The notes beneath the pieces were generated by a model, which saw only the letters and a list, made by a program, of their open reading frames with translations, was not told where the DNA came from and ran no database searches. 64,000 nt of DNA from Phyllosticta citribraziliensis (taxonomy: Eukaryota): contig NW_027117341.1 in NCBI RefSeq assembly GCF_038025025.1, forward strand, positions 2,108,001-2,172,000, given 5' to 3'. Below are positions 1 through 64,000 of this stretch, piece by piece. A program made the translations under genes and the position numbers. Each line of letters starts with the position of its first letter. Position 1 is the first letter of the stretch.

Positions 1-1349
1 TCGATGCTGGCGAATCGATTCTCGTGTGCGACTGCGGCGGCGGAACCGTCGATATCACCACCTACCGCATCCTTTCCACACAACCAACTTTGTCATTTGA
101 AGAGCTTGATGGCTGCGTTGGAATAGGAGCCAAATGCGGTTCGACCTATATCGACCGCAACTTCAACAGCTGGATGACTAGGACTTTTGGCAAAGCTTTC
201 TTGTCCCTGTCGCCCAAGAGACGCGGGCCCAACAGCTCGTTCATGCGCTCGTTTGAAACCGCAAAAAGATCCTTTGGTTCCAAGCTGCTTGGCAACAACG
301 ACCAAAAGTGGATCGAGATTGATCACATCAACATGGACGTACAAAATTCCAGCAACTACGACTACGATGAAGCCACTGTGAGAATTTCTTGGTAAGTACT
401 CGGCTCTGGGCCGACCTTCTTTTGAGAATTAAGTGGTCGGTGCTTGTTTCCGTCAATGGCTCCTCTTGCATCACACGTCTCCTCCTCAGCGCTAATTCTA
501 GGACAGGCATGAAATGAAATCCTTCTTCGACCCGGTTGTTCACGACATCATCGATCTTGTCAGCACTCAGGTTGACTCAGCCGCAAAAGCTGGCCACAAA
601 ATCAACCGCATTGTTCTCGTGGGTGGTTTTGGCGACTCGGATTACCTCAACGAGCGGATGTCCATTTGGTGCTCTCAGCTTCCAGGCAACGTGAAGCTCA
701 CATGTCCCCCTCAGTGCCAGGCAGCTGTCGTTCGTGGAGCTGCTCTCCGCGGTCTTGAAGGGATCCGCCCCGTTACAAGACTCGCACGCTGTCACTATGG
801 ATATAGCGTCAATCAGGAATTCCGCCAAGGGATTGATCTCGAGTCGCACAGCTACTTCGACAGATTTGATGGCGCTAAGATGTGCAGGCATCGCGTCGAT
901 TGGCGTTTTGCAAAGGCAAGGTTCAATCTGTCACTTGTGTGAGTTATTCACTAATGAAAGGATGTCAACAGGGCCAAAAGATTAAATCCAGCACAGTGGC
1001 AACTTTCAGTCTGACTACAAACGTCAAAAAGGACGAGATTCCCCAGTGCAGGATGACCCTTTACTCATGTTCGAACGACACACCACCAGAGTACAAGTAT
1101 TGCGATGCTGCTCGCGAGGTTGGAGAAATCAAAGTCAGATTTTCAAGCAACGACTTTGAAAAGGCCGAAAGGCGCTTCAACGAATCCACGAAAGAGGTCA
1201 TTTACCGTTTCCACTTTACAGTGAAAATGCATATGAACGCCGAAGAGGGCGTGTTAAAGTTCAGTACCTTTGCGTACGGCAAACCTGCAGGTGAGGCGAC
1301 CGTGAACTACCGAGAAATCGAGGCTGGCGTTCCTGTCCGCGACTCTTGA
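1..1349 (+). CDS. Hsp70-like (HSPA12-type actin-like ATPase) protein, 5'-truncated by the window edge
   Basis: Motifs VCDCGGGTVD, CGSTYID and IVLVGGFGDSDYL, then AVVRGAALRGL. Exons <1-391, 507-915, 972-1349. Intron 392-506 is GT-AG; intron 916-971 appears to be GC-AG. The splices join in frame. Confidence 0.85.
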
Positions 1350-2862
1350 GCGGCCTTGTCTCTTAGCCGGCATCCGCTTGTCCGGCGTGGCATTTCAAAT
1401 TTCCATACCTGCTTCCTGAGATTTTGAGCTTTTGAGCTCGTCCCGGTGGCGAAAGGGTGCACAACACAGTCGCAAATCAGGACCTCTCGCACTACGGCAG
1501 TTCCCTATTTTGATTTGGTTGCCTGGGACTTGCAATCGACAGAAGTTTGTTTGAGACGGAGAAGTAACGAAGAGGGGCTGAGATCCAGGTAGCTTCAATG
1601 AATTTTGCTTTCCACTACCCCTGAGCCGGTGACTTTTCCTTGAATGAAGCAGAAACCACGCAAGCCACTGCTTGGTTGCAGGATCGACCAGCCGAGCAGC
1701 CAGGCTTCAACTCGAGCTGACGTTTGGAGTCAGTGCAGCATTTCTTCCGTGCGGTCAACTCTGACTCACGAACTGAGATCTGATGTTGAAATAACACCGT
1801 CACTGGCCACTTCACGAATCTCTCCAACATTCTTCAGGTATTTTGCCAACGCCTCCCCTTCCGGTCCTCCTTTGACAGTGACATGAATTTCCCCGCCTCT
1901 TGTCTCCGGTGTCGCTTCTTTGCTCTCATTCACCACCGTCGCCTACTGATCGACCTACCCCTGAATCTTCCATTTCCAGTCCCCTTGGACGTAGAGGAAG
2001 CACACCGGAGCAACCGAGCCAAATCTTCCTGTGCAAAATCCCAGAGGCTCACCACACCACTGTCAGCAGCCATCTGCGCAACACGTGCTCTTTCCCGAAA
2101 CTCCGCCCGCCAGGCTTCGTCGCTCTTTCCCCGAGCGCCACGAGCCCACGTCAAGAAACTCCGCCCGCAACCAACTTCCAGGTTCCTGAACAAACCACAT
2201 CGACACAACATGCCGCTCGAGCACTGCACCAAGCCAGTAACGCCGTCGCTTTTCTCACCGTCGCTCGCCAACACCGCTCAAGTCCTTTTCACTCCCTCCG
2301 CGCTGTGCAGCCCGAGAAAAACAGCGCCAAAATGATGGCAAGAGCGACGACAATGGATTAAAATACGAGATGCGCCACGTTCCACTGCAGGGAAGAGTAG
2401 AGCAAAAAGCCGCAGGGAGGAACAGAGAACAAAGAAGAGGACAGCACGGAGTGGAGGTGAGTAGATGCGCCGATGCGTTTCCCTCCCAGTTCACTCCATT
2501 CTCGCACATTTCCACGTCGCCGCCTGTTCTTCCGTACCATCAGCAACCGCCATCAGCGCCACCCATCCGTCCTTCCAGATATACAGTCAAAGAGACAGCT
2601 CGAGAAAACCAGCCAGTGGCCCCCTGCCCTCTCTGAGCATGCACTGACTTTCCAACATCAGCGCAGCAGTCAATTAGACTCGATCAACGATCTCTTGCTA
2701 GTGGTATCAAATTTACAGTCAGTGAAAGACCTTCTGCTCAATTGACCCTTCCAATCAACCTCGACCAAATAACCCCGTCAGCAAGTCGCGCCTCTGTAGC
2801 ACCGTCAAAACTCTGAGTCGTCCAGCGCTGCCGCCTCAAGTAACTCTATATTCTGCTGCTTC

Positions 2863-3862
2863 TAGACCTTCGAATTTGCCTGAGTTGCCCGATCGGGCCA
2901 TGCCGACTCGCCACAACTTCAAACGTCTGCCTCAATAGAAATGGATTGGATTACCGCTTTAGGCAATTCGGGAGGTTACTGCAACTTCAAACGTCTGAGA
3001 AAATCATTGGCGCTATTTTCCGCATTTTTGGCGGTGTTTCTTGGGTTTCTGGCGCTATCTACAGAGCGTTCGGCCTTGATGGCTACGAAGCTAGGCGTTG
3101 CCATCGGCGAAAAGACTTGGGCCAAACATCAACGGCCCTGGCCTTGGGCTACGAAATCGCCGCCGCCAACTGACGGCCGACTGGCATACAGGTAGAGCGA
3201 GCAGCGTCTGGCACAGAAATAGCGCCAGTCGGCGCAAAGCTTTCAGACGTTTGGTGTTACTTCAATTACCCGATTGGGATGCGGAATTCCAACGTCGAAC
3301 GTCGAGGGAGAGAGAGAAACAGTGCCACTGATGCTCATGTTCTCTTATCCAGACGTTTAATGGTGGTTGATTTTCATAACCTAATCGGGTAGCTCGTGCT
3401 ACTTCAAACGTCTGGGGAGATTCCGGTTCTGGCGTTATCTACGAGAGCGTCCGTCCTTAACAGCTAGGAAGACCGGCGCTGTCAGACAGAGTCCCAGCGC
3501 TGCCATCGGCCAAGGTGTAGGGACAAGAACAGCGCCAATCGGCGCAAAGTTTTCAGACGTTTGGTGTTACTTCAATCACCGCATGTAGGACTACTGATTC
3601 TCAGAGCCCGCTCTCTCTCTCTCTGTCCTGGACACTGCAGCTCCACGCAGCCCAATCGGGCAACTCGCGCAACGTCGAACATCTGGAGAAATCTATGGCG
3701 CTATCCACAGAGCATCTTGCGCTGCCATCGGCCAAAGGGGCTGTGCCGAATTACGGCCAGATGGCCTAAAATGCCGCCAGGGAGTCGGCGCAAGTTTTTA
3801 GACGTTTGATGTTACTTCAATCACCCGATTGAGCCGTGTAGACTTACAACGTCGAACGTCTA
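2863..3862. repeat. Array of seven degenerate ~65-bp palindromic units in alternating orientation, with conserved linkers
   Basis: Units have the form (C/T)AGACGTTT...core...AACGTCT(G/A) at 2863-2929, ~2960-2997 (partial), 3244-3305, 3350-3414, 3554-3594 (partial), 3629-3685 and 3799-3862. Linker motifs TGGCG(C/T)TAT, GCG(C/T)TGCCATCGGC and TCGGCGCAA recur three times. Confidence 0.8.
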
Positions 3863-4933
3863 GGGAGACAGAGAAATAGTAGGCCTACCGACTCTCATGC
3901 TCTCTCCTCTCCACTCCACGCCCAGCAGCCAAGAAAGACAGAGAGACAGCGCAGCGCAGCGCAGCCAACCTCCCTCAAGGTCCCTGACCACCGACACTAC
4001 GCGCGGGCCGTCCCGCTCTGCCCGGCCTGCCCTGCCCCTTGTCTTAGGTTAACCTTACCCCTGCTCGGACCCTTAGCCTTACCCCTACCACCCACCCCTA
4101 CCTTACCTTACCTCACCTCGCCAAACCACACACACGACGACGGGAAGGGAAATCCCATGAGCACGGTAGGAGAAAGAGCGCTGACGTCCATGTGATTGTG
4201 GTGGGCTTGTCCAGTCATCCGTATCCAGTCATCCAGTCATCGTCATCCGGTCAACCATCTTCACTCTCAAGGTCCCTCGACTCCAGAGTAGCGGCCGGCA
4301 CTGAAGCAGTGACGCAAAAGAACAGCGCAGACCGCAACAAAGGCAGCGAGGCAGACAGCGACGGACGGGAAGCAAGAGAGACGGGCATCTCCCACGCATT
4401 TAAATGGTTGTCAACAGACTGCAATTCAAAAGGTGTGTAAAAAAAAGGCTGGGACTGATCACATAAAAGGTTTCAAAAGAAAGAAGAAGGGAAGAAGGGG
4501 ACGAGCGGACGGCGATGGCGACGACGACGAGGCAGACGCCCGTCCCCCCTCTCTTCTTCTCTTGCTTTTCCCCCACCGCAGCAGTAGCATCATCCCCTTG
4601 TTAACCCCCATATCATGTCGCACTCCCGCCGGGAAATAAAATGGCCTACTTCCACGAAAAAAACCACATTCGATTCTTGGTTGGGATTATGAGAAAAAAC
4701 GCACGCTCGTCCTCGCATCAGCCAGCCGCACCGCCCGCAGGGTAACAAAACCACCCAAAATTCTTCGAATCGCCATTTTGGTCAGACATGGAGAGCAAGC
4801 ACGAGCGAAAGGGCGTAGCCCAGGGCGAGCGTCGCCGCCGCGCCGAGGCGTGCCGTCATCAAAGCCGTGATCGTACGCAAGACGTTGCTGGTGGGGTTAG
4901 CAGGGGTCACAGACTGGCAAGAGGAAACACACC

Positions 4934-6546
<1,613 letters not shown>

Positions 6547-7567
6547 TGTGAGAGATTAGAGAGATTAAGAGTTGGGGGATAGATTGGCGAGAGGCGTTGG
6601 GCTGGAGGATGCAGCAGACGGGCGAGGCTGCGGGTGGTGGATGGAGATGGAGATGGAGATGGAAGAGCAGAGGTGATGGATAGTTGAGGTCAAAGACGGA
6701 CGACGTGGAGACTGGGAGTCGGGGGAGGAAGAGCGGTCTTGGGTGCGTCTGTGCGTGGCTGCTAACTCAGCCGAGGGGAGGGGAGGGGGCAGAACAACGT
6801 CGATGGATTGAATTGGACTGCAACAACGCATCGCTCGATACCGCCCCTATTCGTTTCTTTTATTCGTCTGCGTCGCCACGGCCAGGCAGCATTATTTCAT
6901 TCAATGTCCGCGCGTCGCCGTGGTGGTGGCCTCTTGGCGCTCACTACTGTGTGTAGCTACAGGTACCTGGCTACCCGCGAGCTGACGACAGGCGCCCGCG
7001 GCAGCATTGCTTTTGCGCTTCACCTGTGTATCTACGTGTTGGCCTTCCAGAAGCCGGGCGCCAAGCAGCACAGCACGAGGCTGCAGGTTTAGGGGGAGCC
7101 GGAGTCTTCCACTCCTGATTGACGCGCAGGTCCATCGCAATATGCCAAGTCACGTGAAGCGAGGGGCAGCGGGAGCCCCGGCCGCGTCTCCCGTTTCTTC
7201 CAGAACAGATTGATGTGCTCAGGGGCCGGCGGCCATGTCGCTATTCTCGTCGCGCTGCCGCAGCAGGCGAGCGACGAGGGTCGAGGGATGGAGTTGACAG
7301 GTGCCAACCTATGACACTATGGCCGATATGCTTAATCATGCATGCTAACGTTGTTTTGACGCGCGTTACCGCCCGCCCGTTTCTGCCTAGCACCGTGCGC
7401 TAACCGTTCTCGGCCGCTAGCGGCAGAACCCCTCCGAAGGCGGTGGCTGCTTCGCGAATCCTTCCATTCCTTCGTCATAGCTAAGCTACTTTTTTGTCAC
7501 CACTGCCGCACAGCTATATCACCTCGACACCCAACCACCCCACCACCCTCTACCACCACATTCCAAC

Positions 7568-8278
7568 ATGTCCGACCCACGTCTCCAAAACCTGCTGCGC
7601 TGGGGCATCGAAAACAGCGAAGCCACGCGCGCAACCACCCACCCCGCCGACAGCACCGCGCCCAGCACCGCAGCCACCACCACATCCAACGACTCCACCC
7701 AACCCACCAATGCCCAGCCTCGCACACAACTGACGCCCGAGGTCCTGGCCGCGCTGCTCGGCGGGCCAAGCGACGCCGACCTCATGCGCGAGTCCATGAC
7801 GGCGCTGCACAGCACCGAAACGGACCTGGCCGCCAAACTCACCGCCTTCGACAACTTCCACGACCTGATTGAGCAGATCGACAATGCGAACAACATCACC
7901 CCGTTGCAGCTGTGGGATCCGCTGCTCAAGCTGCTAGCCTCCGACGAGCCGCAGCTGCGCGCCGGCGCCGCCGCGTCCGTGGGCGCCGCCGTTGAGAACA
8001 ACGTCAAGGGCCAGCAGGCCGTGTTCGACAAGGGCGTGCTGCCGACGCTGGTCGGCCTCGCCAGAGAGGACGCCGATGAGGGTGTCAGGAAGAAGGCCAT
8101 TGGCGCGCTCAGCAAGGGCGTCAGGAACTTTCAGCCCGCCTTGGACCAGGTGGTCGAGACGCTTGGCGACGAGCGGTGGGTTGGGCGCGGGCTCCAGGCA
8201 GGAGAAATGTCCGACTGCGACTTGGTCATTGACAGTCTGAGGGAGAAGAGCAAGCAAAAGGCTCAAAGCGGCGCGTAA
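7568..8278 (+). CDS. FES1: Hsp70 nucleotide exchange factor Fes1
   Basis: 236-aa ORF with N-terminal LQNLLRWGIENS, GGPSDADLMRESM and AFDNFHDLIEQIDNANNI, followed by ARM-like repeats, as in fungal Fes1. Confidence 0.92.
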   Translation: MSDPRLQNLLRWGIENSEATRATTHPADSTAPSTAATTTSNDSTQPTNAQPRTQLTPEVLAALLGGPSDADLMRESMTALHSTETDLAAKLTAFDNFHDLIEQIDNANNITPLQLWDPLLKLLASDEPQLRAGAAASVGAAVENNVKGQQAVFDKGVLPTLVGLAREDADEGVRKKAIGALSKGVRNFQPALDQVVETLGDERWVGRGLQAGEMSDCDLVIDSLREKSKQKAQSGA

Positions 8279-8500
8279 GATGGCGGATATCCTGGGAGGA
8301 TTATTTGGCATTTTCCGAGTGGAAAATTGGGATGGGACTCTGGCGTTTGGGTTTGGTTCTGGACGTTCATGAGCGAGATATCATGATGCATGACTTGGAT
8401 AGACGCCTACGGGTATCATAAAATTCAACTGAGAATTCGGCCTTCTCTTGCTTTGCTCCCTCGTGTATTGCGCGCCGCCGTGTTTTTTCCCTCTTCCAGC

Positions 8501-9192
8501 TCACAAACACTGCACCACCAACCCAACCACATCCAAAAACCCCTCCTTCCCCAACACACACCCATCGCTCTCCCTCCTCGCCCTCGCAACATCCCACCCC
8601 GCGCCCACAACGACCAACCGTCCCTCGGCCGTATCCCTCGTCGCAATCGCGCTCGCCACCTGCGTCGCCACCAGCTGCGTAATCGTGTGCACATCACCCG
8701 CCGCGCTATTATGACTGCTGCTGCCGCCCCCCAGTATCGGGGTCGCCGTCAGCTGCGGCAGCGGAAGCAGCGACGAGTCGTGGTTCTGCGGCGCGAGCGG
8801 GTCGTAGTCGGCGTCGTCGGCGTACGTCGATGGGGGCAGCGAGGGCGCAGTGGGGTCGAGCGAGGCGTTGGCGAGCGTGGACAGCGGGACGTGTGCCTGT
8901 TGCTGTCAGCATACTCGTCTTTTTGCGTCGTGGGTGTGTAGAAGGTAGGGAATCGGCCACGGGAACAATGGCTTGGTGATTATGGCGTGTAGATGGGATG
9001 CAGGGGCTTATGTACCCAGTGTGCGAGACGTCCGGCTTGCGATATCGTCACCAGGATCTTGTCTTCGAATTGCACGACCATGACGTTGGTGGGCACGCCG
9101 TCGACGGGGCCAGCTGCGCTGCGCGTTTTGGCCGGAAACGCTTCCGGTTGGACGGGGAAAGAGTACGGCTGCGATTGTTGTGTTGTCGCCAT
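8501..9192 (-). CDS. Proteasome assembly chaperone 3 (PAC3/Irc25)-like protein
   Basis: Exons 9192-9016 and 8896-8501 with a phase-0 GT-AG intron. Motifs FEDKILVTISQAGRLAHW, LLPLPQLTATPILGG and QLVATQVASAI...RLVVVG. Confidence 0.72.
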
Positions 9193-9428
9193 GGCGTAAG
9201 CGTAAGATCAATTGACCTCAGGAGCTGTTCTGCGAAAAGACGTGGGAAGTGGTAGTTGTGTCTGAAGCTCACGGTGGTGCAGCTCCGACGACGAGCTCCC
9301 AAGGCGGTCAGCCTTTGGACCGGCAGAAAAGCCGCACAGACCATGCCGCTGGAAATAATGTCGTCGGCAGCGTCGCGCTCTCGACATTGCAACAACATCG
9401 TCCTTACACTCCCTCCTCCCTCGGCGCC

Positions 9429-12400
9429 ATGGCAAAATTCGTGCCCCGCCAGCGCAAGCAAAAGGCGCGTTTGCGCCAGGAATCGGAACGGCAGGCCGCC
9501 GCCGCAAAGATCAACGGGAGCACCGCCGTCGACAATGCAAATGCGGAAATTATCTTGCCGGCGGGCAAGCAAGACCAAGAAGAGAAGAGGAAGCGGATGA
9601 AGGAGGAGCTGCGCGCGCAGCAGCCGCAGAGCAAGATTAGCTCCAAGAAGCAGAAGCGCATGGACAAGTACATTGTGCGTGGGCCCCGGCGGCGCAACGG
9701 AGATGCTGGACGCATTGGCTAATTTGTTGAGTGGCGCGTGTAGGACAACAAGCTCAAGAAGGAAGAGAATCTTGAACTCATCAAGAAACTCGCCGCTCAG
9801 AAGATCGACACGTCGCTGTTCCAGAGCGCCAAAAAGCTGGGCCGCGTCACCGAGTCCCGACGCGAAGTCGCCTATCGCGCGCAGCAGCAGAGAGAGGCCG
9901 GCGTCGATGTGCAAAAGAACGAAGAGATTATCAAGGATGTTGCGCGCCCGGAGAAGAAGTTTGACGGCTACCACACCGATTCGGACGACGACGAGCCTGC
10001 GGAACAACAGGATGACAAGACGAGCGCTGGGAAGAAGAGGAAGGCCGAAGATCAGGAAGAAGAGGCGGAGAAATCAGCACAGCCGGCTGCTGCGTTTGGT
10101 ACTGGGTTGAAGAGGCCGCTCGAACTGGATGAAAATGGCAAGCCAATCATCAAGAAGAGGAAGAGAGCAGGAACCAAGCCTGAGCTCAAGTTCTTGGCCA
10201 AGCCTCAAGAGCCAGAGTGGGAGGGGTTCAGCTCTGAAGGCGAGGGATCTGGGGACGAGAGTGATGGCAGCAGTCACAGCGGATGGAGTGCTGTTGAGGA
10301 TTCCGAGTCAGGGGATGAAGATGAGCAAGATGAGTCGTCAGATGAGGGGGACGATGATGAAGACAGCTCCGACGATGACGAGGACGAATCAGAAGAAGAT
10401 GAGGACGAAGACGCCAAAAAGGAGGCGCGCAAAGCCCGCTCATCTGCTTTCAAGGCGTGGGCAACGGAAGAGCGCAATAAAGCCATTGGATACACTCCCT
10501 CCACCAACATCGAAAGCCTCCCGGTCCTCACCTCAAAACCTGCCAATTTCAAACCTCGTGGTCCCGAAGAGGAACCGCTGCCATCAGAGTTAGCCACCAA
10601 GACCGCAACAGATTCATGGCGCAAGGCGTACAGTGTCACAGTCGAGCGCCCGCCCGAAGTCCAGGAAGCGCGGATGAATCTGCCAGTCGTGGCTGAAGAG
10701 CAAAAGATTATGGAGGCAATTCACAACAATGACGTCGTTGTGGTGTGGGGTTCCACTGGTAGCGGAAAAACAACACAGGTGCCACAATTCTTGTACGAGG
10801 CCGGCTACGGCGATGCGAAAGGACCTACCCCTGGCATGATTGGCGTCACGCAACCCCGACGAGTTGCAGCCGTCAGCATGGCAAACCGAGTCGGACAAGA
10901 GCTGGGAAGTGCAAGCAAGCGTGTTGGCTACCAGATTCGCTTCGACGCCACCACCGATAATCAAACCGCAGTGAAATTCATGACGGACGGCATTCTGCTT
11001 CGCGAAATCGCTCAGGATCTTTCTCTCCCCCAGTACTCGGCAATTGTCATTGACGAAGCCCACGAGCGCAGCGTCAACACGGATATCCTCATTGGAATGA
11101 TGAGTCGCATCGTCGACCTGCGCCGTGAGCTGATGAAAGACGACCCCAATGTTAAGCCGCTCAAGCTCATCATCATGTCGGCCACCCTGCGCGTCTCCGA
11201 CTTTTTGCAAAATGAGCGCTTGTTCCGGGCTGGTCCACCGCCGCTAGTGCAGGCTGAGGGAAGACAGTTTCCTGTGACTATGCACTTTTCGAGGCGCACC
11301 AGCTCCGACTATGTGGAAGAGACGTTCAGAAAGGTCCGCAGAGGACACCGCAAACTACCCCCTGGCGCGATTTTGGTCTTTTTAACAGGTCAAAATGAAA
11401 TCACGCACTTGGCCAAAAAGCTCAAGGAAACCTTTCCGTCTACTCAGGGCGCCGAGGTCAAGCAACCACCCATCCGCATTTCTGCAACTGAAGCGCCCGT
11501 TGAAGCCGAAGACCTGGAGATTGGCGATGACAGGATTCCTGACGACGCAGATGACGATGGCTCGGACGACGACTCGGTAATTCATGGGCTGGATGACGAC
11601 GAAGAGGACAAGGAGTTTGAGATTGCCGAAGACGACGAAGAAGCTCCGACTCCCAAGGTCCACGTTCTTCCCCTGTATTCACAGCTGCCAACCAAGCAAC
11701 AGCTCAGAGTCTTTGAGCCCCCTCCAGACGGCTCTCGTCTTATTGTCCTAGCTACCAACGTGGCCGAGACAAGTTTGACTATTCCCGGAATCCGCTACGT
11801 GTTTGACTGTGGCAGGTCAAAGGAGAGAACATACGACCAGACGACTGGAGTGCAGAGTTTCGAGATTGGCTGGATCAGCAAGGCCAGTGCCGAGCAACGT
11901 GCTGGTCGCGCTGGTCGTACCGGGCCAGGTCATTGCTACAGGCTGTATTCATCTGCAGTCTACGAGCGCGACTTTGCGCAATACACGGAGCCGGAAATCC
12001 TGCGGACCCCCATCGAAGGCCTCGTCCTGCAGCTCAAGAGCATGGGCATCCACAAGGTCGTCAACTATCCCTTCCCGACGCCGCCAGACCGCCAGCAACT
12101 GGCCAAGGCTGAGCGTCTTTTGCAAAACCTCGGTGCCATTGACGAGCAGGGCAAAATCACATCACTTGGAAAACAGCTTTCCGTCTACCCTCTCAGCCCG
12201 CGATTCTCTCGCATGCTCGTCATTGGGCAGAACCACAACCTCGCCGCCTATATCGTCGCGCTCGTTTCTGCTCTCGTCGTTCCCGACCTGCTCATTCCCG
12301 AAAATCAGCTGAATCTTGCGCCCAGTCCCGCGGAGCAGGACGAAAACCGCATCCGGACGCATGCCGATAATGTGGCCGAGGATGAGAGGGAGCGGCGACG

Positions 12401-13241
12401 CAAAGCCTACAACCGCGCTCGCGCCCTCCTCTCCAACCTCGACCCCTCCAGCGACGTCATAAAGCTCTTCAGCGCGCTCCTCCTGTTCGTCTCGGAGCGC
12501 AAAAAGAAGCCCGAAGACCTCGCCGCCGAGTGGTTCCTGCGCCTCAAGGGGCTGCAAGAGGCGTCGCAGCTGCGCTCCCAACTAACCAACATCGTGCGCA
12601 AGGAGAACCCACGGTGCGGGCTCAAGCCCAACGACCAGCAGCCGCGGCTCGCCGTGCCCGAGCCCGCCGACCTGGCCAAACTCAACTACATCGTCGCGGC
12701 CGGCTTCGTGGATCAAGTCGCGCAGCGCGCCGACCTGGCGCCCGACGTCGCCGAGCTGCCGGCCCGCAAGCCCAAGCGCGCCACCGACGTGCCGTACGTG
12801 ACGCTGTTTGCCAGCAGCGAGCGCGCCGACGTGCGCGCCGACGCGCAGGCCGCCTTCGTCTTCGTCCACCCGTCGTCCGTCCTCGCGCACACGGCGCCGC
12901 AGCACCTGCCGCGCTACATCGTCTACTCGCACCTGCAGCGCGCCGCGCCGTCGCACGTCTCCGCGGCGGCTCCCAAGACGCGCATGCACCCGCTGTGCCC
13001 CGTGTCGGGCGAGCAGCTCGCCGCGCTGGCCAAGGGCACGCCGCTGCTGGCGTGGGGCAAGCCCGTCGGCAAGGTCGTCGACCGCGGCCGCGACGACGCG
13101 GGCCGCGAGCAGCGCGAGTGCTTCGTCGTGCCGTGTCTGGAGGGCCGCAAGGGCGCCACGGGGTGGCCGCTGCCGGCGAAGAAGGTCCTGCAGAAGAGAG
13201 AGGGCGGCGCGGGGTGGAAGGTCGACAAGGTGTTGAGCTAG
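9429..13241 (+). CDS. DHR1: DEAH-box ATP-dependent RNA helicase Dhr1/Ecm16 (SSU processome)
   Basis: ATG at 9429 (MAKFVPRQRK), intron 9675-9743. Motifs GSTGSGKTTQVPQ, TQPRRVAA, DEAHER, MSAT, TNVAETSLTI and QRAGRAGR, with the acidic inserts typical of Dhr1. Confidence 0.95.
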
Positions 13242-14955
13242 ACTGCTGCTTCGAAGCAAGTATAGTACAGTATAGGCGTTTTGATGGCGTTGGCGTTGCG
13301 GGGGAAAAGAAAAGTTTTGAGGGTGATTTTTAGACGTCTGACGTCCGCCTTTCTGAGCGAAGATGTCAATTCACCAATAGAGAACTCATCTGATGTATCG
13401 ACACTTTCTGCCCATCTTTTTCACCTACCGTACTCTACCTACCCGGACATGTCATCCTCGTATTGACGTCACAACCACCCTCCGTCCCCCATCCCTCTCA
13501 AACCTGCTCACAGCACTCTCTTGACTCTCAATCGATCTGCCTCAATCCTTCTCCCCCGCGAGCAACCACGTTGCGTTCAAGCGTCGACGGTACCCAGCAC
13601 AGTGGCTTTCCCGTGTGGCGGGCGGCACCAACCTTAATCCTCGCTCCCTTGTCCCTCCCTCCTCGTACTGTGCTGAAGCTTGGTTTAGAGCTTAAGGTTT
13701 TGTTTGGTACGTGAGGCACCCTGGCATGGGCAGACTTTCCTCGCGCGCCTGTCGCTAGGCGCAGAAACGAAGACTGGCTGACTGGCAACGAGCAATACCT
13801 ACCTCATCTCACAACGACCCGACGCGTGGGACTGGCACTGCGGTAGGACTACCTACCTAGGACGGGGCGCCCACCGCGCCATCACCACGTCGGCGGCGGC
13901 GGATGGGTAAGGATGCCCTGCGGCGCGGAGATGGCGATGCGCGATGCGGGCGTCTAGACTCTAGATTCTAGACTCCAGACCTCTTCGATACGCTCTGGAA
14001 ACCGTCTGGTTAGATTCTTCCCTCACGTCCACCGCGCCATACCCAACCCCCTTGCAATTTCCAACTGTTCTACTATCCTATCTGCTCGCCAAACGTCAAA
14101 TGAGGGAAATAAACAATGGATGAGAGAAAGAAGGCGGCGGCATTTAGGCCCGCCACCCACACACCCGGTTCAGGTGCACCCTGCCCCAGTATTGTGGTGA
14201 GTGAGTGCCCGCCTTGCGGCAGACAGCCAGAGCCAGCCCGGCCGCAAGGCGACCACACGCCCACCCATCCATCTGTCTGCGTTCCAGAATCCAGGTCCAG
14301 GTCCAGGTCACAGAACCAGGAGGCTTGCGCGTCGGTCGGCATTCAGGCACTCTGCTGCGTCGTCGTCGTCGTCGTCGTCGTCGTCGCATCATCCCTACGC
14401 AGGGCGCCAACCAACGCTCCAGTGTCGATGGCGGAACCTGGGAACTGGAAACGGGGAACTGGAAAGAGACGTGCGATCTGCGTCGTCAGGGCGTCGTTTT
14501 AAGCTTGGCGGCTTTTTGTGGGGCGCGCGTGGGTGGCTTGAAACATGGACAAAGCGCATGATGATAGACGGGGCAGGGGTCGGCTACGTGGTGGTAGGCG
14601 GCAGCACAGGAACGGGGACGGGGAATTGGCCGAGCGAGCATTCAAGGTTGGCTGTTTGGCAGGGCGGGGGAAAGGAGTGGCTGAACGGTCACTTGAGGAA
14701 GAAACGAAAAAGGAGAAAAAGAGACGGCGTCAAATGCTATGCTTCACCAATCCCATTGCGCGGCAACGAAAAAGATATCTAGATACATGAAGAGCATATG
14801 TGGTTTACCCGAGAAGGCCCAATGGCGGCATCCCATCCCATCCATCCATCCATCTCACATGGCTTCACTTCAAGCCCCTCCCCACTCAACCCCTCTCCCC
14901 CCCTCAAGTCCGAAATGCGAAGATCAACTTCGCGAGAAATGTTTCAAGAAGAAGC

Positions 14956-15735
14956 TTAGAAGAGGCGGAAGTCCCTGACGTGCCTCTTGAGCTTGGCGGC
15001 AGCACCGCTCCACAGCTCGGGGCCGGGGATGGTGTAGCTGGAGAAGGTCGTGTACAGGTTGAACATGATGCTGGGGCCAGTCTCGCTGTAGAACTTGGTG
15101 GCGGGCTCGCCGCCGGAGATGGCAGTCGAGCCGGAGCCGGTGACCTTGACGTTGATGCACTGGGGGTAGAACTGGGCGCCGTCCTGCTGGCTGGCGCTGT
15201 GCAGCGCGATGATTTCGTGGCGCAGCACGTAGTTGCCCGGCTTGAGGTCGGCCGGGATCTTGGTCTTGTGGATCAGGTTGTTGGAGAGCAGGTCGTCCGT
15301 GGCCCACGTGCCCGGGTTGGAGCCCGACACCAGGCCCTTGGCCTGCGTCTTGACGAAGTTGAGCGCCGTCTTGTCGACCGTCGTGCAGTCGCCCTCGCAC
15401 GATGCCATGTAGTCGATCATGGGCCCGTGGTGCGAGTCCGGCCAGGTGTTCCACTTGAGCGAGATCTCGTCGCCGGCCGCTGCCGTGACGTACTCCTCCG
15501 CGTTCTTGGCCGACTTGTGGCAGATGATGTCCGGCTGGGCGACGGCCGTGGGCGAGACGTAGCCGTTGTCCGTGTTCTCGGCCGACCAGCCGACGGCCTT
15601 GGGCGCGGGCGTCTGGTAAGAGAAGGACGGGTTGTAGCCGGTGTAGGTCGAGCTGCCGGCAATGACGGACTCGACGTAGCCGTGGGCAGAGACGGAGGCG
15701 GCAAAGGCGCCGAGGGTCATGAGAGTGTACTTCAT
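14956..15735 (-). CDS. AA9 lytic polysaccharide monooxygenase (formerly GH61), secreted
   Basis: Signal peptide ending VSA, mature N-terminal His (HGYV), HHGP second His, YVLRHEIIALH and AQFYPQC. No CBM; intronless. Confidence 0.96.
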   Translation of the reverse strand: MKYTLMTLGAFAASVSAHGYVESVIAGSSTYTGYNPSFSYQTPAPKAVGWSAENTDNGYVSPTAVAQPDIICHKSAKNAEEYVTAAAGDEISLKWNTWPDSHHGPMIDYMASCEGDCTTVDKTALNFVKTQAKGLVSGSNPGTWATDDLLSNNLIHKTKIPADLKPGNYVLRHEIIALHSASQQDGAQFYPQCINVKVTGSGSTAISGGEPATKFYSETGPSIMFNLYTTFSSYTIPGPELWSGAAAKLKRHVRDFRLF

Positions 15736-17669
15736 TTTGTCGTTGTTGTCTTGTAGCGTCTAGCGCTTACGAATGAATGTGAGGGGTTGAAGTGAGTGGA
15801 TGGTGTTGAAGTGAGGGAATCGAGTTGGACCAGCCGTGCCGTTCAAAGTAATGATGAGAGAGCCATCTTTATACCATCTCTACAGGAGAGAGCTCGCTAC
15901 TGCTCTCCCAGGCGAGGCCGTGCGCCTTGTAACTCCTGTGGTGGAGGATTTTCCGCTGTTGGACATGTCCGCCGTGCCGAAGTAGATTGCTGCAAAACAG
16001 AAGCCATGCCCCAGTGTTGTCACAACAGACGCCACTCAGGTACATTTTGAAAACTCGGGGCGCGAAGTGACGTTGTTTCTTTGGTGCTCCAAGCGGCCTA
16101 TGCTCCTGGTGGTTTTGCCGTCCAATCAACCCCGACACCTGATGCTCGGCTATCGCTCTTGGGGCGCCGTGTTACCTGTCGAAACGCTGGGCGACGTTGG
16201 TAGACGCCCATAATCATTGCTTGCAGGTAGAGGCACAGCTTGTAGTCGACATTTGCTTTGCAATCTTTGCAGAACTATTGGCGGCTCGCTAGAAAATCGA
16301 TGACGATCGCCAAAGTTCAAACAAAGGACGAGAGGAGGTTGGTCAGTGCGGTTTGGAAGACCAAAGAGGACTCTGAGCGCAGCCCTTTGCGAATCTGACC
16401 GTTGCTTCTGGCAAGGAGTCCTTGGCAGTAGTCAGACGGATTCCAAATCCATCCACACCGCAAACTCGCATGCACGCGACTGCCGGTCTGAAACATTTGA
16501 AAGGGCCAGAATTGTCGCCTCGTGGACCAACCAGATGCAAGATGGCGTGCATTGCCGAACAGTTTGTGCAAACTCCCAAGCATGCATCAGTCCTGCACTC
16601 TGATAGAGAGTTCCTCTCCCACTACAGAACAAAGGTCCTGGATAGCTGTGTACATGTCTCCTTTGGGATGATGGCAGTCTCATGTCAGTGTCGTCTGTCG
16701 CATCTACCGAGCCCTTGGTCTGTGCAGTGTCTGCATACGAGCGATCGTCGTGGGCGTCTCTTGTCCAGCCGCTTCCATCAAACGTGGTGTGGGGGAGCCG
16801 TAGGAAGAGTTTGTGGGACAGGGGCGCAGGTCTTGTAAAGGGAATGAGTGGAGTTGCAATTAATCGGCTGCAAACGACGTCTCCGGTCGAGCCAGCGCTC
16901 GGCCCGTCGGCCCATCCGAGCAAGGTTGCTGCAGCCTTGTCCTCCCCCATCGACGTCAACACCACCTCTCAGCCCCAAATGGTATGCCATGTTGGTGATG
17001 GCCTTCGCCACCGTGGCTTGCAAAATTTGCACGCCCAAGTCCTCTTCATCTCCAACGCCTTTGCAGATGCGTCCACGTCGGTCTAGATTTTGGCTTCTTT
17101 TCCTTCATATTGGCTTCCTTCCAGAGCTTCTCGGCCCGTTGTACAGCGAGATGTGGAGGGTCATATCAGGCGGTTCCACGTCAATATCGAGCATTGGATA
17201 CTGTTTGTTTTCCTGGCGCCTCAATAACGGCGGCGGAGAAATTCCGAGTTGCAATCTCGGTAGCAGAAGAGGCAGCATTGCCAATGTTCGAGGCGTCTCC
17301 GGCTCGGCGCTGAGAGGGCTTTCTTGGTTAGAACACTACAGCTCCACTGACTGTCCGTAGGCGATGGTCCAGTACCTAAATGAGCGTTCACCAAAATTAG
17401 CATGGCGACTTGGCCAAGAGCCATGGATTAGAATTGACGTGACTTTGATTGGTCGTTGAGAGACGCCTGCGTTGGAGTTTATACAACATCTGACCGAGGA
17501 ACCCTATTGTCGACAGACTGAGAAATGATACTCCGCGGACGCCAGCTTTTCGACAACTCCAAGGCGAAGGATCACCCACCGAATTCCCTGGATCGACACG
17601 AGATTTGCGCACATGAACATCCAAGCTTCTTCTCTCTTATGCGCCCCTACTCTCTTATGCGCCCCTACT

Positions 17670-18478
17670 CTACGTCTTCTTTTTCCCGTTCACGCTCCTT
17701 TTCCTTCTCTTGTCTTCCCACCTGGCCCATCCTGCATCCAGGAGGTCCTCTTCAATAACCAAGTCGCGCAGCCTAAAGACTCTTGCCAAGGGGTGGTCCA
17801 AGCCCCAATGCACCCAACCTGACCTTCTCAGCAAGGTGGTGAAACCAAACCACACAACGGCAAAAGCGGCACCCGCAGCGCAGCCGACCAGGACTTGCTT
17901 GTTTGTGTGGTACGTGAGGTATATCCGGGAAAACGCCACGGCGGCCGCAGAGGCGAGCGCAAGCACGGAAAGCCCAAGGCGCTGTGCGTAGGTGGTCGGC
18001 GTGTGTGTCTGCGTCGGATGCGGAGCGTGCCGGAAGAGAAGGAACAGCGTCAGGTAGAGGGAGAAGAAAGAGACGAATTGGGCGTGGGAAGAGGGCATGC
18101 CGTAGCCTTTGCCGTACATTTCTGGGGGAAGAATGTCAGCATTTCTAGTCCACGTGTGAGACTGCATCGCCATTCTCGGCCGTCGACTTACGCCTCGGTC
18201 GCTCTTCTTTGATCCACCTCTTCAGCGCCCAATTCAAGGCCTCACAGGCCATCTGGCCTGCAAACATCAGGCAGATTTCCACCTCACGGCTCGACCACAT
18301 CAACGTCGCATACACTACGCAGAGTCCTTGTGGAACCAGCGCCAGCCACGCGCAGAGGTACGAGAAGCGGTCATGAGGGTTCTGTTCACGTCAGCATCAA
18401 TTGCTCGGCAGGTGCCAGGATGCGACTCACGTAGTGGACGTGGGTCAGGGAGAGCGATGCCAGAGAAGGAGGATCCAT
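17670..18478 (-). CDS. CAX4: Dolichyl pyrophosphate phosphatase (PAP2 family)
   Basis: Three exons. Starts MDPPSLASLSLTHVHY; carries PAP2 motifs KRWIKEERP, GYGMPSSHAQ and SRIYLTYHT. Confidence 0.9.
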
Positions 18479-21400
18479 TGTGACGAAGGACGAGTCGACT
18501 TTCGCACAGCTTGGCTGCACGAGAGCGCGTGGTTGGAGATGAAGGTTGTCTTGGTGTTGGCAAGGCGGCGCAGCCGGAGATTAGATTTCCGCAATCTTAT
18601 CTCTGATCACCACCCGTGATCTTCCACTGCACTCAGGACATCTCTTCTCCATCTCTTCTGTTTGTTGGCCACCCGTTGACGCGGTGTAAAATGACAGAAT
18701 CCGAAATCCTCATGCCGAGACACTCCGGTCGACCAAGCCGCCACCGAGATGGTATGATGCTCACCGTCCGCTTTTTACGCCCTCGCGATTCGGACGCGTG
18801 GAAATCCTGACCACCTCCCCGGCAGTCATTCAACGGGGAATGTGGTATCCTGGAGACATCGAGCGATGCCTGAGCGTCTCTGCACTCCCTTTTTGGCTCT
18901 GGGCAAGCCCATCCCGTGCAGAAACCGCGCGGACCTCGACAGCCACAATGAAGACCGCATGTTACACAGGAAGCCATACCCTCACGATCCGAAGGATTTC
19001 GCTGGACCAAAGGCCAAAGACCTTGTCGAAAGCGCCTCCGATGAAGTGTGACATCTCTGTTTGCCACCTTGCCATCGGTGAAGCACACATCAAGTCTGCC
19101 GCGGACATGAGACCCTGCACTACCGTGGGAGCGCTCCCTCTGATCTGGTTCAAGTTCCCCGCTTTTTGGGTGGTAAGAACAGACTGGACCGCTGGTTTAC
19201 TACCAAGCGTTCGGAACGCTAGTCGCCTTCTACCGCTCCGCATCTCGAAGATGGAGTTAGGATTGTCTTTTACAGCCGCCCTCACTTCTTGCGAAGATGC
19301 TTCCTTCCGCCGTTTCCACACCCTGGAGTATTGTGAGCCTGCGGATCAGGTTCAAGGCGGGTTTTCAAAGCCAAGGCTATCTCCGGTGAGCATTTACAAG
19401 GAAATTGACGATCAGGTGTATCACTTTTTCTTTGGTCAGATGCGTGCCCGTTTCCCAGTGGCACAGGGTCTTCAAGAAGCTACAGCTTTCTACGTTGCGG
19501 CCTACATTATTTCAAGGCCGAACATGCTGAATTCTTCCAGATGTAGATAGTCAACCGGCCGAGGCATTTCTGCTCGAGCAAAGTGCAGGCCGAGAGTCAC
19601 CAAGGATCGTTTGGCACTCAGGGACCACATCGAATTTGTTCTGTGGATAGGATCTGAGTTGGCGTCAATCATCTTTCGGCCAGGCTATCTCGACAGTCTG
19701 TCGAACGGGGTCTCATTCGGCAACAGCCAAACTTTGTCCAGCTGCTCCGGGCCGCTGTTAATAGTTTCGTACGAAGTCCGCCCAGAAACTACAGTCATCA
19801 GCCATCAGCCTACAACCTTTTTGAGCTTCACGTGTCTCCAATCCCACCGGACCAAGAAACGACGTGTTGATTGAGGCTCCTCCAACGTCGTCGAAAAAAT
19901 GCCTGGCTCATGATGGGCAGGATCATACCCCGCCCGGGCACACCAGCGGGATCGTTGAAGGGTCGTTAAACTGTATCCCTGGTTGATGCTGTTTTCTTGA
20001 ACCGATCCTGATGCGAGTTTATGGTAGTAACCAAGATGTCACAATTGAGATCGCCGCTCGAGCTGAGACGTCAGACTCAATGGGCACACCAAACCGAGTC
20101 AGTTGCGGACAAGCAACACCTCGCTTTCGCTTTCCCCCAAATCTACGGAGTCGCCGCTGTCAAAAGGCGTCAACATCTTGGTGTCAGGTCCGTGGACAGC
20201 GGATCCGCATGCGCCACATGTACCAGTATTGAGCCCCTGGAAAATGTGCGCACTTCTTGTCCCGTCAAAGCGAACGACCATGGTCAATCCGGCCACATGC
20301 CAAGAAACTTTCTGTCGTTGCACATGCATTGAACAATCTCCAACCGTGGATTTTACTTTGGCTCCGATGGCGAAAAGATGACTTCTGAAGAGAGTCGAAG
20401 GCGACAGGTCTTTCATTTCTTTGCTGTCAATATGGGGATTCACAGGCTCCGTTCTCTTCGTTTGCAGTTTTCGTCGCCACTCCTGCTTGACGAGACGGCA
20501 TTGCACACAGCTGGCTGTGCAACAACCAGGACTGGAAGACTTGCTCATCAGATCACGTACTCACTGTACTGTCCTACCTCCATGTATGATGAGCCCGGGC
20601 CCGAGTTTCTTTTCCGGTAGCTCCACAGCCCTGATTCTGCGCTGTCCAAGCAGGAAGAACAGCAACACGAACGTCACCAAAGCCGCGGAGATTGTGGAAG
20701 TGCGAGGCTTGAGCTGGAGGCGCTCCGGGTCCTAATTCGGCTGATTTCCCACGTGTTTCTTCCATCCCGCAAGCCAGTTTTGAATGAGGAGGCAGATTGG
20801 AGACGGGCGTTGACCTCAGTTTTCGAGGTGCCTGGAAAGGCCTCCAGGGCCTAGTTGATACCGACAAAGCTTGGTCACGACCGTGCCGGACGCTTTCCCG
20901 GATGCGGCTGCGTTGATGTTTGGCACCCATGCCACGCTGTCTTTCTAGCCTCCAAATAGCCCAGTGCGCTAGAACATGGCACTCGTTTCAACGCCAAGCT
21001 CTTTTGGTCTGCGCAACATTTCACCCAAACGCTTGTTCCCCATGGCACGTTTGCGCGACGAAGTCGCCATGACGACCCGTTGTTCTGCGGGGTCCTCCGC
21101 CTGTTTGTCCATATTGTCAGAGATCGCGCCGTCAACCTGTGAAACATGGGGAATGCCATGAGAATGGACGTTCTCCTAGACCAAATGGCCGATGCAACTT
21201 TGAACAAGCCGAAGGAATTCACTTCTTGTCATCAGGGTCAGCGATGCGGCGCGGTGTTCTCGCAAAGCCTAGGCCATCCGTGGAATTTTGGGCTTCCCGC
21301 GCTGACTTGCCTCGCGCAAGCCTCCCAAATCGCGGCCGCCGGAGATGGGAAAGGTCGCAAGCCACCCTGGTCATGACAACTATAGCCAGAAGGGCCGATT

Positions 21401-21906
21401 TACCCTGCAGTACCCTGACCGCGGCGGGTGTGTTGTTCATCTCCTTCATCCCTACGAAGTGCAACACCACAGCTTTTCTTGTTCAGTTACGCCTACGGCA
21501 TTCAATTGGCCACGAGACCTCCAGCCTTTTCAACTCTCATTTGGGAAAGACTTGGTGCGTTGCACGGAATAGCCATCTGGCCTGCTTATCATTTCAACCC
21601 ATCAGCTCTCCAGCTGCTTGAGCTGTTTTGCACAGCCGAAGTGACATTTCAAGCCTCATTCATCAAGAAAACGCACTATCGCCAGCTAGTCCTCCGCCTA
21701 CGAATCTCCAAGCGCTGTACCTCCAAACGGTTGATGAGGCTAAGTGGCTGATAGCTTTCTTGTGGCTGGCCGCCTCCTCGTGGCCCTCAGAATCCCGTCT
21801 GTTGTTTAAATCGTCCGGATTTCTTGCCAATCTCTTTGCAAATCTTGAAGCCTGGAAAGTCTTCCCTTTTTATCGGCAGTCAGACACGACAAGAGGTTCC
21901 ATCAAA

Positions 21907-23605
21907 ATGTCTATCCTCTTCTACCGACGACCAAGCTATGTGCAGCGGCCCAATGGTCCGATCACCAACACCGAGTGTCAGCGATACGTCGACCGCACGA
22001 CTGGGGGGACGCGTGGCATTCCTGAGGAATTGTCCTTTGAGAATGTCATGGGTAACAAAGCTCTGCCGGTGAGTTTGTCACGCCCTCTCAGGGGCCAAGT
22101 CTCTTACATTCAACAGCCCTGTACGTTACGCGACTTTATGGACTATCTTGTCTACGTGACACACGACGCCGAAAACCTTCAGTTCCATCTGTGGCTTCAG
22201 GACTACAAGCAGCGCTTCAATGCACTCAAGCCGGAGCGTAAGTCATTGGCTCCGGAGTGGAAATGGGAGGAGATTACGCCAGAAGAAAAGGCTGCGCAAG
22301 TCGCCTCAGGCCAGCAACGAACAATAGGGACCCTGCGTCGGAAGAGGACGAACCCCATGATGCCTAAAATCGATTTCGATAAATCGTCGCAAGCTGCTGC
22401 AATTGGCCTCACAGAAGTGGTCGTCGGCAAGGCCGAGTCGGGAATGTCGCCGAGACCTCACGATGCCTTTTCGCCATCAAATATGAAGGCGACTCTCGAT
22501 GATGCTTACAGCCGGTCTCGCAGCCCAGAGCCAACAATATCAAGCGCAAACATTTCCTCTGCGCACAGCCAGCCCGTCTTGACCGAGGAGAGTACAAGGG
22601 AATTGCGAGATGAAGCAAATGCGCAAGCTGGTTTGAAGTGGCAAGCGTGTAAGTTTGCTGATTGACTTCTCCGTCAACCACTAACACTTCTCAGTTTCTG
22701 TCCAGCCCCTGCGTCAAGAAATCGACCGCGTCATTGCGCACTACATTGCCCCAGGCTCGCCCCGCGAACTGAACCTCTCCGGCAGGGACCGCGCCGATGT
22801 CCTGCACGCGCTGCAGCACACGACCCATCCATCGGCCTTTGACAGAGTAGCAAAAATGGTCGAGGCCATCCTGCGCGGCCACGCCCACCCCAACTTTGTG
22901 CGCTGGTCCATCTGCAACGGCAACAAGCCGCGCGTCTTCTTTGTGCGCACCATGGGCGTCAGCCACATCGCCTTCGGCCTGATCATCGGGCTGCTGCTGG
23001 CCCTCTCCCGCGCCTCGCGCTGGTGGCGCATCTTCATGTGGCCGGTCCTCTTCATCGGTCTGACGACCATGATCGCCGCGTACAAAGGCCTCTGTGTAAT
23101 TCTGCACCGCGGGCACAAGCGCACGCTCAAGCCGTGGGAGGACCTCGACAGCGTCAACACGGGCATCGTCGGCGCAAACAAGGCGGCCACCGTCAGCAGC
23201 GCGGCTTCGGTCGCTGAAATCCACGTCTCGGTTGATCACAAGAAGAGCACCCTCGACGATGAGGAGGCGACCATTGGCAGTGCCAGCGCAAACTCGGGTC
23301 CCACCAATGTCCCGACCAGCCCTACGTCGCCGACTGGATTCAGGCCGAATGGTGGGCGCCCTTCGTATCCGCCGTCTTTTGAAGCGTTTGGTAGCCGCAA
23401 TAGCTTTGGCGAGGAGGCATGGGTTGGCGCGTACAAGCGCAAGCCGTTTGTGCGCAAGATCTTCGATCATGAGACGTGGGTGCAGGAGGAGAGTGTGCGC
23501 GTGGTGCAAGACAAGATTGTGCGGCAGAGCCAGGCGTGGAGTTTGCTGTTGACGACGGTGGCCACGGTTGTCTTTGTTGCGGTGCCGGGTGGCGGGTTCT
23601 TCTAA
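21907..23605 (+). CDS. RGS-domain membrane protein (Rax1-like)
   Basis: Split RGS motifs FMDYLVYVTHDAENLQF and YIAPGSPRELNLS, then HPNFVRWSICNGN and three hydrophobic segments. Introns 22069-22116 and 22649-22694. Confidence 0.82.
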
Positions 23606-24087
23606 GGTTGTGTTGGCCGCGGGGTGAAAAAAGCACTGCGTCTTTGCTGCGCTTCTTCGATACCTGGTTGCTGTTTGACCTCTTCTCTCCACACTCTTTT
23701 TGGAGCCACTTTTGGCGGTGGGGGATTTGTCTGTCTGTCCCACACAGAGCTACCGTTTCACTCCGTGGTTCTGTCCACTTGGAGCCGGAAAATTCGCTCT
23801 TTTCAATACCAGCTTGATTGTGCGTGATGGAGAAAACTCGGGTTGATCCAAATTTTGTAATTTGTGTGCCTCTCCAGCAATTTTCAGGGGTACTCGATCC
23901 AACTTCCATGAGCGGTATCTATTTGACGACAACTGCCCAAAACGGCCGTCCAGTCCAGTCCCGTTCACAATCAAATATCTGCTTCATCCCTATCCTGGAT
24001 AGACCTAGCGTCGTTATGCAACGAAGCAGCAGTGAACTACACCTGGCAGCTATTTCTGCGCTGAGCTGCTGACGCTACAAATGAGAA

Positions 24088-24436
24088 TAACTAGCAGTGA
24101 TTCTCTAGTAGTGATTCTCTCTACTTAGACGTTCGAGGTTGCAGGTCTCGTGGCTGAAAAGGGTAATTCGAGCAAGTTCGAACGTCTAGAGGAGAGAATC
24201 ACTACTAGAGAATCACTGCTAGTTAACTAGTGATTCTCTCTACACAGACGTTTAAAGTTGCAAGTCCGCATGGCCTAATTAGGTAACCCACGCAACTTCA
24301 AATGTCTGCATGAGTCTCACTACAATAACCGCCATGAGTAGTGACTATAGACCTAGGTAGGTCGGGTACCCGGACATGTTCGAAGCTACGGGTCCACATG
24401 GCTTAATCGGGCAACCAAAATAAATTAGAACGTCTG
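24088..24436. repeat. Three copies of the same palindromic repeat family; the first is extended into a 138-bp hairpin
   Basis: Perfect 33-bp inverted repeat 24088-24120 / 24193-24225 plus an inner 11-bp inverted repeat 24126-24136 / 24178-24188. Further units at 24245-24308 and ~24372-24436 share the core with the 2.9-3.9 kb array. Confidence 0.85.
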
Positions 24437-24517
24437 TATGAGTCTCACCATTAAATCCTACGAATGGTATCTTTGAACCAGTGGTCTATATTGAACCTAG
24501 CCTTCATGGCTGTCTGC

Positions 24518-27500
24518 TTAAATACTAGCTGGTTTGGATCGAGCCGGGCAACTTCGCAACTCATCTCGATCAGCCCTTTTCAGCACGTCCACGATTTTCC
24601 GCTCTTCTTCTTCATCCTTGTCTAACCTTATCAAACGTTCTTCCTCAGAAGCAAAAACTAAGGAAGAGCTAAAGCCTATATAAAATTCCATCGACATCCT
24701 AAAATGACGGATCGCCTCTTCGGAGCAAAAGGAGAACGCCTTTACAATGGCAAGGTCGTCTCCCCACTGCTTGTCAGACTCTGCTAGGTGGACTCTAAAG
24801 CGGCGCCAAAAGGACCAGTAGATAGGACTTGGAAAATCATCGACGGTCTGTCCCATGGTATATGTCTCATCAAGAAAGAGATAATGGAGAGACGACCGCG
24901 CAATGCAGTAATGTGCCCGTCCAATTGGATTGGATTGCAATTTTGGTCCCTCTAGCAACGATAAGCCTTTCTCGATCAGGTAGTCCTTGACGGTCTGGTG
25001 TATGAGATGTGCTTTAGTCCGCCATTCTCGCCGGATTATCCCATGTCGTCTCACCATACCGTCTTGGATATGCGATGACTTCCGTGCTTCGTTGGTTCGT
25101 ATAGAGACTGAGCCGTTAGGGTCCTCGTTTGTGAAATCGACCAGTCCCTTGGATAGATCCCTGATTGCGGCCATGAGCTTTTCCGGGCTTTCCCTTACAT
25201 TGCCGCTCTTTTGACAGTCGGATACTGACTTTTCTGCCATGCCTGGCGAGAGAACCAAGACCCACTGCAGCTCGAATAACTCAAGGGGCCACGTTGACGA
25301 GGAGATCCATTGAAATAGCTTCAGCGTCTGTTCGCGGTCTCCGGGGTCCTCCAGGAGCAGACTTTCGTACAGCCTGTTGAGCGTCTCTGGAACTTTCAGG
25401 ATTTCCGCTCGAATTTGTTTTTTGGTCTTTCCTTTGTAGACCATGCGGCGGACTTTCTTGCAAACCAGGTCCGCCCACTGAAAAAGTCCTTGTGCTTTGC
25501 TTATGATTTGATTCGCTATTTCTTCGTAATCTTGGAATTGCAAGGATGACAATTCGTTCTTGACGAAAGTCTCGATGTCCAAGTAGTTGTGTCTTTCGAC
25601 TGGAATTCTTAGTGCTCCAGACCCAGTGAGAGTGACCGGATAATGTCGAGATGACACGCAAATTTTGAGCGTTTGAGGAGTATTCGAGTGTCTCCACGCA
25701 TCAATCAAGTCGATGACGGCTTCTCGGTCTTCTTCGGCGCATTCATCGAGAGCGTCGATAAAAATAGCGATTGGTCGTCTTCTAGATGCTCTGGGTATGA
25801 TTTCTTTTAAGAACCTTTTCAGCTCTTCAGGTCTCCAAGACCACCACTGGTTGGTTTGTCTTCGGCTTGACTCCATTTCTTCGCACCGTAGTATCAGGTC
25901 CCAGAACGTGATTGGAAAATGTTTGATCGTCTGACAAAGTAGCCAGCGGTACAGACCCAGGGGAGTCTTTTGAAGAAGATCTGTAGCTGTTCCGAGAAAG
26001 AAGTATGAAGCCACGACATGGTGTTTAAGTTTGTCCCTGTAACTTTGCAAAGCGTGGTTGAGGACAGTCGACTTTCCAACTCCTGGATGACCCTCTATCC
26101 AGAGAAGCGATTGAGGGCCATTTAGCCACTCAAAGTAAGTATCATTTTCGAGTATCCATTCGCAGGTGTTGTTCTCCGCCTCGGTTATTTGCTGTCTGCC
26201 GGAATCTTGCCCTGAGAATCTAAGAGAGGACAGGCATGATTGGAGAAGCTCTTCTTGTTCGAAAGAGATCCATCCGTCAAGATATTCTGACAAAGTAAGT
26301 CAATGAGGATTCAATTGCAGCCATATTGATTCATACTAACTAGAGTCATGGCCTTTCGAAATTGATTCCAGGCCAGGTATGACGTTATATCTGTAGACAC
26401 CGTCTCTTTTTGATGCAAATTTGACCATGTCCGAGTGAGCTGTGTTCATCGGGATAACAAACCGATTCGTGTCAGCTTGCCATGGCCGTCCGTGAGTTGC
26501 TGAATCCCGGTCAACTAGAAGAGCTCGCTTCCCAATCATTCTCCATCGGCCGTGAGCCTGAGAATATTTAGTGAAATGTCTAGCTGCCTTGAAAGGGTAC
26601 ATACGTCTTTCAGAGCTGTCGGTGATTCAATGGTCTCGTAGAACGAATAGATCTTCAGGCGTGGCGAGACTTCTGCGCTGGATCCGGCGGTGTACTTTTC
26701 CCATTTTTGTCTGAATACCTGCAAGAGCTGCGACCCGTTTCCGATGGAATGTAGGAACTGCTCGTTGGGCTGTCCTTCTACCATGGGGATTGTTGACTTG
26801 ATGTCCATCCCGGAATTTGGGGTCCCGAAGAAGAAGATTCCTCCAATTGCCTTGAGGAGCATTCTTTCGTCTGGGCTTCCATCGGCGAGCTCGAACATCG
26901 CCTAATCCATATTAGCAAAGACATCCCTTCGCAAAATGCGATTCTTCACCTGTTTGATAAGAAGACCACCAAGACTTTGACCGATTAGTGCGATGGGTCG
27001 AAGACCATTCGATGCCTACGTCGACATGATTAATGTACCAAGCGATACCCGCATCGCATGCTCACCTTGTCTCTGTTCCTTGCACTGATCTCTGACACGA
27101 GCGCATCCCGAAACTTCCTGCCCAAATCCACCAGAGACTGATTCGAGTTGCTGCCCTCGAGTTGAGAATCGTAGCCAAAAATCATGACCCGAGCCGAGGG
27201 CATGGAATGCCTAAGACCGTCTCGAAGCCACATGTAGCCGCTCACCCGGGATTTGAATGCCCAGAAAGCATTTGCACCTAATCCAGGCAGAGCAATTACA
27301 CTGCGTAAGATTTCAACACAAGGGCTCTGCAAACTTTGTGGAAGCCAACTTACTCGAGGCTATACTCAGAATCTGGTGGAGAATACAGTGGAGTAAGACT
27401 ATCGAAGTGGGTGTCGAGGGTAAGATCCAACCCAGAGGGCAAATGGTGAAAGTCAATTTGAGCTTGATCCTTCATTCTTTGCTCCAATTCCAGCGGAAGG

Positions 27501-27853
27501 CGAGAGAAAGTGAGTGTTGCAGTTTGTTCTTGGTCAGCGAAAAGCTTCGCAAGTGAGTGCACGGTAACATTAGTGTCGCTTTCGACATTGAAAACTTCTC
27601 GGACGATCTTTTTCGCGTCTTCCCTGTCGACGTGGCAGTCGTGGTAGGTAATCGGGAGACCCTGGAGGCGGAACACTGTTTCCGGCCCTAACTTACGCTG
27701 CTTATGAGCATCAGTCGTACTGGAGGATTGAATTCGTAGAGCCGAGCTTTTGATGGCCTGGATAAGCTGGTAGCAGACTCTGAGCAACCAGCGGCCAGCA
27801 CGAGTCGTCAGGCTAGTCGCACGAAAGTTGCTCTGAGCAGAGGTGGGCTCCAT
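24518..27853 (-). CDS. Fungal NLR-like protein: SesB-like alpha/beta hydrolase + NACHT NTPase, no C-terminal repeats
   Basis: Six exons (27853-27354, 27300-27066, 27015-26950, 26901-26605, 26557-26341, 26286-24518) splice in frame. Hydrolase motifs MWLRD, GQSLGG, FFGTP and HSDMVKF; Walker A GHPGVGKST; Walker B IFIDALDEC; VSSRHYP. Start codon uncertain. Confidence 0.88.
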
Positions 27854-28944
27854 GTCTGATGATGCCAGGTAACATCAATAATATGTTTTTTCTCCAAGGC
27901 AGGTCTTGATGTCAAAAGTGTGAAATGGAGAAGTGCGAGGAAGGCAAAAGGCTAAGAGACTTAGAAAAAAGACGAGACTGAGCCTGAAATATGATCCATC
28001 GGGAATTTGGAGCGCCCAAGTGTCCGTGAGATTGCCATTGCCGTGGAGGCTTGTATCCTTGCCTGGTGTGACGAGTTTTTATTGGACCATGCAGTGCATT
28101 TTCAAAGCCGACATCGTTTCGTGACAGCTTCCTATCCGCGCAAGAATTACTATTAAATAAGTTCATGTCTCAACGGAGCCTTGAGAGCCTGTCTCGTCTA
28201 TATTTTCCTTTCTCGTTGGAAGGAAATGAGGAGACGGAAGTTTGTATCTCAGCAGAAGAAGTCCACCAGGCTGCAGAAAAGATTGCTGACTTGCACTGCT
28301 GTGTTGTGATCTGACTCCAGAGGCATCCGCGCGTCGACGTTGTACTGCCGTGGCGCTTGACTAGATTGGTGGCTTTCTGGGTGTGACGACCACGGACGAG
28401 GCTGAACTTTTAGCTCCAGCGGCGCAGGCTTCCTCTAATGTCAGCTAAGGTCGGATGTCGAATGAAGAATTGCGAGTACATAAGTGCCGAAGACGAGCGG
28501 AAAATTCTTTCGTGATGTCTTGAAACTCGACATTTTTCTCAGAACCCGTCATTCGCCTCAAAAGGCTGAACTTCTTGGGCGCCCATGGAGCCCTTGTTTA
28601 AGCATGCGATTTCTGCCTATCTGCACGAAATTTCAGCCTTCCCTTGTCGCACTGCAGGGCGATGTTGCATGGCCACAAAAGAGATGAGTGGCGACCTGAG
28701 GGTCCTTTTTTCTCAGCCTCGTCGCTCTTCGATCCAGAGCCTCGATTTAGGTTTTCCTCTGCGACTGGATCTGTGATGCCGTCGATCGCGGCGGCGAAGG
28801 TGATCGCTGGAACCAAGCTGCTTGGTAATTCTGAAGGTATTAAGAACAACTTCACAAAGAAGATTTCGAGCGGCGTTCACAGCTCCGTCGAAGCGTTCTC
28901 CAGCATGTTCAATTTCTCCCATCCGATAGCCAAGACCCTGCTCT

Positions 28945-30889
28945 CTAGCAGGCTGTCCTGACTGATCTTGACCGAAAAAAAGAGCCATGCATACTTTCCG
29001 GGGCCTCGATCGCAAAAAACCTGATCAGCAGTCCTGCAGCGCACAGAACGACGCAGCTGTAATACACATTCTGATAGCCAATCCGACTCAGCTCACCGGC
29101 AGGCAAGATATCATCACCAAACCCCTTCTCCACGCCCTGCGCCACGGCTGTCAGCACAACCAGGCCAACCACCGAGCCGCCGACCTGGAATGCAACGTTG
29201 AAGACGCCCGCTTCGGCGCCCAGATCGCTGCGCGACGCGGACGAGACGATGACGAAGTTGACGTAATTTAGACGGCGCCGATGCCCGCAATTCACAGAAA
29301 CATTCCCGGGAACGTGAAGCGCCAGTACGAAGAAGCGTCAACGTTGAGGAGCGAGAAGAGCAGTACGCCGGGGATAGCGAGGCTCCAGCCGACGACGAAC
29401 ATTGCGCGCGCGCCTAGCACGGGAACGAGGCGGCCCGCCAGCGTGTCGAAATTCAGGGCGCCAACGGCGAGCGGGATGAATAGGTCGGACAGGTGGATGG
29501 GGCACAGCGGGTGTCGAAAGACTTTAAACCTCCTGGCAAAAATGATTGCGCTCAAGGAGCATTCATTCACTGCTTCGCTTGCGCTTAAGGAGAATTCATG
29601 TACCACTATAGTTGCGCTTAGGAAGCAGTCGTTCATTGTCGCCGACAGATAGCGGTGGTTTCATTCTTTTCGACACCCACTGTGGGGGCTGTTGCCGAAG
29701 GCCTGCAGTTGCTTTGTGAGCAAGGACGTACAGGCTTGCCGAGCGGCGAACGTATTGACCGCGAGAATAAGCGTCAGGTACAAGGAGAGTGAGCGGAAGA
29801 AGTACGGTGCCAGCACTGCCTGTGACGCGAGCACCAGGAGTAGAATTGTGATGAAATTTGCGGTGGTTATTTTGCACTGCGCTCCATCCCACGCTGTTGG
29901 CTGACGACAGTGCGTAGGTCAGGAGGAGTGTTCCAGGGACACCAAGCGAAATTCCAAGCGCATCGAAGCAGAGCAAGCGATCTTTGACAGACTAAAACAG
30001 ACTCTTTGCTGAGCGCCGGGCGCTTGAATTCTCTTCAAAGTTATTTGATGCCGGATTTGCAGTGCTTTCGGAGTTCGGAGCTTGGCCGGGGCAGGACGAA
30101 GTACGCCGCTGGAGTAACGAAAGCCGACAGAATCAACGAAGCCCAGAAGATCCAGCGCCATCCGAGCAGATCGGTGAGCACTCCACCCAGGATGAGGCCG
30201 ATGATGAAGCCAAGCAACCCAGATGCTAACCAGATGCCCAGGGCTTTTGCCTTGCGTGCCGGATCAGCAAACTGGATGGCCAGTTGCGCCTGCGCCGCTG
30301 GAATTGTGAACACTGCACCAATTCCTTGAAACGCTCTCGCCATGACGAGGCCGATAAATTTTGGAAAGAGTGCGCAGACCAGGGTGAACAGCGCGAAGAA
30401 GCACGTCCCGGAAAGGAGCATCGTCCGGTGCCTAGATTGCGTCGATGTTATTCCAGATGTCGGTGCATACGGGGGCAGAATACCAACAAAGATATCGCCA
30501 CCCCTTCCACCTACAAGTAAAAACTCGTCAAACTGCGCATAAATCAGCATCCATTCTCAAAACCATCCCTGGTTCAATTCAATCCCTAGTGGAACCCTCT
30601 CACGTAATGTCAATGCATACGCCGAAATAATCCACTGCAAATCTTCCATATCAACATCAAATCGCCGCTGAATTGTCGGCAGCGCCATCATAATGGCGCT
30701 AAGATTCAACAGGTCCAGATACATGGCCGAGCACACGACGGCGAGAATGTGGCAAGCCTTTTCGTCGACGGGCATTTTCCCGGGTTTTTCGGTCGCTGTC
30801 ACAAGGTAAGCAGAGCCGCAGTCGCCGTCGACGAGTCTGTTATCGTCGTTACTGGAGCAATCGTGAGGGAGGTACGAGCACAAAACCAA
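28945..30889 (-). pseudogene. Disrupted MFS drug:H+ antiporter (DHA2/ATR1-like)
   Basis: Fragments ALPTIQ..LQWIISAYAL, FLLVGGRGGDIF, ARAFQGIGA, LGWRWIF, YWRFTFPG and AGVFNVAFQVGG lie in different frames. Stop at ~30041, a frameshift near 29870, and a MITE inserted at 29503-29684. Confidence 0.85.
29503..29684. mobile_element. 182-bp non-autonomous TIR element (MITE) with a 4-bp target site duplication
   Basis: TIRs are CACAGCGGGTGTCGAAA (left) and TTTCGACACCCACTGTG (right), 16/17 matching. Flanked by GGGG at 29499-29502 and 29685-29688. Excision restores the host frame G-N-S-P-I-H. Internal 33-bp repeats at 29546, 29579 and 29612. Confidence 0.9.
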
Positions 30890-32538
30890 GGGGCGGCCAC
30901 ACTGCTTGCGTTCAACGGTGTCATCTTCGACTGGGGTCAGCTACCTGGGCAGAAGCGAGGCGAGCCATGTGGAACTGCAACACCAAATCGATCAAGGGAA
31001 TTCATGTCTGCGAAGAAGTGAGGAACGCCTGAAAGAGATGATTGAGGGAGACGCGTTGGGAAGAATACATTTTTCTGTGGTCGAAGAGTGCTTGTAGGTC
31101 CCATGAGGTCTCGCTGGTGTCACATCGCCAGCGTCCCAAGCTTCTCTCGCCAATCGTCAGGTGCTGATTTTTCTCATTCGTCATTTGAGGTCGAGTACCG
31201 GAATATGCAGATGTGGGCTCCCATCGCGTGCGCGAAGAGTGACGGACGCAGGAATGCTATCGTGCAGGACGTCATCTCCGCGCGCACTTTCATTGAACCC
31301 CGTTGTCGACGCTCAACAATCGTCACCCTACTTTTTCGCCCGTCAAAGCCCCACCGGCGTGTTCCTGCGATAACCGTGTCCAAGCCGTGTGGTCATTACA
31401 CCGCGTTCCGCGATCAGGACAAGGCGCGCCGGCCGGACCCGAAGCATCTCCTCTGCCCATGCTCCTCCCAATTGCACGCCCACTCTTTTGTCTTTGGTAT
31501 AGGGACGGTCGTAGTGGTTCGAGGGTCGAATGCTGCTATTCCATGAAGCAGTGTGGAATGTAGAGTCGCTCGACTCGGTCTCGGTCTCGGACTCTCGGCA
31601 TCGCGACAGGACAGGATCAAGGTCGACATAGTCGGACGACGATGAATCCACACGGACGTGACTGCGGTCGCGCGCGCGCAAACGGCACCAGACGGATGAA
31701 AGGTCACTTCACGCACGGCGCTTGTGGTCCTTTTACCTGCCTCGAGAGTTTCCTTTTTCCGAACGTCAGCCAATCGGGCCTTCGGGCAGACTGACCCGAA
31801 CCAAGGCCAGCCAGGTGGAGTCTCCACTCCGCGTTCCTCTCCGCATGGAAGCCCGACTTTCCGACAATTGCGTTGTGGAGTCCCCGCTTGCCAGCCCGCG
31901 CGCCTGGGCGCTACGGATTTCCTGTCTCGTTGTAGCCGCTGGTATGTTCCGTCCAGGTTCAACCGTTCTCGTATCCCGCACCATCTGCCCCACAACACCG
32001 GCCGAAATGGTCATTTCGTCTCGTGCCAGTCTCTAGCTCCAATGACAGCCAAGACGTCATTGCAGACGGCCACTGGGGCATGGCGTAGCTTCAGTCCATG
32101 TACCGGTCTACATGGCGCTTGGAGCTGCTTGAAACTGTCTTCCAGCGGAGCAAATCTTCGGCCAAGAACTTCCTGACAAAAGGGAAAAGTTGGATGCGGC
32201 TAAAGGGCCGGGGAAAGAGGACGTCACTGGTCGCTGCCAGGTCAGGTTGAGTTCTGGGGCCCCGCTTGAACAATTTGTGGGGTCACAAACTGACCCTCGC
32301 TCTCGCGATCATCGGTCCGCACACCATTGACGGCCTTGCTTCCCTTCGCCGGCGGCCTCGAGCAAGATGAAGACCTGACGAGGATGACCCGCTTTAGCTG
32401 AAGTGCCTCGCATCGTTGGGCGACGCGCTCGGTGCAACTGACGACGAGGAGGCGCCGTGCGACGCAGTACATGAAGAGGAAAATCCCCGCGGCGAAAAAG
32501 ATGGAGTCGCCTGCTTCATGCACCCCGGATCCAACGCC

Positions 32539-34115
32539 ATGGAATCGTCTCGCACCCTGACTCAGCGGGCCCTCCTGGCCCTGGTGCTGCTGTTCTCCCT
32601 CTGCATCAACGGCGTAGCAGCATTGACAACCACTGGAAAAGATGGCGAGGACGCGCGGTATGCAAACAAGCATCGCGTCTTCGTTTTGACCGACATTAGC
32701 AATGAGCCCGATGACCAGATGAGTCTCGTGCGCCTGTTGGTGCATTCGAACGAGATCCAGATCGAAGGCATTGCCGCCATCACCTCCGTCTGGCTCAACT
32801 ACACGACCGACCTGCCCACGATCCACCAAGTCATCAACACGTACGCCGACGTTGTCGAGAACCTCAATGCCAACGTGCCGGAAGCAGGAAAGTATCCCAC
32901 AGGAGAGGAGCTCTTGAGCAAGACGTACGCCGGTCACCCCGTGTACGGTTTGGCAACCATTGGCGCAAACTACACAACTCTCAGCAATGCGTCGGTTGCT
33001 CTCATCAACGCGACTGACGCGTCAGACGAGCGACTTTGGGTCAGCGTCTGGGGTGGCGCGAACGTTCTTGCCGAGGCGCTCAACCACGTCAAGCAGACGC
33101 GTAGCGCCGAGGACACTGCCAACTTTGTCTCCAAGCTCCATGTGTACTCGATTTCGGACCAAGACGACGCCGGCCCATGGATCAGGGAAAACTTCCCCAG
33201 GCTGTTTTACATTGCTTCTATTCACGGCTTCAGCGAATACAGCCAAGCTGCCTGGGTCGTAAGTTTTGGCCTCCAATTGCTTTTGCGGATCCACACTGAC
33301 TCACCGACAGGGCATTTCTGGCGAACACCTGCGACACTTTGACGCCGGCGGACCAGACTCGTCGCTAGTGACAAACGAGTGGCTGCAGAAGAATATCCGC
33401 CTCGGCGAGCTGGGCAAGCAGTACCCCAACTTTACGTACATTATGGAGGGCGACACGCCGGCATTCTTGTCGCTGATTCCCAACGGCCTGACCCAGCCCG
33501 AGTATCCCCAGTGGGGCGGATGGGGAGGTCGCTACATAAACGTCGACTCGTCCGGACGAAGCCTCGTCTTTTCCAACGCAGCTGACTACGTCGTGGGCTT
33601 GGACAACCAGACTCATGTCTCTGCGTATGCGACCATTTGGCGCTGGCGCCAGGCGTTCCAATACGATTTCGCGGCGCGCATGGCGTGGGCGGCGTACGGC
33701 AACGACACATCCAAGACGAACCACCACCCCGTCGCGATTGTCAATGGCAGCGCCTCTCTGGACACGATCAAGGTGTCGTACACGCTTGGAGAATCGCTCG
33801 TCCTCGACGCGTCGGAGTCGTGGGACCCGGACAATGACGACTTGACTTTCAGCTGGTACAACTACCGCGAGGCCAGCATTCGCATTGACGGTGGCGATGT
33901 TCCTGCCGTCTCGCCCAACGTCACCATCACTCCGTTGAATGACAAGTCCAGCCTTGTGGAACTCCTTCCTAAGGATAACCTTGTGAGTTTCTTTGCTGAT
34001 TACTTGACCTTTCACTGACGGTTTTCAGACGCTGCATATAATCCTGACGGTGGAGGATGACCGTGACTTGAACCTGGCGACTTATCGCCGCGTAATCCTG
34101 GAGCCCGAGGCATAG
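32539..34115 (+). CDS. Secreted DUF1593 / nucleoside-hydrolase-like (Sde182-type) protein
   Basis: Signal peptide; RVFVLTDISNEPDDQMSLVRLL, WGGANVLA, YSISDQDDAG, MEGDTP, WGGWGGRY, LDASESWDPDND and TYRRVIL. Introns 33259-33310 and 33983-34028. Confidence 0.9.
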
Positions 34116-34465
34116 GAGGGGTCTGATAATTCTTCATGGTTGATGACGGTTTCGGAGAAGTATAGTTTTCAGGACAATGTAGAGATGGAGTTGTAGATAT
34201 CGTGTGCGTAATCATTGAACAAGTACACATCCACGCAGTGACTCAAGGGATATTACTGATCCACCTCTTGGACTTTTCGTATTTGACCGCTTCTTGACTC
34301 GTAAGTTCCATCGGCGTCGCAAGTATACACAGATATGGGCTGTGGGGTATCTCTTCAGTTGGGTGTGGTTCATTTATGCATTCGGCGTGGCCGACGGCAC
34401 GCAGCGCTTGACGGGGTACTTGACTCGCAGTCTTTCCGCCAGATGGAATGCGAATGCGAAACGGG

Positions 34466-35558
34466 TTATGTTCTCCCGAGCCATGTTGCTCCTTGATCCC
34501 TCCAACAGACCACGCTTCGTCCGTTTCCGCGGCCGAGAATTCTTAGATCACCCATGGTTTGCGCAACGTGCGCAAACGAGTCGTCTTTTGCGCCGGGCTC
34601 GTCTCTCCAAATTTCAACACCTTCCCAAGAGCCCTTGTCCCTGACCAGTGAGGCAACCCGCAATGCTTGAGATAGATCTGCGACTTCAAACAGAGCGACC
34701 TGGGTTTGTACATGATCTGCGACATCCAAGAGCTTGGGGTAGAACAGATCGCCGTCTGCGGGTATTTCGGATACACCCGCCGGTGGTGGGACAAGGGCCA
34801 GCTTTGGCTCGAATTTCCGCACAGAACGTGCCGTGGTATGGACAAAGGCGTGGGATGAAATGTAGGGTGGATTAGATGTCAAGACGTCCCACTGCGGCGA
34901 CGCTCTATCTTGCAGCAGCGCCAGCAATGACGGAGCTTGGGAAGACCCTCCGGCAATGACGTCTGCCCGGGCAAATTCGGTGTATCTGGCCTGACAACGC
35001 GCCTTGTTCTCCTCGGCTAGGTCCACGCACTTTTGGGAAACATCAACACCGAGGAGCTGGAGCTCGGGTGGGTCGCGCGAGTGGGACAGGAGGTGGTCCA
35101 AAAGCAATGGGATACATCCGGTACCGGTGCAAAGGTCGAGGACACGTAGGCGGCTGGGCAAAGAATCGCTCGATTGTAAGATTTGCGCAAGGTGCGCCAC
35201 AGAGGCTGCTGTGTCTTGTCTGGCAAAGTCAGCGGACAATGTGGTAGAGGATGATCAGAGGCGCATACCGAGGTATTAGGACTCCTGGCCTGCAGACAAT
35301 CTCGAGGTCACCAAAGTACTCTGTCCCCAGAATATACTGCAGCGGTTTGCCTGTGGCGCGCTGACGAACCATGACTTGCAGGCGCGTCTGCCATGTTTGT
35401 GAAGAGTGCGAAGGCGGCGCAAGCCTTTGGGCGTGGTCCTGGAGCCAGCGGAGCTCATTGCGTGCGGATTCGACGTCGCGGCATACCGGGAGAAGGAGTC
35501 TCAAGAGCGGATTTGAAATGTGGGCGTAGCGGAGGAGGCCAGGAGAGAGTCGCGGCAT
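34466..35558 (-). CDS. MTQ1: HemK/PrmC-family N5-glutamine methyltransferase (mitochondrial release factor)
   Basis: Motifs PLQYILG, GVLIPRQDT, LDLCTGTGCI, SNPPY and FEPKLAL; intron 35268-35220. Confidence 0.88.
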
Positions 35559-37535
35559 GAGAGTGGGAGGAAAAGTGATGCAATCGGATTGGCGATGGGA
35601 TGGACACGGAGGGGACACGGACCGGACCCCGGGCCGCGTAGGCCGATAGGGCTGATGCCGGACGACACCACTCCCTTCTCTTCCTCCGCCTCCGACCAAC
35701 CATCACCACCTGCCGTGCCACCGGCATTTGTCTACTTCTTCCTCCAAGACCACATGCAGTCATGCGACACGCCACCGCTGCCAATGTCAGCCTTGTCCTG
35801 TCCCGTTCGAGCTCCCCCGACCTGCCGTCAGCCACCACTTTTGCTTCTCCAGTTGTCGTCGTTGGGTTAAACTGTCCGCGCTCGTGACGTCGCTCAAAGC
35901 GATCAGTCCTTTGAACAGAAAATGGTCAAGAAAAACAAGTCCAAACGTACCCCTGTCAGCATCTTGCAAAAACCTTGGTTGAACCTCTTCGCGACATACA
36001 ACCGTGGATGACCGGAAATAATGCCTGAAGGCTCCCAATCTGGAAGCCTACTTCTACGGACTTGGAGGTAGTCAGCATGTGGCCTCTACTTGAAACTTTC
36101 GCGACCAATCCATGCGCCCGGCTGACACGTCTTTGGACGAACCCCGCAACAAAGCTGGTGATGGACGGGACTTGTATGGAAAGTCCCGCGGTTTCATTTT
36201 CCGCCATGTTCTTCGCTGCTCGTCGAAACAAGCTTTGAAAAACAATGGAGCACGAAAAAGCAACTTCCATCCCTTGCATGGATCGCTACAATGGGAGCTC
36301 GAGGAAGTGCCACCAACACGTCCGATACGGACCCAGCCCTGAAGAACCAGCTGTTCTCAGCCCCATGGCTGGCCTGTAGATTCTGATCACTTACAGTTGG
36401 TTGCATAACGACTTGCAAATCATTGATCCTCCGCTATACAGCACACAACTGCCGCCTTGGCAGTGGCTTGGTGCGTTGGTTGCACCTCCGGAGGATGGAG
36501 AACGTGAACATCCTTGGACGGCCATCTTGGTCTTCTCGTCAAATGCAATGATATCACCGAAGCACTGGCACCACTCGCATTTCATTTGATGTCTCATTTC
36601 GTGGATTCAACAAAGCTTTCAAGACTTGTGAAGCAGTCCACTTCGGCACTTTCCTCTGCCAATTACGTATCCGGATTGCACAACTGTGCCAAGCTTGACT
36701 CGAACTCTGCCGGTAATCCTTCGCCGCAGATCTGGGGAAGTGCCAATCTACCATAAGCTTATCCCGTGGACGGCTCCAACCTTACACAGTCAACCCTGCC
36801 AAAGCGTGGCGTTAGTCTGCCGTGTCCAAGGTTGTGAAGCAGCAGACTGTTTGGATTGGTCCTCCCAGGCTTTGCGGCGACTGTCTCGGCCTCGTGGTGA
36901 CGTTTGGCGCAATTGTCTGCCCAAAGGGTCAGGAGACGACATGTATACGTCAACCTGTTGGCTCGAATGAGAATTCAAAGCTTCCGCCACGCTTCTCAGC
37001 AGGCCATGGGACCCCGTTGCTTGAGAAGCCGTTCGGAGTTCTTTGGGGGAGTGAACGGCCTCCTGCGCCGGCGGGCTGCTTTTTGGCATGTCATGGCCAC
37101 GCTATCTCAGCCAGGATCCGGACACAAGTTACTCAATACTTGGACAATCCGAACTTCTCGGTGGGAGCATCAGTCATCTGGACCATGAGAACATGAGACA
37201 ACCAGTCAGATTCAGTCGTCGACCAGCCTCGAGGACTGTCTCTCCTCGCTATTGTCCAGTTCCCCACCCACCATTCTGCTGACGACAGTCTTTTGCAGAT
37301 GGTGGCAGCCTTCTGCCCACCTCGTCGCCCAAACAGGAAGCCGTGTGTACACCATGTCCACCGATCACCAGCTGAAGGTGCCCCAGGAGCTGTCTCAATT
37401 CGCCGCAGAGCTTCATCGCTGACGTGGAGTCTGATGCTATAAAACGGCAAGTTCTTCTATACATCATGGGTACCAGAGCGCTTGATCCGTTGTATTCTCA
37501 GCCTTGTCTATATTCACGCTTTTGTCCTTGTAAAA

Positions 37536-39122
37536 ATGCGTCGCACATTATTTGCGCTCCTAACTTCTTCGCTCCTCGTCCGAGCCTGGCTCCCCGACAA
37601 CGCTCCCTCCAGCGCAAGTATTTCTGCTTTTGCCAACAGTGGCACCAGCAAGATCCGCGGCGTCAATGCCGGCTCGCAGTACATTCTGGAGCCATGGATG
37701 GCGGCCGACGTCTGGCAAAACACGCTCGGCTGCGGCGAAGCTCAAGCTGAGCGGCAGTGCGTCGAGACGGCGTACAACGGCGACATGGACGCGGCTGGGG
37801 CGGCATGGCAAAAGCATTGGGACAGCTGGATCACGCAGGACGACATTCGACAAATGGTAGCCTACGGCCTCAATACCATTCGCATCCCCGTTGGCTTTTG
37901 GATGAAGGAGGACTTGCTCAACGAGTATGAGCGGTTTCCGAGAGGCGCGTCCTGATCAATTTCTTTTGGGAATGCGTCACTACACTGCGTTTGGTTCTGA
38001 CTTGAACTAGGCGGGTTCAATCATTTGGTCAAATTTTGCGGCTGGGCGTCTGATGCTGGGTTGTACATTATCATTGGTACGTGACCTCCCCCTGACAACA
38101 TACGACTGACCAATTTGCCGCGCATCTCTCGAAAACACCCCCTGATCTAAAACTAACGCGCCCCCTACCAGACCTCCACGGCCTCCCCGGCCGTCAAGTA
38201 GCCAACAACGCCTTTACCGGCGACGTGCGTCCCTTTTTTACCCATTTCCCCCTCCCTCCCTCCAACATACTAACACTCCACAAGTACCAATCGACGACGG
38301 GGTTCTACCAATCAGACTACGAATCCGGGCGCGCGTACGAGTTCCTCGCCTGGATGACGAACCAGACGCACACAAACACGGCGTTCCGCAACGTCGGCAC
38401 CATCGAGATTGCCAACGAGCCCAAGCGCGAAGACAGCGGCGACACGCAGTGGCTGGTGCAGCACTACTACGGCTCGGCCATCGACGCCATCGTGCAGGCC
38501 GAAGAGGTGCTGGGTGTAGCGGATGCGGGCAGGCTGCATATCGCCGTGATGGACGATCTGTGGTGAGTTCTCAACCACGCTTCCCTGCCTTTCCATGCCA
38601 CATCCATCTATCCATCAATCCATCAATCCATCTATCCATCCACTCTCCCCTCGAAGCTAACACCACCCGCACCCCAGGGGATCCGGCCCCTCCCCCAGCA
38701 CCGCCCTCACCATCCCCCAACTCTCGCGCCTCCTCTACGACGACCACAACTACCAATTTGGCCCCATCGCCTCCGCCGGCAACACGCCCTCGGCCGCGCT
38801 CACCTACACATGCGCCGACACCGTCGGCCAAGGAAACCGGGTCGACGCGCAAACGCCCAAAGTCGTCGGCGAGTGGGCGCTCAAGCTGGACATGCTCGCC
38901 GGCCAAGAAGTGGCCACGGAAGAAAACCGAGCGTTTTTTGAGAGCTATTTTGCGGCGCAGATGGACATGTATGAGCGCACGAGGGGATGGGTGTATTGGA
39001 GTTGGAAGGTGCAGGGGAGTGCGGACTTTGTGGACACGCTGCAGTGGGGGTATTTGAATGCGGTGGTGGCGGGCGTTGTGGATGCGGATTTGAGTGCCAT
39101 GCTGGCGAAGAGCCCGTGTTGA
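37536..39122 (+). CDS. Secreted glycoside hydrolase family 5 (endo-beta-1,6-glucanase/exo-beta-1,3-glucanase type)
   Basis: Signal peptide; KIRGVNAGSQYILEPWM, NTIRIPVGFW, DLHGLPG, acid/base NEP, YDDHNY, nucleophile VGEW and GWVYWSWK. Four introns, the first (37945-38010) with a GC donor. Confidence 0.9.
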
Positions 39123-40060
39123 GGTTGGTGTTGGTGGGGGAGGGGGGTGCGCTTTGCGACTCTTCTCTCTGTGCGCGCGCAGTGTGTTGTTCCTGTGGAT
39201 GTAATGTACGGAAGGGACATCAGCCCGTGTTATGGCTGGCTGGGAGTGCGCAACACTCAGGGATATAGATTGCTTCAATCGTTTCCATTGCTTCTATTTC
39301 TTGGTATATTCCTCCGCTGTTGCCGCCGCTCTGTCCATCTGTCCATCCATCTATCCATCTATCCGTCCATCCAGGCTTGCGTACATTTTCCGTTTGCCCC
39401 TTCACGCTCTCGCCCTTTGCGGGCGTGTAAGCTCCTGGCTGGCTGGCTGGCTGGCTGGTCGTCTCCGAACGCTCTCAAAACGTATGCCTCGTTGGTTTTC
39501 CGCCCGTGCGTTCTCCAGCTTTCCTTCCAGCTCGATGCGCCACACGCGACGCTACGCTATCCTACGCGGCCCATGTCGTGTGCCCTGCTCTAATATCCGC
39601 GCGTTTCTCTGCTATTCGAGAAAAATCGTTGTGTCGCCGCACGCCGAGTTCCGTCGACGCTCGACCGGAGCAGGCCAGCCGTTTCTGTCATGTCGAGGTG
39701 CCGCGGCCGTCGTGTCGATCGTGCCTCGGGCGAGACCGCCTGCCTGCCTGAGTTGGCATTTGCAACGACTGCCTACGCCGGTCGGTCCGCCGACGGAGTT
39801 GCGAGGGAGCAAACTTGTAACGGCGCGCTGCTCGTCGTTCCCGTCGCCTGTGATCCGGAAACCGCGTGAGGCGCGCGGACGAGGCGGTTTCAGGGCCCGA
39901 CGCGTTTGACTGCTGCCACGCAATGCTGGCACGGAGAACGTCTCGAGTCGGTTCAATTCGACGGATGACATGTTGAGGATGCCGGGCAGGGCGCAAACGA
40001 ACGGCGTCGGTGGGCTTTCTAGACCGAGTCTACTGCTCGTGTCGCGCAACAAGACCACGA

Positions 40061-41521
40061 TCAGCCAGGCAGGCGGTCGACGCGATGCGGCGAGCCGAGG
40101 AAGTTGTTTTCGGAGATGCAGTAGTCGTCGTTGCAGTGGCCCAGCTGGTCGAAGCAGCTGTGTTGATGGTCGAGGAGGTTGCACCCGAGGCCGCTGGGAA
40201 AGGTCAGCATTGCATTTATCACGGCAACAAGATGCGTTAGGACTCACGAGTTTGTCCTGACAAGCCAGCTCTCGCCCTTCTTCTGTAGCGCCCACGACTT
40301 CCCAATGACGTCCCACTCGGTCACGGTCGAGGCGCGGCGCTCGCGCACGTCGTGCAGCAGCTGCACCCATGCCGTCTTGACGTCGGCGGCGACGCAGCCC
40401 TCGATGCGCACAGTGGGAATGTCGACGACGTAGTCCTTGGCGGCCCACAGGATCAAGCCCGTCAACACTTTGTGGCAGCACGGCGCGAGCCAGCTGTCCA
40501 TGCGGAAGCCCGAGTAGTCTTCGCGGTGGCCGAGGCGCAGCTCGAGCACGCGCAGCGGCAGGCCGCGCAGGACTTCGGCGTCGGCGGGACCCCATGGCTG
40601 CGCGGCCGTGTATATCCACGCGCCGAAGAACTTGACGGCGCTCCACGTCGTGAGCTGCAGGCACAGCTTGGCCAGGGCCGTTGGCGCGACAGTGAGCGAC
40701 GCCGGCGGCGGGGGACGGCATTCGAGGAATCGGCGCAGCGTGTAGGCCGACTGGAAGCGGAACTCGCCATTGAGCCACAGGCGATGGGAAAACTCGGCCT
40801 TGACCTGCTTGCTGGTGAGGAGCAGCGAGAGGATGGGACCGCAGCCGTTGACGATGCGGCCGCGCCCGAACAGCTCGGCCCGCACGTGGGAGCCGGGATG
40901 GCGAAAGTCGCGCGACAGCAGCCCTGCCGTTCCCGCCGGTCCCAGATAGTTCCAGTTGTGCTCAAACTCGTACGGGTAACAAAAGGACACGACGTGGTCG
41001 TAGATGATGTTGCGCAGCTCTCCAGGGAGGCGCATTAGAGGGAAATGCTGTCCATTGGTGTCCCACTGCAGAGCTTGCTTCCACGACAGGGTTCCCGGTC
41101 CAAATACGGCGTCGGTGACAGGGGGGAGCGTGTCGAGGAAGTCGGAAAATGGGCGCCAGGTATCTGAGGTGCGGATTTCGACGGTGGCTTTGGACAGGCG
41201 GAGCAGCACAATGGCTTCCCATTTGCCTTCGTTTCTCGCGTAATCCGAGTGCTGACCGAGGCTGGAATCGCGCGACAGCTCAAAGTAGTCGCCGTCTTCG
41301 CCGTCCTCTGCGCGCAAGCAGTACTGGAGCGGGTGGAGCGAGATGTAGAGCGACTGATGGTGGCCATGGATGTTTGCGACATTTTGGACGGCGATGATTC
41401 TTTGCGCAGCGGCGAGGAGGACGTCGGGCGCGCCGCCCATGTCGGGACCTGGAGAAGTCTCAGTCCTGGAGTAGAAAGCCGAAGCTATCCACGACATTCT
41501 TGACCGAATCATTGTATACAT
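40061..41521 (-). CDS. Hypothetical protein with an F-box-like motif
   Basis: Long GC-biased ORF with FPLMRLPGELRNIIYDHV and LLLTSKQVKAEF. Probable 3' intron near 40195-40246. Start and stop positions uncertain. Confidence 0.65.
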
Positions 41522-43177
41522 GCTGAGGTGCGGCGGCACATGACCAGGGACGGGACGAACGGCACACGCGACGAGATATAAGGAACGGCAGTAGCCAAAA
41601 AGAGGAGCAAAACAGGCACGCAAGCTCAAAGACTTGGGAGAGGGCTAGAGGAAAGGGGAATTGATAGCGCAACATGGCATCGGATGGATGGAGCGCTAGG
41701 CAGTGGTTACGGCCTAGTCTCATGTCGAGCTGACAGCTAGATGACATGACGCAGTGGCAGGTGGTCTGGAGGAAGGCTTTGGAGCCGCATGACGCTCGTT
41801 TGGACGTACAATGAGACGGAGGCCAGTCGCGAAGGGTCTGGGGCGGTGCGGAGACCGAGGGCGAGGAGTAACTGAGAGAGGACTAGCAGGCCAAAGGAAG
41901 AAAGGGAGGGACGAGTCTAGGGAGGATAGTTGAGATGGCGAACCAAAACCAAGACTGGATAAGCTGGTGGATTCTCCAGCACAGGTGAAACGGTAGGCGA
42001 CAAGCGAGAGACTGGGCGGGCAGAGCTGGGCCCAAAAGTAATTAAGAGAGGTACAACAGCGAGTGGCATTGTATGCTTGTGTAGCGCTGGAGTCGGCACG
42101 GCTTGAGCCGCGCGATCCGCTGCCATTTGAGTCTGAAGGCGCAGACTTTGGGACGAGGACAGGAAAAGACTGGGTTGGGTTGGCAGTGTTTCGAAATTGG
42201 CTTGCGACTGGTGCGGAACGGGAGGCTTGTCGCTTGTCTCGTCCCTTGTGAGGCTCGAGAAGTAGAGTAGCGGGACGCGCGAAAAGAAAAGACGGGCGGC
42301 AGGAACAGGAAAGGAGCCAAAGGTTGTGGGGGATGCGAGACTAGAGAACCCGGACTTGGACTTGGGGAGACAAAAAAGAACTTGGGCCCGAGTCAAGCGG
42401 CAGACAGACTCTCGCTAGCCTGACTCGCCCTGCTGCCCTGGACCTGGACCGGACTGGCCGGACAACGACGGCTGCTCCAAATCTAAATACATACCCTCCC
42501 TTCTCGTCTCGACTGCTCCGTCAACGGATGCGCTGCCGTCTGTTGTCGACGTTGACCGTCTTGACCTCGTCGCCCACCTCTCTCGAACTCGACTCGGCCG
42601 TGTTCAAGCCGCCGACAACCCGACAGGAGCTGCCAATTGTCAGCAAACGCCATGACGTCGTCCACCGTGCTTCTCCCGCTCGCTCCAATCCACTCGATCC
42701 GCGGAAATGCGACGGCTGAAGACTCTGCACACAGAGATGCGACCACAGAAGTGAAGAAAGAGGTGGGCATGCTGGATATCAAAACGTCGCCAGTGGACGG
42801 TCGGCGTTGCGTCAACCTCAAGCGAATGTCGTGATCAGGACGCCGCAGGGGCACTGTCGAAAAACACCACACGCGTCTCGCCCACGCCAATCAAATCGGC
42901 CGCTCCGTCATTCGCCCTCGACCACTGCAGCCCTCGGTGGGCCGCAATGCCTCCCATGTCCGAGATCACCGTCGAAACGGCCACGGCATCCGGCTGGCGC
43001 TGTGGCAAGCACGCAATACCGTATCGGCCTCCCATCTTTCGTAGCCGCTGTCGTAGAAAAAAAAGAACCGACTTTTTGATTTCTTCGTTCAGTCCCCAGC
43101 TTTCTCGTGGTGGAACCCAGCCCGTCTGCCAGCATTCTCCCCCCGCCGGACACTAGCCGGAATCGTGAGCCTGCATC

Positions 43178-45241
43178 ATGGCCGCCATCAACGACTCCAA
43201 GGCTCCGCTCGAGCATGCCGACGTCGAGAGGTCGTCGTCGAGCGAAAACTCGTCCGACCTCGACGACAGCTACGAAGTCTTCAAGAAGACTGAAGGGCTC
43301 GAGTACGACGAATCCGAGGCGAAGAGGGTGCTGCGCAAGATTGACTTGCGCGTCGTGCCCGTCCTCTTCGTGACCTATCTGCTCCAGTATCTCGACAAGG
43401 TGTGTGGAATCGCCAATCGCCAATAGCCAAATTGCGGCGCTGACGGGAGCAGAATGCCATCAACTATTCGAGTGTCTACGGTCTCAAGCAGGGGACGCAT
43501 CTGCACGGCGATCAGTACTCGTGGCTCAACTCGGTACGTTTCTGTCGTTAGCTCCAGAGACAGTGACTGACTTTTTAGATCTTTTACTTTGGCTACCTCG
43601 TTGCACAGTATCCCTCGGGGTACATTATGCAGAGGTGCGTCTTCATCACTGATCGACGTGCCGCAGCTGACATGGTGCAGGTTTCCCATTGGGAAGTTTC
43701 TGAGCGGCATCACCTTTGGTACGTTTCCGTCTTGGAGCTGAGGTCCTTGAGCTAACAATCTAGGCTGGGGAGTAATTCTCATCACGACGCCGGCATGCCA
43801 CAATTTCGCCGGCATCGCCGTCAACCGCTTCATGCTCGGACTCGTCGAGGCCGCAATCAACCCAGGTACGTGTCCATCTCCGCCTTCTCCGAGCCCCGTC
43901 CAAGCTGACAATCGCAGGCTTCGTGCTGGTCATGGGTCTGTGGTACACTTCCGCAGAACAGCCCCTGCGCCTGGAGGCCTACTACTGTAAGTGAAGACGT
44001 GCCCGATGCACCCTCCAGCATCAAGTGGGTCTGTGGCCCTGGCTAACTAATTCCACCATTTTCCAGGCACTAATGGTTTGGCGACTATGGTCGGTGGGTA
44101 CGTGGACACTCCTTCGTGCCCCTTTTCTCGGTTGCGTGCTGACCGGACCCTCTTGCAGTTTGATCGGGTATGCCGTTGGACACATCAACTCGGGGACCCT
44201 GGCCCGGTGGCAATACGTCTTCATCATCTTTGGAGCCGTCAGCATCTTCTGGGCCGCCATTTCGTTCCTGCTGCTGCCGGACCTGCCGTCGACGGCCAAG
44301 TTCTTGACGGAGCGGGAGCGTGCCATTGCTGTGGACCGCGTGGCCAGCAACCGTCAGGGCGTCAAGAACACGCACTTCAAGAAGGACCAAGCGTGGCAAT
44401 GTCTCGTCGACCCCAAGACCTGGATGCTGTTCATCCTGGCCATCGGGGCCCAGGTCCCCAATTCGGCCTTGACCAGCGTGAGTACCCTTGTCCATCCACC
44501 TCTCTCCGCTGCCCTCTTCTTCTCCCTTCCTCCGCTGCCCTTTTCTTCACCCTCCCTTCCTGCCCCTCCCGTGCTCCGTCTCTTCCCTGCCGTTTGCAAA
44601 ATCTTCTCACTGACGCCCCACAGTTCACCTCCATCATCATCAAGACGTTTGGCTACGACACGCTCGGCACGCAGTACCTGCAAATCCCGGGCGGCTTCGT
44701 GCAATTCGCGGCGCTGCTGGGCGGCGGCTTCGTGTGCACCAAGTGGCCCAACTCGCGCTGCATCACCATGATCGTAGCCAACCTCATCTGCATCCTGGGC
44801 GCGGCGCTGCTGGTCGGGCTGCCGGACACCAACAAGTGGGGCCGGCTCGTGGCGCTGTGGCTCTGCTTCTTCCAGGGGCTAGGCTTCAGCATGAGCCTGA
44901 CCATGGTCAGCAGCAACGTGTCGGGCTACACCAAGAAGCAACTTACCGGCGCCGCCATCTTCACGGGCTACTGCGTCGGCAACATCATCGGGCCGCAGAC
45001 GTTCAAGGACAGCGAGGCCCCCGGCTACCACTCGGCGTACATTGCCATGCTGGTCGGCTACATTGTCAAGCTGCTCAGCGTCGTCGCGCTGTACATTTAC
45101 ATGTGGAGCGTCAACAAGAAGCGTGACCGCGAGGCGGCGGCTGCGGGCCCGCTGAGCGAGCAGCAGAAGAGGGAGGCCATTGAGATGGGCATGCACGACA
45201 TGACGGAGATTGACAACAAGGGGTTTAGGTATACGTTGTAG
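43178..45241 (+). CDS. MFS transporter, allantoate permease (DAL5-like, ACS family)
   Basis: Motifs RVLRKIDLRVVP, LQYLDK, WYTSAEQPLR, LPDLPSTAKFLTERER, SNVSGYTKK, GNIIGPQTF and DMTEIDNKGFRYTL. Eight GT-AG introns between 43400 and 44623. Confidence 0.93.
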
Positions 45242-47561
45242 GCTGGCTGTTGGAGTGGTGCAGAAGTAGAGATACCCTGAGACGCGGAAAAGCTAGAGTA
45301 AGAGCACTTAGACGACGGACAGTAGACCAAGAGATATAGACATTTTTTTCTTCGTCACTCGCTCGTCCTCAACCCGTCGTCGTCACTCGTCCCCTGACTG
45401 GCAAACCAAGCCACGCGACACGACAGACGGAAAGAAAAGGCTTGACAAAAGCTTGTCTGTCTGTTCCCCCCACACATCCTTCCCTTTGCTCGCGCCAGGT
45501 GGCGCGCCGGCTGGCTGACGGCTGGCGTCGCCATCGTGCGTCCGTCCAACCGGTTGTCGTCGAATTGTCATCGCTTGTCCAGCTGCTCAAGTGCGTCGCG
45601 TGCTTCAAGTCGGCTGTGTTTATTCGTGGTACTGCAGACCTGCTAACCTTCAACATATGTCTCCTTTTCTCTACACAGTACGAGGTCATGGTACGGTGTG
45701 GTAAGCCAGCCACATCGACAGCATGCCAGCCAATTGCGCAGATATAAAGAAGGCAGTCCTCATCCAGAGCCGAGGAACCGAACGGGGGCGCACAGAGCCG
45801 TCAGTCCAGTCGGTCGTGTATAGGTATAGGCAGGTGGCAGGAGAGCACGCACGCAGCGAATCAAATCACGCCATAGATAGGCGGGCGAAGACGGTCTCTC
45901 AATTTCAACAGCAACTCGGCGTGCGTACATAGATAAACAGAGATACCAAACGCCTTCCCTTCACCTGACCTGACGCCCAGCAAAGCGACGTTGCTGCTTG
46001 TTTGTTGTTGTTGTTTGTCCTCTCACTGCACCGCTGGACGTCGCCGCGCTGGACGTCGCCGCCGCGCCACCGCAACATCACAGCAGCAGCAGCTATTCCA
46101 CACAAAGACGAAGACGGATGGAAAGATAACGAGCGGCACGGGCGGTGGTCAATCCGTACAGCGCATACAGCAACAGAAGCACACCACCGACGCGCGCCGC
46201 ACCTCATCGCATCTCATCTCTCGTCAACACCTCATCTCATCCAGACGCCAACAAACCCAACCAACGAACGACCCAACAAGCCAGCCAGCCAGCCAGCCAG
46301 TCTCGCAAACAGCATTCCAGACAGGAGCAGGGCAGCGCAGTCGACAAGACAAGGCAAGACAAGACGAGAAGAAGCGGGAAGATTGGCGCGGTGCGGTGCG
46401 GTGCGGTGTTGGCAAGAAGACGCCTCGATGTCGCAATCGCCCCGGACCTTTCTCCCATGCCTCCCATGCCTCCGCGGCTACGGCCCCAACCGTGCGAGCG
46501 TTGCGAGCGAACGGGAGCCAAGGTTAATTGCGTGATGCTGATTGCGGATTGCTGATGAGCACGAGACAAGCCCGTACATGTATGTATGTATGTATATGGA
46601 TGGAGGCAAGGTATGGAGGTATGTATGTATGTACATGACAAGAAGGGATACCGCCCGCCGCCGTCTTGCTTCGCCTCGCCGCGCCGCGCCTCGCCTTCTT
46701 TCTTCGCTCTCTTCTCGTTTCTCAATCTCTCGTTGCTGCGCTGCGCTCTGCTGCGCTCTGCTCTGCTCTGCCTTCTATCTTTCTTTCTTTCCGACACCTC
46801 GCTGGCAGCAGCTCTTGACGCCTCATTGAGTCTGTCTGTACCGATGACAAGAGCGAGGGACCTGAGGAGCAGGCTGCAAGGCTGAGATGAGATGAGAGGC
46901 GTTTCCTTCGGGGCTCCGTCCGCTCGGCCAAAGGTCCGTTCGATGGCTGGCTGGCTGATCTTTCAAGGGGGCAGACGCATTGCTGCCTCCCTGCCTGCCC
47001 TGGTGGCGCTTGGTCGCTCGCTCGCTGTATAAGTCCAGCTGCCGGCCGTCTCCTGGCTGCTTCGGCTGTCCATCTCATCTCGCCTGGCTTCGTCGACCCA
47101 TCCGGCCCGACCGACAGGTCCGCCTCCTGTCTGCCGTGCCGACCGCTGCTGACGACTGACAGCCTGCTCGTACAACCGCCGCCAGACACGCCCCATTGCT
47201 CGTCGACCACACCTTCGTCCTCTCTCGCCTCTCACCTCTCGGAACGTCGGACGACTTGGTCGTCGCCGGCTCACCTCAAAATCGACCCCGCGACTCCAGT
47301 GCCCCAATCCCATCCGAACTACCGTCCCATCCGTACACCACTCCCTGCCGGCCCGCCGTCGAAACGCGCCGAGTGCGGACGGACTACAAGGAAACAAAAC
47401 ACAAGGACCGAGAAGGAGATGGCCATAATCGGAAGAAGGAAATGTTGCCGGGATGGAAGCAGATTTGGGGGAGGGGGAGCCGAGTTGAATCGGTTCAGAA
47501 TACCTCACTCGCCAACGAGGGCGACGAGGGCCAAGGATACGTCTGGATCCTCGGGGGCATT

Positions 47562-49214
47562 TCAGAACTGGTAGCGGTTGCAGCGGGCGACGCGGCGGGT
47601 GATGTCGCGGGCGGCCAGGCGCATCTGCAGCTGGCCCTCGTTGTACTCGCGCTTGAGCAGCAGCATCTCGCGCTTCTTGGCCTCGATGATGCGCTTGATG
47701 CGGTCCAGCTCGGCGTTCTGGCGCGGCGCGTCGGCGCGGCAGTTGGCCACGTACGGCGAGTGGTCGACGGCCCACTTCTCGTACCGCATCCAGTTCTTGT
47801 CGTCGACGGCCATGGCCGACGCGTGCAGCAGGTCCGTCGACCAGTACGCCGTGCCGCCGCCCGTCGACAGGAGGGCTTGGGACAGCGCCCCCATGACCAG
47901 GTCCGCCATGACGGCCTGCTGCGCCTCGAAGATGAGGAAGATGGGGAACTGCTTGGCGCGGAAGCCGCGCCCGGGGAACAGGGCGTTGGCGACGGCCTCG
48001 ACCAGGTTCATGAGGAACTTGGCCGACGAGTGGGCGTCGTTGGCCGCCTCGCGCGCCGCGTAGTTGACCGTGTAGCCCACGTCGACGAGCGGGAAGCGCA
48101 GCGGCTCGGCCCACTCGCTCGTCGGCGTCTTGTCGAGGCGCGAGTGCAGCTTCTGGCAAAACATTTCCAGCTCGGCGATGCGCGCCTCGGACGGCGTGGC
48201 GTAGGCGTTCTCGTACGACGCCAGGTACTTGCGGCGCCCGGCCTTGGACAGGTTCTCGTTCCACTTGTCCGGGCTCTTGTACGTGTCGACGCACAGGGCG
48301 AGCTCCCACTCGCTGGTGCGCGAGTAGCGGCGCAGGGCCTCGATCACGTCAAAGAGCTCGGTCGGGCTGGGGGACTGGTTCAGCTCGTCGACGAGGACGC
48401 GCTGGTAGATGCACGGCTGCGCGGCGGCCTGGGCTCGCAGGCGGCCGATGGCTTCGACGGTGGCCGAGTCGTGCTCGGCGTCCCAGGCCAGGTTGCCGTC
48501 GAGCAGGGCGTGGAGCACGCTGTTCTCGGTCGAGGTGAGAATGTCGTAGCAGATTTTGCTGACCGAGGGCACCTTTGAGCCTACGAGGGTGTCGCAGCCG
48601 CGGGCAATGTCGCGCAGCAGCAGCTCAATCAGCGGGTTGTAGCCCTGCTTGAGCGCGTTGACGTACTCGTCGCGCGTGCGGTCGCGCGGCTGGATGCTCT
48701 CTACGTGAAAGGGGGACTGCGGCCTGGTCGACTCGGCGCCGGCGTCTGCTGGCTCTGCTGCAGGTGGTGCGGCCGGGGCGGTGGATGCCACGACGTAGCG
48801 CACGCTGCTGGACTGCAGCTCGGCGTCGTCCTCCTGCTCCGTCTCGGCCAGCCGCGCCGAGTCGTGCTCCTCTGCTAACCGCATGCTGTACTCGAGCGTG
48901 TGGCAGGTCAGAACTGGGCACCATGTTAGTCTCGTCCGCAGGTAGGCCACGTGATTTGGGTGATTTGGCGGGTGATTTTGATCTTCAAGGGGCACGGTTT
49001 TTGATTTTTTTTTTTTTAACTCGAGAATTCGACGTGCGCGAGTGACTTGAGTTGAATGGTGAGTGGAGTACTGACCCTGGGCATCGTCGGCGTCAAAGTG
49101 GGCTGGTTGCAGGCGGATTCGCTTTGCCGAGTTGTCGGATTGCATCGAGGCCTGGGTAGACAGCGAGTCGGAGGACCGCTGGCGCGACGAGGAGAGCGAA
49201 GCCATGGCGGACAT
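47562..49214 (-). CDS. Conserved-looking hypothetical protein, possibly a degenerate GIY-YIG-like fold
   Basis: 550-codon ORF with strong GC3 bias from ~48870 to the stop. Probable in-frame intron 49075-48872. Motifs QPCIYQRVL, PLVDVGYT, FLMNLVEAV and GGG; C-terminal coiled coil. Confidence 0.7.
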   Translation of the reverse strand: MSAMASLSSSRQRSSDSLSTQASMQSDNSAKRIRLQPAHFDADDAQGQYSTHHSTQVTRARRILELKKKKSKTVPLEDQNHPPNHPNHVAYLRTRLTWCPVLTCHTLEYSMRLAEEHDSARLAETEQEDDAELQSSSVRYVVASTAPAAPPAAEPADAGAESTRPQSPFHVESIQPRDRTRDEYVNALKQGYNPLIELLLRDIARGCDTLVGSKVPSVSKICYDILTSTENSVLHALLDGNLAWDAEHDSATVEAIGRLRAQAAAQPCIYQRVLVDELNQSPSPTELFDVIEALRRYSRTSEWELALCVDTYKSPDKWNENLSKAGRRKYLASYENAYATPSEARIAELEMFCQKLHSRLDKTPTSEWAEPLRFPLVDVGYTVNYAAREAANDAHSSAKFLMNLVEAVANALFPGRGFRAKQFPIFLIFEAQQAVMADLVMGALSQALLSTGGGTAYWSTDLLHASAMAVDDKNWMRYEKWAVDHSPYVANCRADAPRQNAELDRIKRIIEAKKREMLLLKREYNEGQLQMRLAARDITRRVARCNRYQF

Positions 49215-52200
49215 TCAGGCCAGATCCGGCGGGTTTGGGAGAGGGTTGAAGCAGACGGCTGCAGAGGTGGATAGGAGAGGATGAGATGAGGTGGATGGGT
49301 GGGTGGGATGCCGAGACGAGGTGGTGGGATGCGGCGGTTGGGATGAGGGTTCGGGGGGCGTCTGGCGTTGAAGGGAGGGATATGGATAGAATGTCGTGAG
49401 AGAGAGACGGGAAGACAAGGGCGGAGTGAAGGGACCGACGTGGACGGGGTTTGTATGTCAATGGTGGTGAGGGCTGCCCTGGTGGAGGTGGAGGTGGAGC
49501 TTCCTTTGCGTAAGCTCGCGGGGCCCGTGGCCAGAAGAGAGCAGCGCGCCGCCCCGAGTCAGTCAGACTGCCTTGCCTGCATTGTAGTACCCTTCACCAC
49601 CACGGCACCACCCTCTGTCCCCACCGCTACATACTATGCTACCCTCGACGGGAGTCCTGAATTTCAGACGCTGCCGTCTTTGTTTGACCGGACTTATCTT
49701 CTCCTCGTCTGTCGTCTCCCCGCATCTGCTGTCTACTGTCTCCTGCGTCCTGTCCTGTCCATACTCGCTGATCCGCATGACGGCTCCATTCCTTGCGGGC
49801 CCAGACCACCAGTGAGTGTATCGCGAGAAGAGAGTGTCGGATGGCACCGAATGGCTATTGGACACGTTGAGCGAGCGGCGTTGTATATACAACAAACTCG
49901 CCCGTCTGTTTGCTCCATCACCTTTCAAGGTTATGTGGATGGTCGACCATCATCTGTCCATCCATCCCTATCCTCCATGCCTCCCTATCAGTGCATCTGG
50001 CTCTTATCAGCGTGCATGCAGTGGCAGTTTTAGGGCGTCCCCTTTGTAGTCATGTGCAGAGTGATCTTCGACGACTACCACCAAACACCGAGCCCTCCAT
50101 CGGCTTTGTCCTGCTTGTCGGCGGCAGAGGCAGACGAGTTGGGTTGAGCATTTGACGGGCACAGGCAGCGTTGGTATTGTCCGCGGTCAAAGAAGAAGTA
50201 CACAAACAAAATGCCCTCGACTGTGCCTCGACTGCATTCCCCCCGTCGAAGCTTGGCATGGCGGCCGTCGTCCGATGCCTTGGCGGCCTTGCGTTGGAGC
50301 AGACGCAGTAAAGAGTTACAGACTGTCGCTCGGCTAGGTACCGGTAGGTATGAGTATCGTCGGTCGTCATCATCAAACGAAACGCGGCATGCGTCATCGC
50401 TGCGACCAAAATAAGCCTCCAAATGTCCGTCGTCGTCGTCGAGGTGCGTGCGACTGCAGTGGGTGCGTGCAATAACAATGCGACCGACCGACCAGACCAG
50501 CACCTATGCCTCCTCCCTGCAGGGGGATCGCAGCTCTCCGTCTCCACCCGCTACTCCACCACCACCACCACCACCACCACTCCCTCTCTCCTCCCAGTTG
50601 AGTGCCCGTCAACGAAGACGACCACGACGCCCTTCATCATTCTCCCAGCCTGCCCTGGCTCTCGATGCGCTTCCCCGAAACAAGCCCCCACGTCGCCTAC
50701 CACCTCGTCGTCGCTCCCTGTCCTGTCTGCCGCGACCCAAAGCACCACCGCCCTCTCGATCCCTCCTCGTGTCGCCCTCCGCGTCTCTTCTCCATCCCCA
50801 TCTCGACCCACGCCGTCCACGGTCGAGACCGTCCGCTGTCCGTCGTCTCCAGCGGCACGAGGAGCACAGTCTGCGCATGTCCTCCACCGCCATGCTTGTC
50901 TCCATGCTTTCACTCACGAACTCCTCGCTTAGCCATGTATAGTACATACCTAGCCGCGCCGCGCCCTCAAACTTCCCTCCCTCTCTCAATCCGTCATCTT
51001 TTACGTACCGCGTACCGCCGCCGCTCACTCTGCTATACCACAACCAGCCGCTCTCCGCTCCCGTCAGCCTCAGCCTCGGATCCAGACAATTCCAGCCTTG
51101 AAAGCTTTTCTTCCTGATCGCCACCGTCCGCCCCATCCATCCATGTGGCGCCGTCAGTCCGTCTCCCTCGTCTGGCGGCTCTGCGGTTGGTAGGTACTCG
51201 CCGCCAATGCGATCGCGATGCCCAGCCAGCCACCCGCCCGCTCGCACGCGCCCGCTCCCTCTGCGTAACTGATCGCCGTTGATTGGCCTGGCCTGCCCGA
51301 GCACTGACGGGTGGTCGGTCGGTCGGACACGAGCACCAAGGTCGGAGCGGAGCGGAGCGGGCGGCGTAGGGCAGGAGACAACGGGCTGTTGGAGACGTTT
51401 GCGCGCACAGTTTCCTCGCGGACTGAGTGCAGATGAGGTGAGGGTTGGACGGTGGATTGTGCGGTGGAGGGAAAAGGTCTCCTGAGCGCTGGAGACGGCG
51501 AATGTCAGTATCTCAGGGCTTGTAGGTAGGTAGGCGCGTCTTTTACTCAGACACGACGAGTAGGCCATCAGACTTCATGCCATGTAGTCCAGTCCATATG
51601 TAGACTCCCTATCTTGTACCAGGTACCAGTCGGTAGGACCATACACACAACCCACCGCCCACACCACTTACCCATGGACTCTTTCACCGCAGCACCCACC
51701 TCAGCGTCGGCGTGAACTCAGATATGCCCTGCCCTGCCCGAGCACGTCAAGACAATCGAGTCCATCCCGAGTCCGTCACAGCTGACCTCCAGCCAGCCAT
51801 CCCCAGCTCCGCACAAAGCAAGCGCACTGTCTTTCCCCATTCTCTTCATCCCCTGCCTCACCGCACGAGATGTGCGCCTCACCGCACGGCCTCGCCGGTC
51901 ACTGCCAAAACAGAAACCGCCTCACGTGTCTTCTCCCTCCACTACAGCATAGCACACAGTCCAAACGCTCCCACAGCTCCCGCGTATGTAGGTATCTTCC
52001 TCAGCCGATTCGATCTGCATCCGCATCTGCAATATACCATCTACACACAAAAACCTTGCGAAACGGATACGCAAGTACTCATGACAGACAAGAACAGCGC
52101 GTTGGTCGCGTACAAGCACGCTTCTAAGGCCCCCTTCATCAATTCTTTAACACAGGGAAAACAAGTCGTCCCCTTGTAGTCATGGACTGGATGAAAAGAA

Positions 52201-52346
52201 AAGAGTACCTGCTGCAATCGTTTTCGGTTTTAAAAGGAAAACAGAGTTCAAGACGGGGCGAAGACGGGAGCTCCGGAAATAAAGCATTTACATAAACTCA
52301 TGAGCGAGAGAGATGTCCGAGTGCGAGGGCCTTGGGAGCGGTGGGT

Positions 52347-52376
52347 GGATGGATGGATGGATGGATGGATGGATGG
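52347..52376 (+). repeat. (GGAT)n microsatellite
   Basis: About seven tandem GGAT units. Other short tandem repeats: (GTC)n at ~14359-14386 and (CCA)n at ~50556-50580. Confidence 0.9.
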
Positions 52377-52576
52377 ACGGCAGTAAGAGGCACTGAGAAG
52401 ACGACGCTGAAAAATACAGGTGCTGCAGTAGTGAGTACTCCAGTCTTCAGTACACATCTATCCATGCAAGAGGACAGCAGAACCAGCGGTGGATCATGGC
52501 ACCACCATGGTTGCTCTAGATCCCCTGACGCTCTGGCAAGAGTATAAATTTTATCAGTGAGCAGAGTTTTCAAAAT

Positions 52577-52699
52577 GGCCGGTTGGCGCAATGGTAGCGC
52601 GCACCCCTCCTATCATGTGACCCGTAAATTATATATTACGGTACATTACGTGCTTAGTCAGCCAGGGTGAGGCTGTGCGTTCGAGTCGCACATCGGTCG
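52577..52699 (+). tRNA. tRNA-Arg(CCT) with a 51-nt intron
   Basis: Acceptor stem GGCCGGT/ATCGGTC; D-arm GCGC-AATGGTA-GCGC; anticodon stem CACCC/GGGTG with CCT at 52609-52611; intron 52613-52663 at the canonical 37/38 position; T-arm GTGCG-TTCGAGT-CGCAC; downstream T-runs as Pol III terminator. Confidence 0.93.
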
Positions 52700-53253
52700 A
52701 ATTCTTTTCGTTTTTTAACGCCTCTGAAATTTTTTTTTTTCGTTCTTTTTTGGTCGGGAGGGACAGGGGGCATGCAGAGGGGATTTGGAAGGGATGGTGA
52801 GGGGGCGGGGTGCGTGGGGATGCCTGTTGTCGAAAGGAACCGGTCCTTTTTGGGGGGGTTTTCTTTGGTGGAGGGGGCTCGGCTATGAGAGGTCGGACAG
52901 CTACCTTAGCGAGGTATGTGGTGCATGCCGGGCGAGGGAAGGAAACCCCCTTTTCTTTTACCTTTGCACCAGCAGGCGACAGTCACGACTTGCGGTACAA
53001 GTAACGAGAACAGCATAGACATTCAAGAGCCTGGCATGCAAGGGAAGCAATCGATTCCTACTACCACGAAACTGACACACCACCTCCCTCCTCCCGCACA
53101 AATACCTGCTGGCGCCACCATGCAGGAAGCTTTCAAGAGCAAACCTCCACCAGACTGACAAGAGAAAATGCCCGAAGAGTCGACGTACAGGGAGCATCCG
53201 TGAGCAACCGTCAACCGCACCGATCAAGACAAAAACCAGTACACCCACCAGCT

Positions 53254-55527
53254 TCAACCTCTGTTCTCCAGCTCGTGGAGTCGGCGGCGTTTGGGCTGCT
53301 GCTCGTCGATGTCGTCGATCAACGACTTTTTTCCGCCGAACCCAAGCAGGCCTTGGAGGTAGTGTGGGATACCAAGCGGGCCGGGCTTTCCTACTTCGAT
53401 GCACGGCGGAAGATCGGAGTCGAGAGAGTCGTTGCCAAGTTCGATTCCCGGTCCCTCCAGTAGTACATGCGGTCCGCCACGGAAGAGATCGTGGCCCGAG
53501 TTCGTTTTCAATGGCAATGAATGTGGAAGCTCAGGCGGCTCGTGGACGTATTCGATTCCCACATCCGCGACGACGCCCTTAACCAGTCGTCCTCCGGGTT
53601 CTTTGGCCAATTGTTCATGAACGCGTTGAACCCTTCGGCTAGAGGTGTTCGTGAATTCAGCGTCGGACCAACCGTCTTCGGCCTTACGCCTCTCGTGAAG
53701 TGGGTCGCTCGTCGGTCGATCTCTGATGTGTTTGACGAGATTTGGCAGTGAGCTCTATCCCTTCTTGTCCTGTGGACAATAAGGGCAGCGCCAAAGACCC
53801 TCTGGGTTGGCCTTATGGAGCTTGGTTTGACGGCGGTCCCAAATCGCGCGGCGACTGTGGAACTGGGTTTCCTGATGGTCCAATAGCTTAGCTTGCCTGT
53901 CCCACACGTGCTTCTTATACTCTTCACTGACAGTCTCGTCGGCCAGACAAAGGGCGCATCTCTGGTCTCCGTCGGTCCAAACACCTCGCGGTCCCGCCAG
54001 CGAGTTGTTGAGGGCATGTCCATGAAAGTCTTGGCCAAATCCCTGAACGGGACTTTGGGCTGGCCCAGCTCGCCGTCTTCGTCTTGGTCGACGTTGAACC
54101 GAAGTGTAGAGACTCCCGAACGGCAAGCAGCGTCCTCTAAATCTTCGTCTCGACCAAGCACTCCGTCGTCATCGTCGTTGGCGGCGTCGACCGTCTGTTG
54201 ATTTTCGTCGTTTCGGTCGTCGGCTGCGACGACATCGGCAGCGCGTTCAAAGATGGACTTAGGGAAAAGACTGGCCTTGGCTGCGCCGACGCGGTCGAGA
54301 AAATCGGCATGCGTCATGGTGGCCTTTTGCATCTCCCTCTCCTGAGCCTCGAGCTCTTTTCTGGCCTTCTATTGTATCCTCCTACGATACGTCTTGAGCT
54401 CTGCGGGCGTGGCGTCGCAAGGGTAGTCTGGGTCGGCGTTCATGAGCACATTGGTGTACGATGCCACGGCCGCTCCGGGTGTCCCCTGAATTTCATGATT
54501 CTCCAGGGATTCATGGGCTAAAGGAGCCCAACGTCGAACAAGATCGTCAGAATGAGCGCCAGCTTGTATTACCTTCTCCAGCATGACAGCCGGAAAGTGA
54601 TGACTGTCTCGGAGGAGGCCAAGCACGGGGGAGCAAAAGAGATGATGACACCCGGACCTGCGACAGCAACCAAGGAGCATTCCTCATCTGTTGGAGACGA
54701 GGCTTGGAAGCAGTCGTTGACTGTCGCAGTTGCGCCCAAGGAGCATTCGTCCGCCGACACGGATGGGGCCAGATAGTGTTACTTTTTTCCGGGTCTTGGA
54801 CATGCTCTGGCTTGATGGTGATCCACGTCATGGGCTCGTTGCGAGCTTAGGATCCAGAGAAGAAAGTCCCGAGTCGTACGGCTAGGATTCAGCTGAGGCA
54901 CCAGGCAAGCTGGTGTTGTTCTGAATTTTCGATGCAGATGTTTTCGTACATCGCATAACCAGTGAGCTGCCTCAACTCCTCTAGACCGAGGTACGTCTTT
55001 TTGGAGTTGCCGTGGCTCACGCTCGGGTACAGCCGCTGCAATTTGTGCATGTGCTTGGTGAGCTTTAGGTGCATAAGTCGGTACGGCGGTGGTACCCAGG
55101 TGCGCTGGCAAACGACGTGCTTTGTCCAGAAGCACAACGCCTCGCGGTACTGGACCAGGGAACCATACTTGATGTGGTCGCCTGGAACTCCCGAGCGTGG
55201 GACGGCTTTCAGGTGGACAAAGCCAAGGAACTTTCTGAGTCTCTAAAATAGCGTATCCCAGTCCCTTGGGGATGCCGCTTCCATCAGCTCCTCATGAGAG
55301 CTGTGTCGAAAATCCACTCGAAGTAGGGTGCCTCCTAGGAAGTTCAAGTACGTTTCGAGGATTCGGTCCTGGCGCCTCTGGCGCGATTGGGACTGTGTGC
55401 GGAACGCGTCGGCCGGAGCTTCGACAGTTTTAAGCTGGTCCAAGAGATCTAGGAGCTCTTGATCATCGTCTTTATACTTGTCCATTTCAGCTGCCTGTTC
55501 GCGGACCGACTTCTTTTTGGAGGGCAT
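53254..55527 (-). pseudogene. Degenerate tyrosine-recombinase-like gene (Starship-captain/Crypton-like architecture) with a C-terminal Zn-finger-like region
   Basis: One frame from ATG 55527 reads through stops at 55243, 54889 and 54847: KTYLGLEELRQL..EQHQLAWCLS*ILAVRLGT..MTW..DPEK. It resumes at ~54623 (LGLLRDS), has a stop at 54369 and a frameshift near 54010, then CALCLADETV..LLDHQETQFH and CPYC..LVKH, ending at 53254. Recombinase identity is inferred from motif memory only. Confidence 0.55.
54624..54790. mobile_element. Truncated relative of the 29503-29684 MITE
   Basis: Left end CACGGGGGAGCAAAAGA. 33-bp units at 54664, 54697 and 54730 contain AAGGAGCATTC and GGAAGCAGTCGTT(G/C)A(C/T)TGTCGC, as in the first copy. 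The right TIR is absent. Confidence 0.65.
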
Positions 55528-55764
55528 ATTGGCCGATCCAATGCGTACGGGACCAGGGCCGTTCGACGGTGATGAGTCTCCAGGCCGCCCTTGAGAATTG
55601 ATGCGTCTGACAGTAATGGCCCTTGGGGAAAAGGCGGTCGTTTGGCGTTACCGGAGGCCCTCGCTGTCAGAGTATACAGAGACTTCTGGCGCGGCGATGA
55701 GCGTTGTAGTCGGAGACGGGGGTCTTCTGGCTGACAATTTCCCAGCGGTCGGCGTAAACGAGTT

Positions 55765-56300
55765 CAATCGAGGTCTGGAGATCGGTCAGTACATGTGGCA
55801 CCAAGAGTCTGTTGGTCGGGTAATTCTGTACCAACCGGCGTCCGTCGTGGGCTGACCTCGTCCTCTGGTGCCTGGTCCAGCGAAGATGAGTAGGCCTTGG
55901 GGTCCTAGCTGTTGGCGGGCGAGCAAGAGGTGCTCTTGTCGCCACGGGATTGAATTGGTCGAAAATCTGGAGGTCGATCGGAATTGGGTTACACTAGAGT
56001 CCCGTTGGGCGAGTAGAAGCTTACCAAGCGGCGTGATCAAGCTGTTCAGCAGCCGGTACTTGGCGCCTGGGCCGGCGAAGGCGAGCAGTCTTGAGAGTCC
56101 TGGCTCTCGGCGGCTTGCAACGCTTGATCGAGAATCTGGAGGTCGATCAGCACTGGGCTACACCAAAAGCCCTGTGGAGCGAGTAGAAGCGTACAACACG
56201 GCGTGGTCAAGATTTTAAATGGCCAGTCCTTCGGCGCCTGGGCCGTGGAAGATGAGCAGGCTTCAGAGGTCTGGCTGTCGGCGGCTTTGGAGGTGCTTGT
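55765..56300. repeat. Degenerate ~170-190-bp tandem repeat upstream of the recombinase-like gene
   Basis: AATCTGGAGGTCGATC at 55964 and 56133 (variant at ~55774); GG(C/T)GCCTGG..GAAG..GAG at 55865, 56059 and 56229; GCGAGTAGAAGC occurs twice. Confidence 0.7.
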
Positions 56301-57415
56301 AGCGTCCAAAGACCAGAGGTCCGGCGAAGAGACGCGACCGACAGTGGTGGTGCGGAAGCAGTAGAGGTGGTGAGGTGGTGAGAGGTGGAGGAGGAAGAGG
56401 ATGGGGGAGAGTTGGGGCAGAGTTTGGGAAGAGATGGGGCTGCGGTGGGTTGGGGAGTTGCAGGATGAGGAAGTCGCACTCGCACCACCCACGAGACTTC
56501 CCCTTCTGGTGACTGCCCAGCACCCGGCGCGCTGTGACTCTCTCTTAAGCTCTCTTCTCACTCCTCTCTCTCTTCCCAGACGTCTACTTCTCCAACTCTT
56601 CTCAACCTCACCCAAAGCCCAGTCCCAGCTCTTCAGAGTGCACCCTACTCTGCCGCTTGAGCCTCGTCGTCTCCATCACCTCACCTCCAGCCGTCCTCAG
56701 CTTCGTCGGCCGTCTTTCCTGGTCCTTCAGGCCCATCGTTGCCCGCGAGCCTAATTGTCGTCGCCGGTTAAGCTCAACGGCCTCCACTCAAGCCTTCTCG
56801 CCGCCGCCGCAAACGGCTCATCCTTGAAGCCCTTCAGAGCACAAGTCTTCTGGCATCGCGGACGCAGGTGAATCAGCCGCATCTCTCGGTATGTCGCTCA
56901 CCAGGCCGTGCCACTGAAGCATCCGTCGCTGATCAAGTCCAGATTCGTCCTTGAAGGTCGCTGCCCTCAACCAAGCTCCATATCTTTCAAGCTGCAGACA
57001 GCCAGGCCTTAACCTCAAGCACGATCATCGTTACCGGCTCAGGTGAAGCGGCCAAATCTACCAGTCTGTCAACCACAAGATCTTGCCACCAAGGCATCCG
57101 CCGCTGGAAACGACCAGATTCGTCCTTCGAGGTCACCATTCACAAGTACCATCTCTTCCAAGCGTCGGCGCCGTCCCGGCCTCAGCATTCAGCAAACCAA
57201 ACACCAGCCCTCAAAGCCCACCGCAACCCTCTCAAGCCGCCGTCCGCGCCGTCCTGGCCTAAGCAGCCGGCCAACAACACACCCTCACAGCCCGTCGCGC
57301 TCAAGCAACAAGCTCACCCAGGTCGGTCTACTCAAGGACTCGTCGGCGCTAAACGCTCCCTTCTCTGATTCAAAAATTTTGGTCCACGCCCAAAGGACTT
57401 TTCAAGAAAGCAACC

Positions 57416-57736
57416 ATGGCCAATGAGACACCAGAAGAGCGCCAGACGAGCCAGACCATGACAAGCTCGACGATCTTAGGCGGCGCGGCAGCCTCGGCCA
57501 GTCCATCCCGAGACTGGCTCATGTTCAAGGACCCGAGCAAGTTGTCGGCGTCAGATGTCGTCATTCAGAACAGTCTGGGCGTTCTAGCCTTGAAAATGGA
57601 CAAACTTGCCGAGAATCAGGCCAGACTCGGAGACTTGCTCCAACAAATGCTGGAGAAGCAGATTATCAAGGACGACTCGGGCGAGGAAGAAGACGATGAC
57701 AAAGGGGAGGAAAAGGCGGATGTTCGTCGTGCTTAG
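57416..57736 (+). CDS. Small hypothetical protein (106 aa) with coiled-coil-like segment and acidic tail
   Basis: ATG in good context (ACCATGG), protein-like composition, divergent from the recombinase-like gene. No family recognised. Confidence 0.4.
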   Translation: MANETPEERQTSQTMTSSTILGGAAASASPSRDWLMFKDPSKLSASDVVIQNSLGVLALKMDKLAENQARLGDLLQQMLEKQIIKDDSGEEEDDDKGEEKADVRRA

Positions 57737-58917
57737 GTCGGCGTCTGGTTTCTGGTCGGAGACGGGAGGCGGCCGATGCGGTCCTTCAACAGCCGACGTG
57801 GGCGTATGACGGTCCCCCTTGGCTCTCCGATATGGCAGATCAACTCTGCGGTTTACGGTCGAATGGGTCGGTCAATCTTGCTACTTCAGTCTTCATGGTC
57901 AGCCAACATTCAGGTCTCGAAACAGTTAGCCGAATCGGTAGCTAGTACCGTCGGACGGAGAGGAGTGATCCGGCGGCTTGCCCGTAGCGCACAATGCAAT
58001 TGATTCCACTGCGTCTTCTTCATGCATTATTGCGTCTTGCTTGGTCCGTTCAAAGGCAAGGTGCCGCGCGGCGCAGACGGCCTATGTGGATTTGGTCGGT
58101 CGGCGTGCGAGGAAGTTGGAATGTTGCTGTAGGTACGTTACGACCAACCGTCAGTCACCTTTCCATTGCACTACTTGGGTCCGGCCTCAGCGCGCACGTA
58201 CGTACCTTTGTCCGTGACGACCGGCCGTTGCCCAACGGCATCTACGTGCCGAGGGCAGGTCGGCACGCCATGGTGCCCACGGATCGGCTTCTACTTTGGC
58301 CGTTCTCTACAGCATGTCGGTTGGTCCAAGAAGCGTGTGGTACCTGGTTCCTGGTCATAGACGCGAGGGGTTCGGCGCTGAAGCGTCCTGGTCGGTCCTG
58401 TGGCAATGTGGCCCGTCAGTCAGCCAGTCGGTCGGCGTCAACGGCTGGTTAGTCCTGCCTGGCTGGTCTTGGTGCCGACTGGTCCTTTGCGGCTTACCGG
58501 CGGCAGGCGGAGGATACATGAGTAGTATGCGGCGTGTTGACCTACAGTACAGTAAAATACGTATGTGTACAGCGCAATGGAACAGGACGAGGGGGATCCT
58601 ATGACTTTCTCCCCGTTGGGCCAAAAGTTTCATATTAGCAGTCCTGTCTAGAAGTAAGGTAGTGCGGTCAAGCAACGCAAATGCAGCAAGACTAAAGAAG
58701 AGAGCTATTCGGCCAGTCCATATTTTTTTCTTTCAGCTGAGGCCAGCTGCTTCACGGTCAGAAAATCCCCAGGCCGCAATCTCTATGGAAAACTGTCGGG
58801 CCAAAGCAACGCCCCATACTTTTCTACCAGTCCGTCTTCAATGTCAGCCAATTCCAGCCTTCTGTCGCGCTGTGGAGTTTGTCGGTCCTTCGTCGCTATC
58901 GGGTTACGCTTTTGGGA

Positions 58918-59700
58918 GGGGTCCGTCGTGCTGTCAAAACCAAGGGGAGAAGCAAATGTCGGTCGCAGGGAAGGCTTGTGTGAAAATCAATTGAAGACGT
59001 CCGTCGTAGAACTTTTGTGGGGACCAGTCAAAGAAGGAGGTGTCCGTCGTAAACCTTTGGCGCAGCCTTGAACACTGGTCGTGTGCGGTGTTCAGGAATG
59101 GAGGCCGTGTAAAGCTCTGTCGTCGTCCTAGTTCTGCGGCTGTCGGCGTTGTTGCAACCGCTGGCAAGATTCGTCCGTCGTGCTGTCAAGACCAGAGGAC
59201 CAGTTGTTGCAGCAGGTGGCCGTCCAAAGCAACTGCATGTGTCCGCCGTAAAAATGTGGGCGCAAATTCGGGAACTGGCTGCGTGCGGCAATCAGAAACC
59301 GAGGCCGTGTGACGGCTCCTCGTCGTCGTACTCATGGGGCCATCAGCGTTGTCGCAACCGCTGGCAAAAGGGGTCCGTCGTGCTGTCAAGACCAAGGGAA
59401 AAGGCAGATGTCGGTTGTAAAGAAAGGATTTTCGAAAACCATTCGCAAAGGAGACCAATCGTTGGGGCAAGAGGCAGTCCAAAGCAAATGCAGGTGTCTG
59501 CCGTAAACTCTCCAAGCAACCTGGGATAATGCGGTTTCGTGGTTGGCGTGCAACGCCTCCTCGTCGTAAAAGTCGTCATCGTAGTCCAAGGAGTAAGAAA
59601 GTGCAGATGTCGGTCGTAAAATTTTGGCGCGGCCTTGGATGCTGGTTGCGTGCGGCGTTCAGAAATGGAGGCCGTGTGACACACCGTCGTCGTCGTAGCT
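58918..59700. repeat. Degenerate ~200-250-bp tandem repeat
   Basis: GTCCGTCGTGCTGTCAA at ~58921, 59173 and 59373; GAGGCCGTGT three times; GCAACCGCTGGCAA twice; TGTC(C/G)G..GTAAA several times. Confidence 0.75.
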
Positions 59701-59742
59701 GCGCAGCTTTCAGTCCTGTCATAACTGCACTGAGCTGGCGTT

Positions 59743-60334
59743 TCAATTGCTTTGCTTCAATCGTTTCGACGGACGCTCCGAGGCCAGGATCTGGCCTTGC
59801 TTAACAATGACCTTGCTTTCTGGACGGACGTCGGGCGTTTGATCCTCAATCTCCCGGGAGTCGGCGTCATCTTCGAGCCACTCCGGCCAAGTGTCGTTTG
59901 GAAGACGATAGCGGAGCCAACGAGCGAAGATGACATTGTTCCGTGGATGATACTTCGCCTTTAATGAGTCGACGAAGAACAGGATGCAGTCCGGGTCGAA
60001 GGTTCGGAGCCACCAGCGATTATATGCGGTGGTATCTTCATCGTCATCTTTCTCCACAGACTCATCATTGAGCTTTGGGCTTCCAACAGAATTTTCATCA
60101 GCTTTACGCTCAACCTCCTGCTTAAATAGGACGCTATTGTGGATGTTAGGGTGAAGGACATTCGCGTACCACAAGTCGACGACTTGCTGAAGGGTGCAAT
60201 TTCGGAGCATGTAGAAGAGATCAGCGCATTGCTTGTCCGTAATTGTGTCCTTGAATTTGACCGCTACCTCCAGCTTGGCCTCTCCATCCTGGCGCTGCTT
60301 GTAGACAGGCAAGGCTCTTTTATCCGTGGACATG
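59743..60334 (-). CDS. Hypothetical protein (~196 aa from MSTDKRALP)
   Basis: Open frame with protein-like composition, an acidic patch and a basic C-terminus (RPSKRLKQ, NLS-like). No family recognised. Confidence 0.45.
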
Positions 60335-63300
60335 ATGGCAATCTCAGCGACGAGTAGCGTGGAAGTGCAGGCGGTTGGGCTTCCTCGGAGCAGGGTAACG
60401 GCGCAGATGTTTAGAGCAACCAGGTCGTTGGTGCAAGGCGGATAGGAGGCGTCAGTGTTCAGAGTGGTCAATCGACGGCGGAAGTTGTGTTCGAGGCGAG
60501 ATTCTCGCCCAGGGCCAGATCTCGATACAAAACGAACACGAGGTCGATGGAGAGCGAGCCGAAGGGTAGGCTGTTGGGCGCTGTTGGACAAGTTCGGCGT
60601 GAGGCAAAGCGATCCGCCCGGCTGTCGGAGCTCGACGTTGGCGGTGCGGTTGCTGTTGCTGTTGCTTGAGCGGCGACCGGAGACCGGCGAGCGGCCAACA
60701 GAAGAAACGTTGCTCTTGGCTGATCGTACAGCGACCTGGAAGAGCGAGATTCCGGAAGCCAGCTGGTGTGTTGGTCTGTGGGTTGAGAGTTGGAGGTTGA
60801 GGGTTGAGGTGGATGCAGGCGGTGGTTGAGGCTGCGGCCAGGACGCGAGGTGGGTGGTGCCAGATCACAAGGACGCGCTGCGCTCCGACTTGAATTCGAA
60901 AAGACAAAAGGAGAATGGATTTATTGCATTTGCCGATTTATCATTGCTTTGGCCAGCCACGAGCTCAGCCAGGCTAGTCCTTCGACTGCTACGTCGTGCC
61001 TCGCGATGGAGGGAAAAGGCACCTCCTGGTACCTTCAGGCCTCTCGGGTGTTGGACAGAAAAGATCTTGTCGACGGCTTCGGCCATCTGCTCGTGAGAGC
61101 TGGTCGCTTTTCGCATGCTCATGACCTACCTGCGCATCTTGCTAAGTTGGCGACGCCCAGTCGAAACGGTCTACGGTCGGGCCGCGCGCATACTGCTCGC
61201 TTCTCGGGGATTCTTTGGGTCCTTTTCAGCTTCGCTTGCCTTTGCCAGGTTGCACATGTTGCACCAAGCGCTTTGAATGGCAGACCGATGTCTCGTGGAC
61301 ATACGGGGAAGAGCTACGAGGATGTCCTGCCAGTAATCGATTGGCGTGAGGAGCACGGAAAGATCTGGTAGATTGTTGCAATCGTGGCCGTCAGTATTGG
61401 ACTGGGCGAGGGTGATTGGTGACGGAGTATTGTCGAATGTGCCTCGTGGGAGCAGTCGGAGGTAGAAACAACCCCAAGCAGATGTTGTCGCCGCGGGAGT
61501 TTTTGTTCCGGCCTGCCGTTTGCGCGTAACATTCGAAGGCCGATTCTGGGGCGCATCGCTGCTCCTCATCCTCGCCATCGAGATCATCCTTTACGTCCTC
61601 GTTGCTTGAGTCGCCGTATGCGGTACCGTCGGCGCCGTTGCTGCGCCAACTTCGGCGGCGGCGTTTAGATCGAATTCGTAGCGGCTCTCGTGAGTTCGTC
61701 CCCAAAAGAGCTCTTCGTCCTAGAACAATTAGCGCGAACTGTGAAGCTTCTCCCAGGGTGCCCAAATGCGGGGCTCAACACCAACAACCACTCGCCAGCT
61801 CGTTCTGTCCATCTTTGAGAGCTCAATTGGATGCTTCTTGTCCTCCGATCCCTTGGAAGCTTGGAAGCTTCTTGCCTGCCCTTTCCATACCGTATCTGCC
61901 GCACCTTTTGGCCCGAAGCTCTGGGTCGTCGAGGCGGACTCAGCATGCTCTTGGCGCAGGGTGCAATGGAAAGCGGGTCTTCAGATATGCCGTAAATGGA
62001 AGGATCTAGAAGTAGCGGATGGGCAAAGAGACGGGCTGTTTTTTTGTCGAGGGATGGAGTGTTTTGAAGTGGTGCGGTGTGTTTTTCCACTTCTGGCATA
62101 CTCCAGGTGCGACGGCGCAGTGTAGGTTCCGGTCTTTGGAAAAGTGACCATCGTCGAAGATGGGCGACGAAGATGGGCGAAGTAAGATATCTACCTAGCG
62201 AACGAGTCTAATGATTAGTACACGATGAGTCTGTGCTCGAATTGGCGATGATGTACTAGTGGTGGGACTGCGGCGTGAATCTCGCAATAGGTGATCCCAT
62301 GCTCGTGAGCACTCTGGATGAAGGCTTCTGGACGGTCTTTGGCTCTTGGATTCTTGTCGTGACAGTTTCGACGATGGTGTTTGGCTTTGAGTGATGAAAA
62401 CAATTGATGGACGGGATGTCGTGGGGAGGTCTGGTGTGCCCTGCGACCGGGCCGGATGGTGGTGCAGGTGTTGCAGCACCGGCATGACGTCATAGGACAG
62501 GCCGCCGCTGAGGTGTGGCCGGGCACTCGGACCCTCCCGACCTGCCGACCTCAACACCAACGCCTTCTCCATCCTTGGAACCAGCAACACTATCGCCATT
62601 GCAAATTCCGCGTGGAAAGCCTTGCCATCATGGTCTCGCCAGAGAAAGGGGATGCTCGCCGACTCCGCATTCACCTCGTGGCTCCGAGGATCGGACGGCG
62701 TTTGATGGGACCGGGAATTCGACGATCAACACCTTCGCTCAACCCTCGCACGCATATCGCGTGTCTTTCTTGAGTAAACCTGTGCTCGGGATTTGCACAT
62801 GACTGTAATCGCTCGATCTTCACTCGCTAGTCACTGAGTTTCCGTTTTCTAGTGGCCTGAACATCTCCGATTCGATTCGACGCCAGACGAGCCAGGAAGA
62901 ACAGTCGACCCCACTGGACAGGCACGGGCACTTTGAGAATGCTAGCTCCATTTCAGCATTCCATTGTATCAGATGTCGCATACCCAGCGTGGCTCTCTCA
63001 AAATGACGTCGAATTACCGTCTCGCCGGTTCACCAAATACGTCCCCGGAGATCAATTGCACATTGTCTAGTCAGCTCATCGCCGCCCGTTGACCCCCGGA
63101 TTTGCGCGCAAGCGACCGGATTTCTGGGACCCAGCAGCCGTGTGGGAGCCGCAGGAAGCTTTCTCACACAAATTGCTTCCTTCTGGCCTCCCTGATGGTG
63201 ATCGTGAAGGCCAGAAAGATACTCCACGCAGGGTTTGTTGTCCAAGCGGCAAATCTGGAACCGATTACGCCAAGAGTTTGTTTTGATGTGAATCACGACA

Positions 63301-64000
63301 TGTTCGATCTGGGCCCGCCCGAAAGCACTCCCTAAGCGTACCAGCTGCCGTTTTGGCCGACTAAAGAGCATCTGAGACGACCGCCTAAGAATATTGCCGT
63401 TGTTTGCGCCGACCGACTGCCTGCAGACGTTCAAAGGGATACAGGGCCGTTGTGCCTCGGTCGGTTGACTTGCGGAACCCTATTCCACAAGCGGCAAAGC
63501 AACATCTGTCAGATTGTGGGGTCGTGTTTTGCATGCAGACAACAATTTGCCATTTTCACGACGACATTGTCATTTTTCGGTCGAGGCAGCCGTCGAGGCA
63601 GCCACCGAGCAGCACCTCTTCCACGGAACCTTGGTCGAGGTCAGCAACGGCAGTGTTGAAGCAGTGTAAGCTCGCTGAAACAGATGCACTACTCGCGGGC
63701 TAACCATTAGACGTGACCAGAAACGGCCTCTCCAATCCAGGGAGCAGTAGTCGAATCAGTCCCAGCGACGACGTCAACGCTCAGGCCGACATGTGCTGCC
63801 TTGCAACATATGTTAAAAGCATTCCCCACCTTCAATCTCATTCCAGTCAGCGAGCCATTGCCAAGTCCGCCAGGGGCGGTTGTGCTCCTCATCCATTGCT
63901 CCATTCTCCAACCCCGCCATGGCCCTTCCAATTGGTCAGCCAATGACGCAGCAACAGACATTTCAACAGACGGGGACCTTTGTTCAACCGAACTTCATGT

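Follow-up and report, generated by a model that had tools for sequence, protein, structure and literature searches.

Eukaryotic transposons that target Pol III genes rely on integrases, DDE transposases or reverse transcriptases and keep to tight distance rules. Ty1, Ty3 and the TRE elements of Dictyostelium settle beside tRNA genes. Among DNA transposons, the fish Dada elements insert into tRNA and snRNA genes (PMC8869645). Among elements that use a tyrosine recombinase, CryptonF elements are compact, carry the recombinase as their only gene, end in short direct repeats of about 6 bp and, as described in PMC3212892, require no terminal inverted repeats. Starship recombinases group apart from Cryptons in a clade of their own (PMC9156397), and other lineages of their superfamily target 5S rDNA, which accounts for 23% of 222 curated sites (PMC11162782). 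An association of Starships with tRNA genes is not reported in the literature examined: the report on the Tangerine Starship makes no mention of tRNA, target site, rDNA or insertion site (PMC13486527), and tRNA is mentioned in the methods only of PMC13004909.

Here we analysed a 64-kb stretch of DNA (the window), in which a sequence-only reading had seen a tRNA-Arg gene as the border of a derelict island of at least 11 kb, led by a recombinase-like relic pointing at the tRNA. Our analysis favors a smaller entity. With a probability of about 0.6, we read the locus as a working-looking tRNA-Arg gene beside the dead remains of a compact recombinase element, with ordinary gene-poor DNA around them. 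We take the window to be ascomycete nuclear DNA, probably dothideomycete judging by the origin of the homologues. Its gene content is that of a fungal and eukaryotic context and includes actin, Fes1 and a DEAH helicase (5-13 kb), a NACHT NLR, an MFS transporter and an AA9 enzyme, together with the intron-bearing tRNA. The features are collected in Table 1.

Table 1. Features of the tRNA-Arg neighborhood, in window coordinates.
Feature	Position	Strand	Basis or remark
Rightmost strongly coding ORF before the tRNA	47565..49214	-	550 aa, score 0.44, no Pfam domain
Left flank of the tRNA (3.4 kb), devoid of domains and coding signal	49215..52576		Coding scores and Pfam
tRNA-Arg(CCU) gene	52577..52700	+	aragorn with introns allowed (start 52576/7) and Rfam RF00005
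tRNA-Arg(CCU) intron, 51 nt	~52613-52663	+	Canonical position 37/38
T-runs immediately 3' of tRNA-Arg	52701..52750	+	Read from sequence
DUF3435-family tyrosine recombinase pseudogene	53254..55527	-	Homologue alignments
Pseudogene, C-terminal Cys/His-rich part (CxxC ... CPYC)	53254..54051	-	40% identity to P0003 residues 414-635 (tblastn)
Pseudogene, catalytic-core remnant	54590..54810	-	221 bp vs ~188 codons in homologues
Pseudogene, N-terminal (core-binding-like) part	54811..55527	-	36% identity to P0007 residues 3-239 (tblastn)
Degenerate tandem repeat, 170-bp unit, ~2.5 copies	55867..56287		Just upstream of the relic start
Degenerate tandem repeat, ~175-bp unit, 2 copies	56865..57163		Repeat comparison
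105-aa ORF, moderate coding score, no Pfam domain	57416..57733	+	Coding score
Degenerate tandem array, ~200-bp unit, 4-5 copies	58917..59766		Repeat comparison
196-aa orphan ORF, annotated as P0152, moderate coding score	59746..60333	-	Sole database match is itself

The presence of the tRNA-Arg gene, claimed from the letters, was confirmed by two methods in agreement. RF00005 matched over the full model (1-71) at 46.6 bits, above the gathering score of 29, with an E-value of 6.9e-9 in a 501-nt stretch. Default ARAGORN and a whole-window Rfam gathering scan both missed the gene because of its long intron. We take the T-runs that follow it to be a putative Pol III terminator, because Pol III stops at such runs. 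Loose ends at 52612 in a metagenome run were considered and rejected; they represent tRNA genes of other organisms with the same 5' half as this one.

On the minus strand, the pseudogene is transcribed towards the tRNA, and between its terminal TGA (53254-53256) and the 3' end of the tRNA lie 554 bp, in agreement with the distance of about 555 bp and the orientation first described. The reading frame is interrupted by six internal stops (55243 TAG, 54889 TGA, 54847 TAA, 54684 TGA, 54369 TAG and 53755 TAG) and by two frameshifts, near 54800 and near 54030. The catalytic Arg-Lys-(His)-Arg-His/Trp-Tyr set is complete in the homologue family; in the pseudogene the first Arg box alone survives, as AVRLGT in the tblastn alignment, and the core remnant holds no recognisable Lys hairpin, RR box, His or Tyr. 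In the C-terminal part, a TAG falls inside the region of the second Cys pair. The assembly gene model P0002 (173 aa) rescues this copy by means of an intron that skips a stop codon. Repeat-induced point mutation (RIP) is usually judged at index thresholds of 0.89 and 1.03. Throughout the window TpA/ApT is 0.38-0.81 and (CpA+TpG)/(ApC+GpT) is 1.03-1.38; RIP was rejected as the cause of decay, the indices being unremarkable.

To place the relic, we relied on its homologues. A word-indexed homology search with the read-through of the pseudogene gave no match, and an exhaustive HMMER search of 1.84 billion representatives returned 186 proteins at E<=1e-3. The full-length homologues, 685-970 aa long, align with both the N-terminal and the C-terminal parts of the pseudogene. 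Neither the pieces nor the read-through matched Pfam, even at E<=10, and the family was therefore assigned via the homologues. PF11917 (DUF3435) is matched by 20 of the 32 full-length homologues at E<=1e-3; it scores above the gathering threshold in 5/16 and appears as a precomputed domain in 15/21. The CryptonF domain GCR1_C is matched by none of the 32 at E<=1e-3. In prokaryote genomes and viral contigs we found no relatives of the recombinase. The named homologues are all annotated as hypothetical proteins of unassigned role.

Structural modeling gave a consistent picture. The AlphaFold model of the homologue P0007 (not of the pseudogene) has a pLDDT of 80.7. A Foldseek search of this model against the PDB gave 29 matches at E<=1e-3, and among the matches listed all were Cre or the Cre-derived Tre, with a target TM of up to 0.70. 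Lambda Int, XerA/XerH, an integron integrase, Flp and Tn1549 Int followed with weaker E-values, and a profile search of PDB sequences found nothing. R217, K261, R383/R384, H405 and Y416 are invariant in the 8 close homologues. These results support the earlier identification of the relic as a tyrosine recombinase. As judged from homologous sequences, it is a pseudogene of the DUF3435 family, that of the Starship captains and related to the Crypton recombinases, and the family is predicted to adopt a two-domain, Cre-like fold, as tested on P0007. The relic thus belongs to a known family, against the suggestion of an undescribed class. We saw no active element of this DUF3435 subfamily, and many of the related copies are broken too.

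The gene-poor stretch begins at 49215, and its portion left of the tRNA is as barren as the right side, which lends no support to the tRNA as a border. From 49.2 to 64 kb, relic excluded, none of the 110 stop-to-stop ORFs (>=70 aa) matched Pfam at E<=0.001, in line with the claim that no recognisable gene lies to the right. Three degenerate tandem arrays were found there, again as described, with copies 60-89% alike and no similarity of the arrays to one another or to the remaining window. GC content is 0.53-0.58 right of the tRNA vs 0.47-0.66 elsewhere in the window, and neither GC nor the RIP indices show a break at tRNA-Arg. The Starship accessory genes sought (DUF3723, ferric reductase, patatin-like, NLR) are absent from 49.2-64 kb; the sole NLR of the window lies 27 kb away. 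A join of 47948 to 56387 in the sequencing runs was considered as an empty site and rejected, since both sides are purine-rich simple sequence and the pairing failed the criteria for a joint. No accepted joint came from the four sequencing runs compared, the best of which shared 0.24 of the sampled words. With a length of at least 11 kb, vs 3-6 kb for other gaps in the window, the desert may reflect a larger entity that was not recognised.

To compare this arrangement with that of relatives, related loci were collected with a profile of the 8 close homologues. An all-against-all DNA comparison showed L017 to be identical to L018 and L008 to overlap L014, and it yielded no near-identical paralogues among the loci from which element ends could be read. 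Five metagenome loci (L001, L004, L009, L011 and L013) offer a context of 8-22 kb. In each of them the recombinase homologue stands alone, with ordinary cellular genes nearby, including HIR1-like, PA-RING, SNF2, PHD, DnaJ, MCM4, AMP-binding and DAHP-synthase genes. Cellular genes on both sides limit the insert to at most ~6.6 kb in L004 and ~4.6 kb in L011. Since the homologues are lone genes among cellular ones, the DNA at 56-64 kb need not belong to the relic.

Two of the 8 informative independent loci have a tRNA gene within 1.3 kb of the recombinase 3' end, or three if the unverified L004 is counted. The two tRNAs that Rfam confirms are found 287 nt (L017) and 811 nt (L011) past the end of homology. 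The call in L004, 1.2 kb off, comes from aragorn with a 64-nt intron and is not confirmed by Rfam. The other five (L001, L008, L009, L013 and L016) have no downstream tRNA, with 788 nt available past the gene in L008. In 111.6 kb of loci, no tRNA was found upstream of the recombinase or elsewhere. The chance that both tRNAs (2 in 111.6 kb) fall in the 10.2 kb that count as downstream within 1.3 kb is p = 0.0084, for a hypothesis that came from the window itself. The tRNA types all differ across the cases (Arg, Glu and Ser) and so do the flanking genes, which indicates independent events.

The adjacency thus recurs, with the 3' end of the gene facing a tRNA in L011 and L017, and it suggests insertion or persistence near tRNA genes. 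On orientation, the facing 3' end held in the related loci, and the strand of the tRNA did not: there the tRNA is on the same strand as the recombinase, and in the window the two are on opposite strands. The element consequently lies on the 5' side of the tRNA in the related loci and on its 3' side in the window. This inconsistency weakens a model of precise targeting.

In the reading that we prefer, a compact selfish element with the recombinase as its only gene would have left its dead remains downstream of tRNA-Arg. By analogy with Cryptons and Starships, an intact copy may have moved by excision and re-integration through site-specific recombination at short core sequences. Past mobility of the pseudogene copy is likewise inferred, and the present copy would no longer be mobile, given its stops and frameshifts and the loss of most of its catalytic core. 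The repeats and orphan ORFs at 55.6-64 kb, like the 3.4 kb left of the tRNA, would be ordinary gene-poor DNA not tied to the relic. The tRNA neighborhood probably stems from a tendency of the family to land or survive in gene-free tRNA flanks, and not from integration into the tRNA gene.

A different account would make the DUF3435 subfamily a compact transposon that actively targets the tRNA (Pol III) neighborhood, with the 3' end of its gene facing the tRNA. Tethering to the Pol III machinery, as used by Ty1, Ty3 and the TRE elements, is a possible mode for such a subfamily. The account draws on three Rfam-verified cases including the window (four with L004) within 1.3 kb of the gene 3' end and on the lack of any tRNA upstream or elsewhere in the loci; in addition, targeting of 5S rDNA, another Pol III gene, has arisen repeatedly in other elements of the DUF3435 kind (PMC11162782). 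Against this, the sample is small (p ~0.008), the distances are loose at ~290-810 nt (1.2 kb in L004), the strand of the tRNA is not constant, five of the eight informative loci have no downstream tRNA, and survivorship in gene-free tRNA flanks gives the same picture. We regard active targeting as rather unlikely, and it is similarly doubtful that the dothideomycete subfamily consists of compact, cargo-less DUF3435 transposons that integrate next to tRNA genes in one constant orientation, the gene 3' end towards the tRNA.

The island first proposed would be at least 11 kb long, would have inserted at the 3' end of the tRNA and would bear an outward-reading integrase at its tRNA-proximal edge; it appears very improbable. 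The relic is indeed the first feature past the tRNA 3' end, and no domain-bearing gene follows to the end of the window. However, no duplicated fragment of the tRNA exceeds 12 nt in the 64-kb window, where the longest match elsewhere is at chance level, and none was found in L004, L011 and L017, the related loci in which a tRNA or a tRNA-like sequence was called. Together with the position of the element on the tRNA 5' side in those loci, this speaks against prokaryote-style integration at a tRNA 3' end. Nor does an island starting at the tRNA agree with a desert that begins 3.4 kb to its left, with the unbroken GC and dinucleotide composition, with homologues that are lone genes, or with the absence of Starship accessory genes from 49.2-64 kb.

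Equally hard to sustain is a classical degraded Starship read the other way, with an inward-facing captain, a 5' end right of 55527 near the 170-bp repeats and a body running leftwards, whose cargo would include the tRNA, the MFS transporter and the NACHT NLR. The position and orientation of captains are conserved in Starships (PMC9156397), and an NLR, a common Starship accessory gene, does lie at 24518-26299 in a low-GC segment. Yet the homologues have essential or ordinary genes directly downstream (MCM4 and DnaJ in L009, SNF2 in L001), neither their surroundings nor the window ORFs scanned showed DUF3723, ferric-reductase or patatin genes, the actin, Fes1 and DEAH helicase genes are core genes, and no sign of a boundary was found. 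Finally, it is scarcely credible that the relic is a decayed host gene domesticated from a recombinase, with the tRNA a coincidental neighbor: Cryptons have been domesticated repeatedly (PMC3212892) and the named homologues have no assigned role, but the catalytic residues of the homologues are invariant as in an active recombinase, the copies lie in different contexts without shared synteny, many are independently broken, and a second copy, 95-98% identical to the pseudogene, is present in a metagenome run, as is typical of a multi-copy selfish family.

As found, the locus of a dead recombinase copy beside a tRNA-Arg gene that standard scans miss is a matter of annotation. If the tRNA association holds, the Starship recombinase superfamily would include small, cargo-less members with a Pol III niche beyond 5S rDNA. 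Such members would be relevant to the origin of giant cargo carriers from ancestors the size of Cryptons and to the frequency with which targeting of safe havens evolves. If they indeed integrate beside tRNA genes with the polarity described, they would also be the first eukaryotic tyrosine-recombinase DNA transposon lineage specialised on tRNA genes, and a second, independent Pol III-gene niche in the superfamily alongside 5S rDNA.

With respect to known systems, the window shares with prokaryotic islands and ICEs an integrase-type gene by a tRNA 3' end. It differs from them in its eukaryotic nuclear context and in having no duplicated tRNA 3' fragment and no compositional island, and the relatives' element lies 5' of the tRNA. 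The resemblance to CryptonF lies in a compact element with a tyrosine recombinase as sole gene and in the genomic footprint of the relatives, <=~3-6.6 kb; the GCR1_C domain characteristic of CryptonF (PMC3212892) is found in 0/32 homologues, which have a Cys/His-rich C-terminus instead.

Starship captains share with this family the DUF3435 assignment, by Pfam in 20/32 homologues, a Cre-like fold, conserved catalytic residues and frequent pseudogenised copies. At about 700-950 aa, the homologues are similar in length to predicted Starship recombinases, whose median is 812 aa (PMC11162782). The family differs from captains in that no cargo is visible and the relatives are lone genes among ordinary cellular genes. 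A captain is the inward-reading 5' first gene of a large cargo element, an arrangement absent from the related loci, and the window shows neither cargo nor boundary. Moreover, 5S-targeting Starships insert inside the 5S gene, whereas the Pol III gene here is intact and downstream of the recombinase. Transposons that target Pol III genes differ in their enzymes and in their precision, since a tyrosine recombinase is involved here, with loose distances of ~0.3-1.2 kb and weak statistics; what the family has in common with them is recurrent placement by tRNA genes as a safe haven.

The recombinase relic occupies 55527-53254 of the minus strand, opening with an ATG and closing with a TGA, and its homology to one protein family extends across three reading frames. 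It carries six internal stops (55243 TAG, 54889 TGA, 54847 TAA, 54684 TGA, 54369 TAG and 53755 TAG), the 221 bp left at 54811-54590 stand for about 188 codons in homologues, and the first arginine box (AVRLGT) is the only catalytic motif left. This copy is dead. The best HMMER match to the relic is P0002, a 173-aa protein 100% identical to its N-terminal part, which joins ...RILET to KFLGF... and so passes over the TAG at 55243 in the manner of an intron. Evidently P0002 is the gene model that this assembly gives for the relic; it has the look of an artefact of annotating a pseudogene.

Out of four sequencing runs, one metagenome run (X1) contained contigs that match parts of the window exactly, together with two further contigs 95-98% identical to the relic, which differ from it at the first in-frame stop, among other sites, and show a one-base length difference near the second frameshift. 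These differences mean that a second, somewhat less decayed copy exists, as expected for a multi-copy family. The runs yielded no accepted joint; the one record of a 47948-to-56387 junction was set aside, as both sides are purine-rich simple stretches.

Pfam searches with the relic pieces and with its read-through (P0001, stops as X) matched no family, and a word-indexed protein search with the relic returned no match. At E≤1e-3, an exhaustive HMMER search with the relic returned 186 proteins, of which 84 passed 1e-10 and 13 passed 1e-30; besides P0002, the strong matches are proteins of 685-970 aa covering its N-terminal and C-terminal parts. DUF3435 was matched at E≤0.01 by 7 of 16 full-length homologues (above the Pfam cut-off in 5), and Phage_integrase weakly by 2. 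Among 32 aligned full-length homologues, 20 match DUF3435 at E≤1e-3 and one matches Phage_integrase, and a separate search gave a precomputed PF11917 (DUF3435) domain in 15 of 21 relatives. The named relatives, from Zymoseptoria, Aureobasidium, Cercospora, Teratosphaeriaceae, Meristemomyces, Oleoguttula and Fusarium, are all annotated 'hypothetical protein'. Residues R217, K261, R383/R384, H405 and Y416, numbered on the full-length homologue P0007, are invariant or near-invariant in homologue alignments. The AlphaFold model of P0007 (mean pLDDT 80.7, pTM 0.77) had 29 PDB matches at E≤1e-3, all those listed being Cre or Cre-derived Tre (target TM up to 0.70), followed by lambda integrase, XerA/XerH, integron integrase, Flp and Tn1549 integrase. 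The DUF3435 matches, conserved residues and Cre-like model thus assign the relic, through its homologues, to the tyrosine recombinases of the DUF3435 kind.

With introns allowed, aragorn found a single tRNA in the 64 kb, a tRNA-Arg(CCT) at 52576-52700 (+) whose 51-nt intron occupies the canonical 37/38 position; T-runs directly follow the gene. Default ARAGORN reported no tRNA in the window, nor did Rfam at gathering thresholds over the whole window. When Rfam was run on 501 nt alone, its tRNA model matched end to end at 52577-52699 with 46.6 bits (E 6.9e-9; gathering score 29). The sequence-only reading had called a tRNA-Arg and a recombinase-like relic pointing at it, and our results bear it out: aragorn with introns and Rfam agree on the tRNA, the relic's terminal stop is 554 bp away from the tRNA 3' end with transcription towards the tRNA, and the homologues match DUF3435 and the P0007 model Cre. 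A (TGGA)9 microsatellite lies at 52342-52377, 200 bp upstream of the tRNA; similar runs, rich in CCAT/GGAT, are also present at 14833, 38603-38658 and 39334-39385.

That reading had also proposed a derelict island bordered by the tRNA, with an outward-reading integrase and possibly of a new class. Its observation was largely right, but this interpretation is unsupported. The gene-poor stretch is real and starts 3.4 kb left of the tRNA. A codon log-odds scan, for which six confident genes served as the training set, placed the last strongly coding ORF left of the tRNA at 47565-49214; there was no coding signal at 49.2-53 kb or 60.5-64 kb, a weak signal over the relic and a moderate one at 57.4-57.7 kb (+) and 59.7-60.3 kb (-). 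Relic excluded, none of the 110 ORFs of at least 70 aa in 49.2-64 kb matched Pfam, and a 196-aa ORF (59746-60333) matched only itself in the protein collection. GC and two RIP indices do not change at the tRNA, no tRNA duplicate beyond 12 nt occurs elsewhere in the window, and the window holds no second recombinase fragment (1 of 218 HSPs, a weak one, fell outside the relic). None of the three degenerate tandem arrays is related to another, and all are local. Most likely, the relic is a compact DUF3435 element, now dead, that lies next to a tRNA gene in gene-poor DNA.

The window itself is fungal nuclear DNA; further ORFs with strong Pfam matches encode Fes1, an Sde182-like hydrolase, an MFS transporter and an AA9 enzyme. 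ORFs 47565-49214 (-), 40247-41644 (-) and 38096-39119 (+) have strong coding scores and no Pfam domain, and are probably lineage-specific or fast-evolving genes. The NLR gene lies in a low-GC segment (0.47-0.50; 24000-28000) and adjoins a perfect 34-nt inverted repeat (24088-24121 / 24192-24225), with direct repeats at 24109-24266; these repeats may be a small transposon remnant. Direct and inverted repeats of families D3, D7, D8, D11 and I2 interleave at 2850-3900, 63-90% alike and spaced about 250-560 bp, in a stretch without coding signal.

Features of the window, the relic and the metagenome loci (L) with relic homologues
Feature	Location	Strand or side	Evidence or detail
Actin	window 5086-6153	-	strong Pfam match of ORF
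DEAH-box helicase	window 9744-13241	+	strong Pfam match of ORF
NACHT/NPHP3_N NLR	window 24518-26299	-	strong Pfam match of ORF
Relic, N-terminal part	window 55527-54811	-	homology to recombinase family
Relic, middle part, one-base shift	window 54824-54018	-	homology to recombinase family
Relic, last part, first frame again	window 54051-53254	-	homology to recombinase family
Run X1 contig vs relic	window 53908-54515		32 differences, 4 gaps
Run X1 contig vs relic	window 55105-55523		8 differences
tRNA-Glu(TTC)	L011	gene's strand, downstream	aragorn; Rfam 52.2 bits
tRNA-Ser(GCT)	L017	gene's strand, downstream	aragorn; Rfam 59.4 bits
'tRNA-Leu(TAA)', 64-nt intron	L004 7824-7975	gene's strand, downstream	aragorn; Rfam T-arm match only
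HIR1-like gene	L004 5-1745
AMP-binding enzyme	L004 8349-10358		DAHP synthase and BRCT protein beyond
PA-RING protein	L011 6597-8303	upstream
SNF2 helicase	L001		0.8 kb on from intact 709-aa ORF
PHD-finger gene	L013		0.5 kb on
DnaJ and MCM4	L009		≤6 kb away

An 8-sequence profile identified 18 metagenome loci with homologues at 29-53% identity (L017 equals L018 in sequence; L008 and L014 overlap); no relatives were found in prokaryote genomes or viral contigs. Using aragorn with introns, we found three tRNAs in 115 kb of these loci, all downstream of the recombinase gene on the same strand, at 811 nt (L011), 287 nt (L017) and about 1200 nt (L004) from the end of protein homology, against 554 in the window. 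The L004 call, which follows a fragmented recombinase copy at a distance of 1.2 kb, has good acceptor, D and T arms and is not confirmed by Rfam; the tRNA gene there may be disrupted or of an unusual kind. Both verified tRNAs fall within the 10.2 kb lying ≤1.3 kb downstream, out of 111.6 kb of independent sequence (p = 0.0084); counting the L004 call, p = 0.0008 for downstream placement. Five of the eight independent loci with at least 300 nt past the gene (L001, L004, L008, L009, L011, L013, L016 and L017) have no tRNA there.

The tRNA-adjacent insertions are independent events, because the tRNA types and flanking genes all differ. No duplicated tRNA fragment was found in L004, L011 or L017, and the element lies on the tRNA 5' side in the loci and on the 3' side in the window, which argues against integration into the tRNA 3' end but is compatible with a looser preference for tRNA flanks or with survival there. 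We regard the recurrent tRNA neighbour as a modest, testable lead. A survey of 222 curated Starship insertion sites used tRNAscan; the available part of its text gives 26% as AT-rich and 23% as in 5S rDNA, without a tRNA result (PMC11162782). Our full-text literature search found no report tying a Starship, DUF3435 or Crypton element to tRNA genes.

In loci with enough flank, the recombinase gene stands alone with ordinary cellular genes nearby, and no DUF3723, ferric-reductase or patatin genes occur in L001, L004, L009, L011 or L013. Many of the homologue copies are also broken. Homologues are split by one in-frame stop or frame change at L002 3434/3435, L011 11311/11312 and L006 ~1525; either pseudogenes or introns could account for the splits. 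In the available part of PMC3212892, two features define CryptonF, a GCR1_C domain in the recombinase and terminal direct repeats of 6 bp; GCR1_C is matched by 0 of the 32 aligned homologues. Starship captains, as the accessible sections of PMC9156397 and PMC11162782 describe them, have a conserved position and orientation and head tens to hundreds of kb of cargo; the relic's relatives, in contrast, are lone genes, and their footprint is that of a Crypton-sized element, not a giant Starship.
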